From Raillietiella orientalis (Eukaryota), in the NCBI GenBank assembly GCA_036172245.1, contig JAYWIR010000009.1, positions 744,001 to 808,000 of the forward strand: a stretch of 64,000 nt of DNA, in the 5' to 3' direction. The notes under the pieces are model-generated. The model worked only from the letters and a program-made list of their open reading frames with translations. It made no database searches and had not been told where the DNA came from. How positions within the stretch are numbered: the stretch's first letter is position 1; every line of letters begins with the position of its first letter. The translations under genes were made by a program, and so were the position numbers. Of this stretch, positions 1 through 64,000 are shown one piece after another.

Positions 1-99
1 CGAGCTACCGAATTTCAGCGTCCGGTGCAAGCCAGCGCAAGGGGGAACCCAAATTTACCCCCGACTGAGCCGATAGGGAGATTCCTGCGTGGATCTCCA

Positions 100-2300
100 G
101 AGGGCGTCTCAGATTAAAGCTACAAAGAGCGACAGAGGAATGTTCCGGAGAAGTCATCTTCCTTCTCCCTCGACTCCTTCAAGAGCTTGTATATGCGGAG
201 GCAGAGAGTGAAGGACGATACGTGTGCACCCAGTCTCTGTACCATTCGTCGTTTCCAGCCTCTTCCGCCCCAATGCATCCTCCAGTTCCGGCGACAGCCA
301 GGAACGGCAAAGACAAATGAGAGCATCCCGCCGTGCGAATTCCAAGGAGTGCTTTCTGCTTACGTTGATCGGGATCCGGCCCTCTGCTGGAAGCGTCCTT
401 GATGTGATCGCAAGGTCGTCGCCATCGTCCTTCCAGAGCCCGCGTCCCGCGGCGCTGGCTGCTCCTTCGTCTTTTCACCTGCTTTTTCTCTTCGCCACTG
501 CTATGCTTCTAGGGCACCCATCCACGCAGGAGCGAACTAGGTGCTTCCTCCCCTTGGCATCGTCGAAGACTGCTCTCTGGTCATCAGCCGCGGGCCTTTC
601 TCAGAGAAACCCTGACGACGCAGAAGAATTCCTCTAGGGCGTGGTTCCGGACTCTACATCAAAGACATCCCTTGTCCCGGGGAACCGAGACTCTCCATCC
701 GAGAAAGCAGAAGACCGGTGGAGGTGGCCACTGCGAGGCGATCAGTCCCGAACGGTGGGTGATGGGCGCAGTTCAGGGAACCTGCTCATTTGAACTCGTC
801 ATCTGAGCGAGTGCACTGCGCACTCGACCTGAAGCGCACGGTTGCTGATAACGGTGCGACGGTGCATCCCTTGTGAACCCACAGGAAAAGAAAGACAAGG
901 TGTACTTTTCTGGAACCTACCCCAAGGACGTTGAGGAAAAATGGACTGGCGCTCCCAAGTGGCTGCTGCCTTTCGTCCTCTTCGAGCTTGCTGTTCGCGT
1001 CCACCCATTAGCTCGCCTGTGGAAGCAGCACCCATAATGGCCGAGTGGTCGCCACAGCAATAGCAGACTGGTAGTAGCAACAATGGCAATAGCCGAGCAG
1101 CAGTACCCTTGATGGCAGGTTTGTAGTAGCAGCAACGAGGGCAACCTAATAGGGCCACATTCCGAGTTCTTCCACCCGCCAGACTCAGTGTTCCGTTCAG
1201 GATGCGCTCTTCCTTCATCTCCCTCCCTTCCCGAGCGGTGTCTCCGAGTGAGTCAAGGGCTGAAGGGGATACTGAGCAGACGGGAGAAGATAAGAGGCGT
1301 AAACGAAGACAGTCTTTCTTTTTGCCCACAGAGATTTTTCCCTACGGAGAGTTTTCTCTGAGGTCGTTTCCAGAACATTCGAAGACATATTTGCGTGCTT
1401 TCCTCTCTCGTCCTCCTGTGTTCCTCAGCAGGAAGACCGGGACGGTGATTTTCCTCCAGGTCTACGTCCACGGAAGGAGCATCCGACACGAAGGTAAGGA
1501 AAGGTTCTACATGCCTCCCGAACGGGCAGCAAACGCTAAGTGGTCTTCAGAAGATGAAGCCTTCAAAAGCGGGAAGGAACATCAATGAATGACGAAGAAT
1601 AGGTAGAATAAAGATGACATGCCGAGGAATCAACAACAAACACGTAGGATGGGTGCTCATTTCATTCTTTACAAACGGCGTCTTTCTCAGAGAAATCCAG
1701 ATGGAGCTTGACTTCTTCTAGGAACATTTTTCAAACCAAGACCCCCTTCCGAGGTACGGGGCGCCGGCAGCCAGGTTTGGTGCTCCTCTGGCAGGACAGT
1801 TCCTTACACTCGCAGGCGCTCCCTCATGAGAAAGTAGCAGCAGCACAGGCAGGGGAAGAACGCTTCGTGGACGCCCATCAGCGACCGGCGGAACCACCTC
1901 AAGCCCGGTGCGCACGCAGCACACGCGCGTCTAATACTTCCTCGGCGGAACACCGAGCACGTCCATCGGGAAGGCAAGAGTTGGGTTTCGCAACGTCATC
2001 AACGTTTCTGTCTATGCGTGTAAGAGAATTGACATCGAGGAGATTCAAGAATGAAACGAGGTTGGCATTGCAGAAGGTCCAGAGACCTGATGAAGTCATC
2101 ATGGGAGCTACCTTGTGCTATAGATCACATAAACACGGTGGGCTCCGGGACACTGCAAACGTTCAACAGCTTCCTTGCGGGGAATCCACACAGTGCGGCT
2201 GCCTCTTCGGGAGACAGAGCGAGTTCCTGCGGCAGCTACCTCAACCCAGACTGCCTTGTCTCGTGAGAAGACAGGATGCTCTACGGTCATGATTTTTCAA
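100..2300 (-). mobile_element. Decayed L1/Tx1-like LINE ORF2 remnant (endonuclease-like to RT-like segments), fragmented
   Basis: Minus-strand peptide 1899-2102 contains NSLTRIDRNV, resembling the SRIDR motif of the APE endonuclease. Segment 154-345 (ALICLCRSWL...TTNGTETG) weakly resembles the RT region. Frames are broken, and the call rests on by-eye motif similarity only. Confidence 0.35.
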
Positions 2301-2636
2301 TTTCATATTCTCTGGGGAAAAGTGAACTTTCCTTCCTTTGCTGCTGTCAAGATCCGGTTGAGCAGAGACGAAAAGATAAGAGGGGAGGGTATCAAGAATA
2401 TCCTTTTCTTTTTTGTTTCCTGTCGAATCCCTCGAAGCGAGAAGAGATCATGAGCACGACCCGGAGGTGCCATTCCCGAAAAGCTCGCGGTCCGATTCCG
2501 AAAGCGCTTCCGTAGGTCAAAGGCGAATAGCCCTGGTCGACTGTCTCCGGGGAGACGAGATGCTTCTGTCAGATCTTCCGAAACGTAGATGAATTCAGGC
2601 TGCATTCGGTGTTGCCTGCCATTCACCAGTAAAAAA

Positions 2637-2661
2637 TAGCGTGAGGCAATGCCTCACGCTA
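2637..2661. repeat. Perfect 12-1-12 palindrome TAGCGTGAGGCA-A-TGCCTCACGCTA
   Basis: Read directly from the sequence; preceded by an A6 run. Confidence 0.9.
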
Positions 2662-4479
2662 CTATCGTCGGGTTCAATATGAACATTATCACGCGCAACG
2701 GGAAGCACATTTCTTACTTATTGCCCTCCCCAAGTTGACTCAACTGGGATCAAGTCCTGGAGAGTGCGTTTCCTTCGTACCCTACGGTGGGCAACGGTGA
2801 GAAGCGCCAGTAACCTTCCGTGTTCCCCCCAGCAATGGGGAGCATGCGTTCAATCCGTTCGTTAGTAACGGTCCAGGTCCGGCATCCACTGCATGAGGAG
2901 CGAGGGCTCACACGGACACAGGGCACGTGCTTCAACCGGTGGGCCCGCCGAATGAGCCTTCGAAGAACGAACCTTCCTCGACCCGCGCACGGGGGCAGAT
3001 CATTGCAACAACAGAGACGAAGCCGGGGTGGTGCCCGCTCAGAGCAGGATGGTTGCCACCCGGTCACGCCGGGGCGTGTATTATGAACTGTCCATACATT
3101 AGTGGTACTAGGCCCCACTACGGCCAGCCCAGAGAAGGAGGGGGGACGTTGCGGCTACCGCCGCGCAGCCCCACTCCCAAGCCTCATCAAGCACGAGGGA
3201 GAATCGGGCACTGCCGAAGGCGGCGCAGCAGGGAAACCGCGATAGGCTGAACTGACGGCGGTGGGCACGCTCATTCGCTTCGGAGATGCTCAGCCCTCCT
3301 CCCCTTCTTCTTTTAGACAGAGTGGTCGCTTCTTCTTCTTCCTTCCTTTCTTTCTTTTCTGCTCCTGATTTTAGCGTTGATTCACTTGGCATGCGTGAGC
3401 CCTTCCTCCCCACCCCCTTCCCTTTTTGCTTTTGTTTCCCTCCTCCCCCTCTGCTCAGCTGGAGGAGTGCGGTTTGCCCGTGAGCCCTTCCTTGCCCAGC
3501 GTTGCAACCGTACCGCTGCTGGAGCGAAGCTGACCGCGGGCTGGGAGCCGACGGGTGCCATTTGAAGAATGCCTGCCACTTTGCTTTCCTGCTGCAGCGG
3601 TATCGTTTGCTGCCTACGTGACCTGACTGGCTGAGATCGTTTGCTGTGTCTGTGATGCTCCTGGGTTGCGTAGTTTCTGGAGGAGTGTCGCGACGTTTTG
3701 GAGACGAGGAGGGAAGGGGATGGGGTGGGAGAGCAAGGAAGGGAAAAAAGGAAAAAAAAAAAAAAGAGTGCAGACTATTCGTCTTGGAGCGTTCTTATTC
3801 GTCCTATTTTGCCGCGAGAACGATGACTTCACGACGTTGGGAAGCGGTGCGTTTTCTCTGTTAATTATACGGAGCGTTATAAATCTGCAAAGTTGCAAGG
3901 GGATGGGAGCTCACAGGCACGAGGGAGATTCCTGATCCTCCAAGCCACGAAAACAATTTATTCTGCGATGTTTTTTCGATGATATACGGTGACCAGAAGG
4001 AATGAACGTGGGAACTAGATACGCGCAGGAGCGAAAACCGAAGCAGGGGAGAGGGAGGGAAAGAGCGCGCGAGAGGAAAAAGGCATCCTTTAGGGATGCG
4101 AACTTGAATGAATCAATACATTGGGCACAGCAGCAGCCCCGCTTTTTGCACACGGTGTGCTTTTGATGCGTGCAGCAGTAGCAGCAGCAGCGAAACGCAT
4201 CTCTCTCACGGTCGCCATCCGCCGGCTCTCCCCAAAACTGCGGCATGCCAAAAAAAAAAAAAAAAAGAAAGGTGCACATCCCAGGAGGGGGAGACAATCC
4301 CCTCCCGGCTTTCCCTTTTTGCCCGCGGGACGCATGCTTGCCTTCTGATTGTGGCGTAGCGCCACCTCGGGAAACGAGCGTCTCGGGACGTTGAACTGGG
4401 ACGAAAGACGAAGAGCTTCCTTCTTCTTCCTCTTGATCCACAGGGGTGGGTGAGTGGACACAAGCACTCAGATGAGGGG

Positions 4480-4810
4480 TCTGATGACCACACTGCTCAG
4501 AGCTGAAGCCGTCCACTTCACCCACGCAGCAGCCCTCGCAAAGGTTTCTGTCCCTGACGGTGAAGGAGGAGTCGAAAACGGGATCATCAAGAAGGAAGGG
4601 AAGTGACGCCCTTGATGCTGGTATGACTCTGCGATCCTGCGGGGTCCTCTGGCGTGAAGGACCCAGGATGCAGGGATGGCAGCAACGTATTTCGTCTCCG
4701 GAGCGGTCCAGTAGCTTGGAAACTTCGAGATGGGAGCGACCATTTTTTCGCGGCGGGGTCTCTCGGTCGAACTTGCCAATGGCTCTGCGCGAGAGACAGT
4801 TCAAGTGCGA
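4480..4810 (-). mobile_element. LINE ORF1 (gag-like) remnant with degenerate zinc knuckle
   Basis: Peptide EVSKLLDRSGDEIRCC...DRRVIPASRASLPFLLDDPVFDSSFTVRDRNLCEGCC...SSEQC follows the L1/Tx1 ORF1 layout (L..G.v..., R.v, LP..L, then CxxC). Confidence 0.4.
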
Positions 4811-5936
4811 GGAAAGGAAAAAGTCATGAAGGGAGCAGGAAATCTGGGAAACGGACAGATCTAGGACTGGGGATCAACCGAGAGAATAGGCGAAGGAGCT
4901 CAATCGGAAACGCCGGAAAAATGGTTGAGGAATACGCGAGAAAGAGATCCCTTGGAGATTATGTAGCAAGTAATCCGCCGAAGTGGTCTCGAAAAGGGAA
5001 GGGTCACAGTGAGGCCAGCACGTCACGTGGTCGAGGGTCAACTCGCAACACTACCCGAGACGGTCGCAGCCAATTTTCCGAGGGCTCACCTCGCAGACCG
5101 AGGAGAAACGCCCACACCGCACCTATTGAGCGTGCGCGTCGCAGCACGTGGACTCCGGGAAGCCTCCGGAAAAGACGGTGGTCCGATTGGTGCTGAGGTA
5201 GCCTGCAGGGGGTTCGTCTGCCAGAAGCACGCACGCGGCCTCGCCAAGCCTGTTGGTAGCATACGGCGAGGAGGCAGTGGCGCACGAGAAACTTCGCCTC
5301 ACTTCAGCTGCTAAGAGGGGCGTTTATCCGAGGTGACATGGCAGGGGAAGCGGAGGATTTTTCTTTGCATCGCTGATGAGAACTCGAACTCGCGTCAAGG
5401 AAAAGTGGGAGGCTCTTGCTTGGGAGATTTTTTCTTATTCATTCCGTTGTTCCGATCAGCGCCCTTGCGAAACCGAGCGGGGAGGAAAATGTGCAGCCTC
5501 GGGGACAGCCGATGCGGATGGTGGTGTTCTCAGCGGTGTGTGGCGCCAGCTGAGCCCGCGCCCGTTGTGGACACGCGGTCCGCGAAGCCTCCCAATCGAG
5601 TTCGTGCACCTTCTGGAACCCTGTCTGCCATCTACAGGAAGTAGGCGTGCTGTTAGTCATGCGTGGACATGCACAGAATCATCTCTCCTTCTCCTTGTTT
5701 TCCTCCCCTTCCTTCGTGTTACTTTGACACCCTCTGGATGCACGAAGTTCTCACCGACAACGAAGATGGACCGTGCTCAGCAAGGCTCCCTGACGATCGC
5801 TGATGGAAATCCTTTTGGATTCTTTTCTGTTTTCGATCGTTTCCTTCTACCTTCTTTTTTTTTTTTTTTCCCCAGGTTTTCGTTTTTTTGGTTCGGGCAA
5901 GTGCGGAAGAAACGTTCACCCGGCGACTCACGAAAC

Positions 5937-6571
5937 TCTTGAACTCTGTCCACGCCACCCGAAAGTCCGCGTAGTAACTCTTCTGGTTATGGGGTACCCC
6001 GGGAGGGAACACCCTATGAATGAATCCAGGAAGGGCTCTGGAGAAAGGAGTCCGTTCCTCTCACATTTGGTAGGGAACCCCTAAGGGAACCCCCTCGCGC
6101 TGGTTGTCTACGAAGGAAACCCTGGAGGGAACATCTTCCTTATTCTCTCTGGAGCGACCCCCCGGAGGGGGCCGCTCCATTGTTTCTTTTCCGAAGGGAA
6201 CCTGGAAAGGATCCGCTCCTGGAATTTCTTCTCTGGAGGGAACCCGCAAGGGAACCGCTCCTGGTTTCTTCCTCCTCTGAAGAGAACCCCGAAGGGACGC
6301 TTCCCAATTTCTCCGACGAGTCGCTCCCGAGGGAAGCAGCACATTTCACACTCTGGAGAGGTATCAATCCACCATCTTCATGGTACGCGATGGACGGCTC
6401 CACTTTCACAACCGGAGGGAACCGGCTGAAGGGAACTGGCTCCTTGATTCCTGGAAGGACCCCAGAGGGTCCACTTCCAATCCCGGCCCTCAACGGGGGC
6501 ATCCGGTTTCCGGCTTCTACCAGTGCCGCACTCGAATCTAGACCGACCAGCATTATCTTGCGGGAGGGAGC
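5937..6571 (-). mobile_element. tRNA-derived SINE-like repeat, copy 1 (5'-truncated, lacks head; subfamily shared with copy 3)
   Basis: Aligns by eye with 11232-11994, 19809-20424 (reverse) and 53381-54104. Shared blocks include TCCAGGAAGG, GGAGTCCGTTCCTCT, CTCTGAAGAGAAC and TCCTTGATTCCTGG. Contains about six ~40-bp tandem units at ~6105-6340. Confidence 0.85.
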
Positions 6572-6582
6572 TTGACCAAGGC

Positions 6583-7255
6583 ATTTATCACCCGGATATG
6601 CCGGGGCATTTATTATTAAAATTTGTTGCAAAATTCTATAATAAAGTCGATGCAAAGTTCGCATCGTGGTAGAACACTTGGTTCTACCACGCTCGAAGAC
6701 TTGTCATGAACCGGTACTAAGACCGGTGAGGTCCTCTCCAATGGCGAAGGGGAAGGGGAAAGCCAAACAAAAACAAACAAAAAGAAGAAAAAAAGGAGTG
6801 GAAAATTGTTTTAGGGGGGGGGGGAGGGCAGGGCAGGGAGTGGAGCACTACACTCTTGGATCGGTCCTCTGCATCCTCTCCAGGATGCTGACAAGTTCTG
6901 TTTTCATATTTTTTCGCTGGCGCCACCTCGTCGCGGTCTCCAAAAAGACCGTCGTCCAGTGGATGGCGTCTCTGCTTTTCTGACCTCTTCTTCCAGCGTT
7001 CCACCTCGCCAGGATGCCGCGAACGCAGCAGAGAACTGCGAAAGACGCAGCGGGACGTAGGCCATCACGCAGAAAGAGGCGTCGATAAATGACCTTAGGG
7101 TCGCCCACTGGAAGAAGGAGGATAGACGAAAGTCGATCCCAAAGTCCAACCAGGGCAACACACTCTATTAGAAGATGCGGGAAGGTTTCCCTTTCGCCGC
7201 ACTCTGTGCAACAGACATCCGCCACGACATACCCCTCATTTCTCGGCGTTGATCC
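6583..7255 (-). mobile_element. L1/Tx1-like LINE 3' fragment (ORF2 C-terminal CCHC zinc finger plus 3' UTR)
   Basis: ORF 6848-7225 gives CTECGERETFPHLLIEC, the CxxC...H....C motif typical of the LINE ORF2 C-terminus. The fragment ends in CCCCGG..CCGGGT followed by A-rich sequence on the minus strand. Confidence 0.75.
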
Positions 7256-7256
7256 T

Positions 7257-8260
7257 TGATTTTTTACCCGGTCACGGGGAAACGTTTCAAAACATTTTCC
7301 AAAAAAGCAGTCATATCAAATACAAAAATGTTTCTCTTCGTGGTGGCTTCACATCACTACAAAGGGAAATGCCGCCTCGGACGCGCTGCTTGTCGTGAGC
7401 AGCTTCCGCGGTGAGGTCCGCCAAGGAGCAGTGGGGGAAAAGGGTAAACAAAAAAAAACACACACACACACACATCAAAAGTTCAATTTAAAATGTTTGG
7501 AGGACGTCCTCAGCATCCTCTGGAGGATGTTGGCAACTTCTTCTCTTTGTTGTCAGGGATCTTGTCGCCTTCCTCACGAAGAAGCAGATGATTGGGATGA
7601 CCTCACTGTTCGACCGGCCTCTCTCCCCGACCGGCTTCTCGCCTCCACGATCTCACGAAGAGAAGCTGCAGGCGACATCGAGCCGCGCGTGAAGAGGCAC
7701 CGCAAAACCTCTCTGCCGTTGTCCATCGAAGGTGGGAGGTCCACAGCGAAGCGTTCCCTGACAATGAGGAAGGCAACACAATCCAGCAACAGGTGCGGAT
7801 TATCCACAGCGCACCCATTTCTCTGGCGTCGATCCTTTACAGGTATTCCAACCCACAACGCTCGACGTGTGGCGCGGAGACCTCAGCCACACGACCGCCT
7901 GCGCGGTCGCGCGACCTGGGCGATCCCCGCCTGCTTCCTCTCAACACGAGGTTCGTGTCTTTGGTTGCGAAAGACTGAGAGTCAACGGTGCGCGGTCGAA
8001 GAATCTCAATGTGGGCAGTGGCAACCGTGGAAGTGAGATCCTCTAAGAGGCATGCGAATGACTCGTGTCTGCCGAAGCAACTGCCCAGGGGATGGGTGGG
8101 GTTCGAGCAGTGTGGAAACACCAGAGCCGTTCCTGCTTCCAGAGCGCTCCCACCGGGAGACAGCAGGTTCCCCGTTCTCCCGCAGTTAGAATGAGGGGGT
8201 CACGGCGGCACGCGTGGAAGGGTTCCCGAGTGAGCTCTCCTGAAACTGCTGCCTTCGGCG
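7257..8260 (-). mobile_element. Second 3' fragment of a related LINE, abutting the previous one
   Basis: Peptides NGCAVDNPHLLLDCVAFLIVRERF and EEVANILQRMLRT parallel HLLIECVAL and TELVSILERMQRT of the neighbouring copy. Both 3' UTRs share CGGTGAGGTCC (plus strand). It ends in CCCCGTGACCGGGT-A7 on the minus strand. Confidence 0.65.
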
Positions 8261-9259
8261 ACAGAGCTTTAGTGGTAGCAGCCAAACTATGCTCCAGAGT
8301 CATTCCGGAGGTCACCCTTCTACTCTACGAGCTACCCCCCTTCACGCTAACACCCCTTTTAAAAAAAAAACGCCCTTATGGTTAATTACATCCCTTTCAA
8401 CGCTTAAATGACTAGGAACCCAAACCACCACCTCATCCCCATTACCCCTTGAATATGACAATCTTACCCCCCTTGTGCTTCCCCCCTGAGCTCATGTTCC
8501 ATCCTCAACAGTTCATTCAACACTTGGATTTTGCTAAATTGAAGACGGACAAAGGCAACCTCCCAATCAAGAGATAATGCCCCAAATTAATATTCTCTTA
8601 AACTACCACTTTTCCCATCCCTACTCTCACCATGGCTGCCCCTTTGCTCCACAACACAACAGAATCCCCCGGCGTGAGTACGCCAACCTATCGCGCCAAC
8701 ATCGGAGTCACTGCCCCTCGTCTGACGCGGGAGGAAGGAAAGGGGAACGGCCTCGGAGCGCGGTTCGGTGGAAGCGAATCCCTCGGAGGAAGCAGCGGCA
8801 GGAGCAAAACCGGAGGGAAGAAGGAAAGCGGTCCAGGCTGCCGCCTGTCACGACACGTCCTGTGTCGGCAGGCGCACCGACACGCGCGCTCGCTCGCGGC
8901 GGGAATCGTTCCCTTCGCGCACACAGCCCTCCCTCGTTTGGCTGCCCGTCCACAGACGGAACTTCTTTGGGGGTCTCCTCCTCCTCCGGAGTCGATGGCA
9001 TCTCTCGTGGAAGCGGCCACCGCACCTCGAGCTCGTCAGGTGCGAGCGGTAGGACCGAAAGGCAAATCGGATTCGGCCACGGCAGCTTCCGCGTTGCTCA
9101 TCCGAAAGGCAGCATCCGCAGCAACAGCGAAAACCGAGCACGGCTTGGTCACGGGATGAAGTCGCAGTCTCCCCGTCTCTGCGGGAAAGCGGGCAAGGAG
9201 AACGGAGCGGATGAACTGCCGTCCCACGTCCCGATCTTCGGACGTCGTTAATTATGCAA

Positions 9260-9289
<30 letters not shown>
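9260..9289. repeat. (TA)n microsatellite
   Basis: Read directly from the sequence. Confidence 0.9.
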
Positions 9290-9290
<1 letters not shown>

Positions 9291-11231
9291 TGGCGCAGCT
9301 CGGCGCACGGAGTAGGGGAGGGGAGGGGGAAAGGAAGAAGGGAACGAGTGCTTTCCTAAGTGCGAGCCTGGAACGAACAAGCAGGATGCCTGCTTCCCTC
9401 GCGACTTCTTTGCAGGAGGCCCGGCTCGCGTCCGGGCACGGCGGGCGTCCCGGGCTTTCGAACGGCCCGCCGCGCTCTTCCGCCGAAGAGCACGCGCGCG
9501 ACCGGCCGTCTGCGGTCGTGCGGCTCTGCCGCCGTGCGTGGCTGCCGAAAGCAAAGGTTAAGAAGCGATCAGAGGTTAAGGACACGCCGCTTTCCCTTCG
9601 CCGAACGCTGGCGCGTCTTCGAGTAATTGCTGACGTGGGTTGTCAGGTATCCCCGCACGCACGCACGCACGCACGAGGCGCGCGTTCCGCGAGACACGCA
9701 ACGCTCCCCGAAGCCGTCCGTCTGCGGCTTCCCGCAAGAAGTCTCCCTCCCCTTCGGGATGAGCGCGTCGGGACCGAAAGGGAAAATGGGGGCGTCGGAG
9801 CAAAAAGGACAACTGCTGGGCGGATGCGTTTTTGTGTGTGTGTGTGTGTTTTTTTTACAACGGTGTCGTCAGCCTCTCTCCTGCATTCTCGCCGAGCCCC
9901 TACTGGAGAAATGAAGAGGGGGGGCGGACCCCCTCCCAGCGCCCCCACGGCCTCCCCCGCGCTCGACCCCCCGGTCGAAGGGAGGCAGCCTGGAAGCGAG
10001 TATTCCAGAAGAAGTGCCTCCGGGTTCCCCGAGCCGTTTTGCCGAAATTCAAGTATTACACTAAGCAGAGGAAACGGACCAGAAAGCATTACCGGGAAGA
10101 ATTATGGCATCATCTGTTTCGAATAGTAATAATGTTTGCGTCGATAGATTGAAAATAGAAATTCGACTGGGATTTGGGAGGAGGGATTCGATTCCGGGAG
10201 CGCTCCCGTATCTCCCGTGCGAAAGCGGGCGGCGGACGCGGAAATCTCCTCTCCGTGTTTGCCTGAGTCTCTGTTTTATTTTTAAAGTTTTAATGTTCTC
10301 TGGAGGAAGGCAGGTCCCGGAGGAATCCGTGACAGGCTTCCCGTATTATTTTGGGTTTCCCTTTGATATGTTCCATGCATATTTGTTTGGCACATATTTG
10401 TAATTATTTTCAGACGGCAGACGCGGCCTCGGAAGCGATTCCTGCGCGAATCCCTTTTTTTTTCCTTCCTTCCTTCGCCTCTCCCTCTCCTCTGCAAAGG
10501 CGTGTCTGACGCCAGCGTGATGGTTTCGGGATCCATCATCCCGCGGGGCGGCGGGCGCGGGGCGCAGCCGCTGCGATCGCGCGGCGGCGTATCGAATTCC
10601 TCGCGCGCCCGGCGGGAGCGCCCCCGCCCTCCGCGCCGCCGAGGGGACGGGCGGCCATCTTGGATCCGCTGCGAGCCGTCGAAGGGGTGTTTCGGCCTCG
10701 GACGGGAGCGCGCGAAGAGGAAGCAGAAGAGGAGAAGAAAAACGCGCGCGCGGGCGAGCAGGGAGGGAGAGGGGGAGGGAGGAGTTTGCCGTGCTGCGCG
10801 AGCCGCCATCCACTGCATTCCCTAACCTTAATTATGATTCCATCATTCGTGGATCTCTCGCTGCTCAAAGACGGCCCTCGCATCCAAACGGCTTCTTGTT
10901 GAGATAACGACTTTCAGCACGGCGGATCAGCCGCAGCAGTTTCGCGCGATTCCTTTTGATTTCCGTCAGCTGCTTTCATCTCGGGATGAAACGGGGCTGC
11001 TAAACAGCGTTTTCAGTGCCTAAATAATTGATCATCATTCCGTTCGCTTGCGGATGCCCATCGGAAGGGAGGAAGAGAGAGACAAGTCGTAGTCGCCGAG
11101 CCGAGGAATGGGCAGCGCCTCTCTCGCCAGGCGCTCCTCGGACAACGTCCGAAATTCGGGTTCGTCACACGCTCGCTCGGAGGTCGCCACCCCTTCTCTC
11201 CCTTGGGTTCTTTGTTTCCACGCATCTCCGC

Positions 11232-11994
11232 CCACGGCAACCCACAGGGGGGCGTGCAATTCTTCAGGATAGGGGGCACCCCCGGATGGGGGTCCGCCCT
11301 ATGAATCCAGGAAGGACTCGGAGTCCGTTCCTCTGGCGCTTGGGGAGGGATCGCACCTCCCACCCTGGTTGTCTCCGGAGAACCCCGAAGGGAATCTCCT
11401 TCCTCATTCTCTCCGAAGGGGCACCCCCCTAATGGGGGGTGGTCCTCTCCATTTCATCTACTCCGGAGGGAGCCCGCAAGGGAACCGCTCCTGTTCAATA
11501 CTCTGAAGAGAACCCCGAAGGGACGCTTCCGAAACTCAGAAGGGTCGCTGCAGCTTCCCGCAGGGGGATCGCTCTCGCTTGCTTCCTTGCACTCTTCTGG
11601 AGAGGCGACGACTCGGAGGGACCCCCCAACAGGGGGGGGTCCGCTCTTTTGAACAACTGGAGAGGTGCCCGTGAGGGTTCCTGCTCCATCTTGAAACCGG
11701 AGGCGGTCCCCCGGTGATGGGGGTCCGCTCTCCGTTGCACGACAGGAGGGGGAACTCCCCGCTCCTTGATTCCTGGGAGGACCCGAAGGTCGACTCCCAT
11801 TGTTCCGGCCTTCATCGGGAGGCCTCCGGCTTTATCCACCGCCGGGGCCACGCCCGAATGTCTCGGCCAACCAGCGCCATCTTGCAGGAGAAACTCGGAA
11901 CCCAAACGACGCAGTGGCGTCAGTTATCTGCCGAAGTATATTCGAACCCGCGACGCACGGTGCCACGCGCGGAAGCCCTAACCACAAAGCCTCC
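11232..11994 (-). mobile_element. tRNA-derived SINE-like repeat, copy 2 (with head; subfamily shared with copy 4)
   Basis: Minus-strand head GGAGGCTTTGTGGTTAGGGC...CGCGGGTTCGAAT has a box A-like motif (11981-11992) and box B (11940-11948) at tRNA-like spacing. The body is homologous to the other three copies. Confidence 0.85.
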
Positions 11995-14959
11995 TCTTCC
12001 TTTGGAGGGGCGGAGGGGGCGGGTCCTCCTCGGGCAGGGCCCTCTCTCCCTTTCCCGCGCCTGAGGACCACCGCCACCACGCATAACGTGCCCGAGCGCA
12101 GAAGCGCCCGTGCCGCGCAGGAGGAGATGAAGAAGAAGAAGAAGAAAAGGAAAGGGGGAAGGCTCAAAATCAGCCAGCAGGGGGCTGGGCGGGTGGTCCG
12201 CTGGAGCAGCGACCCCCCAGGCCTGCGGAGGAGCACTCTTTTCGCGGACGGCCGGGACGGGAGAGGTGCCGAAAGGCGAGGACCGTCGTCGGTCCGCGAA
12301 GACGGTCCTCGAGCGGCCTTCGCCCGCGCAGCTTCCCGAATCTCGACGGCGACTACGCCGGGAGGTTTCGGCCGCCCCTCGGTCCCCTCTCCTTCCGTGC
12401 GTTAACGCGAGGACAGAAGAAGGGTTCCTTCCTCGAGTCGGGATCAAGGAAGTTCGTCTCTTCCTCCAACTTTTCGCGGATATCGGGAAGATGGAAAAAA
12501 TCCCATTTTCATCCGCGCGCGGCAGCGCACGTGTGGCTGCTAATCACCCGCGTAGTTACCGTGCCTTAATACTTGTAATCAACGAGGAATGGATCTCCTG
12601 GAGCTTGTTGGCGAATCTGCTAATGCCTGATTCTGGGTATTCGCCTCTCCTTTTTATTCTTTTTCCCTCCTTTTCCTTTTCCGAGTCGGGGAAATCTGAG
12701 GGAGGAAGGTGAAATCCTCAAATACATATAATTTTCGAGGAACAGAACTCGGCGTGTGATTACAGTCAATGAACTTGGCAATGGCACCATAAATCCGGGG
12801 AGGTATTTAGAAAAAGAAAGGAGAAATCATAATATCGGAGCTTAAAAGCGTAAATGGCTGATGGAAACCTCCCGACGGCTCTCCCAACTCTTCGCGATTG
12901 CATTCTTTCATAGCTGTCGGATCTATCTGCATGCGCGGGCCGTGAGGAATCGCAGAGGCTCGCCGGAGAGACTCCGGTTATCCGGGATTAATTCATCAAA
13001 GAACTCGGGCGAGGGCGCGTTTCCAAGGGCTGCTCCTGGGGCCAGCGGGAGGACCCATCGAGGGGCCGAATCGCGCCTCCCCCCCCCCCTCCATTTCGGC
13101 TCCCCCCGAGCGAGCCGCTCGGCGAGCCATCGGCGAGCGCGGAGCGAAAAAAATCGCCTCCCTCGGAAGTGGCTATTTATAGACGCCCTGATTATTTAAT
13201 TGCGGTTGTTCTTGGGAACGCACTCGAGCAACGCAACAATGCCAACGGTTCCTCGCCGCCCTAAAAATAGCTGCGGGAGGAGAGGGAGGGAGGCCGCGAG
13301 CGGAGCAGCAGCGCTTTTTTCGAGAATGTTCGCGCGGATTCCAGAAGACGTTTCCGATGCTGAAACGGGAAACGCCATCCGAGGTGACCCCCGTGCCCGG
13401 CGGGGCGGCTTCGTCTGCGGCGGCCGGAGCGCTCGGGATCCCCGGTAGGGGCACCGCAGACAGCATGGCGGCGGGTGAGCTTGGGACAGCAGGCGGCGGC
13501 GCGGCGAGCGAGGGGCAGGACGGGAGGCGGGGGCGCCGAGCGGGAGGAGGCGTGCACCCCGACCGGGCAAGGGATGGGCAGCTCGTTCGGTAGCGCCCGC
13601 TCGAGGCCACCAGAGGAATCCTTCCCTCCCTCCGATCGCGTCTTCGGCCGCTCACAGGAAGGCACGAGACCTTCAGGACGGGACAGCAGTCTCCGAGGCG
13701 CACGGGAAGAGGAGGCTGCCTGGGGCTGGGGACAGCAAGATGCAGGGGAGCTGCCGCGAGATGAGCGGGCAGAGGGGGGCCGCACGCAAGGACCGAATCG
13801 TGGCAGGGAGGGTCGCCACACTCTATTCACGGTGCTCGCGGGCACGCGGAAGGCGAAATCTGTGCAGCGTGCGCGCATCTTGTTCTTGCAGCGTGTTAGG
13901 GCACAGGAGGCTGGTGAAAAGCTAGGGATGGGGAGGGGAGTGCAATCCCCTCCTCCTCCTGCACGACTTGAGAGCGATTCCGGGGATCCGCTGGCGCCAA
14001 GGCTCGCCTCGAAGCCGATGTCGTCCTTGGAATGCGTTTTTCGACTCCTCCTTGGCTCTTGCCCCCGATCACTCCGAATGGCGGCCTCCGATACCGATCG
14101 CTCTGTGTGAGTGAGGGTGGGGTGGCGACGAGGCGATCCATCTTGAAAGTGGAGTGTGAGCAATGCGGGGGGCTCGGAAAGGCGGCCCCATCTCCTCGGT
14201 TCCAAGCCCTGCAAGTCCGACTCCCAGAATCAGCATCCTGTGGCCGCCACGTAGTCGCTCCAGCTAGAACATTTCGGGAATTTGCCAGACATCGGGAATG
14301 ATGGGGGTGGGAGCCGGGTTCCTTGAAGGGATGGGGGGGGGGAAGAGAATTTCAGTTTCAGAAGGGATCGTCGGCGCCTCCGACAGCACGCTACTCTGGC
14401 ACCACAGAGTTCTCGCAGTGACGGCGCGGATGATGCGCTTGCCCAAGGGAAAGGAGAGGTCCCCCGCGCGACGCACCCTTGCGGAAGAGGATGTCGCGGT
14501 ATGGAAGGGGAAGGGCATCCGGAAGAGGCCGCCATCTGGACGTCTCCGCTAGCCACTCCGCGACAACCGCGCTCACTGACGGGAGGGGGCCGCCCCCTTG
14601 ACGCAGCCGCCTCGCGAAGCAGATCACCGGGGCGCGGGCGGATTTTTCTGCTCCCTCCCTCCTTCACCCTCATTCCACACTGTGGACTCCGTCGGTGGTT
14701 GGACCGACTCGCGTCCCCTCCTGACCTTCCTTTCGGGCGATCGGATGACCGAGCAGGGTCCTCCGCGTCACCCCTGCCTCATCCCTCCATCTCTCCGAAA
14801 AGAAAGGAGGATAAATCCATCTGGAAGGAACTCCCGTTCAGGGCGCCTCCCAGAGTTCCTCTTAGGAACCATTTCAAAGAGAAGCAAGGAACCTCTGTGG
14901 CCATGGATACCGCGCACGCGCGCGAGCAGGTATATATTTTTTTTTTTTTTTTTTTTTTT

Positions 14960-15720
14960 TGCGAGAGGGCGTTCGTCAGAACTGGCCCTCGGGTCGGTCC
15001 CCTACGGGACCGCGGCCGGTTCCTGGAGGTGCACTCGAAAATGCCTCTTAGCGCCTGTGGCGGAATGGAGCTCTGGAAAGAGGGAGATCCAGGGGGCGGT
15101 TCGCGACACACAATTGTCGAACTACCCCCGGTCCACTGCCACTGCCCTTCTGTGGGACGGCGGGAACTCTCCCGCACTGACTGCTGGAATGTGGGAGGCT
15201 GCTAGGGTCCAGGGATGGGGAGACACTTCGGTCCCGTAGTGCCGCCGCCAAGAGATCTTGGAGAGACGCCCACGTCTCCAGGCTTGCCGGTTGCCACGCC
15301 GCTGGCGATCTTCCGCCACGAACGAGCCACGGTGATCGTCAAGATGAAGGGAGGAGAAATGCGGTCGACAACCCGGAGAGCTGTTGGCGATTGCCATCGC
15401 CCACATGGGGGGAGAGAAGGAATGGCTCCATACGGGAAGTGGGGTATGAGAGAGCCTCCGAATTCCTGTGGGCACACTAACCCAAAACCGGTGAGTACCA
15501 CCGTCCCTTCCGTCTCTTCCCTGCCTCACGCAGACCTTCGGGAATCAAGGGGAATGCCGTGAGGCCGGTCCATCCCTTTTCCTATTTATTTATTTATTTA
15601 TTCCTTGTCCCCCTCTCTTCTCCCTTCACTCCTCCCTAGTTCTGTTCCCTGCTGGCACGAGCCCAAAGGGATTACCCTTTAGGCTCGGGCCGGCGCATGT
15701 CGACATCTTTGGTTTAGACA
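14960..15720 (+). mobile_element. 3' portion of a non-LTR-like dispersed repeat (pairs with 40275-41100)
   Basis: Collinear blocks shared with the reverse complement of 40275-41100: ACTGCCACTGCCC, TTGC.ATCGCCCA, TCGGGAATC, (TATT)n and TCGGGCCGGC.CAT. Confidence 0.6.
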
Positions 15721-16619
15721 CCGAGTCGAGCCATCCTTTAGGGGCTGCAGACAAGATCCGCAGCGGGGAGGAAGAAAATGAAGAAGCAAATATATATATA
15801 TATATATTTTAATGGTTGGAGAGCGGGCAAGGGAAGGGGCCGCTCGCTCCGTCGCTTCCTCTGCGTCACACGCAAGCTCCACCTGATGGACTCGTCGCGA
15901 TCCCCACGAACGCCCTTGCCAAGTGAACGGTTTGCCCGCCATCTCTGGGTGTCGACGCGACGCCACGACGCGCAGGCGGGCAGCAGCAGCGCACGGCCCT
16001 CCGCACGTGGAGACGCGCTTCAGCAACGTCACCGGGATTGCCCACCGGGATGGAAGGTCCCCCGATTTCTGGAGGGCAACACGACGCACCAGCAGGTGCG
16101 GGAGGGCGCATTCCACCCCAACTCGCGCCTGGCCGGTGGTGCCGCCACTTCAGGGAAGGAGAGATCCGTCCGCCATCCCCCGGGGGCGCCTGCAGCTCGT
16201 CCGATGCGGTGCGGAAGAGTCCAGCCCAGCGAGCAAGTCCTTCGACAGGGGCGGGTCACTACACCGCTCTCGGCACTCGCGTCTCCTGGAACACTCCAGG
16301 GGGTCTTCCGTGGTGGAACTTTGACGTTGCTGCGTCAGCAAGCTGACCGCTGGGTCCGGCAGTTGTGCTTTCCGGGAGGCAGTGGGAAACCGCTCTCCTC
16401 ATGGGGTTTCGAAAATCTTTCGACTGCCTGAATAAATAGGTTGGGATCAGAATTAACTCTAGGCGTAACACTCCACAGATCATATCGATGCACTCTTCAT
16501 GGGACACCACCCTCAGGGTTTTACTGCATGCTCTTTTTGATTTGTTTACTCCCTCTATAGGAACTGGGGTGCTTCCGTAGGTTCCCCTTCGGCCTGCCAA
16601 CTCCATTGAGTTTTGTTGG

Positions 16620-16980
16620 CTACGTCCGTGCTGCGAAGAAGGGGCTGGCGCGGGAGAATGAGGTGATTTGCGTTGAGCTCTCGGTCCGAAGTCCGCTCAC
16701 GAAGTCCACACGTCCCGGGAACGCTGGGTGTCCGAGCACGCCGTTTTGTTTTTCTTCTTCTTTGCTTCGATTTGATTTGGTTGACCCAATCGTGCGTTCG
16801 GAGCCTTCTAGCTCTTCCAGTGATCCGTTGCTGGCCCCGCGAACGTCGCGGGCGCTCGTGGAGAGCCTGCGGCTGCGCTTCCTCTTCCCACCCTGCTCCC
16901 TCTGTTGCTGCCTCCGGCGAACCCCCGTGGCCACAAAGGGAGCGAGGAGAACAGATGATCTGCTCTCGGTCGCTCCCCGG
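16620..16980 (+). repeat. ~360-bp repeat, left member of an inverted pair
   Basis: Reverse complement of ~18810-19180. Exact 52-bp block at 16706-16757 and exact 21-bp block at 16664-16684; the remainder is roughly 80% identical by eye, with indels. Confidence 0.9.
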
Positions 16981-18279
16981 GGGGCTTCCGCATCCGCCGG
17001 CGCTGGAGTGGTCGACCCGCGGAAACGGAGCGATGCCTCCCGCGGGACGCGGAGGCTGCCGGGATGCGGACTGCTCTCACGGCATCGGCGGCAGCGCGTC
17101 TGGCACGCCGAGTGGTCGAAGACTGCGAGTTCCCTCTTCGCGGTGGCCGAGAATGTCACCTCCGCGGATGCTGCGCGTTTCGCGTGATGCGTCGTCCCGC
17201 TGTCCGGCGCTCCCGGCTTCCGGACGCTTCATCGATCTGGACGAAGGAGCCGTTCTTGAAGTAGGTAAAAAGTGGATCGTGCAGGAGCATCCCGGAGAAG
17301 GGCAATAATGGGGACACGTTACGAGATGATTGCTCCTGAGAGGAGGAAGAGCTCATTTCTACCGGGATCAACTGGGAATAAACGTAACAAGGAAAACGCG
17401 AAGCGAAAAAACGACCTGCGTTTCATCCTCCGGGAGCAGCGAGTGATCTCGACTAATTACGGAGAGAACGCTCAAAGAGGACGCTAGGAAGGGGAGGAAG
17501 GAAGGGTGGAGAGGGGGAAGGAAGGAAAGACCTCTGCTACCTCGGCGGGGGAAGTCGTGCTTGCGGTCCAACGAGCACCCACCTCCAGGAAAGGGACGGG
17601 GGCGAGGAAGAACCGCCGGGGAACCCGAAGAGCTCGGTACTGACGGTGTCCTCCCGGCTTGACGGCACCCCCGGGGATGCAGCCAATTCTTCCTCCCCCC
17701 CCTCCCCGTTTCGGAATCTCCGCATGCTTCCGGCTTCGGCGGTTCCGCGAGAAGCCCCTTCTGACGAAGGGTCGCGTGCCGTCCTCCTTCCCCCTCCCGA
17801 ACTCCCTCCTCCCGCGAATCTCCCGTCGCAGCCGCGGGCTCTCGGAGGAGGCAAAGGGAGAGCAGTTTTGTCGCCCGGCGACGCCGGAGGGTCTGTTCCA
17901 GAGCAAACAAACAAACAAGTCGGGAAGGCCGTTCCCGAAACGAAAACAATACGAGGAACCTCTGAGGGAAGGGTCATCGGCGCGCGGGTCGGTCGCTGGG
18001 ACAGTCTGAGGCGGGGAGGATGGCAAACAAAGGGGAGAGGGGGAGGGATTCTCGGCTCCTTTGTCCTCGGCGCCGGCGACTCTGCTCCCGATTTCCTCTT
18101 TCCGGAGAGGCCGCCGCGCAGACGACCTCCCTCCTCTGGGCGTCCCGGCATCCAGCACGTCGCGCGGGCCGCGACGGCGCGACCCGACCGAACCACCTGG
18201 TGGCTGCTGGCTTCCTCCGAGGTATCGTTCGGGACAGCTGACGCTCGTCGAAGCGGAAGGGAAGAGGGGATTCTCGTCC

Positions 18280-18700
18280 GGTGAAGCGAATGACCGGGAC
18301 CGAGATGACCTCGACCTATTCTCACTCTTGGAATGGGTGGGAAGTCCGGCGAATGTCGAAGCTCGGACCATGGGTCCCACGGGCACCCGGTGGGTCCATT
18401 GCGGTAAGCAGAACTGGCTCTGGATCACGACGCCCGACGAGACTCCCGTCAGATTCCTGAAAGGTATCCATGGACAGCAGGATGGTGGCCGCGGAAGTCG
18501 GAATCCGTCGAGGGGTGTCAGCAGCAACCCACCAGCCGGAGCAACCGACGCTGAAAGATGGATGGCGCTCATCTTCCAGGACAGAGCCGTTCCTGCCTTC
18601 TGGCTCGCTGCCGCCGGAGGACGGCAGGCATACCAGGTGCTGGCGAGTGGGAGTATAGTGACAGAAGGGCTGGATCCCGAGCTCTCCTGGACCCGCCGTC
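18280..18700 (+). mobile_element. Possible LINE ORF1 (gag-like) remnant between the inverted repeats
   Basis: DLFSLLEWVGSPANVEARTMGPTGTRWVHC resembles the L..xG.V....TGTRxV segment of L1/Tx1 ORF1. No intact zinc knuckle is present. Confidence 0.3.
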
Positions 18701-18809
18701 GGAGCAGATCTTGGTAGAGGGGGGGGGGGAGGGATGCTCCAGCAACAACCCGAAGGTCTGATGCGGAGGAAGGGTCCATGCGAACAGCCCCTGGGCTTTA
18801 TTAATCCCT

Positions 18810-19180
18810 AGTGCCAGGGGACGACCGGGAGCAAATCATCTGCCCTCCTCGCTTTCTTTGCGGTCGCGAGAGATTGCCGGCGGCGGCAACAGAGGGGACA
18901 GGGTGGGAGGAGGAAGCACAGCTGCAGGTTCCCGGAAGAGCTGGAAGGTTCCGAACTCACGGGTGGGTCAAAGCGAATCGAATCGGAGCAGAGAAGAGGA
19001 AGAAAAACAAAACGGCGTGCTCGGACACCCAGCGTTCCCGGGACGTGTGGTAACAACCCTGAAGAACTTCGAGAGCGCAGGTCGCGGAGGGCGGATCGGC
19101 CGAGAGCTCAACGCAAATCAGTCCCTTCTGCGCCATCCCCTCCCTTTCCCTTTCCTTCTCCTTGGCGCGGACGCAGCATC
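18810..19180 (-). repeat. ~370-bp repeat, right member of the inverted pair
   Basis: Exact reverse-complement blocks at 18999-19050 and 19100-19120 match 16706-16757 and 16664-16684. Confidence 0.9.
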
Positions 19181-19808
19181 CTGCTGCCTACCGAGATTCC
19201 GCCTGGAGCGAAGAACGGCCGCAGTCGATCCTTGGCAGTGTCGTCCTGGCTCAGGAGTGCTGGAAGGAGAGCAGCGGCAGACACCGAAACGCGGGGCATT
19301 GCAGTGGGAAGTAGGTGGGGGTAACTTCCTCCGCCAGTCTCAGAAACGGCCCCATCCGTGCTCGTGGCCACGGGGCGCTCCTGCCGAGTCCAACAAAATG
19401 CGCCGCCTCGCACCTGTGTTGTCGTCGGCTCGCGTCACGATGACGTCACTCTGCCAGCAGCTGCACTCCGCTGGCTCTGCTTAGTGCCCCATCCCCATCC
19501 TACCCTGACTCACCCCTCCCTCATCTTGCCATCCCTCCTTTTCCTCTTCGGTGTGTCTCGAGCTCCCTCTGCGAGCTCTGGTGGGAACGACAGGTGGAAA
19601 GGAAATTTAGGATGTTCAAGGATCTTCCTCGAGCCTCGCCGGTTTGGCAGGACTCCCCTGAAGCCCCTTCCAACGCAGCGGCCGCCTTTGACCGATCGGG
19701 ACCGCAACCGCGGAGGAAGAGAGCGCAAGCGAACTCCAGAAAAGGGAGGGAGGAAGGAGCGAGCGAACTCTTTCGACACCGGCGCGGCTGCGCTGCCCAA
19801 GAAGCGAA

Positions 19809-20424
19809 CTCGCTTGGGCGGTTGCGTGGCTGCGGTCTCCGCTCACCGTGCCAACCGTCTCAGGTTTGAATCCCACCCAGGGAAGGACCGATGCCGAGAA
19901 CGGGGGTGCGTCGTGGGTTCCGAGACCCTCCGCAAGATAACGCTGGTTGGCCTATTCGGGTGCGAGTCGCTGGTGCACGCCGGCAGCCCAATGCTTCCTT
20001 TGACTGTCCGGGATTGGAAGTGGACCCTTCGGGGTCCTTCCAGGAATCAAGGATCCAGTTCCCTTCGGGCATCCTACCCTCCCCCCTCTCCTTCAGTTGT
20101 GCAAATGGAGCCGCCCATCGCATACTATGGAGCTGGTGGATTCATGATGCCTCTCCAGAATGTCAAGAAGCGTGCTGCTTCCTTCGGGAAGCGACCCTTC
20201 GGAGAAATTGGGAAGCATTTCTTCGGAGTTCTCTTCAGAGGAGGAGCGATTTCCTTGCGGGTTTTCTCTGGATACAGTCGGGAAGAGACCCTTCCCCAGT
20301 GTGAGAGCAACGGACTCCTTCCTCCGGAATCCTTCTTGGACTCATGAAGTGGTCCCCTCCCGGGGTACCCCCTAACTTGAAGGGTCAACACACATCCTCG
20401 GGTGGCGTGGAGCAGCGTTAAAGA
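19809..20424 (+). mobile_element. tRNA-derived SINE-like repeat, copy 3 (sense orientation, with head)
   Basis: Head GGCGGTTGCGTGGCTGCGGTCTCCGC...CAGGTTTGAATCCC has a box B-like motif at 19863-19874 and aligns with the heads of copies 2 and 4. Hairpins GGACCC-TTCG-GGGTCC (20022-20037) and GCTTCC-TTCG-GGAAGC (20177-20192). The 3' block CGGGTGGCGTG is shared with copies 1 and 4. Confidence 0.85.
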
Positions 20425-21789
20425 AGCGAGCGGAAAACGCGCGCTTCGAACGTAGCAATCACCATCAGCTTGGACCAATGAGGCGGCCGTATGCAGGGAG
20501 GGGCGCCAACACGTGAGGAGAAGTGGGCGCGGCCCAGACGCACTCCGCAGCCCACCTCTCGGAGCTCCTGAGGTTCGCCCTGCGAAACGCGTCCTCCCCC
20601 CCCCCGTTCGTGCTTCCCATGTGTTGCCGCGACGCGTGGGAAGGAAGGGGCAGCCCCTTGATGCTCGTCGGGACGGGAATGAGCGCCCGGGAATCGACGA
20701 CTGCTTCCCGGAGGGCGCCTCCAGCCGTGGATCCCCTCGTCCGGGGAAGTCGGACCATCCGCTTGAAAAAAAAATAAAAAGGACTGCAGCTGGATAAGGG
20801 CCGGCCCGACGTCCGCCGAGGGCGGAGGATCTAGGGAGGAGTCGAGGGAGAGGAGGAATAGGGAATGGAAGGGACCAGTCCTTCGGTACCGAAGACGCTT
20901 CTTGAGGGTCTGCGTGGGGCCGGAAATGGAAGGGAAGAGCAGGGCCAGCCGAAATCGCGCAGGGGTTCCCTGGGACATCGTAGCCAGGATCGGGCTATTC
21001 CCTCGATCTTCGCACGCTGGAAGTGGCGATCTCAAACGGCGGCTCTTCGAGATGGAGGCGGTAGGGACGTCCGTCTCTGCAGCTGCCACCACGTGACGGT
21101 GGAAACCCCAGCCGTGAGCTGGAGCGATGGCGCGACAGGGAAGGCACGCCAATCCCCCACCTCCCCTCCTTCCGAAGCGTTAGCTTGGAGGTTTGACGGA
21201 AGCCGAGCGTCGAATGCGTCCTGCCCGCTTCACCACGTTCATCCTTCCAGGAGCCGGGAATCTCCCCTGGGGCGCTCCAGCGTCCGGTTTTTCTCGGAAG
21301 CACTCGTTGAAAGCCACAGCAAGGCTCGCTCGGGGGAGGAGGAGGAGTCCAGGTGGGGCCCTCAGCTTCGAAGGAAACGGTGGAACCGAACGAGGACGCC
21401 CGACTCGCGAGCCGGCCGGGCAGCGAGACCGGGGCGCGTGAGCGGAAAGGGGACGAGAAAGCATCTCCGCGTGCCTGTGCGCGCGCTCTGGGGCATCCTC
21501 CATCTCACCAGGAGCGAGCGAGCGCGCTCCTCCCCGATTGCGTTCTGTGCAGGAAGGGGGGAGGAGGGCATGTCGACTCCCCCCCTCCCCCCCTTGCGAC
21601 CTCTGCGGAGAGAAAGAGGCGACTTGCTCGAACTGCCGTCCGCGCCCCACCCGGCCGAGAGTCACCTCAACGCAGTGAAGGCGATCAGCGGTTGCGGCGG
21701 AGCCTGGTAGGCATGTCTCCCCACATCCCCCCCCCCCCTAGTCACGTGGGGGCGTTCATTTGGAAATGAACTCTCAAGTCGGGAAGCCA

Positions 21790-22550
21790 GTGCCCAGGAA
21801 AGAGCAAAAAGAAGTTCTCCGGGGATTGCCACCGGCAAGCAGGCCAGCTTTTGAGGAAGTCCGTAGAGGGAAGGGAAAGAACAACAATAAATAATTGAAA
21901 GAGGATGGGAAAGGGTAGAGACTTGCCTTAAACCATTCTCTGCTTCCTAAGAACGACACTGAATGGAGGCGATTGATCACCCTGGAGAATTCTTCCTGCA
22001 GGTGAGGGTCACCTCTCAGCCGTCCTCGCAAAGGAGGCTGTCATGCGGGTGGGCTCTCCCATAGCTGCTCCCGGAACTCCAGCACATGGCAAGTCGCGAT
22101 GATGGCGCGGACGCAGCATCTCGTTGCCATTACGGCGCCTGCCGTCAGTCTGCCTTGCGGGAAGCGCCGCAGCAAGCCCTTAGCGGCGACCTCCGGGTGC
22201 AGGAGCGATGAAGACGGCCTCCGCCACAGTTCGCGGAGAGTCCGAAAGCAGGTGCAGGAACGATTCAATCACCCTGGACAGGGAACAGTTCGGAGGATGC
22301 AGCTCTCCTGGAAATCCCAGGACAGGATCAGCGGCACGTCCTATGATGGGCGAACCACTCAGGATCCTCCCTTTCCCGCTATAGAGGTCAGCCCGACGAG
22401 ATGCGACCGAGTCGTCGTTGACTCCGGCCTCGAATCGCCACCAGAGTCCGCTGTGATTTCCGCCGCCACCAGCGCTTTTCCCAACACTGCGATCCTCGTG
22501 TCCTCCGCATCCCGCGAACCATACTCGAGCCGAACCTTTCAGTGGTGCAG
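21790..22550 (-). mobile_element. L1/Tx1-like LINE 3' fragment
   Basis: NCSLSRVIESFLHLLSD is a degenerate CCHC finger. After a frameshift, LWRRPSSSLLHPEV...CCVRAIIA matches LWDRLSSILLLPVG...CCVRGILA of 6848-7225. Its 3' UTR is homologous to 22560-22680. Confidence 0.7.
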
Positions 22551-22559
22551 CGACCAATC

Positions 22560-25500
22560 TTTTTGAAGGAAAGCAGAAAAGAGTTCGAGGGGAAGATTTG
22601 CCGACACGCAGGTCCGCCTCCCCCAAAGTCCGGAATTGGTGGGAGAGGACAACAAATAAATGAATAAAGGAAGAGTAGTGACAGTGGTCTTTGACTCCTT
22701 TCTTCTCAGTACCGCCATCCAATGCTGGAGACCTTCATCCCGACTTCCTCCTTTAGGTGAGGTCACCCTGCAACTGTCCTCATGTAGGCGACTACTGAGC
22801 GACTGACCTCCCTTCTCTGCATCCCAGCTTCCAACACACGGCGGACTGTGACCGTAGCGCGGATGCAACATCTCGCTGCTTGTCGTGATTCCACGCCGCG
22901 AGAAGAATCGCAGCAAATCCATGGCTGTATCCACGGGAAGCAAAAGTGCCGAAGACAGCCTCCGATGCAGTTCGAAAAAGGCACCAACGATTCGATCGTC
23001 CCGCACCTGGAACCGTTCGGGGACGCACCTTCCCCGGAGGAGGCGCCGACGCCAGTTGAACTGGAAACCCCCGTGCAGAAATAGCAGCACCTCACGCTTG
23101 CACCTCGAGGGGATCGCCGAAGTGTCCACACACAAAGGAGCGACCGCTAGTTCTTCGAAGGACACACGCGAGGGCTCTTGCCACCGCGGTAACCCCATGA
23201 CCTGATACAACGTGGAGTAGTGGCGACAGCCACCAGCTCGCTCGCCTTTCGGTCGTCGAGGAGTTTGGTCGCTGGGCCACCGCCGCTGATTGCACCGCGG
23301 CAAGGGAGATGACGGCCACGGGAGTCCTCTTCATCGAGTCTGCAGGGCATCTTCCAGTGGAACGTTGAGAAGATTACGCAGGGGACGAAGTAGTTGCGGG
23401 CGAATCAATTGTATCCTCAGGTCCATCTGCCTCCAGGCATTCGAGTTGATTGGGCAGCAGGAGACCCAAGGACGAGCCCCCCGAAGAGGGAAGCCAAATC
23501 CCGGCATCCTGTGTCGCCGGAGAGGCAGCAACGAAAGGAGGTCTTCGCCTCCGACGCAGCACCGAACGATGGGGATGCTTGTGGTTCAGTGCTTCATGTC
23601 CACTCTTTTTGAATAGACGACCTCGCGTCGGGTCTGAAGACGTGTTGTCTCTGCATCCTGAGTGCGTCGCCTGGGAGGCGGACGACTAATCTTGGTGCAC
23701 CAACCTTAGTGAAAGCTAGAAAGGATCAATGGATCAGCGTCAGCGGTCGTCGGACCGGCGTGACCTCTTTGCCCGAGAACGAGGGATGGCGGCGTCCGCC
23801 GGCTCGCTCGTCGTGCGGCCGTCCGGGAGTTTCGTAACTCAAGCACCTTTGTGCCCACCCACCGGTCGGCCTCTGTCTCCGCTTGTCCTCGGGACAGGCA
23901 GCACCGCAGTAAGGGGCGTCACCGCCTCCTGATGCTAGGCAGACGGTCGCACGTAAACGGCAAATATGCCTTCCTGATGCAGGGGGGTGCACCGTCTCTG
24001 GACGCACTCATCCGCTACAGAGATCGCCGTGGTTCGGGCAACAGGAGCGGGAAGGATTGGAGCTTTTCGCGCCTGGAACAGTTCACAGGGACGTTCCCCC
24101 TAGCCCCAGCGGTAGTTGATGAGGAATAGGGGGGTAGGGAAAATGGTCTCACTTGCAACAGAGAGTAAAAGAGGGAGCCATCTTTATCGAGTGCAGGCTG
24201 CAGAAGACGCGTCGGCGGAACCACTGACTCCTCTCCTTGACCTCGGTTCAGGATTTTCTGCCTTGCCGACCTGCGAGTCGGTGACATATTGCTGCATCTC
24301 ATTTCCTTCCTTTTAACTGCAGGGTCCCGTGATCCGATGTTCTTCCTTTGCTTCTTTGTTTCTTTCCGGATGAGAAATGAACGCCCCTGAGTGACCCGGA
24401 GACGGTGGGTGGCTGTGAGCTTTGGTAAGGACAGGCCCAACGCAGCCGCTTGCTACCACTTTTCGGAAGGAGCGGCACATACCCTCTTGGAGGGTTAGCT
24501 GATCTTCTGGAAAGATTTCCAGAAAACGCTCCCAGCACTTTCATCCTTGGGAATGAGCTCGCGGGGTGGAACTGTCGTGCGGACCAGCTGTCTAGTGGAT
24601 CGAGGCGGCCGCTGCTGCTGCCTCGCAGGCGAATTTCCGGCGGCAGACAGCTGCTCTCTCTTGGGGCGAGGTTGGGCACCTTCGACTGAAGATCTGGGGC
24701 AGATGTCTCAGATCACCTTGGCTTGACGTTGCTGAGCTGAAAGCACGCGGTTCCCTTTTTCCGGCGTTTGGCTGAAGAACACTGGAACAGCGACGCTCCT
24801 TCATGTCTGATCGGGAAGGACGAAACCCGGTCTGCCAGTTGAGATGGGTAAGCAGACGCCGGAGGGATCGCTACAAACTCTCCTTCGGAAGCATTTTCAT
24901 CCTATTCATGGCTGCGGGACCCCGCGTTGGGGTCAGCAAAACGCATCACCTCACTCGTGCGAAACCGGCTTGAGCCGCGACCGAGTCCAATCATCGGTCG
25001 AGGGAAGGACTGACGAGTCATCTCGCCACACCCTGACTCTGGCATCAAGCGCAGCAGATGCTTCCGAGTGGCTCCCGAAGCCGAAAGAGAACCTCGTGAA
25101 ATTCACGTGCCCGACGTTGCACGGAGCGGTCTGGGGGGGCGCTTCTTTCAGAGGGGGCGCAAAGAAGGGGTCTGCTTTCCTGCATCTCAAAGACAAGAAC
25201 CGTGTCGTCGTCGAAGGAGGGTCGCCTCGGCAACGTTTGTCTTTAATGGCACGGAATTTCTCTTCGGCTTGTTTTCCTTGGAACCAATGAAAGAAGGCAA
25301 ACAGAAACTGGCAGATGACTCATCGTATCAGGGCCGCGCGCCCTCCTGGACTCAATGGCACATGAAGGAAGCGATTTGCCACGATCCAGCACGGCGATCA
25401 GGGAATGCCAATGTTCCGTAATCGCGCCGGATGAGGAATCTCCTGCAGGCTGCCGTGATGAATGGCTGGAAGGTCGTTCCCTACGCGGCGAGACGATGGC
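22560..25500 (-). mobile_element. Long decayed L1/Tx1-like ORF2 remnant (EN-like, RT-like, C-terminal region, 3' UTR)
   Basis: Motif remnants appear in the expected order on the minus strand: NFTRF...AALDAR (EN-like, ~25100), LNRGQGEESVVPPTRLLQPALD (RGxxQG..SP.LF-like, ~24220), MPGFGFP (GGLG-like, ~23500), RRLSSALLLPVD (C-terminal family match, ~22950), then the 3' UTR. Confidence 0.6.
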
Positions 25501-27399
25501 GCGCATCCGGGTGCAGCCTGGACCACCGCGCGCACTCCTGACGGCGACCCGTTCCCTTCCCGATCTCCTTCGTCGACGACGCAGGGAGGGACGTGGCGGT
25601 TCTCCGCCGCTTCCCCGGTCCGCCGCAGCAGCTTCGGGGGTCCGGGAAACGGAAAGGCTGGTCCGTCTCTCCCTGCTTCGCCTGCGCATCTTCCTTGCAC
25701 CGCTGTGGGGAAGACCCGCGCGCCGGTGTGAGGCCGCAGGCGGTTGCCGGGAGCACGCTCGGGTCAGCCCCGTCGTCTCGGAATCTTCCGATCAGGGGGC
25801 GTGCGGGCGTGCAGAACGCGTCCCGCCGGTGAACACCGCCACCTGGGAGATGCCAGAGGTGGTGCCGCCCCTCCCCCGCCCTGCTGACCTCTGCGGGGTC
25901 TCGGAGCGGCAGGATCGCGCAGGAGCGGGAACGACTCGCTCGCCCTGACCGTCCACGACAGAGGGTCGCGAAGAGCTGATTGGACGCCGTCGGCGAGTGG
26001 CGCTCTGCTCCGCTGCGCAGGCGCGCGTACGCCGGACGATCGTTCCCGAGGGTTGACCTCTATCGAGGAGTTGCAGCAGTGGCTTAACCCGCCTGAGCAC
26101 CGCGTTGCGGCCGAACGCCTCCCCTCGTCCTCCTGCAGGACAAAGCGGCGTCGGGGAGGGGAGGCAGCGCCGCCACGCTCTGGTGGCGAGGCGAGGCCGT
26201 CTTGCCACCGCCGCGAGGGAAGGTGCCCGATGGGCGCGCCCTGGGAGTCTGAGCGACGGGGGAGGGAGAGACTCTCGGGAGGCGGTAGCACCTCCAGCCT
26301 CCGGCATCTTCTTCGGCATGAGAGATGCGCCGTTAATCCTTTCCTCCCCCGAGAAGCCACGTGGTGGCGGGCGGAACCACGTCGAAGGAAGGAGCCGTCC
26401 GAGGACAGGTGGGCGGGGTCCCGTGAGCGTACCGCCGGTGGACTCCAGACGCTGGAGTCCCTCTCTTCCTCCAAAGAGGCACTGGAGGTCCTCCGAGCAT
26501 CTCCACCGAATTCTGTGAAAAGCCCCCACTCACCTCCCACTTTGCTTCTTTTTTTTTTTTTCTGCAGATAGGGACCACGTTTTCCGGACGTGTCCCAGTG
26601 CCCAGAGGACTTCTGAGAGAGTCCCGCGAGCATTGGCAGCGCCCCCGCGTGCGAAGAGCCCTGAAAAATCTTCGCCCCCTGCCCACGTGGCCCTCCCCGG
26701 GACCCCACTAAGAGACACCCTGAAGGAATGGACGAGGCGGGACAGCCCTGGCTCGAGGGCCAGCAATGGCGATGATGGCGGCCTACCGGCGGGAGGGCTC
26801 AGGAACGACGGAACTCCTGGACGGCCGGATGACGCGCGAGCTGGCGGATTCCATCGCCATTTTACGCTCCCGGGGAGGAGGGGCTGCCGGGTGCTCCCCT
26901 ACTCCCCGTTGGCGCATACTGCGCGGTGCGGAAGGCTCGGGAAGTCCAGGGGGACGTGCCAGGATTTCCTTTCTTCCGCGGGATCCGCGTTTCATCTTCC
27001 CAAAAGTTTCGGAACGGCTGGTCGGAGACGCTCCGAGTTCTCTCCCAGGGACTCTCCTCTGCTTCCTCGGGATACTTCGTCGCCGTTTTCGCGCCCTCCC
27101 CTTCCCTCTCCTCCTCCCTTGCTTCTTCCCGGATGTCCTCCTGGAGTTTTCTCCCCCGGCTCTCGGATCGCGGGTCGGAGAGGCGACCCTTCGCGAGCCG
27201 AGGAACAGACGAAGAAGGGATTGAGCCCGTCCGGGCAGCCCCGCTGCGGTCCGTCTGCCCTCCACCCCCACCCCAGCGAGCGAGCGTCTGGATCTTCAAG
27301 CGAGGAGTGTCTCACACCAGTGCCCGCCGGCGCCTCCAGCTGCCCTTCTTTCAGGTGCTCCCTTGAATGGCTGGCCCAGCCCTTCTCTCCCGTCGGGGT

Positions 27400-28420
27400 C
27401 TCGGCCAGCCCCCTTCCGCTCCCCGGCTTCTGTCCCGCATGAAATTGCGGCTGGTCACTCGGAGAATGACGTTCCACGCGCATGCCCCAAATATTTGGGG
27501 AACCCCCGCATTGTCGGGAGGGATAAACGCGCGCCCCAGACAAAAGCAGGAACACCCATAAAGCCTCGCCGAGTGAGAGGATTAAGAATCTGGCTAGCCG
27601 GACCCGCTCTCTTGTGCAACCGGAAGGGGAGGGGGAATGTTTCCCGAAAGTCATAGCCTCAGGGACTCCCCTTACACGTGGCACCCCTGGAGTGGCAGGC
27701 GGCTTGGGTGCGATCAGCTTCCTCCCTCTGTGTTTTGCGCCGCGACGGCCCATTGCCTTCGTCGACCACGTGCAGCTGCGGAAAGACAAAGGAAGGGGCG
27801 CGGGCGCCCTCGTCCGCCCACCCGACTCTGGAAGCCACCCGAGAGGCAGTGTCCATCTCGACATGCGGATGGGAGCTTTCGCGCTTAGCGGTGGTTCGAT
27901 CGCCTTCGGGAGCAGAGGATCCCTGGGTGCCGTGTGACTTCCAGTCGGAGACCTCGCGGTGCACCGGCAGGGTCTTTCCCGGGTGCTCTGGACAGTCCTG
28001 GCAGCGAGGTGCTGAGAAGGCCGTCGCACTTCGTCGACGGGGGTTCTCCCGAGCGTCACGGTCGCTAGTCGTCCCGGGACAAAAGGTCAGAGGTCAGCGT
28101 CTGCGCCGGGGCTCCGACCCATCTTTCGGCGAAAACGGTGCAGCTCTTTCTCGCGGTCTCTTGGCAAGCGCAGAGATCTTCGCGGTGCGTTTCTGAGCCC
28201 TGGAGCGATGCAGTTCTTCCGAGTGCCTTTCCGATCCTCGAGTTTCTTAGAGGTGGCTTGGGTGGTTCTCCACTCGGAGGGCTCAGCAGCAGCCCTCCCC
28301 CCTTCCGGAGGTGAACTTTCTTTCAAGCTTCTTGCCAGCTCTGGATGCAGCTGGGAGCCGGGAAGACGGCGCTTCCCTACCCGGTCTCCTGCTCCCGGTT
28401 CCCGAAGGCTCCGCATGCGA
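27400..28420 (-). mobile_element. Decayed LINE RT remnant
   Basis: On the minus strand, TPVDEVRR (pre-RT), VRGVPEA (RGVPQG-like, ~27670), FLILSLGEAL and ACAWNVIL (AYADDV-like, ~27475) occur in the correct order. Confidence 0.45.
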
Positions 28421-28678
28421 TCTTTTGGTTTTTACTGGAAAGGGGCGGAGAACGAGAAGCGGAGGGCGGAAAGGGCAATCCCACCGTGATCCCGCAGCCG
28501 TGCCGAACGCCTCGAGGACACGTTTCGATGCTTCGCGCCTCCTTCCGCGCGGCGCTCCGCTTCCCTCTCGTCCGGTTTCGAACCTGCAGAGGGCGTAGCG
28601 GGGCTCTGGGTTTTCACCCTCGGGGAGCGCTGAGCGGGATGCGCGCAACGCGGCCGATTTGCCTTCGCGGGGCGTCCT

Positions 28679-28846
28679 CTTGACTTTTGTGCCTCTCGGC
28701 GCCTTGCTCCCACGCTTGCTCGCGCTGGGTCGCCCAACCCACTTGTGCCGTTCCACACGACCTGACCACTCTGCTGCCGACAGGAGAGCCTCTGCCCCAG
28801 CACAAGCAAACGGGGGAGCAAGGCGCCGAGAGGAGCGAAAGCCAAG
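28679..28846. repeat. Imperfect ~51-bp inverted repeat with 66-nt spacer (hairpin / MITE-like)
   Basis: 28692-28729 matches the reverse complement of 28796-28833 at 34/38 positions; the outer 13 bp match at 9/13. Confidence 0.85.
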
Positions 28847-30207
28847 CTTGCCCCGATCTTATCCCGTCGCCACTGACAGGAAAGGAGGAACAGCGAGAAA
28901 AAAAATTGCTGCTCCTCGTGAGCACTGACAAACTTTTGTATCCAGAATTCAGTCCGAATTCCTCCTCTTCTTTTTTTTTCTTTTCGTGTGTGTGTGTTTT
29001 CCTTTCGAGAGCCAACTCTGCAGGGCGCTCGCCTCCGCCGGATCACGGGGCAGCGCTCGCGGCTCAACCCAGTCCCAGGTGGAACATCCCGCAGGGTGCG
29101 CAGTAGAGGCACCTTAAACTTGCGCGACGGGCGAAAATCCGGAACGGTCGAAGGAGAACCATGCTCGCTCTTGGCGACCTGAGGGCGACTTCCTGTTTCC
29201 GCGAAACAGCTTCCTCCTTGTCTCCTTCCAAGCCACAGATGAAGGGGGCCTTCCGGATGCCGGTGGATTGACCCTCTGACGCACGCCCTTCCACTTCTTC
29301 ACCGACCTTTCCTCCTCCTCCTTCCGTTCTCGCCCTCGTGCTGTTCCAGGAAAGAGGAAAAGTCCCATGGACGCTCTTCCCGCGCTTCGACGGCTAGGCG
29401 GCGAGGAGACTGCAAACCGTGCGATCGTAGCTGGCGTTTTCGCTTTTTCCTCCCTGCAGGCGCAAGCCCGTGGGGCTCGTATCTCGGCAACGGACGCTGG
29501 TGTGAGCGCCGGCACGAACACTTCCTGGAGATCCTCCTACTCGAGCTCCGTGCGCAAAGGGTGGTTGGACGTGGGAGCGCAGGAGACGCCCGCAATCCCT
29601 GAAGGTTTGGATCGCCCGGTGGAAGGTGGAGCGCGCACTCTCCCCAGGAGGCTTGGAGCGGCGGCGCTGAGAGTCGCAGAATGCCAAAGGCCGATCCTGC
29701 TCATGACGAAGAGGGCACCAGTCGTTCTGAGAGAAGAGGGCAGCAGTGAGGCAGCGCTTCCACGAGTGCATGGACGAGGGCAGGGTGGGCCTCACAGTCC
29801 GCGGCCGAAGGTAATGGCAGCAGCCCGAATGGAAGGGAACTCAGACTCTGCAGAGGCTAGAAGGTCGCTCCCTTCTCTTCAATCGTTCCTTTCTATCCTA
29901 TCGTCTCTTCCTCTCCCTATTCTTTCTTACCTGAATGCCCTGAGGACCTCTTGACCAGAGCCTGTGAAGCGATCGACCAGACCAGTCGCATTCGGAAGAC
30001 TTCCCTCTGGAACGTCTTCCCTTCCAGAGTCCCGCCTCCTGGATTAGGCGACCGTACCTCACCCAGGAGGCGCTGCTCTGATCTCCGGCGACGGAGGGAG
30101 ACGGAGTAACGTCCTTCGGACGTCACGGGGAACCTCCAGCATCCTGGCGGGGGGTCGATGGAACAGAGGAGAGAGCAAGCGGCTCCCAAGTGCGGCTACG
30201 CTGGGAT

Positions 30208-30397
30208 GTTAGCGTATCACCTCTAAATAAAATTCCATTATATTTTGTTATATAAAACAACCATTTTATTTAACTCATTAACATTCGAATATTAAATATA
30301 AATTTTCAATTAATTCCACTCTGATACAAAAGATAATTAATTTTAATACTTCATCATTATTTATTGACAATCCTTTTCAGTACTTTTCACTATCACT
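30208..30397 (-). pseudogene. rrnL: NUMT: fragment of the 5' part of mitochondrial large-subunit (16S) rRNA
   Basis: Abrupt, very AT-rich island. The minus strand reads GATAGTGAAAAGTACTGAAAAGGA...TATCTTTTGTATCAGAGT...CGAATGTTAATGAGTTAA...ACAAAATA...TTAGAGGTGATACGCTAAC. These match, in order, the metazoan rrnL landmarks AGTAC.G.AAGGA, TAYCTTKTGTATCAG, CGA...GAGYTA, CAAAAT and TAGAGGTGA. Confidence 0.8.
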
Positions 30398-30790
30398 TCC
30401 TCGGCCTTGGAGAGGTTGCTGCTTTTGCCACCACAGTCCCCGGGGACGCTTTCGCACCGTCTCCGGCGATCCGGAAGACTAGCGCTCCCGGGAAAAGGAG
30501 GGAAGGCTCGCAAGGCCACGAGGCTGCCCCGACAGAGATGCCTCTCCCCCCCTCCCTCTGAGGACACGCGTGCGTTGATGGTGGTCGCAATCGCAACGCT
30601 GCCTCAGCTGACCTGACGAGAGACGTCCCTCGCAAGCCGAGAGCTCAAAGATGGGCCTTCGATCGAAACCCCGACTGGAGGAGGAGGCCTCGAGGAGCGC
30701 GTCTCGATCCTGCTACGCATCAGCAGGAAATCCTCCGCAGCTGACCTGCTATCCTCGATTCCCACCTAGGTGGGCGTCCGAGACTCCTTG

Positions 30791-30822
30791 GGCCTTTTGG
30801 ATAAGATCGAAGTGTGGCTCTG
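30791..30822 (+). pseudogene. Possible short U2 snRNA 5' fragment
   Basis: GGCCTTTTGGATAAGATCGAAGTGTGG versus U2 GGCCTTTTGGCTAAGATCAAAGTGTAG (24/27, reference recalled from memory). It overlaps an RT-like peptide on the other strand, so it may be chance. Confidence 0.4.
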
Positions 30823-31329
30823 GGATTCCTCCTCGAGCGTCTGCGTCGGGCACCTTGTTCGTCCTCGTGCGGTCACAGGGGCGCAGTGATATCAAGAAGG
30901 GTCTTGCGTTTCTGGGCCGCACCGCTTGCGAGCGTCGGAGTCTGAGCACTGCAAGCGCAGCCGAGGTTGCATGTCTGCATATTGGATGGCGCGCGGAGGA
31001 CCGCCGGAGGAAGCACTCGAGGCCGTGGCGGGAGCTCAATCTGGGATAGGAAATAAATAAATAAATAAGCGGGTCGTTTTTCTTTCTTTTTTTTCCCGCT
31101 TCGTCCTAGAAACCCGTGGTCCCCCGAGATGGCTTCCCTTGCAATGCCTGAACCATGCGCGCATGCGTGAGGGACGGGCCGACCGCAGCTCGCTCACCGC
31201 CTCATCCTCGTCACGAGCCGGCGTGATCATGTGGGTTTTCCCCTGCATGGGGAGGGTAGGAGAAAGAGGAGGAAGGGGGGGAGAGAAAGGATTCTCTCAG
31301 GGAGACCACGATGCAGCACCCCTCCTCTC

Positions 31330-31560
31330 TCTTCCCCTTTCCCCGACGGCGAGCCGAATCGGGTCAACTGCACGGAGAAGGTCATCCAGTTCGGGATGGG
31401 CGCCTCCCGCAAAGCTCGGACGGTGGTGAGAGAGGTCAACACGAGTCGAGTTCCGGAGACAGAGATTTCCACGGAGGAGACCCCTCGAGTGCGGGGATCC
31501 TCTGTTGGATCTCCCCGTAGGGGGAGAGAGCGCATGAGCATCTCCGTTCTGCGCGGTCAC
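31330..31560 (-). mobile_element. Possible LINE ORF1 remnant
   Basis: VSGTRLVLTSLTTVRALREAPIPNWMTF resembles the GTRxV...IPxxL segment of L1/Tx1 ORF1. Confidence 0.3.
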
Positions 31561-33300
31561 CGGTCACATCCTACCGCGCTTCTCTGGCTGAGTACCGTAC
31601 GCACTCACGTACCTCATGCTCCCCAGCCCACAGGCACTTTGCACAAACAGTAGGCGTCGTTCCTCGGTCGCCATCGTCTCGTCCGTTGCTGTGAGCATCA
31701 AAAGCCGCGGTGATGTAGACCGGAACTGCAGTGTACGCCACGTCACGTACCGTGCCCCATGGACTTATTTAATGTAATGCATTTCCAATTCACAGGTGAA
31801 TCGCTAATGAACTCCGCTGCATCGCTCCAATGCACTCCATCACACAACGCACGAGAACGTGAGAAGCTTCGCCATGGATACTCCGACGCGAAGCATGGAG
31901 ACCGATGCGGTTTTATTTGCACACAATATATCTATCTATATAAATATATATTGAACTGGCTTATATACTTAATATGTGTATATATATTAATGTCTAAGTC
32001 ATACCTAGATTAGTGTATATGTATATATATATGTGTGTGTGTGTGCATACGTAATATACATTTGTAAGCCACCTGCATGTTACATGTGCTCTACTATTCG
32101 TGAAGATACGCGGCTCCAGTCGTTCGTGCTGAATATCCGGAGAGCATTTTTTTTTTTTTTTTTTTCTGTAAACCTGTGAAGCTGCGTCGAATTTTAATGC
32201 GAGTGTGGACCGCAGTTCCCTTTTGTGGGAGCGAAATTTTGAGTGAAAATCGAGTTGCCAGTGGAAGACTCCTTCTGCCCTTCCTCATTCAACCTCCTTT
32301 AATCACTGTTGGGCTCTGCGTTGTTAATAAATGCTTTGTAATGTGGATTGCGATTATGTGATTAATGCCTTTTGAAATTCGCCCAAGTCCACTGATCCGA
32401 CGTCTTTGTGACGTTTATGATCTGCGAGCTAGAAATTTTCTCTGGGTACCGTCTTTTCCAAAAGTTGCGTTTTGCATCTCTAATCGCATCGTAAAAGAAG
32501 TGCAAGAAAATCAAAAAAAAAAAAAAAAAGGAAGAAAAGGAAGAAGAGAAAAGAAAAAAAAACTTGCGAATGTGGGTCTCGAGACTAAGGGTCGATACGT
32601 CTTTTGTTAATTTATTCGTTTATTTATTTATTTCGTGGGCTCGAGGCTCGGAATCGGCTGAGGTTTCCCGGCTGGCAACCCTGCTCTGGCCACCATTTCC
32701 CTGACCTGGCAGAGCGTTCGGAAAATGGAAATGACCCGAGAGCAGAATTCAAGCGGAAGATGAGTTGAATGCTTTTTACCAAAGATGATCGCGTCCGTTA
32801 GTGCTCAAAATAAATACTGCCGCTGCATCTGAAAGGAGAAGAAAACAACCCCCCCTAAAAAAAAAAAAAAAAAAAAGAAAAAGAAAAAGAAAAAGAAAGA
32901 AACGAAAGGCAAGGAAGGATTCTCCCAAATTGAGATGTTCGATATCTGCTAATTTATCATGATGCTTTTCGTTTAGCAGCACGAAGATGAATAATCGCAA
33001 AACGCCGTAATCTGTGTTTTTTTAATAAATAGAAGCACGGATGGAAACAGAACTCGAGCACTTTCTCAAGCCAATAAATCTTCCCAGGTGCAATAAATTC
33101 GCCTTACATCGGAGCGTTCGGTTTATCTGGGAAGCCTGCGCTCGTGACGGCGCTTTTTAAAACCGGCGTTTAAAGCCGCGGAGTTCGTCTTTCACTTGGG
33201 AAAGCTCGCTTACATAAACTGTAGATGTTTCGGGGAGGAGGGAGGGGAGGGGAAAAGGTGGGGAGAGAGGGAAGTAGAGAGGAAGAAGCAATTTATTCGT

Positions 33301-33318
33301 TGATTGATAATCCGATTA
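33301..33318 (+). promoter_or_regulatory. Overlapping TGATTGAT (Exd/Pbx-Hox type) and TAATCCGATTA (P3 paired-class homeodomain palindrome) motifs
   Basis: TGATTGATAATCCGATTA read directly, in unique sequence. Function is inferred only. Confidence 0.35.
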
Positions 33319-33400
33319 GAAAATTTTCACAAAGGCCTCCTACATTTCTTCTCCGAAGCGGTCGCGACAGCATCGCTTTTTTTTTTCTTTCTTTCTTTCC

Positions 33401-33402
<2 letters not shown>

Positions 33403-33442
<40 letters not shown>

Positions 33443-33465
33443 TGCGTGCGCGCGCGCGTGTGTGC
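33403..33465. repeat. (TG)18 followed by mixed (TG)/(CG) alternating tract
   Basis: Read directly from the sequence. Confidence 0.9.
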
Positions 33466-33942
33466 TGCAGTGTGGAGGAGGACCTTCCTGCCTTTCAGAC
33501 AGAGGAGCGGGAGAATCCACCCCCGCACCCTGGCGTTCAGACAGATTGCCTGCCGTCGAGACGAGGGATTTGACTTCCGGTGACGACGTGCCTTCCTCCT
33601 TTTTCACCGGGGTGCACTTCCTTCGGAATCCGGAGCGCGCTCTTCCCCCCTCCCCTCTCCCTCTCTTCCGCGGTTTGGAAGCGCGCGAGAGAGCCGCCGC
33701 TATGGGTGGTTTCGCCGGCCGGTTGGCTGGCTGTCCCACATCTTCGCGCGCGCGCGCGCGCGTGCGTTCCTCTGCGGAATGCGGCGGCCCGCTCGGGTGC
33801 GACCGCACTCTCTCAGCGCGAACGCCCGCGACACGCACGCACAATCGATGGGATGGCTTCTTCTTCCCCCCCCCCCCCATCCTCCTTTCTCCTCCTCCCT
33901 CCCTCCCTCCCTCCCTCCCCCCACGCCCCGCTCAAGAGATGG

Positions 33943-33952
33943 CCATAAATCA
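33943..33952 (-). promoter_or_regulatory. Canonical Exd/Pbx-Hox composite site TGATTTATGG
   Basis: CCATAAATCA on the plus strand; motif match only. Confidence 0.3.
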
Positions 33953-36900
33953 CGGCCGGTACCCCCGGAGTCTCGTGTTTCGAAACACCATCGCTTCTTG
34001 CGCCCCGAGAACAAAACCCTTGTTAGCTCGCGGAGCATCGCGAAGGAAACGCGCGCGGCGTCCGCCGAGGTGGCTCGCCGAAGAACCCTCCCATTCAGAG
34101 ACCAGCCGAGGGGGCAAAAGGAGCGCCTGATAAATGTGACGTTTGCTCTTTGCGGGTACCGGCACGTCCACACGTTTGCGGTTGTTTAGCACGCAGCGGA
34201 ACCAATTCGGACGCGAGCTGTAATGATATAATGAGCTCTTGGAGGTTGAGGTTGAGGTGGTTGCCGGGGCACCGTTTGTTTCTTCGCGAGCGATGAGAGG
34301 AGTGCAACCTTCATGGGCAGCGGGCGCGCGGCGGCGCACCGAAACTCCAGCAGGCGACACGAAGAGTTGCATCCCGGAGGCTGCTGCAGACGACCCGCTC
34401 CGCTCGCTCACCCCCGTAACCAAGGCCCCACCACCGCGTCCTGCTGTTGCTGTGCTGCTGGCACTCCTCTTCGTTTACCTTCTCCTTCTCCACCCCACCC
34501 CCCTTCCTCGAACAACCACGATTACCTCCTGCCCCACCCCCCCCTCAAACTCAGCATGATCCTCAAATGCCACCGCGTCCAGCGCCTTCTCCAAGAACCT
34601 CCCCCTCCATTCCTCCATCCATCCTTCCGTTCTTCCTTCCTACTCTTCTGCGCTGTGCGTCTACATCTCTCGCGTTCGCCCACAGCACACGCCCTCCACA
34701 GGGGGGGGCATGGGAGCGCACTGTCCAGAGCACCCACGGAGGTTCAGCCCAAGAGCACGTGCGGGGACGGTTCCAAGAGATCGCGAGCTGCCATCCGCGG
34801 CACGTGCAGGGGTCACTTCCGTCCGCGGTGCCGTGAGCGAAGGGAATACTCCAGGTGACCTCGTGTGCAAAAGCGGGACGAAGGAGGGGCTTGAATGCGC
34901 CTGCGACCGGACTCAGAGGTCTCACGGAATCCCCCCCCCCCCTCCCCTTCCCGACGAACGCTCTCCGCCTCCCACGCAAGCACTGATGTCCTCGACGTTC
35001 GTTTCATTTCCCTTCTCTTTGTCGCCGCCGTCTAATCGTTCCTGGATACTCCCCCTTCATCTCGACCGGACAAGCATCCGGCTCGCATGCCGGGACATCC
35101 CGGGAAACTTGGATTTCGGCGAGGGCGAACCTGGACCCCTTGCCCTCCTTTTCCTGCAGAAGGATTGCCTGCAGCAAAGCTTTCCCGACGGAGGCCCCGG
35201 CGCAACCGGGTGATGCCAGACTGCGGAGCACAAAGGGTCCCTGGAGAGAGAAGTGGACCCCGCATGCAGGGGGCGACAGGCAGAGAGCGGCACGCACGCA
35301 GCTCACGGCTCTCTCGAGCGGTCAGCCGCGGGATCGCAGACGAGCGCAGGCAGAGAAGCCCCCTGCAAAAGGAAGGGCGCGCGCGTGAGGGTTGCCCACG
35401 GAGCCACGGTGGCTCGGTGCAGAGGACAAGAGCAGCGGAGTTGCTGGACGGACGGAGGACGGACGGGGACTCGACCTCAAGAGCTTACGGAGCGTTCGAT
35501 GGCGACTGGTGCTCTCCTGCGCGCAAACGCCATCTCCGAAAGGCCCTCCAGAAATGCCGCCAGCTGCCTCTCGGATGGCCTTGGCAGCCTCTTGGCGCGG
35601 CCGGCGATTGGTAGCGCTTGCGACGGCGCCTAGCGCCGGACCTTCGGCGCATGCTCTCCGCGCTCTCCGATGGGGGTTCCGGGAGGGCTTCTAGAGTCAG
35701 CATAGAAGTGGCAAAGGGGAGCAGGCGCGGCCTATCTGTAGTGCCTCGGTAGTCCCCTGGAGTCGCGGGCAGAGCGCACCGTCTCTTCGGGTCGCCTCCG
35801 AGGGAAGTGGGGTGCCCGGTCTCAGAGTCTGCGTCATACGGGATGCTCCTCCTAGAAGAACAGCAGTCCCTTGGGGCTCTGCGAGACGCCAGCCGCCGGG
35901 AGTCTTCACTCTCGAGGTGGCTTCCTCGCTGCGTTCGAGGAGAAATCGTTGCCAGCGTGGCAGCGCGGGGTCATCCGCATGCGGACTGACCTCTGGCCGT
36001 TTGAGTAGGGGACTCGGGGAGGGGATGACGTTGGAGGGGCTGTACTCCGTGACCCCTTCGTGGCGGCGAGCGAGGCGTGGAGATACCGAGCGCCCCTCTG
36101 ACCCCTACGGATGTCGTCAAGAAGCGGGAAGCGAGGGGGAAAGGAAACGCCCGCAGGTGTTCCACCCTTTTCCCTGTCACCCTTCTCCAGAGGGCAGGGA
36201 GCGCAGGTCCACCGCTATGGTGAAGGCGGAGAGCGAGGCAAACTGCGAGAGCAGGGTTTCTTCGTGGTCGCGGCCTCTGGGCCTCGTTCCACCGACCCGG
36301 AGGCACTGCGATCTGGCGGCAGTCTCGGAAAGGGGAAGTCACGGGGCTGCGACCGCCGCGACGCAGTGTCTCGAGGCGCGGATGGTGAGAGGCAACCGTG
36401 TCCGAGTGCTCCTCATCGCCATTCCTGAGAAGCTGCCCGCAACATTGCTATGGGAGCGCGCGCTGCGGGTGATCCTCTGAGGCGGATGCACCTGCTCCAC
36501 GCCCTCCACGCTGCAACATCAGCCAGGGACAGGTAGCAGCAGCAGCCAGCACATCCCTCGAACGGCGGGTCGGCTTCGCCATGGGAGTCGTCGGGCCGGG
36601 CGTGATTTCTCCCCCTCCCCCTCACTGGGTGGGAACGAGGAAGGCCAGCTGCCTCGTCGCCCTGCCCGCAGCCGCGCGGGGGGGCGGGTTGCGAGCCCCT
36701 TCCATCCCGCGGAGGTCCTGGCTCCGGAAGAGGACTCTGATGGCGGAACGGTATGGGGAGATCGAAGAGACGTCGGGGACGTGCAGTCTCAGCTGTGGTG
36801 CCCGACACGCGGATGATGATCTGAAAAGCAAAAACATCCGAGGCCCCTCATCTCGGTGAAGGCGACACAGCCTCCTCGGACCCTCGCATTTCCGAGTGTT

Positions 36901-38912
36901 TGAGCACCCGCACGGAATACCCTCTCCGTTGCCAAGGCGCACTCGGAAGGAGGGCGTGAAATGGAAGCCACCCGCCTCCTCTTCCGAGGACCCGAGGAGA
37001 TCAAGGAGACAGAAGGAGCTTCCAGGACTCCAGATCCGGGTCCAGATCGACGAAGGATGCAGCACAGGGAGGAGCAGGGGTCGCTGCTCCCCATGCCGTT
37101 CTCCTCGCCCTGAGAGACTCTAGGCGCGGCTCCTCAGGACGCGGCATGACATGGGGGCGAGCGACCTCGCCGTATAGGCGAGAGGGGCTCTCTGGAACTG
37201 CGCGAGCAGAGGTCGCACGTGTACGGGCGAAGCCGCGACGCCTTCTTCGCCGCCCTGCGAGGGGGCTAGGAGTGCCGATGGGTGTGCGGAGCGCTGGCAC
37301 TTAGGACGAGCTCCGTGCTCATCCGACGTCTCTCCCGAGGGGCGTGCCGTCGCCGGCAGCCACGACCCATCATGGGACGCTCCGCTAGGTCTGTCTGAGC
37401 TCTCTTTCTCCTCCTCCTCTTTTTCTCCTTCTTCCTCTTCCTCTCTCCCTTCTCACTTTGCCACCGTCTTGGCGGGCTGCCATTCCCCCGTATGTTGCGG
37501 GGAGACCTTGGTCACCGAAGTCCTCAGCGATTCCAGAAGCGCCGCTTCTGGAAATGCCTCCTAGGGATGGACGTGTTCCCAGTGACGGGGAAGACAGGCA
37601 TGCGCTCAGAAGCAGGCGGCTGCCGCAGCTCTCCCGCGTCGAGGAAAAGGGAACCCTTGGAGCTGTTGCCGCCGTAGTAAGTGGCAAGAATCGCGGACCC
37701 TCCAGGAGCACTGGGACTCTCTTTGCACACCTTCTCTCCTTTCGTAACCTTCCTCCTCCCCCATTACGGTGAAGTTTCCCATAGGAGCACGCAGAGACGG
37801 CTGAAGTACGAGTCAGGGACACGGCGGAGGAGGAAGGCGGCAGCACCGCTGTCGCCTTCCTCCGCACGACGTGCTCACCGTGTCTTTCCGTCATGGTCGG
37901 GTTACTTCGACTACCAGCTGCAGAACGAGATGACCACCCCCGAAGGGAGGCGCGAAGGAGGCGAGCCAGCGTTCGCGATCTTCGTCTGGTTCCGGCTTCT
38001 CATCCCCAAGCAACGGATGCACGACCGATGGATGGATCGGCGCCTTCCATCAGAGTAGAGGGACTTCCCCGACGAAAGAAAAACCCAGGACCAGCCTCAG
38101 CCTCCTCCTCCCTCGCCTCCGGAAACGCCCACACTTAGGGACGGAGGATTGAAAAAAGGAACCTTATCAGCTTTTGATGTTCTCTGACGCCGGTCGCCTG
38201 GAAACTCGCAGGAGTGTAGGCAGACGAGAGGACGCGGCGAAAGAGTGTTGGGCAACCTCATGGTCAGGACTCGCCACGGCAACTTCCCTCACGGCACCTC
38301 TTTTCTCCTTCCGCCACTCGACGTCATTCCTTTCTTCTCTCGGAAGCCACCGCACTTGCAACAAAAAGGGGAGAAGAGAGCGAGGTTGAGGGGAGGGTAG
38401 CGCGTCTTCCCTCGTCCCTCCCTTCTTCCCGTTAGCCGCAACTCTCCGCTAGAGAGAGTCGCGGCTAATGGAGGTGCTCGTGAGAGACCAACGAGCATCC
38501 ACAAGGGACTCCGAGGAACGTCTCCGGAGGGACCGGAAGGTGGCGTCGGAGTCAGGCAGGGGGTGACCGGGGATTTCTCTTCCTCAGCTTCGTGTTCCCC
38601 CTCGAGGGTCTTACGTGAGAAGCAGCAGCAGCTGCTGCACGCGCCCTCCTTCCTGCCCTCTCGGCGAGGTTTCCCCGCCCATCGGAAACGGTGCGGCGGC
38701 GGCGATTTCGGGTGCAGGACTCCCATAAGGTGGTTTCCCCGCCCCCTTCCTTTTCCTCCCGCTCCCCTGTCCTCCGGGCTCTTTCGCCCGCCGCCGTTTT
38801 CCGATAGACGCGGGAGAACACTCCGGCCGGTAGAACCGTCTTCCTCCTCGCAGGGAGACCCTGAGCTCATCCGCGAAAACAAGTAAACCGGAGGGTTTTT
38901 CCCTTACGAGGT

Positions 38913-38965
38913 CGATCCAACAATGAGCAGAGCGATCCAACAATGCTACAAGCGATCCGACAGTG
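38913..38965 (+). repeat. Three 20-bp-period units with core CGATCCRACARTG
   Basis: CGATCCAACAATG at 38913 and 38933; CGATCCGACAGTG at 38953. Confidence 0.75.
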
Positions 38966-40274
38966 CGCAACAAAGAGGCGCGGAAATGCCGATCGGAACC
39001 GTAACAATCGCTTCCTTCCCCTCCTCCTCCTCCTCTTCCGCTACCACCAATCAGAATGCGCGCCCTCTCGTGCGTGCCATGTGGCGACGGAAACATCGAC
39101 CAAGGAGCGCTCTTCTCCCTGCTTCTTTGCAGATCTCCAGGCAGGGCTCACGCGCGCGGTTTCATGCGGCAACGTTCGCCCACGTCTCTTCGACGCCGCT
39201 CCTCCGTTCCTTTTCGTTCCCGTCCTTCCCATCTCTGTCGCCGACATGTCAACACAGCCCGCGTGCTCGGCCTTCCCTCAAAAGCCCAGCGGCTCCTCCG
39301 GACTCAGGAGCGGACCTTCTGCGTGCCGTCGTGGGTCGCGTCGCTGCGGGGGCCGGCGGCGACCACTCTAACCGGTTTGTCGGCTGCTCTTCCGGCGCCT
39401 GTGTCTCCCTCCCTCCCTCCCTCCTTTCCCCCGACCCTTGCCTTTTTTTTTTTTTTTTGCGCGCGCGCGCAAGATTTCTATCGGACCCGAAAACCGGAAG
39501 GCATGCCGAGGGCGCGAAGACAAATCTCCCTGAGATGAAAGGTGAAAACGGATGCTCGGTCGGCACCCAAGCGGCGCGAGCGTCCCCGACGAAGACGATG
39601 ACGACGACGTCTCCACGAAAAATCTGCACCTTGTGAGGAGGAGACCGCCTTTCCCCTCACAGGCCGAGGCTGCGCTCGCCCGTCGTCAGGACCACGAACC
39701 TGCGTCGTCTGGCTCCTGCTGCTGCCATGGGAATCTCCCGAAAGGCGCGAGGGCACCATCTGGCGGATGGAAGCGGGTAGTAGGGGAAAGCCTCACGGAA
39801 GGAAGGTGGGATGGAGGAGAGGATCGACCGGCGCGGTGGGTCCCGCCTTGCCCTCGGGCGCGCGTTCCCGAACTCCTGCCGCCGATCCGCAAGGGCGGGA
39901 TCTCCTCCTCCGCTTGCTCCGTTCTGCCGCCCCTCGAGGACGCGCGGAAGGGGGAGAAGGAAAATCGCTCCGGAGCGTCCTTCCTGGCTGAAACCCCAGT
40001 GGTGAACGTCTTCCTCGCAAGGGCCTCGCCGCTCCCTGGGACGCTTTGTGGGTCTGCGAAGGAGACGGCGCGGGAGTCGGAGAAACCGCCGCCTCGAGGG
40101 CTCCTGGGGCCTCCAGAGGTCGGTCGCAGAGAGCCCTCTCCTTTGGCTTCAGAGCGAAGGGAAGCGACCTCTCTCCCTTCGCTTCGAAAGTAGGGAGGGG
40201 AGAATCCTGGACTGTCGCACCTTTTTTCTAAGAAAAATAAAAAAAATACGATCCGGAAATGAATTTTATTTATT

Positions 40275-41100
40275 TATTTAGAACAGATAAATAAAATTCT
40301 TGCAACTAAAGAAGGGCTTGAATGAGCCGGCCCGAAACCTAAGGAACTGCTTCCCTCCGCGAGGACAGAAGGACGAGGGAGGAGTCAGGGGAGAAGAAGG
40401 AGGAACAGTAAATAAATAAATGAATAGGGGATGGAATGGGCCGGTCCTGCGGCACTCCGCACGATTCCCGAGGACCCGCATCAGGCAGGAAGGTTGGTTG
40501 GTTTTGAACCTCGCCTGACCACAGCCGTGTCCGAGGGTTGGTTCCCTTTGGACCTCGGATTCCCAGTTGGGCCATTTCGCACCGTCCTTCTCGCGCGGGG
40601 GATGGGCGATTGCAAGCGGCTCGCCACCTTCCTCCATATCGGTGGTCGCCGTCGATGGCACCCGTGGCAGAGGACCTACTGGAGAAGAGACGGCTCGCAA
40701 GTCTGCAGTGGTCGCAGGGGGTCGCGTTCCCTGAGGGATTGCGTGGGGGCACCGAACAGCACCTCGGCTTCGACCACCCTCCGCCTGAAGAGCTCCCCGC
40801 TTTCTCGCGGTAGGCGCGCTCCTCGAGCGCTATCTACGCCGTGGGGCAGTGGCAGTCCTCTATCTGAGGCACCAGCAGGATGGCGGCCTGAGCAAAGGAG
40901 CCCGGAGCGTCTCGAAGATTCCACGAGAAAGTCAGTGCGGGGCGACGCGGGGCCCTGAGCGCGGTCCCTGGGCGTGGCTTCGCGCGCGCCAGCCGAGGAG
41001 CTTTCGATCGGGCGGTGGGCTGGGCAAACGCCCGCGAGCCAACGGCACCGTGAGCGCTCCTGGAGAGGAGCGCCGCCCAGCGGGATTCCGGGCGGTCCCT
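40275..41100 (-). mobile_element. 3' portion of a non-LTR-like dispersed repeat (pairs with 14960-15720)
   Basis: Collinear homology with 14960-15720. Ends in AATAAA/(TAAA)n on the minus strand. Confidence 0.6.
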
Positions 41101-42043
41101 CCGTGAGGAGCGCGGAAGGAGTGACCGGGCACGCACTCTTTCCTCGCTGCACCTCGGAGCAGAGAGGCCTGCCCCTCGGGCAGAGGTATCCAGGGACAGC
41201 AGAAACTCCCCCCATGGCAGCGATGCGCGCGCACACGCAGCCATGCTGTCGGGGGCGGAGGCGGCGATGCCGCTCCTGCCGGCTACTCCAAGAGGCTCTG
41301 CCGCAGGGAAAGCAAACAAAACCGAAAAATCCGCGGTGCGAGGAGGAGGGGGGGACGAATAGTCGCTGCTGAAAGAGCCCACCGCAGTTCGCCTGGATGG
41401 GGTACCAGCGGCTGCACAGGTTGTCCTCTGCGTACCGGCCGGGCCCGGCAGGATAATCTTCCCAATGAAAGGGTCATCGGGTCGGGGAGGCGCTGGAGAA
41501 CACGTGAGTGGTCCGCGGGGACGACCATCCCGCGGCAGAGACGTCTTCGCCTCTCCCTCTCGAGAGGAGCCATAATCCCGCCGAACCGCCCGTCCGCCAC
41601 CGCCGGGTTTCCGGGAGACGGGAACAGGGGTGGGTGGAAGGGAACCGGGGGGTGTTCTCTGCCCCCGATCGGAGCTGAGAGCGGGCTTGCCGTTTTCCCG
41701 AGAGCTAGCGCTCAACTCTGTCTCCTCTCCAGCTCGCTGACTCCGCCTAAGACCCCTCTTTCGTGAAGAAACGCTCATCGAACGGGAAAAAGATAAAAAG
41801 GGGGGGGGGAGAAACAAAAAACAAAAAGGAGGGATCCAGGGAGAGCGCTCGATCCTGCTCGCCGCTTCCGGTGACGGAGGGCCGCCATGGCGCTTTTCGA
41901 TGGGAGGGGCGGTGCGCAGCAGGGCGACGCCCACCCTAAACGGAACGGCAAACGCGCGAGCCGTGTCCGCTCCTCCCCCTCCTCCCTTTCCTCCTGCTCC
42001 CAGCGGAATTTTTTATTGCGTTGCCCGGCGCGCGCATTGTCCC

Positions 42044-42069
42044 CTCTCTCTCTCTCTCTCTCTCTCTCT
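42044..42069. repeat. (CT)13 microsatellite
   Basis: Read directly from the sequence. Confidence 0.9.
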
Positions 42070-45000
42070 TCGGGTGGGAGCGCGCGCCAGTTCTCTTCGG
42101 CCCGCGAGGTTTTATTGGTGCCCGGAGACGAGGCCACATCAGATTCGGGAAGATGAAAAGGTTGTCTCGCCCCCCTCCTCTTCCCCTCCCCCTCCATCGC
42201 TCTCCCCTCTTCGCGGGAGCGGCGGCCAGGTAGATTGGGCTCGCGCCAGTTCCCGCCATTCCATTGTTTTCTTCTCCTCCACCGTGGACGCTACGTATCC
42301 CCTCTGCCACACGAGGATCCTTCTTCCTGGCCGGGTGTAATGAAGGGCAGGCGGATTCTCGGGAAGCTGCCTCGCGCGCTCTTCCCGCGGAGATGTCTTC
42401 CTTCCTCCTCCGTGCTCCCGCGGGAGAGTTTCCAGTCCTCGGGAAGACTGCAAGTGCACGGACACAAAAGGGGGTCGGCGATGATGGAACGGGCATAGTT
42501 GTCTGTTTATTTTACTTTATTTTTCCATCCTGTTCGTTTCTTTCAGGAATTTTTGCAATGATGCTCCCACGAAAAAAAGGAAACTAAAAAATCAATGTTT
42601 TCCTTTATCGTTGCGCATCATTACGCTGCCATTATCACCCGTCATTGCATTATTCGTTATGTTTTTCGTCATTATTTATCGGCATTTCGTATTATTGTCA
42701 GGTCGTTGTCAGTTTATGCATAATTTACGTACATCCAGTTATTACTTTGTTTGTGATCTGGCAACACTCCACAGTATCGACGCACGTTGCCATGGCCACG
42801 CGCCCATGTGCAGCGAGAACCCGTTTCGTTCCCGAAGCGAAGCGGGGCTCGTTTGGCTGACCTTTAGCCGGTACTCGTTAAGTGAAAACTCGCAGTTGGA
42901 TGCAGTTTGAACAGGAAGGTGTCCCGCGCACTTGGAACCGGGAACAACATGGGGGATCTGCAAATTGGTTGCAGGTGGGAAATTCTGCGGGCTCCGGGCG
43001 TGGGCCGAGCCGCCGCCGCCGCCACCTTCCCTCCCCCGCCCAACCCCTCCCTTCCCGAGTCCATCCGAGAAGCCAGGTGCTCCATGACAACCCGATCCAC
43101 TCCGTGGAGAAGGAGGCGCAGAATTCCCAAAGGTTGCTTGCAAATGATGACGCGAATGATAAGAAGGACGCTGCTCCCATCGTAACCACGATTATTCCGA
43201 TTCCGATCTCGGGTTTCAACCTTTGGTGAGTCGAGTTTCGGAATCTCGGAAATTCTCCCGGGGACCCCTCGGGCCACAGGTTCCGATTTTTTTTTCTTTC
43301 TCCTCCCTCCCCCCTCCCCCCCTTCTTGTTTCCTCCCCCCAGGATTTTTCCCATGCTTGATTCGACACTATTTACTTCAATAGCTTACGGTTCCTGATCC
43401 CTTAATGGCATAGGACTGCTCCTTGTTGCTGCTGCTACCATTCGATCGCATTTGCATTTTATTAATTAGTGATTCCCCCCCCCCTCCCTTTCTTTCTTTT
43501 TTTTTCCTTTTTTTTCTTTTTTGTTTTCCTTTCCAGACATATGAATCCATAAAGGCAAGAAAACACGGCCGTAGATCTCTTTCAAGGTCTGCGAATCGCA
43601 AGAAACAAATTGCGAGCAAGCAGAAGCAGTCGAAGTTTGAAGTTGATCAGCAATTACTCGGAGGCCGTTTCCAGCTCCAGCATCACATCTTATCGTATTA
43701 AACGGGAGCATGATCTGAAACGAAGATGGGCATGCCCTGTTTTATTAAAGCACGGGTGCAAATTTAGCGAGCGCCGTAATCGGATTTCTGCTCTTGATAA
43801 ATTTGACAACACGCGCCGCCGGAATCATGCGATGGGCAGCGGCACGCATGGGGCTGCGAATGGGACGGCGCGAGTGGGCACGGACCCTGGGGGCACGGAC
43901 CCCGGTCCACCGGAAGATTCCGGTGGGCCGGGGTCCCCGGGAAGGCTGGGCTCCCCCTTCCTCCCCACTCGAGCCCGAACGAGGGCGCCCTCGCTTTCCC
44001 TCCCGACTGGGAAAGGCGGCCGCTCAGGGCCCCCACGACCATAAAAGGGAGGAGGAGGCGCACAAAGGAAAATGGTAGCACGGCGCCCGGGGCGCACGAG
44101 GTGCGAACGAGACGTGGCCTTCCGCTCTGCTCCGGGCGGACCTGACGACGGCCTTCCTCCGAGTACCACTGGCAACTTGGATTTATGGGAAACGCACTTT
44201 CGCTTTCGCCGCGCTTGGCAATCCTGGAGCTTGCGAGATAAAAAATTTACAGCGGGAGAGCGCGAGCCGCAAGTATGCCGGATGCAATTATCAAATGAAA
44301 GCACCGGTAAACGCTTGCAGGGGATCTCCGCGCCTGGGAGGAGGGACATCTGGTAGGGAGGAGGAGAATATCCCGGGGAAGGAGGAAGGAAGGACTCGGC
44401 CACAGCTGGGCAGCACACCTCTCGCTCCCATGCACGGGGGGAAGGGAGACGGGCGAGACGGGGGCGCCCAGACCGCGAAACGTGTTGAAAGGATTAGGGG
44501 AAGCGGAAGTTGCTGCCGCCGCTCAGTGTGGGAGGGAAAGGAAGGAGGATGAGCCGCCCTCACGCAGACGCCGCGTGTGCGCGCGTGCTGCAGCGAGCGT
44601 GCGGGCGACAGGGGCCTGCCTCGGATACCAGCTCTCGCCGAAGGGTGCGGTTGGGCAGCCCTCCTCCTCGACCTTCCGTGGAATCCCATCGCTCGCGTTC
44701 CGCAGGAGCTGCTGCAGCCTCCTCCCGGCGGGAGCTGAAGACGAGGGACGGCGGGCTTCCTGGGCAACGAAAGTCCCGGCAGTGGCGCCAGGGAATTCGG
44801 CTTCCCTTCCCGCAGGGGCTGAGACTTCTTGGAGGCGTTCTTCTGTGACCACGCGCGAGGGCACTGCTGCTTCTTTCCTCTTTGTTCTTCTCTGGTGGGT
44901 TCCCGGCATGCCGCCGACCCCTTCCCTCCGGAGACCCCTCGGCCCTCCCGTCGGTGGAGGTCGACGTGGTATTCGGTGGTACGCCCAGAGGCGGCCCGGA

Positions 45001-48000
45001 ACGCGACCTCGGGAAGGAGTCCGGGATGCGTGCACCCAGGGAAGCGCATGCCTCGAAGCAGGGGAAACCGTCCGGGAAGGGGGGAGGGGGGAGCGATCTT
45101 CCAAGTTCGCGAATTCCGCTGCCTCAGTCCTGTTGCTGAGCCTCTGCACGGACTGGGTACGGCGAGATCGGAAATATCCAAGGGAATCGCGTGAACGTTT
45201 CTGACCCATCCCAATCCTCATCCTGGTCGACCTGCTAGGAAGCGTCTCCCGTGATCTGAGAGCAGTCTCCTCCTCCTCTTCCCTTTTTCTTCCTCCATTT
45301 CCTCTCTTCTACCTCCATTCCTTCTCCTCTTTCTCTCCCTGATTGTCCTTGCTTGTCTGCCAACAGCGCCGCAAGCGGATGCCGCGCACACCCTCCGGGC
45401 GGACAGGCATTTCCCGGAGGCGGGCGCCTGGCACGCGGAGTCACGTTTCCACGCAAGTGTCCCTTCCCGTGCACGTCTCGTGCACGGCTGTCCCACGTGG
45501 AGACGCCGGGTTTGACTTGCCCGGGCCCGACTCTGCAGCTCCGGCTTTCGCAGAGAAATGCCCTGGGGCTGACTCGAGTTCGGGGCAAATGCCTTCAGAG
45601 GGGCCTGTTGCATGTTCGGGCAGGTGATCGGTCTGCCTCTCTCCTTGCAGCCCCAGTGAGTTGTGGGGATGGAGGTGCCCCTTGTGGCAGGAGGGTCTCG
45701 CGACGGTCCACCGACCGCACCACATGGCTGTAGGCGACTCAGACGGAGGTCAGCACTACCATCTCGGGGTGTGTGGTGAGAACGGTGGATACGCGAGTGT
45801 CATAGCCGCGCCACTGCTCCCTCCCCCTACTTGGAGGAAGCGGTGGTTGCCGGTCACGAGAGCACCTGGACGCTCGGCCCAGTCTACTGGACCAAACACC
45901 CCCGCGACCACCATCGAGGAAGGGGATCTACACTCTCTCCCCTCCGAGGTCATTTCCCCTTGGCGGAAACGCTTTCCCTCTTCTGAGCTGCTTCATTTCG
46001 TAGCTCACCCTCCTTCAGGGACCACCTGAGCCACCCCAAGTCCGCCAAGACGTCAGACGGCGCTCCTCGACCCCCATGGGCAGAACGCAACGCGGCACGG
46101 CAACCGCATTGGGGAGGAGACGTGCAGGCGCAGGTCCGTCCAGGTGCGAGGCTCCTCCCGGACCCCTGAAGGACCTTCCCCGACACTTCGAGGGACCCCG
46201 CCCCCTGAGCGGCGGTAGCTGTGTCCCTCGTCAGGGGCGCCCGCGGGAGCCGGATGGGTGTGTGCCACCTTTGCCAGGGAGCGCTGCCTCTGGACGCAAG
46301 GATGCTCCTCTTCCTCCTCCTCCTCTTTTCCTGGCGACGAAAGGCGCACGCTCTTCGCGGGCGGGTCCGACAGACACCGACCGGATCGTCGAGCAACCGG
46401 TTGCTTAGCAGCAGCGTCAGCAGCTGATGCAGATGCTCCGGCTCTCCTTCCCGCGTTCCGCTGCGCGGCCACCGCAGCTGCAGCGCGGTCAGCACACTCC
46501 CTCTCCGCCTCCCTCAGCTCCCTCTCGGCCCACTTTCCCTCCCCTCCCCATGCCACCTGACGGTCCAGGAAGACGCCACCCCCGCGACGCGGAGGCGACC
46601 GGCGCATCTCTGCGAGGCCGCAGCCCTGCAGGAGGACGGCGTCCTAGGTGCAGCTTGAGGTGCTGGGAAGGAGGGGGGCAGGCGGGGTCTTCCCGGGGCT
46701 GGGAGTGCCGCGGAGGCGCGGGAAGAGCGGGAGGGAGGAGGGGGAGGGGCGGAGCTTCCAGAGGGCGTTCCAGTCGCGGAGATGCGCGCGTCCGCCTCCG
46801 CCGCCTCTGGCGCGAGAGCCCCGAGAGGGCGCGCGTGGGGTCTTCTCCTCCATCGGCGCATCCGACTACCCCCCCTTCTCGAGGGAGAGAGGCAGAGCCC
46901 TGCTGGCGCTCCGTGGGCCCAGCGTTTCCTCCTCGACCCCCGCCTGCTCGCGGGCCCGCCGAGGCCGGAAGTGTGGGGAGGGCCGGGGCTGCCGCTGCTG
47001 CTGTCTCTCCGCCTCGCTCGGCCGAGCCACCCGCCCGCACTTTCCTCCCGCCCGGAACGCGCGCGACCTCCCCGCAGCTGCCGCCAATTGCGAGCGGCTT
47101 TTTATTGCGCACCCGCCTCGCCCGCGGGAGGGCGGACGCCCCTCCCCGCTGTTTGCTTTGCGGGAGCGCAGCGCGTCTGCTGGCGGCGGTTCCTCACCCT
47201 CCTCTCCGGTCCCTCGTGGAGGCCCGACCAGACCCCCGCGCGGGGCAGGAAGGGAGGGAGGCAGCCTCTCTCCCGGAGGAGCAGCGCTCCCATCCGAGAG
47301 TTTATTCTCCCCGCTCTTCCTGTTTCTTCCTTTTGCCCTTTCAGGGGAGGGGATCCCGCCTGGGGGAGTCTCCCTCCCCCCGGGGAGGACACCCGTCTCT
47401 CCCGAAGAACGTCTTCTGACCCGCAGTCCGTGCCGAGGTCTCTGCCCACCCCTCCCTCTGCCGCACTCCCGGAATAGCGAGGGCAGGCGCCGCCGGTTTT
47501 GCCGTGGTTCCTGGCCCGAGGGAAAGGGACAGAGGGAGTGCCGTAGCGGACGAAACAGCGACGAGCGCCGCAGGCCGGCAGCGGATGACTGCGGAACTAT
47601 CGCGGAGCGCCTGCGCCCTCCTGGAGGCCACCCCCCAGAGGTAGCCGCGCCTCAGGGTCGCCAGCAACAGCAGCAGCAGCAGCTCGGGAAATGTCGAGTC
47701 TTCCTGCTTCGGGAGTGGCTTCCGGCCCCGACGGACCCGCAGCTGAGATGGGGCTCCCTCGAACGCCCGGTCCTCTGCACGCTCCACCTCTCTCCCCCCT
47801 CCTCCCTCCCACTCTTCCCGCATTCCGCGACGTCCCGACCCCAGGCGTTACCCAGTCTCCCTGACAGCCCGGCTGTCCGATGAAAGTGGGAAGGGGGGCA
47901 GCGGCGCTCTGACTCTTCCGGCCGGCGTTTTCCCCCGTCCAGCTGCTCTCTGAGATCTTCGGACCTTCTCATATTTTCCGTGAGGTCTTCCGCTGCTGTT

Positions 48001-51000
48001 CCCCTTCCCCCTCCTTTCTCTTCTCCCGGGCCGGACGACATACGTTCCCTCTAGGACCAACGCGCGAAGAAACCCGAGCTGGCCGAGCCTTTGTTGGGCT
48101 GCTGCAGCAGCGGGAACCTCGCGATCCTGTCGAGCAACAGCAGCAGCAGCAGGGAGAGAGAGAGAGAGACGGGAGACGACGACGACACGTGTAAGGAGAT
48201 TCCTCCCGGGATAAAATTCGGATGCTCTCCCGCGTTCCAGGAATCCACCCTACCCGTAAAAACCCATGATGTCGCACTTTTTCACGGTCTTAAGCTGTCT
48301 CGAGACGATCGTCTTCGACGATTTTTCAGGATAACCGGGGGGATTAGCGGAGCAGGAAATTCCCCCTCCTCTTGGCGGCGGCGGCCGCTCGCCATTGGCT
48401 AAGCGCGCGCCGCGCGTCGCCCCCGTCCGAGACGCCCGCTGTCCCACGCTGTTCCCAGCGCGCGCGCTGGAAAACCTTCTGCTTCCTCGTCCTGCTGTTT
48501 GCGCACTCCCGAAAAGCACCGACACTCGTGGGGAAGGAAATTCACCGACCACATGAGGCGATCTCGAGCGTCGGAACAAATCCTCTCCATCTGAAAACAG
48601 CAACGGGGAAGGAGAGGGGGAGGGGCACTCTGGATGCTCGTGTGATCGTTCCTCGTGTGCACGGACGGAGAGGCAGCTCCTTCCGCTTCTTTCACTTCTC
48701 CCATATGTGTGTTTTATGAAACCCTAAAAATCATCACCCCCTTGCACTCAAAGCCACACGAGGGAAGTCGTAAGTGATCGCTGGGAGTGAAATCACTGTC
48801 GGCTTTCCTAAGCAGCGACGCTTCCATGGAGTTCCAGATTCGATGTACTCCAGTTTGCGTTTATTAATCCCTGCTGTGTACGTATATATATATACACACA
48901 CACATCTCCGCTTGAGCAGAGTCGGAATTTGCGTTCATGTGAAAAAGTGTACCAAGCATTCATTCGGCACACAGTTTTTCATTTTCGTTCACTGATTGAT
49001 AGGGTTAGAATGTTCGTATAAAAAAGGCTTCATGTAAAAAAGGCAACGTGGAATCCACTGCGGGAAAAAAGCAGGAAAAATCAATAGATATGAGTGTACG
49101 GGACGCAAATATACATGCGATACTTGTAAAATATACATTAACGAGAGCTTTAATGAAATCTACGCTTGGCAACAATGACTGGAAACGTCTCAAAAACAGG
49201 ATTGCCGATTACCGAATCACGAAACGCGACACATCCCATCTGTTCACAAAATAAACTCAACACGGAAAGTTCAAATCGAAACCGTTGCTAATTGGAATTT
49301 AAAAGGAAAGAAAACACATAGTGTCGGAGAGAATGGCGACGCCATGTCACGTTCGCCTGTCGTTCGCTCGTATCCCAGTGACACATCGGAAAACAATCCG
49401 CATGTTATTGCGGTAATAGTGTTTGCAATTTTGTATCGAGTTTCTCTTCATCAGATTACGAGATTTTCTGCCACTGGAGACTGCCAGGCCGGAATCTTCA
49501 CCTTGTTCTGCACGTCAAGCAGACACCGTCAAATTTCTGGGGGCGAAAGCTCTCCGTGGAGCCAGCGCCAAGGCAAGGACGGCTGCGACGAGATCCTGCC
49601 TGCCTCCGCGTTCTGGCGCTCGCTGCGACTTACCGCAACGCACTTCTTCTCGAGTTTTCTTCTTCTCGAGTGTTCCTCCAATGCCGTGCTTGCGCTGCGC
49701 ACGTCTGATTTCCGTTTCCCAGATGAAATACCCACGGTAATAACCGGACATGATCGGCCCTCGGCCAAAGTCGCGCCGACAAAGTCGGCGAGGCCGTCGA
49801 TTCTGCAGGGAAGGAGCTCTGATCTTTGGGAACAGTGGACCATGTCCTTTGCGCAGCACAGCGCTGCTGCCGCGTGCTGCTCTGGTCGCCGGGGTGTCTG
49901 CAGCGCGAGCCCCGTGTCTGGCGCGCCAAGATGGAGCGCCACGCGATCCGGGCTGCGTGCATGAACTCTCCTTCTCGAAAACGAGTGAAAATCTCAACAG
50001 GGCTCTATGAGTTTGGAATCGCAAGTTTTAGAAAGCCTCATTTATCTTTCTTTCTTGCTTTCTATCTGTCTGCCTCCCTCTCTCTCTCTCTCTGACTCCC
50101 TCTCTCTTTTTTTTTCTTTCTTCCTTTTTTTTTTTTTCTTTCCTTCTCCTTCCCCACGTTACCACATACGTTGAATCGCAGTTTTTGCCGTGGCGTGCGG
50201 CCAAAAAAAATCTCCGGAGATTTTTATTGCATTTGTTTGTGAGAAGAAGGCGCGCAAGGTGTACCTCGGAAAACTTGCACATTCACCAAGTATGTGCGAA
50301 AGTTACGCGGTTAATCACTGTTATTATTATTTGGCTTGCATTCGATTGTGCAGGGGAAATCGAATTGCCGTTCCTGTTCATTGAAAACTTATTTTGAAAA
50401 CTTTTGCTTTGCCGTGGACGAGGGAGCTTGTTCCTCGACTTCCTAAGTGTTCAGAATTTCAAGTCGACAGCGGCGATATTAAAAGCGTCAGAAACGCGAT
50501 TGTAAAACATGCTTTTCGGGTAGCGGGTGAAAAGAAGCATGCACCGTTCAAACTGACTCAAGGAAAACGCGTACTTGGCGAAAAAATCATTAATAAATAT
50601 GATGAAAGGCTGCTTCGGGTTCGAGGAGGAATTTTCGCTTTCGGAATTTGCAATTTCGAATTGCGACCGTGGAGATCATTGCATGATCGGTGTGTGTGCG
50701 CGTGTGTACGTGTGCGTGTACGTGTGTACGTGTTTTCTTTTTTCTCTTTTTTTCTTGCAGCTGGCATCCCTGCCGTTCCCGCCGCCGTCGTGGCGCAACA
50801 ATGGAGGAGGCGTCGGCAGTCTAAGGGACCATCACGAGGTGGCGTGAATGGCGGCGACGCGCGATTTGGGATGCGCGGCACGCCGGCAACACACCAAGAG
50901 CTCACGGCAATTACGGCGCGAGTCACGTTGCGTTTCTAATTCGACTGCCTTCACGAATTCATGGAACACACTTTGAGCCAAATGGATTGGCAGCTGATGC

Positions 51001-51251
51001 TCGACGCCCTCTCGAGGACTTCCACAGGCGGGAAAGGAGGACACACATACACATAAACACGGAGAGAGAGACACGCAAGCGAAAATCACGGTTGTACCGA
51101 AGGCAGTAATTAATTAATCTCGGGTTTGAAGCAGACGATTTTTCTTTCTTTCTTTTTTACCTTTTTTCTTTTCTTTTTTTCTGCGTGTGAGAGTGTCTGC
51201 ATGTTCTCGCGTTCATGCAGCACGTTTGCGAGATGAAAGTGTGTTGCAGCT

Positions 51252-51261
51252 TGATTGACAG
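51252..51261 (+). promoter_or_regulatory. Canonical Pbx-Meis/Prep (Exd-Hth) decamer TGATTGACAG
   Basis: Exact motif in a unique, AT-richer island; motif match only. Confidence 0.3.
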
Positions 51262-52599
51262 GGAAGACAGAGAGGTATTCCGTAAACGCAAGCGCGATTT
51301 ATTATGGCTGCAGCCTAAGAGCTAAGAGGGGTTTGGAGGAAGCTCTGGATTCCTGCAGGATCAGTTAGTTGATTTCGCCGAATTCCGACGGTGCATCCGT
51401 CCGGATTGCCCCCCACCCCCACTCCCTTTCATCCACGAACCAGCGGAGGACTTGACTGAGCACTTCCGACGGTGCAAGAAGCAGAGAAAGGGGGAAGAAG
51501 AGCTGAAGAAAGCGAAAGGACTGGCCGGAGGCTACCGGAGGCCGCCAGCAAACCACATGGCACGAGCTCCCGGTGGAAGAGCCGTTCACGTGCTCTCCGC
51601 GCTCCTCCTCAGGATCCTTGGAAGGGTTTTCAAGTCCCCCTCTTCCCGACGAGAGTCGCGAACGGGTGCATGGAAGTAGCACGGGAGCGCAGAGGATTCC
51701 TCCAGATGGGAGACAAAGGCATCCTCCTAGGCAACGAGAGGGCCGGGCAGGCGAGCATCCCCTACCCCGAGCGGGTCGACCTCTCTCGTGAGGAGCAGGA
51801 GCCCCTGCTCCCTCTTCCTCCGATCCTCTATTCCTCGCATCCCGCTCCTCCTGGTCCTTCCCTTCTTCCACACGAGAAGCCGAGGCCCAGAGGCGGTCAG
51901 GAAGGAGGGGGAAAGAAGGGTTTTGCGTGGGATGGCATAGGGGGAATGAAAGAGAAGTCCCTTCCGTAAGGACAGGAGGACGCGGAGGGGAGAGGAAGCC
52001 GTCGGACCGGGGTTGCGAGGAGGACCCCGGGAGCGCCTGGAAGGCGTCCGTCTGCGCACCCGGCGGCGGTCGTCGACCTTGGCGACAGGCGACCTGCATC
52101 TCGCGCAGAGCAGGAGGCACGACCCTGAGAGGAGCTTCCGGGAGGTGCCATACCGCCCCCTTCGGGAAGGCAGGAAGGGGAAGAGACTTGCAGAACTGGA
52201 GGCGGACCGGAAACCCACGGGGAGCGCCAGAGATCCCACGGGAGGTGAACGAGGCGGGTGGGTGGGACGGAGGATCCATCGGACCAGCGGGTGCCTTAGG
52301 CACCTCCGAAGAGCGGCAGAGGAAGAAAGGCGAGAAGTTCCGGAGGGGGATTTCGTGCCCCGGAAATGCGGTAGAGAGAGTCCTTGCTCAGAAGACGCAC
52401 CACGCACCGCCCCCTCTCCTGACCCCTACTGCGTGAGCATCCCCCGGCCAGGCGGGAGCCGCGGGAAGGGAAGGAACGGGGGAGGATCCGAAGGCGCATT
52501 TTCCAGCCGGCTGTTTCTGTTCCCCGGGCCCGCGCGCAAGCGCAACACGCCGTTCCCCTCCCCCTCCAACTGCACCGCTGGGAGAGGCAGCGGATCGTT

Positions 52600-52620
52600 C
52601 GCGCGCGCGCGCGCGCGCGC
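52600..52620. repeat. (CG)10 tract
   Basis: Read directly. Similar tracts occur at 33745-33762 and 55797-55814. Confidence 0.9.
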
Positions 52621-53380
52621 CCGGCCCCCGAGTCACGTCGCGTCGACGGCGCCTCGCCTCCTCCGTCCTCCCTGTCGGCTCCGGATGAAGACGTGTGTGC
52701 TTTTCGACGCCATTTTTGAAAGATGGGCCAGACGGCGCTTGGGAGGAGAAAGGGGAAAGGAAGATGAAATGGGGGGGGGGGGGAGGAAGCATGCAAGCTG
52801 GGCAAGGCGCTGCCGTCCTCCTCCACGAGCTCCCCGACGTGCTGAAGATTTACGCAGGCGGCGTTCCTTTCCCGTTCCGCATCGGCCACGTTGCCAAGCA
52901 CCGAGCCCTCTGCAGGAAGGACGCTGAGCACGGCGACGGCGACGCTGGCTACAAGGAGGGAGAGAGGGAGGGAAGAAAGGAGGACGAGGAGGGAGAAGAA
53001 GGGAAGGAAGAAGTTGCCTTTGCCTTTCTTCAGTCTTCACCGGTCAGCGGGAGTGGGAGGCACAGGGAAGACCGGAAAATGCCTTTTCTTCCTTCTCTCT
53101 TCTTTCCTTTCCCCTCCCCGTTTCGACCGTCATCCCGACTTTGCCCCTTCAGCCCTCATTGCCTCCGCGACGCGTGCCTTCGTGCCAGTTCGACTTGGTT
53201 CCCTGGCAAGGAGCGACACAAGCACCGTTCTCCCATGGCCTCCCTTCTGGTTCCAGGACCCCTGGAGGTGGTGCTGAATCCTCACGAGGAGTCTCCTTCC
53301 CCGGGACCACTCGCCAAGAGTGCCTCTCCCTAGGGTCTGGAGTGATCCCTCTGAAATGGGCGATGAAAGGACCACCAGTT

Positions 53381-54104
53381 GCACGCCACCCGAGAGAGGG
53401 TAATTCTTCAAGATAGGGTGTACCCCGGTAGGGATCCTCCCTATGGATCCAGGAAGGACTCGGAGTCCGTTCCTCTCACGCCTGGGGAGGGATCCTTGGA
53501 AATGGAGATCACCTCCACCCTGGTTGTCTCCGAAGGGGAATCCAGAAGGGAATTTACTTCCTTATTCTCTCCGGAGGACCCCATGGGGGGTCCGTTCTTT
53601 CTTCTCTGAAGGGAACCCGGAAAGGATCCGATCCGGGAATTTCTTCTCCGGAAGGATCCCCCGAAAGGGATTCGCTCCTGTTTTCACTCCTCTGAAGAGA
53701 ACCCAGAAGGGATCCTTCCGAAATTCAGAAGGGTTCTGCTTTCCCCGAAGGGATCGGCTCGCTTCTCTGCACTCCCTGGAGAGGTGGTGGCGACACACCT
53801 ACTCCATCAGTACGACGCGGAGGGGTCCCCCTGGTGTGGGGGGTCTCCGTTGCACGACCGGAGGCGGAACTCCTCACTCCTTGATTCCTGGGAGGACCCG
53901 GAGGTCGACTCCCATTTGTCCCGGCCCTCATCGGGGACATCCGGTTTCAACCGCTACCAGCGCCGCACCCGAATGAACAGAGAGGCCGACCAGCGTCTTC
54001 TTGTGGGGTGAACTCGGAGCCCACAGACGCACTGCGTCGATTCCTTCGGAGTATTCGAACCCACGACGCGCGGAGACCACCGTAACCACACGGCCTCCAA
54101 CGAG
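53381..54104 (-). mobile_element. tRNA-derived SINE-like repeat, copy 4 (with head)
   Basis: Minus-strand head GGAGGCCGTGTGGTTACGG...CGTGGGTTCGAATAC has box B at 54053-54061. The body shares CCGTTGCACGAC, GTCGACTCCCATT and CCGAAA.TCAGAAGGG specifically with copy 2. Confidence 0.85.
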
Positions 54105-57100
54105 GGCAGGACCACCCGGTGAGTCCCACCGGCGCCGTGCTCTTCCAGAGCACTTTGCCTATCTCCATAAAGTTGCCCCTCCCCTTTTCTTTTTTTTTCT
54201 TCTGAAGGGTGGATGAGGTGAAGCTGTTTCCTCGATTCCTCAGTCGCTCAGTGCCCGTCATCGTCCTCGAGGTGTTCGCTTCCTTCTGGCACTCTGCATT
54301 CCAGACGCAACAACCCCACTCTTCCTGGCTTCTTCGGAAGAGCAGAACAACGTCCTCCTGCTTGTTTTGGAAGATGCACTTTCGAGATACTCGCTGGATC
54401 CCGGGGGCGCGTGAGAACACCCTTCTTCACAGGGGGCGTCTGTTGTTTCCTCAAAGGCAATTCGGCTGGTCGGAGGAGGAAGAGTAGGGGGGGGGGGAGT
54501 CGACCAACTAAGCCAGGGAAGGAGGGAGCTTTGGCTCACCCTCGTCCGCAAGTCTCGGGGTCCTCCAAGAAGGGACCTGGTCGGAGGGAGGGGAAGGCGA
54601 GAGTAATGCATTTCTCGAGGAGGGCGCGGGGGAAACCCGCCAAAGCAGGAAGCGCCTCCAGGCGGGTAGGAGCCTCGGATTCACGCGTTCGCTTCTCCTT
54701 CCTTTCCTGGATCCCTGCTCCCAGGGGATGGCTAGAGCGAAAGCACCGAGGAGCTGCTGCTGCGGCGGAGGCATGCACGGATGGCGTCATCAGCTCGCGA
54801 AAGAGGGCATTGGGATGGACCCAGGATCGGAGCAGCAACTCTGGTGATTACATACTTGACAAAAAGCACCGAAAACTCAATTAGATGCAGAAACCATCAG
54901 CACAGCCTCCGTCTCCGTCGAGGGTGACAGCCACCATTAAAGACTAAGTGCTTTATCGCCGGAAAATTCATCACTCTCGAAAAACGACGTTGTGGTTGTC
55001 CTCGGAGGTCATCGCACCACATTCTCTCAGACGAATGTCTTTGGCAAAAACTGATGCTCTTCGCAGTGAAACGACAGCCACCAACGCCTCTTCCATCTTA
55101 ACCCATCGAAGCGGATTCTTAATCCTACGAGGGAGTAAGGTAGCTGTCTTCTTTTAATTTGATTCGTCGCATGCAAGGGTAGAGTGGCTCATGAAAGCGA
55201 ATGATTATTTCTAGATGTCCGAGTGAGATTGACACCGTCTCCCCGTGACTCCTTACATAATTTACAGTTTTCCTCTTTTTTTTTTTTTTCTTTTCCGTGT
55301 TTCTTCATTCCCTCCTCCTTTTCTTTTACCATTGGACTTAACCAACAGAGGAGGCTGGAAGGGGACCTTTAAACCCGTACGACAGCCATCGTCATTTTCA
55401 TAATTCAATACGACCGGGATAACAATGGAGCTCCGAAGGGCGCTGATGCTGGCAAAATTTTAATAATCTGGAATTAAAGCGTCATTATTCATGCGTCCAT
55501 GAATATTCATCGACTTGTAATGGCAACACTGCCTTCGAAAAGCAAGTTTTAACGAGCTCCGAGAGTCGTTTCAGACGGCCAGGGAGCTCTCTGTGGGCTC
55601 TGGCGGTCCGTCGGACGCTTATTAGCTGCTGCTGCTGCAAGAAGCTCTCCGTGAGAGCTGTCCCGAATCCACGGCCTTATTTCGCGGGATCGCATTCCTT
55701 TGTCTTACACCTGGGCGGCGGCATGTGCTCCCCCGAAATCCGACGGGAAGCGTCACGTGACCGACGGGCGAAGGAAAGGCCGCGCGGCAACAATGGGCGC
55801 GCGCGCGCGCGCGCGGAGGCGCGGGGGGGGGGGTTGTTATTTTCGTCCTCCCCCCCCCCCTCCTGCGAAAACGGCTAAAAATAGCCGCCCTGCCATTGTT
55901 GCGGTGCGAGCCGTTCAGGCGGGCACGTCGACGTGTTTCCGGGCGGCACACGTGCGCGCGCGTGGGTGTTCCGGCCGTTCGCGTGACGGCGGCGGCGGCG
56001 ATCCGAGGCGTGCTGGTCCAGGTGCCGCACGCAGGGAGAGGGGGCTCCGCGAGGATGCGGCGCGCGGTCCTTCCTGATGCCCTTCGTCCTCGCAGCTTCG
56101 CTTTCGTGGGCATCCTGCGAGGCGTTAATTGCGAGGGCACACCGACTGACGTGACGCACTTTCGCGCATCGCTCGTCGAAATGTGATGATGGCAGTGCAA
56201 GCGGAAAGCTCCTCGAGGACGAGCAATCTGCCTCTCCCCGTTTCGAGGGAGAGAGAGGGGGGGGGGGGAGGAGGATGAAAGGAAAAAAAATAAAAAATAA
56301 TGAGAGCGGGACGTGAATTTGGCCACTCGTAAAGACAATTCCCTTTTTTGTTTGGATTGCATTTCGCGAGGAATGCGAACGCTTCTCCCGCTCATGTCAT
56401 GTTTGATGGAATCATCGAATTTGTGTCACCGCACTCCCATCCGGCGCACTTACGAACCCAGAAGTAGCCGGAGGATAAACAACGCAGGCTTTTGTTTGTG
56501 GAAGCATCACGCATGCAAAGGAGGGAATCTGTCATCCTCACGAGGAGATGGAGGAGCCTCGCTTTCGCTCTCTCTCTCTCTTTCTTTCCTTCCCTTCCCT
56601 TCCCTCCCCCCCTCCCCGGTCCCCCCCTTTCCCCTCTTCTGCTGCTTTGAAACACTATGACTGACGACGATGTTTGTTTGCCGGGCCGCCTTGAATCAGC
56701 GTTCGGTGAGGAGGAGGACACGGTGGTGTTCTCTCCGGGACGAAATTCCCTGTCACCTCGAGAGCAAATGCGCACGTAATGACTCTTCAGGTTTCTGACA
56801 GACAACGGACGGTGGGGCCCCCCCCTCCCCCCCCCTATTGTTTCTTAATTCGTCGACGGCGGCTGCGCGCGGGCCGGCGGTAATGAATTGCCGAGCAGAG
56901 CTCGAAAGAGGGGCGGTCCTCAGGCTGTTGGGATCGCGTGTAAAGCTCAGTGTACGAATCCGTGAGAGGAGGGAATTCCTCTCGAAAAGGTCCGAGGATG
57001 TTTTTTTCCTTTTTCCCCAGCCGAGATCGGTCCTTATCGTCTGGAGCTGTCCGCTAAAAAGAAAAAAAAAAAAGAGAGAGAAAAGGAAAAACAGAAAGCA

Positions 57101-59692
57101 AAGCGAGGCAGCCCAAAGTGGATGGGTGACGCTCTCCCGTCTGGGGTCGTCGCGCGGGGCGTCATCTCGCGGTGGGCCGCTCCCTCTCCCCTCCCCGGAT
57201 CGCCCTCACCCGGGAGCATTTCAGTACGGGCGTGATGATCCATCGATCGTCGTCGTCCGGCTCCCGTTCGACGGCTGATTCCTTGCCGGCCAGAGCAGCA
57301 CGGGAAGGGCAAAAATAAATAAATAAATAAACAAACAGGAAGGAGACGTCGGGGAGCGGAGAATCCGCCAGCCGGAAGAAGAGCGCGAGCTCTCGGAGTT
57401 TTTTGCGTTGTTTGCCTTTTAATGCGGGAGGCGTCCTCTGGATCCGCGCGTGGATCCACGCGAGGCGGGCGGGGGAGGAATCCGGGAAAGAGCGAAAAGG
57501 GAGGGGAAAAAGGAGGGAAGGGAGAGGGGGGCGCAGGGGGAAGATATGATGACTCAAACTCCCTGGGTACTTCTCGGGCAACGACGGAGGCCCCCCGTTC
57601 CGTCACTGAGGGAACCGCGCTGGCGCTTACCTCCTCGTGGTGGCGCGCGCGCTAGAGAGGTCGCGTCCTCTTCTCACGTGGAGGGAGAAAACTGGGGGTG
57701 CAGAGTCGAACCCCCTCCCTCCGGCGTTCTTTCCGCTTGGGGTCGGGGAAAGCGGAAGGCTGTCTGGAGGCAAAGGGGTCAGAAGAGGAGGGGGAAGGGG
57801 ATGGCATCCGCGCCTCCCCAACATCTCAGGCGAATAGACGTTGCTCGGCGGAGGCGGGGCGCGTGCGCCGGCTTTTGGTTCCGTGCGATCCGGGGCAGGC
57901 AACGGGCCGAGGGATTCCTAAACAGGGACCGTCGCGGGAGAATCTGGAGCCAAGCCTGGAGAGGACCGGGAAGCTCCCATAGGCGGAAGGGTCCTGGGGA
58001 GCGACCAGCACGGGCCCGCAGGGGGCTCCTCTTTCCTGGATGCCAGGAAATGAATCGCGCGCCTTCTTCCCCCCCTCCCCTCCACCCTTTTGGCTCCTCC
58101 TACTCTCCCTCTTCCCCCGGACGTCCCCTTCTCTCGCTAGGGGGCCTTGATGACGCTCGACTCTCCATCGCCTTCCTCTTCTTGCTGCGTAGGGAAAGAG
58201 AGAGGGAGGATGGGGGGATTTCCCTCGCCCCCCCTGGTTCCTAAGAGAAGCGATTTTCCCTCGGCTTCCGGAGAAGCTGGCGGCCTCCCCGGACCGGAGG
58301 GGGTTGGGAGAGAGAGGGGCCAGTTGCATCAGTGACGGGACCTTCGCGCGCCCTCTGACTGCCAGATCTTTCGACGGTGCAGCGGGAAGAGACGGAGGCT
58401 GCGACCCTCGAGCGGTCGCTTCCCTTCCGCCCCAGCGGGGCAGGGAGGGGGAACAGAAAGCTTTCCCCCGGGGAGGCCACGCTGCCTGAATGGTGCGGGC
58501 GCTGGAAGCGGACTCGGGGCGGCTCCATGAGGCGCGGAAGCAAGCGAGCGAGAAGCTCAGCGTCCTCTTGTGGCAGGCGGCCGCATCACACCGCCTGGGT
58601 CTCCCTGGCGAGAGCTCTGTGGATCCACTCCTTCCCTGGCACGTCCTCCAGCAGGTCGCATCTCCGGGGAGGTCGCGGAGGGGTCACACATTTCCCGCGG
58701 GAGTGCGGGAGGATGGAGGATCCCCCGCCTCGGAACGGCAGGCGATCCGTCCGGAGGAGGATCGGGGGTCTCCGCTGCGGCCGTGGTGTGCTGGGAGGTT
58801 GAGGAGGACCGACCGGCCGGCCGGGGAGGCGGGACCGTTGCGTGTCGTAGCGATTGAGTCCGCCGCTCACGACGTCACCGGGGACCCCCGATGCACACGC
58901 GAGTCCCCACGTCCAGGGGCCTGGCCGGCCCCAGGGCGTGGAGCCAGGATCGCTGCCACCGCGTTTATCCCTGGGGGAGCCCGGAGAAGGTCGAGGACGC
59001 GCCTTCTGGAGCCCCTTCCGGCCAGAAGCGACCGCGGTAGACCGCACGAGCAGGGAGCAGCACCCCGCCCTGGGGGAGCAACAGGCCGGTCGCGCTGCTC
59101 CCCTGCGCCGGTTTTTCCGTCCGGCGGGATCGGACCGCTGCGTCCCCCACCCCCTCTCCGTCCTCGTCATTTCCGGGAGCGGCTGCCCGGAACGCCCCCG
59201 CTTCCTCTTTCGGTCCTCGCTCGAAGCATCTCTGTTCGGGAGAGACAGGGGAGGGCTAGTGGGCTGAAGAACCCGCCTCCTGGAGGAGAGCACCAAGGAG
59301 GAGACGCCCTTCACTCTCCCCCGGAGGGACGAGCGGGGGTATCCGCCCCGCGCGCCCCTCCTCCGGCCGGTCAGGACGAGAAGGTCCGTCGCAACAGCAG
59401 CGGCGGCGGCGAGATTTTCTTTCAGATCTCCCGCCCACCCCCCATCCGGCGTTCCTCCCCTCCGACATTCCCTCCTCGTGGGGGCGCAATCAGAGGACCC
59501 TGTTCTCGATGCGAGCAGCCTGATCCCGCCCTCCCCAAGAGCTCGTTTCCTTGCCAACGCTGGCGTGTGGCACATGAAGTCCATCGGACACACAAAGGGC
59601 CCCACACGGGGGCCTTCCGCCCCATTTCCTTCCGAGCACATCTTCACGAGTGTCTGTGTACGGCCTCGCACATCCCTGTATACGGAGATGAA

Positions 59693-59716
59693 TATAGAGA
59701 TGTATACATCTCTATA
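59693..59716. repeat. Perfect 24-bp palindrome TATAGAGATGTATACATCTCTATA
   Basis: Read directly; it lies in a degenerate low-complexity tract. Confidence 0.9.
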
Positions 59717-62700
59717 CGCAGAGCAGGCCTCTGTGTACGCTCTTGCTCATGTCTGCACACAGAGTGTGTACCTGTGTACACCCGCGTGCACCCAGGCACG
59801 TCCGCGCGCCCTCATGTGCCAGCGCACGAGCGGCGTGTCGCATCGGTCCCTCTGGGGCCTTTGCCTCCCCCGGCTCATGGAGCTCTCCCCGGGACTCACG
59901 GAGGAGGCGTGGGGCTCTGTTCGCCCAAGGAACGCGGGCCCCAGGGGCAACCCACCTCGGGTGAGGTCGCAGAAGGTCCCGGGGACGCCGGCGGTTCCCG
60001 GGGTGCGCAGCTGGCGGTCCTCTCAGAGCGGCTGCCGGACGCACGCGTTGCTTGGCGTCCGGTCTCCTCGAGAGGGGCAGAGGAGGCTCGCGTTGCCCGC
60101 GCAATCGCCTCCTAAGCATGCGGCTCCAGAGCGCAGCTTTTCCTCCCCTGCCCGAGCAGACCCCTCCCGAGCTCACGCCTGCCCCCTCACCCTCGAAGGG
60201 AGCGCCTCCCTCTGTGGCGGTGCAGCTCCTGGGAGGGCGAGCGGGACAGGGAAGGAACCCTCGCGTTGTTGCCCCTTCTCTCGCGGCCCCTGCGGGGAAG
60301 CAGAGTCTCCGCCCCAGGCGTCTGCAAGACGAAGGGCGACCTCGAGGTTATGGTTCGGGTGGCGGATGTAGGCGCGCGACCCGCTCCGCGGAGGGGTTAG
60401 CCGGCAGGGAAGCTCCCGCCAAGGGGAGCCGTCAGGGCAGCGGCCCTGAGCACCAGGAAAGGGGAGGGACGCGAAGAAGGTTTCAAAACGAAGCTCCCGG
60501 GGAGTTGCCGGTTGCGGACCTTCGGAGGATCCTAGGGACCTGGCGAATCCCCCCGACCGAACTCGACCCTGGCTGCTTACAAGGCTGGTCAGTTCTGAGC
60601 GGAAGCGGCGAGCAAAATGGCTCCACAAGCCAGGGGTAGATGGAGATACGACCACGGGAGCTACATGCGCCTCCGTCTGAGGGCGCGCGCATCTTGGTGG
60701 AGTCACCGCGGCCGCGGAGCCAGTGGCGTTGTCCCCGACAACCGCGACCCGCTCCCGGCGATCTCCTGCATTCACTCCATGATGTCGTCCCGGGAGGAGG
60801 TGGAAGGGGAGGGGGAGAGGAGGAGAAGATCTGCTTTGGAGCCGTTGCACCGGGAAGCGGGAGGGGAGGCGGAAAAGGGGACGTCGCATACCGCACTGGC
60901 TCACACAGGGTGGTGTTGTGCCAGCACCTCTACGGAAACACCCTCAAGGGCAGTGTCTCGGGCTAGGTCACCTCGTTCCCTCGGGGGAAGTAGCGAAAAC
61001 TGGTGAGCAGAGAAGAAGGGCGTGGACGGGAGATGGTCCACGGTGGTCTGCAGCGCAAGGGAGAAAAGCAGAGCAGGTCCAGGGGCAGACGGAGGGCTGG
61101 GGAAGGGAAAGAGAGTGTGCAGTGGGGTCGCTGCTGCCGCGCCCCCGAAGTCGCGGATGGCTCCAAGATGCACCAAACTCCAACTGCTCTTGGCTGCTGC
61201 TGCGGCCATAATGCGGAGGGTGCCTCTCTACCTTCTCCCCGGGCAGATCCGCGGCGAATCCCTGACCCGGTGAAGGGGATGCTCGCCCGGCGCCCCTAGG
61301 CAGCGAGCCGTCGCCGTCGGCCGCCTCCGCCGAGTTCGAAGACCGCCGTCTGAATCCCGGGCTTTCCAGAACCCTCCGCGCCAACCTTTCCGCCCCCGAG
61401 GTCTTAGATCGATCGGCGTGCGAGGAGCTGTTTCTGGCGAGTCCCCCCAGGCTGGGTGAGTTTAGTACGATTCCTGGAAGACATCTCTCCCTTCTCTGAG
61501 GAGGAATAGAAGAGTAATGGAGGAAGAGGTGAATAAAGAGGAAAGGAGAAGGAGAAGAAGTTAGGAAGGATGATGATGAATGAAGCAATGGAGGGGGAGG
61601 AGGACGGCCGGGCTGCGTTGCGCTCACGCCGGGGGTGTGTGACCACAATGAACGGGACCAAGGCACCTCCTAATTATCAGCTTTTTTGCCGACGTGCTCC
61701 CGGCACGCTCCCCAGGTTTCCCGCTCGCGAAGCATCGACGCCGCACTCTCTCCTTTCCCGTGCAGGTCCGCTTTGCCGCTTCCTCCGCCGGCGGCGACCG
61801 GGAGGAGGAACCGGGCCGTTGCGTCTCCCGCTCGGCAGAGTTTCTTCCCGTGCCTCCCTGCGACCCATCCCGCGAGGCGCGCCGCTTCGTCCCAGCCTCT
61901 CCCTAATCACCGTTTCCGGAATGGCGATTTATTTGTCCCGAACGCAGAAACGGCCTCTTAGGTGTTGTCTTAATGGCCACATTAACTGGATGCGGACAGG
62001 TGCGCCAACGCCGAGATCTCCTCCAATTAGTTGGTCGTGTTCCTCCATGCGGCCCGAGTTTACGGAAACGAGGCCTCGTTACTCGCCGAAATTAAGGAAC
62101 AGTTATCGGCAAAGAACAATTAAGAAACAATCATTCGCCGGTTAAGCGGCTGAGGAGCGATCATTCCCGGATTCTGGGAAACCTTCGATGGGTCCTCGCA
62201 GCTGGTGCGCAAACAGCAGCGGATGAACGCCGCGGGAATCGATACGGGGGACCGCTCCTGCGGCCCGCCCGGCCACCCGCCCCTTTCGATCGCCTCTCGC
62301 TGCACCCGCCGCCACCCGCCGCAGAATTGGTTCGCCAAAGACAAAAAACAAGAGGTCGGATTTATGGCTGGCGTGACCGCGATGCCGTTTCCACGAGATG
62401 TTCCGGCTCTCAAGATAACGCGGGATGCGGATCGTTTGTCATCCTTCGAAGATGAAGGCATTCCATCTTTGTTTATTTTCCCTTATGGCTCCTGAAACTC
62501 AAGAGCGCATTAACTTGTCTTCGGCGAGAGCACGCAGCCTTTCATATTTCTTCTCGGAACAAAGTTCATCGCCTCCGAAGCTTCATCAATCAGATGGAAG
62601 CGGAGCGTCAGTAACAATGGTGCTTTGCTGATGAAAGTGCGATCCGCAGCTTCCAAGGTATCTGCCTAGGAACCCCGTCGTTGCACAGGGAGCGGCCGGA

Positions 62701-64000
62701 TCCACTCGAGAGATGAACGTAATAAGATCAAAGGATATGAGATGACTCGAGGTGGTTGCCCTGGGCTGGCTGAGATGTATCTTCCCGGGACGAGGAAGGT
62801 TCCATCAGGAGGCTGCCATCAAGTGGCGGCGGGGGAGCTCCACTTGAGCTCTTCGTTCGCTGCAGTTTACCTCTCGGCTCGTCAGCAAAACAGCCTCTGC
62901 GAAACGAACCGCTGTCCACGACCGAACAGGATCGGGGAGGGACCAGTCGGGACCCCACGGACGCTTCCTCTTGGACACCGTCCGTGCGATCGCTTGGCGG
63001 TGCTGCATCGAACCGCTTCACTCTTCGCGCACGCAGATGGCTTCTCTTCCCAGCGAGGATCCGGTGAGTCGTCGTGACTTGCTGGGTCCAACCCTCTGCG
63101 ACGCCGAAGAAACAGGATGAAATAAACGAAGAGTGCTGAGGCTGCTGATGCATGCGAGATGATCCTCGGTACTGCGAGCACCGTGAAGCGTGCACGCCCT
63201 CCTTCCCTCGTCCAGCCAGATTTCGGAACCGATCTCGGCTCTTCTGCGGACGGGAGTCATTGATCTCTTGGTCCCCTCTCCCCAGCGTGCTGGCTGTTTT
63301 CATTTGATTTTTCTTGTTGCCTGCATGCCGTCAGCGAGGAAAATGGTGGCTGCGCAAATTTTCGAAAAGCCTTGCGCCTCAGCCACCTTGCCACTCTCGG
63401 ATGCTGCTTGTTCCACCAGGAACGAGGGGCAGAAGAGAATCCCGGTATCACTGACGTGGGGAATCATTTGCTCTGGAAAAATGGAGAGGGGGAGGGAGAG
63501 CTAGCTCGTTGCCCTTCTCAGGGATACATGCTGGGCTTTGTAGGCTGCTCTGGAAACCGTCCTCTGCTGCAAAAAGCATCTCATCCTGCAGAGAGCGGCA
63601 GCGCGAATTATTTCATCGGATCAAATTGATCGCGACGCAGATTGATTTCCTCCGCGCTCTTCTTTATTGCATTTGCATTCCTCGACGCTGTTCCGATCGA
63701 TGAAATTGGGTCATCCGCCGTCGATTCCGGGAAAACGCGGCGTTCTCCTCCCCTTACAAATTGCCAATTTTTAAACCGGGGTCATCGATAACTGTCACTG
63801 CACCGGTGCACAACGGATTCAGTTGATGATGATACGCATGCATATCCCGGATGGCTTGCAATTCCTCCAGTAGTCCCAGGAGGTTACCATGGCCACCACC
63901 GAAACGCTGCCTTGCTATTTTTATCAATCATCCATTGTTGAGTGCCTGTAATGCTTTCCGCCACCTGCTCTGCTCCTCCGTGACGTCAAACGCGCGCAAA

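Follow-up and report, generated by a model that had tools for sequence, protein, structure and literature searches.

A dispersed, non-coding repeat family with an array of 42-nt units: a probable retroposon, SINE-like or related to LINEs, whose body resembles a VNTR

The SVA (SINE-VNTR-Alu) elements of hominids are Pol II-transcribed, polyadenylated and built from Alu-like and SINE-R parts. RIME/ingi, NARTc/L1Tc and SIDER of trypanosomatids are non-autonomous elements of ~0.5 kb that derive from LINE ends; the protist genomes that carry them are GC-rich and contain many, degenerate copies. The promoter of tRNA-derived SINEs has its box A near +8 to +19 and its box B near +52 to +62. Stringent-type LINE/SINE pairs are described as having a shared 3' stem-loop that is recognised by the reverse transcriptase (PMC1636434, PMC4176376). 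SINE superfamilies with a shared central domain (CORE, V, Deu and mollusc families) are described as modular, with conserved internal blocks (PMC4758252).

The repeat family described here was found in a 64-kb window, the whole stretch of DNA that was analysed. It shares with the eel UnaL2/UnaSINE1-type tRNA SINEs a lack of coding capacity and of autonomy, a fixed 5' start that bears a box-B-like motif where a tRNA would have it, and a composite structure. A LINE-related segment, hairpins in its 3' part, duplications flanking two of its copies and the absence of poly(A) are further points in common. It differs from these SINEs in the lack of any detectable tRNA likeness in its head, in its weak box A and in its length of 611-774 bp; moreover, its LINE-related piece lies just after the head rather than at the 3' end, and its 3' block occurs in no LINE of the window. 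Like SVA, which has a central array of GC-rich 35-50-bp units in variable number, it is a non-autonomous composite, here with units of ~42 nt present one to six times. However, it has no SVA parts or tails and the organisms are unrelated; the likeness is one of build and not of shared descent. The presence of conserved blocks (here of 14, 13 and 10 nt) beside variable parts recalls the CORE, V and Deu superfamilies, a comparison made by description only, and Rfam gave no match to SINE central domains. RIME/ingi, NARTc/L1Tc and SIDER are likewise non-autonomous, but, in contrast to what a trypanosomatid would have, the window showed no intron-less conserved genes (0 Pfam matches, 163 ORFs). A literature search for UUCG-bearing SINE retroposons found no related description.

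The first-pass annotation of this DNA had reported four homologous copies, and self-BLAST and nhmmer recovered all four within ~10 nt of the limits it gave (c1 to c4; Table 1). Pairwise identity among them is 62-77% (divergence 23-38%), with large indels, and they form two subfamilies, c1/c3 and c2/c4. Only 50% of the alignment columns are invariant, yet there are invariant blocks of 14, 13 and 10 nt. Element length, 611-774 bp, reaches or exceeds the usual maximum for SINEs. Both c2 and c4 have stops in all frames and the family has no conserved ORF. Pfam matched none of the 163 ORFs of at least 150 aa in the window and gave only sub-threshold noise in 98 shorter pieces; no homologue was found for a 541-aa ORF of the window. 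The family is real: an old, dispersed, non-coding mobile element, with all comparisons drawing on the four or five copies that this single window of 64 kb contains.

Table 1. Coordinates of the repeat copies and associated features in the 64-kb window; c3 is the element under study.
Feature	Position	Strand	Basis
Body plus 3' domain of copy c1 (109-692 in the model)	5941-6568	-	self-BLAST, nhmmer
Copy c2, 774 bp	11224-11997	-	self-BLAST, nhmmer
Copy c3, 611 bp	19810-20420	+	BLAST, nhmmer; ends set by flanking direct repeats
Copy c4, about 730 bp	53377-54107	-	self-BLAST, nhmmer
Fifth head c5 (model positions 2-87)	7800-7925	-	nhmmer E 5.1e-6; E 4e-11 with c2-c4 model
c3, candidate 5' target-site duplication, AAGAAGCGAAC	19799-19809	+	matches 20421-20431
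c3, 5' head module	19810-19885	+	head alignment; no tRNA, 5S or 7SL match
c3, box-A-like motif in head	19819-19829	+	3 mismatches
c3, box-B-like motif in head, GGTTTGAATCC	19863-19873	+	1 mismatch
c3, segment X, like LINE ORF DNA at 7222-7258	19883-19916	+	local alignment, BLAST
c3, hairpin GGACCC-TTCG-GGGTCC	20022-20037	+	hairpin scan
c3, invariant block after GGACCC hairpin, CCAGGAATCAAGGA	20040-20053	+	alignment
c3, hairpin TGCTTCC-TTCG-GGAAGCG	20176-20193	+	hairpin scan
c3, single clear 42-nt unit left	20207-20243	+	unit HMM E 0.064
c3, invariant GTTCTCTTCAGAG inside unit	20228-20240	+	alignment
c3, conserved 3' block, CTCGGGTGGCGTGGA	20397-20411	+	0-1 mismatch in c1, c3 and c4 only
c3, candidate 3' target-site duplication, AAGAAGCGAGC	20421-20431	+	matches 19799-19809
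c1, array of six ~42-nt units	6066-6308	-	TRF, regular spacing, unit HMM
c2, three units	11373-11530	-	unit HMM E 4.2e-5, 2.1e-4, 0.011
c4, array of three to four units	53563-53719	-	unit HMM E 3.6e-7 to 0.099
Interval of ~1.2 kb separating c5 from c1; tandem pair of LINE-like 3'-end units	6569-7799	-	self-alignment
155-aa ORF remnant, motif CX2CX7HX4C (CCTECGERETFPHLLIEC)	6851-7315	-	ESM Atlas, HMMER

One copy, c1, had been described as 5'-truncated, which it probably is not. A model built from c2-c4 only matched c1 at 6568-6226 (E 1.2e-69) and 6221-5946 (E 1e-44), corresponding to model positions 109-692, and matched a fifth head, c5, at 7824-7905 on the minus strand, corresponding to positions 2-87. 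As the two stretches follow one another in the model, c1 is probably a complete copy interrupted by ~1.2 kb of LINE-like sequence, with c5 its missing head. The nearest relative of the c5 head is the head of c3, c3 being the sister of c1. The AT-rich stretch before c1 was also considered as a mutated head and rejected, its similarity to the heads not being significant. Within the interval, 7798-7505 aligned to 7180-6863 with a score of 90, against 25 ± 3.3; 7460-7409 matches 6779-6724, and 7370-7258 matches 6700-6582 (equalled by 5 of 300 shuffles). The 155-aa ORF remnant in this interval is taken to be the zinc-binding C-terminal region of a LINE ORF2. In the ESM Atlas, 24 of its 30 matches fell in zf-RVT clusters, with top scores of 0.96-0.95, and a HMMER search of the protein library matched it to protein P0002 (E 2.9e-4). 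In P0002 a zf-RVT domain scores E 4.9e-5, short of the Pfam cut-off; Pfam was negative on the ORF itself. A full HMMER scan gave only two relatives of the LINE-like ORF (P0001 and P0002) and a word-index search among longer proteins gave none. LINE-like fragments of the window lie at 6851-7315, 7505-7798 and 15888-16106, with a weak one at 22754-22982; LINE-like 3' ends occur both within the copies and close to them.

The same ORF remnant provides the link between the repeat family and LINEs. Segment X of both c3 and c5 matches 7222-7258, inside the remnant; for c3 the local alignment score is 34 against 18.2 ± 2.7 for shuffles (maximum 30 in 300 shuffles), and BLAST gives 75% identity over 36 nt (E 0.006). 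The resemblance of the family to LINE DNA thus covers ~36 nt. The region after box B, made into a profile, scored below shuffled decoys against the four LINE fragments, and the translated c3 head gave no protein-level alignment to the LINE ORF or P0002. For the box A-B part of the head against DNA upstream of the 16.1-kb LINE fragment, 111-439 of 500 shuffles were as good. A 3' tail common to the family and the LINE-like units was not significant, even with lenient transition scoring. A LINE with the same 3' block, which the first-pass annotation suggested looking for, does not occur within the window: CTCGGGTGGCGTGGA is absent from its LINE fragments, and six further matches at 3 mismatches are at chance level (3.5 expected). 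A partner could lie elsewhere in the genome.

Three or four copies begin at the same base within ~20 nt, and there is no collinear homology upstream of the heads of c2-c5. Candidate target-site duplications of 9-11 bp flank two of the four copies, c3 and c4, in both cases sitting exactly at the limits of homology. Those of c3 share 10 of 11 bases, nine as an exact run (equalled by 15 of 300 random segments), while c4 is flanked by nine exact bases, GGTGGTCCT, at 54108-54116 and 53368-53376 (equalled by 11 of 300). The flanking direct repeats of c1 and c2 were not significant, and no duplication surrounds c5 and c1 taken as a single element (244 of 300 random segments as good); the target-site duplications that the first pass proposed looking for were found in part only. 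No copy is followed by an A-rich or simple-repeat tail. The element ends are TCGCTT..GCGTTA and GCCCTC..GCAACT. There are no terminal direct repeats or TG..CA ends, and no terminal inverted repeats, the likeness of the first and last 50 nt being equalled by 106, 295 and 178 of 500 shuffles. A solo LTR was rejected given the lack of TG..CA ends and duplications of 9-11 bp rather than 4-6 bp, as was a MITE or DNA transposon given the lack of terminal inverted repeats.

Alignable heads in three copies, as first reported, were borne out by the head alignment. These heads had been credited with box A and box B at tRNA spacing and with a tRNA origin. A box-B-like motif does lie at the place expected in a Pol III internal promoter, +47 to +54 when counted from the duplication-bounded 5' end. 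Scored against consensus motifs, it has one mismatch in c3 and c4 and two in c2 and c5 (it reads GGTTCGAAT in c2 and c4), with the box-B-critical C altered in c3 and c5; only 14 sites in 128 kb (both strands) match box B equally well. Box A is poor: the bases resembling it lie around +6 to +12 and show, on the same scoring, 2-3 mismatches per nine specified bases, and A+B motif pairs arise by chance, at 4-19 loci in shuffled windows at the same stringency. ARAGORN found no tRNA in the window, in four heads or in the consensus head, lowered thresholds included. Neither the four heads nor their consensus was matched by the Rfam tRNA model (E ≤ 10), and the heads showed no likeness to 5S, 7SL or any Pol III RNA in Rfam. 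The alignment fold of the heads contained no cloverleaf and was weak (-8 kcal/mol). With all of these searches negative, a tRNA origin of the head is not detectable and not supported. Judged by its motifs, the head may be an internal Pol III promoter. Sense-strand T4 runs are absent from c2 and c4, and one occurs in the middle of c3.

Downstream, the body had been described as a chain of UUCG hairpins. Both of the hairpins quoted are present in c3 (Table 1), and the description applies mainly to c3 and c2; hairpins with a TTCG loop and a stem of at least 4 bp number only 0, 1, 2 and 2 in c1 to c4. Underlying the hairpins is a repeated unit. TRF gave the c1 array a period of 42, with 2.4-2.5 copies and 77-79% matches, and the unit cores are regularly spaced at 41-44 nt. 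An HMM trained on five of the six c1 units gave 19 matches at E ≤ 1, 18 of them within copies and all of these on the sense strand of the copies. The number of units varies from six in c1 through three to four in c4 and three in c2 to one in c3, which is without ~180 alignment columns. The GGACCC hairpin region is itself unit-like (unit HMM 20015-20046, E 0.036) and c1 carries an internal repeat at a 164-nt offset. Within copies, CTTCGG occurs 14 times on the sense strand and once on the antisense, while across the whole window it occurs 36 times on the plus strand and 40 times on the minus. As far as sequence comparison indicates, the hairpin chain is a tandem series of one ~42-nt unit rather than a fold kept by selection; the small hairpins would be many because that unit was duplicated in tandem. 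A designed-looking chain of extra-stable tetraloop hairpins can thus come from duplicating one small unit, which is a caution for structure-based RNA discovery.

Nor do both arms of the shared hairpin change together, as had been proposed. Its 3' arm and the sequence after it (GGGTCCTYCCAGGAATCAAGGA) are identical in all four copies, the stem is just shorter in c2 and c4 (GACC/GGTC), and c1 and c4 have TCTG and TCCG, respectively, as their loops; this is not base-pair covariation. The invariant 22-mer GGGTCCTYCCAGGAATCAAGGA had 0 matches in the metagenome, genome and viral contigs searched.

Selection on the RNA fold, part of the first-pass interpretation, is not supported, four sequences giving low power. 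Single-sequence folding energies are ordinary (z -1.1 sense, equalled by 3 of 20 shuffles; z -1.8 antisense). RNAalifold gave a covariation term of +0.75 kcal/mol. Within the power of four copies there is no significant covariation, an outcome that the first pass had itself named as refuting its proposal. Compensatory pairs numbered 14 against 13.7 ± 3.8 in column shuffles, and G.U to A.C mismatches stood at 19:25, showing no strand bias (p 0.45). A weak sense-strand signal remains in the consensus fold, at -92.0 against -75.9 ± 5.9 for column shuffles (z -2.7; best shuffle -91.0, n = 40), with z -0.4 on the antisense strand. When pairs were limited to a span of 40, z was -1.8 and compensatory pairs numbered 14 against 8.2 ± 3.3. 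Pairs changed on both sides numbered 13 against 7.7 ± 1.9 in shuffles, with the structure derived from the same alignment.

Taken together, we consider the family to be, with reasonable probability, an old, non-coding, non-autonomous and composite SINE-like retroposon family mobilised by a LINE-type reverse transcriptase and with a VNTR-like body; that is, an ordinary SINE-like or LINE-related retroposon. Copies would arise through an RNA intermediate and be inserted by the reverse transcriptase of a LINE partner, leaving the 9-11 bp target-site duplications. On this reading each element comprises a 5' module of ~85 nt with the box-B-like motif, possibly a Pol III promoter; segment X, ~36 nt with a relationship to the zinc-binding C-terminal region of LINE ORF2; the conserved hairpin and then the invariant block; a VNTR-like array of one to six ~42-nt units, each with an inverted repeat of the TCCC-TTCG-GGGA type; and a conserved 3' domain with the last bases CGGGTGGCGTG. 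Several observations count against this reading: the copies end without an A-rich or simple-repeat tail, the 3' block is absent from the LINE fragments of the window, the duplications are not significant for c1, c2 or c5 plus c1, box A is weak and A+B pairs arise by chance, the heads resemble no Pol III RNA in Rfam, a length of 611-774 bp is great for a product of Pol III, the LINE likeness covers ~36 nt, and a weak sense-strand fold signal remains.

It is unlikely that the copies are instead long Pol III SINEs derived from a tRNA, with a chain of C(UUCG)G hairpins kept by selection on the RNA fold. The box-B-like motif at +47 to +54 and box-A-like bases at about +6 to +12, the common 5' end and the duplications at two copies all agree with such an origin, as do the 14:1 preference of CTTCGG for the sense strand, the consensus fold (z -2.7 sense, -0.4 antisense) and the lack of a sense-strand T4 run in c2 and c4. 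However, ARAGORN and the Rfam tRNA model were negative on the heads, whose weak consensus fold (-8 kcal/mol) shows no cloverleaf; there are 2-3 mismatches in box A and the box-B-critical C is altered in c3 and c5; and the T4 run of c3 is mid-element. The fold argument is further weakened by the single-sequence z of -1.1, the covariation term of +0.75, compensatory pairs equal to shuffles, the 19:25 ratio of G.U to A.C (p 0.45) and the descent of the hairpins from one duplicated unit. We are more doubtful still of an extended version, in which Pol III-type SINEs of an unusual 0.6-0.8 kb, in a little-studied GC-rich eukaryote, would use the 42-nt UUCG unit array, variable in number, as a multivalent platform that binds the partner reverse transcriptase or else an RNA-binding protein. 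The head, X core and tail would then be exchangeable modules common to the elements and to a zf-RVT LINE, which would itself insert into them. If the Pol III reading were true, these would be among the longest SINEs and would offer a handle on the LINE/SINE partnership in an unstudied lineage; the evidence now falls short of this.

A LINE derivative formed by internal deletion, comparable to RIME/ingi or NARTc/L1Tc of trypanosomes, in which the 85-nt head would be the LINE 5' end and promoter joined to the LINE 3' region with no Pol III RNA ancestor, seems improbable, a shade more so than the tRNA origin. Segment X, directly after the head, does resemble LINE ORF2 C-terminal DNA, the head is unlike any known small RNA in Rfam, and 0.6-0.8 kb is a more fitting size for a derivative of this sort than for a Pol III SINE. 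Nevertheless, the window is without a full-length LINE, the box A-B part of the head is not significantly like DNA upstream of another LINE fragment, and the family does not match the LINE fragments at the 3' end. The c5 region, taken as one element, would join the same head to a LINE ORF2 tail and 3' UTR, but c5 fits better as the head that belongs to the split c1, and this example therefore falls away. It is very improbable that the copies are plain 5'-truncated LINEs whose repeats are LINE 3' UTR with no identity as a unit: despite the common LINE-like fragments in the window and the likeness of segment X to LINE DNA, three or four copies share their start within ~20 nt, two being bounded by duplications, nothing LINE-like or RT-like lies upstream of the copies, and the LINE fragments seen here differ from the family in their 3' UTR. 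Functional structured non-coding RNA genes, rather than a mobile element, can hardly be entertained. Such genes might be expected from the invariant blocks of 14, 13 and 10 nt where only 50% of columns are invariant, and from the weak sense-strand consensus-fold signal, but the copies diverge by 23-38%, with large indels and variable unit number, have flanking duplications, are in one case disrupted by a 1.2-kb insertion, and show no Rfam match or excess covariation.

The family, in our preferred reading a SINE-like composite retroposon, occupies ~4% of the window (roughly 2.8 of 64 kb) and is therefore probably a major repeat of the genome, making it worth masking and annotating. It also supplies markers for dating insertions.

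Comparison of the window against itself by BLAST gave 11 off-diagonal matches, nine of which link four stretches, so the four homologous copies proposed in the first-pass annotation are present. Identity in the four-way alignment is 74% between copies 1 and 3, 77% between copies 2 and 4 and 62-69% for the other pairs, which indicates two subfamilies of old copies. Half of the 497 aligned columns are invariant, with runs spanning 14 nt (CCAGGAATCAAGGA), 13 nt (GTTCTCTTCAGAG) and 10 nt (AACGGACTCC). A profile of the four copies recovered one further piece, a head (the 5' module of the element) at 7824-7905 on the minus strand (E 5.1e-6); with filters off, nothing more was found in the window at E < 0.01 except antisense self-echoes.

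Repeat copies (self-BLAST stretches), flanking repeats and LINE-like pieces in the window
Feature	Position	Strand	Remark
Copy 1	5937-6568	-	six units (five are the training set)
Copy 2	11258-11960	-	three units
Copy 3	19926-20424	+	one unit
Copy 4	53382-54073	-	three to four units
Copy 3 flanking repeats	19799-19809, 20421-20431	+	AAGAAGCGAAC, AAGAAGCGAGC
Copy 4 flanking repeats	54108-54116, 53368-53376		GGTGGTCCT
155-aa open frame	6851-7315	-	second insert unit, carries CCTECGERETFPHLLIEC
Degenerate LINE-like 3' ends	6851-7315, 7505-7798, 15888-16106, 22754-22982	-	CX2CX7HX4C intact in one (155-aa frame)

No collinear homology was detected upstream of the four heads by BLASTN or TBLASTX, which indicates that the family has a fixed 5' end. 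Candidate target-site duplications were found at copies 3 and 4, where the match between flanks was equalled by 15 and 11 of 300 random window segments, respectively; no significant direct repeats flank copies 1 and 2. The element has no terminal inverted repeats, terminal direct repeats or TG..CA ends, and no A-rich tail follows its 3' block. Copies 2 and 4 contain stops in all reading frames. A stop-free frame of 340 aa at 19325-20347 (+), covering flanking sequence upstream of copy 3 and most of the copy itself on the sense strand, contains no Pfam domain and has no counterpart in the other copies; it is probably due to chance in GC-rich DNA.

The body had been described as a chain of C(UUCG)G-type hairpins. 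Exact hairpins of this type with a stem of at least 4 bp do exist, at just 0, 1, 2 and 2 in copies 1 to 4, and counts of the motif CTTCGG are 2, 5, 5 and 2 in sense orientation vs 0, 0, 0 and 1 in antisense. Units arrayed in tandem make up the body (TRF period 42 in copy 1, which also has an internal repeat at an offset of 164 nt), their cores being spaced 41-44 nt apart. A profile trained on five units of copy 1 gave 19 matches at E ≤ 1, of which 18 lie within the copies, all on the sense strand; weaker matches fall on the supposedly conserved GGACCC-TTCG-GGGTCC region of copies 3 and 1. Given this array, the hairpins are copies of one ancestral unit, varying in number in a VNTR-like manner. 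Nor do the arms of the conserved hairpin change together, as had been proposed: one stem is shortened, no copy differs in the 3' arm or its flank, and the loop is itself variable, reading TCTG in copy 1, TCCG in copy 4 and TTCG in the other two.

Selection for pairing, another earlier proposal, is shown by no statistic, four sequences giving little power. Copy 3 folds at -244 kcal/mol, where dinucleotide shuffles give -237.9 ± 5.4 (z -1.14) and 3 of 20 fold as well; its antisense strand gives z -1.79. RNAalifold scored the four copies at -91.95, composed of -92.7 for folding and +0.75 for covariation; 13 pairs changed on both sides vs 7.7 ± 1.9 in shuffles (2/500), in a structure taken from the same alignment. 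When column-shuffled four-copy alignments were refolded as the control, the sense-strand consensus fold was -92.0 vs -75.9 ± 5.9 (z -2.7, best shuffle -91.0, n = 40), the antisense z was -0.4, and compensatory pairs numbered 14 vs 13.7 ± 3.8. Limiting the pair span to 40 gave z -1.8 and 14 compensatory pairs vs 8.2 ± 3.3 (maximum 20, n = 100). Sense-strand stems of at least 6 positions contain 19 G.T vs 25 A.C mismatches (p 0.45), giving no indication of a preference for wobble pairs on the proposed RNA strand. The local inverted repeats are kept as sequence.

A tRNA-derived head found no backing. ARAGORN detected no tRNA in the four heads or their consensus, also at lowered thresholds, and no tRNA genes in the 64-kb window; no Pol III RNA, be it tRNA, 5S, 7SL or another, was detected by Rfam in the four heads at E ≤ 10, and the consensus of the heads folds at -8 kcal/mol with no cloverleaf. 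The claimed promoter boxes fared unevenly against the consensus motifs, with one box B mismatch in copies 3 and 4 and two in copy 2 and the fifth head, vs 2-3 of nine positions mismatched in box A. Box B with at most one mismatch occurs at 14 sites on both strands of the window, and A+B pairs of the same stringency number 4-19 per shuffled window, so that the motifs alone are weak evidence. The position of the box-B-like motif, +47 to +54 from a 5' end set independently by the duplications, speaks for A/B boxes. The head may contain a Pol III promoter.

Copy 1 had been considered 5'-truncated. In a 696-position model trained on copies 2, 3 and 4 only, with copy 1 and the fifth head left out, the fifth head matches positions 2-87 (E 4e-11) and copy 1 positions 109-692 (E 1.2e-69 and 1e-44). 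The two lie on the same strand, in collinear order with the model and 1.2 kb apart, and the nearest relative of the fifth head is that of copy 3, the sister of copy 1. The simplest reading would be a single full copy, interrupted at about 6569-7799, rather than a truncated one. Alternatively, three adjacent elements may be involved; no direct repeats flank the joined copy.

The insert comprises two collinear homologous units, in which 7798-7505 matches 7180-6863 (alignment score 90 vs 25 ± 3.3 for shuffles), 7460-7409 matches 6779-6724 and 7370-7258 matches 6700-6582 (a score reached by 5 of 300 shuffles). Both units may be read as 5'-truncated LINE 3' ends. The spacing CX2CX7HX4C of CCTECGERETFPHLLIEC is what we take to be the cysteine-histidine motif ending non-LTR ORF2. 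Pfam made no call on the 155-aa frame, while 24 of its 30 ESM Atlas matches are zf-RVT clusters (scores 0.96-0.95). A HMMER scan of 1.84 billion proteins gave only two relatives, the unnamed P0001 (E 8.5e-16, 49% identity) and P0002 (E 2.9e-4), which matches zf-RVT at E 4.9e-5 and 24.3 bits, under the 27.5 cut-off. The LINE-like piece at 15888-16106 scored 72 vs 28 ± 3.4, and that at 22754-22982 is a weak match. AT-rich homologous stretches at 6582-6700 and 7258-7370 (-) close each LINE-like unit (...CCGGGTRAWAAAT), contrasting sharply with their GC-rich surroundings. The 16.1-kb LINE-like piece is followed directly downstream by a member of a second repeat family (15520-15714, -), about 70% identical over 198 nt to 40304-40489 (+).

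A segment of about 36 nt after the head (19883-19916 in copy 3; 7838-7802 after the fifth head) resembles 7258-7222 in the zf-RVT-like frame, scoring 34 vs about 18 ± 2.8 for shuffles (maxima 28 and 30 in 300 shuffles; BLAST E 0.006). Beyond this segment, a link between element and LINE fails every test. The heads of copies 2 and 4 do not align significantly with the LINE-like ORF, a profile of the post-head region scored under decoys against the four LINE pieces, and the box A-B part has no significant match to DNA upstream of another LINE piece. Element and LINE have no protein-level likeness, and the 3' ends of the family are unrelated to those of the LINE fragments in the window; the 3' block CTCGGGTGGCGTGGA is confined there to copies 1, 3 and 4.

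The copies are dispersed and of unit length, two with candidate flanking duplications, and the element most resembles a non-autonomous retroposon, either SINE-type or LINE-derived, of composite build with a VNTR-like middle. It would have inserted via target-primed reverse transcription; we infer both the RNA step and the partner. LTR element, MITE and plain truncated LINE were each rejected on their tests, and a tRNA-derived SINE on the defining one, head ancestry. The literature searched offers only general parallels to the element, namely the 3' stem-loops recognised by stringent LINEs (PMC1636434, PMC4176376) and modular SINEs (PMC4758252).

The window has 59% G+C and a CpG observed/expected ratio of 0.96, that is, no CpG depletion. 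None of its 163 stop-to-stop ORFs of at least 150 aa has a Pfam domain, and codon-position G+C gives no clear signal across 1-64000; either genes are sparse here, or their exons are short or lineage-specific. At the gathering score, Rfam matches only one stretch, a weak fragment of eukaryotic LSU rRNA at 18215-18653 (+), 1.2 kb upstream of copy 3 (model positions 959-1387; 51.9 bits vs a gathering score of 50), which may be rDNA-derived or a GC-rich chance match. It is flanked by an inverted repeat pair, 16706-16981 and 18814-19050, with 71% identity over 280 nt. An AT-richer island at 32000-34000 (48% G+C vs 59% overall) has long A and T tracts and contains a (TG)23 microsatellite at 33403-33448.
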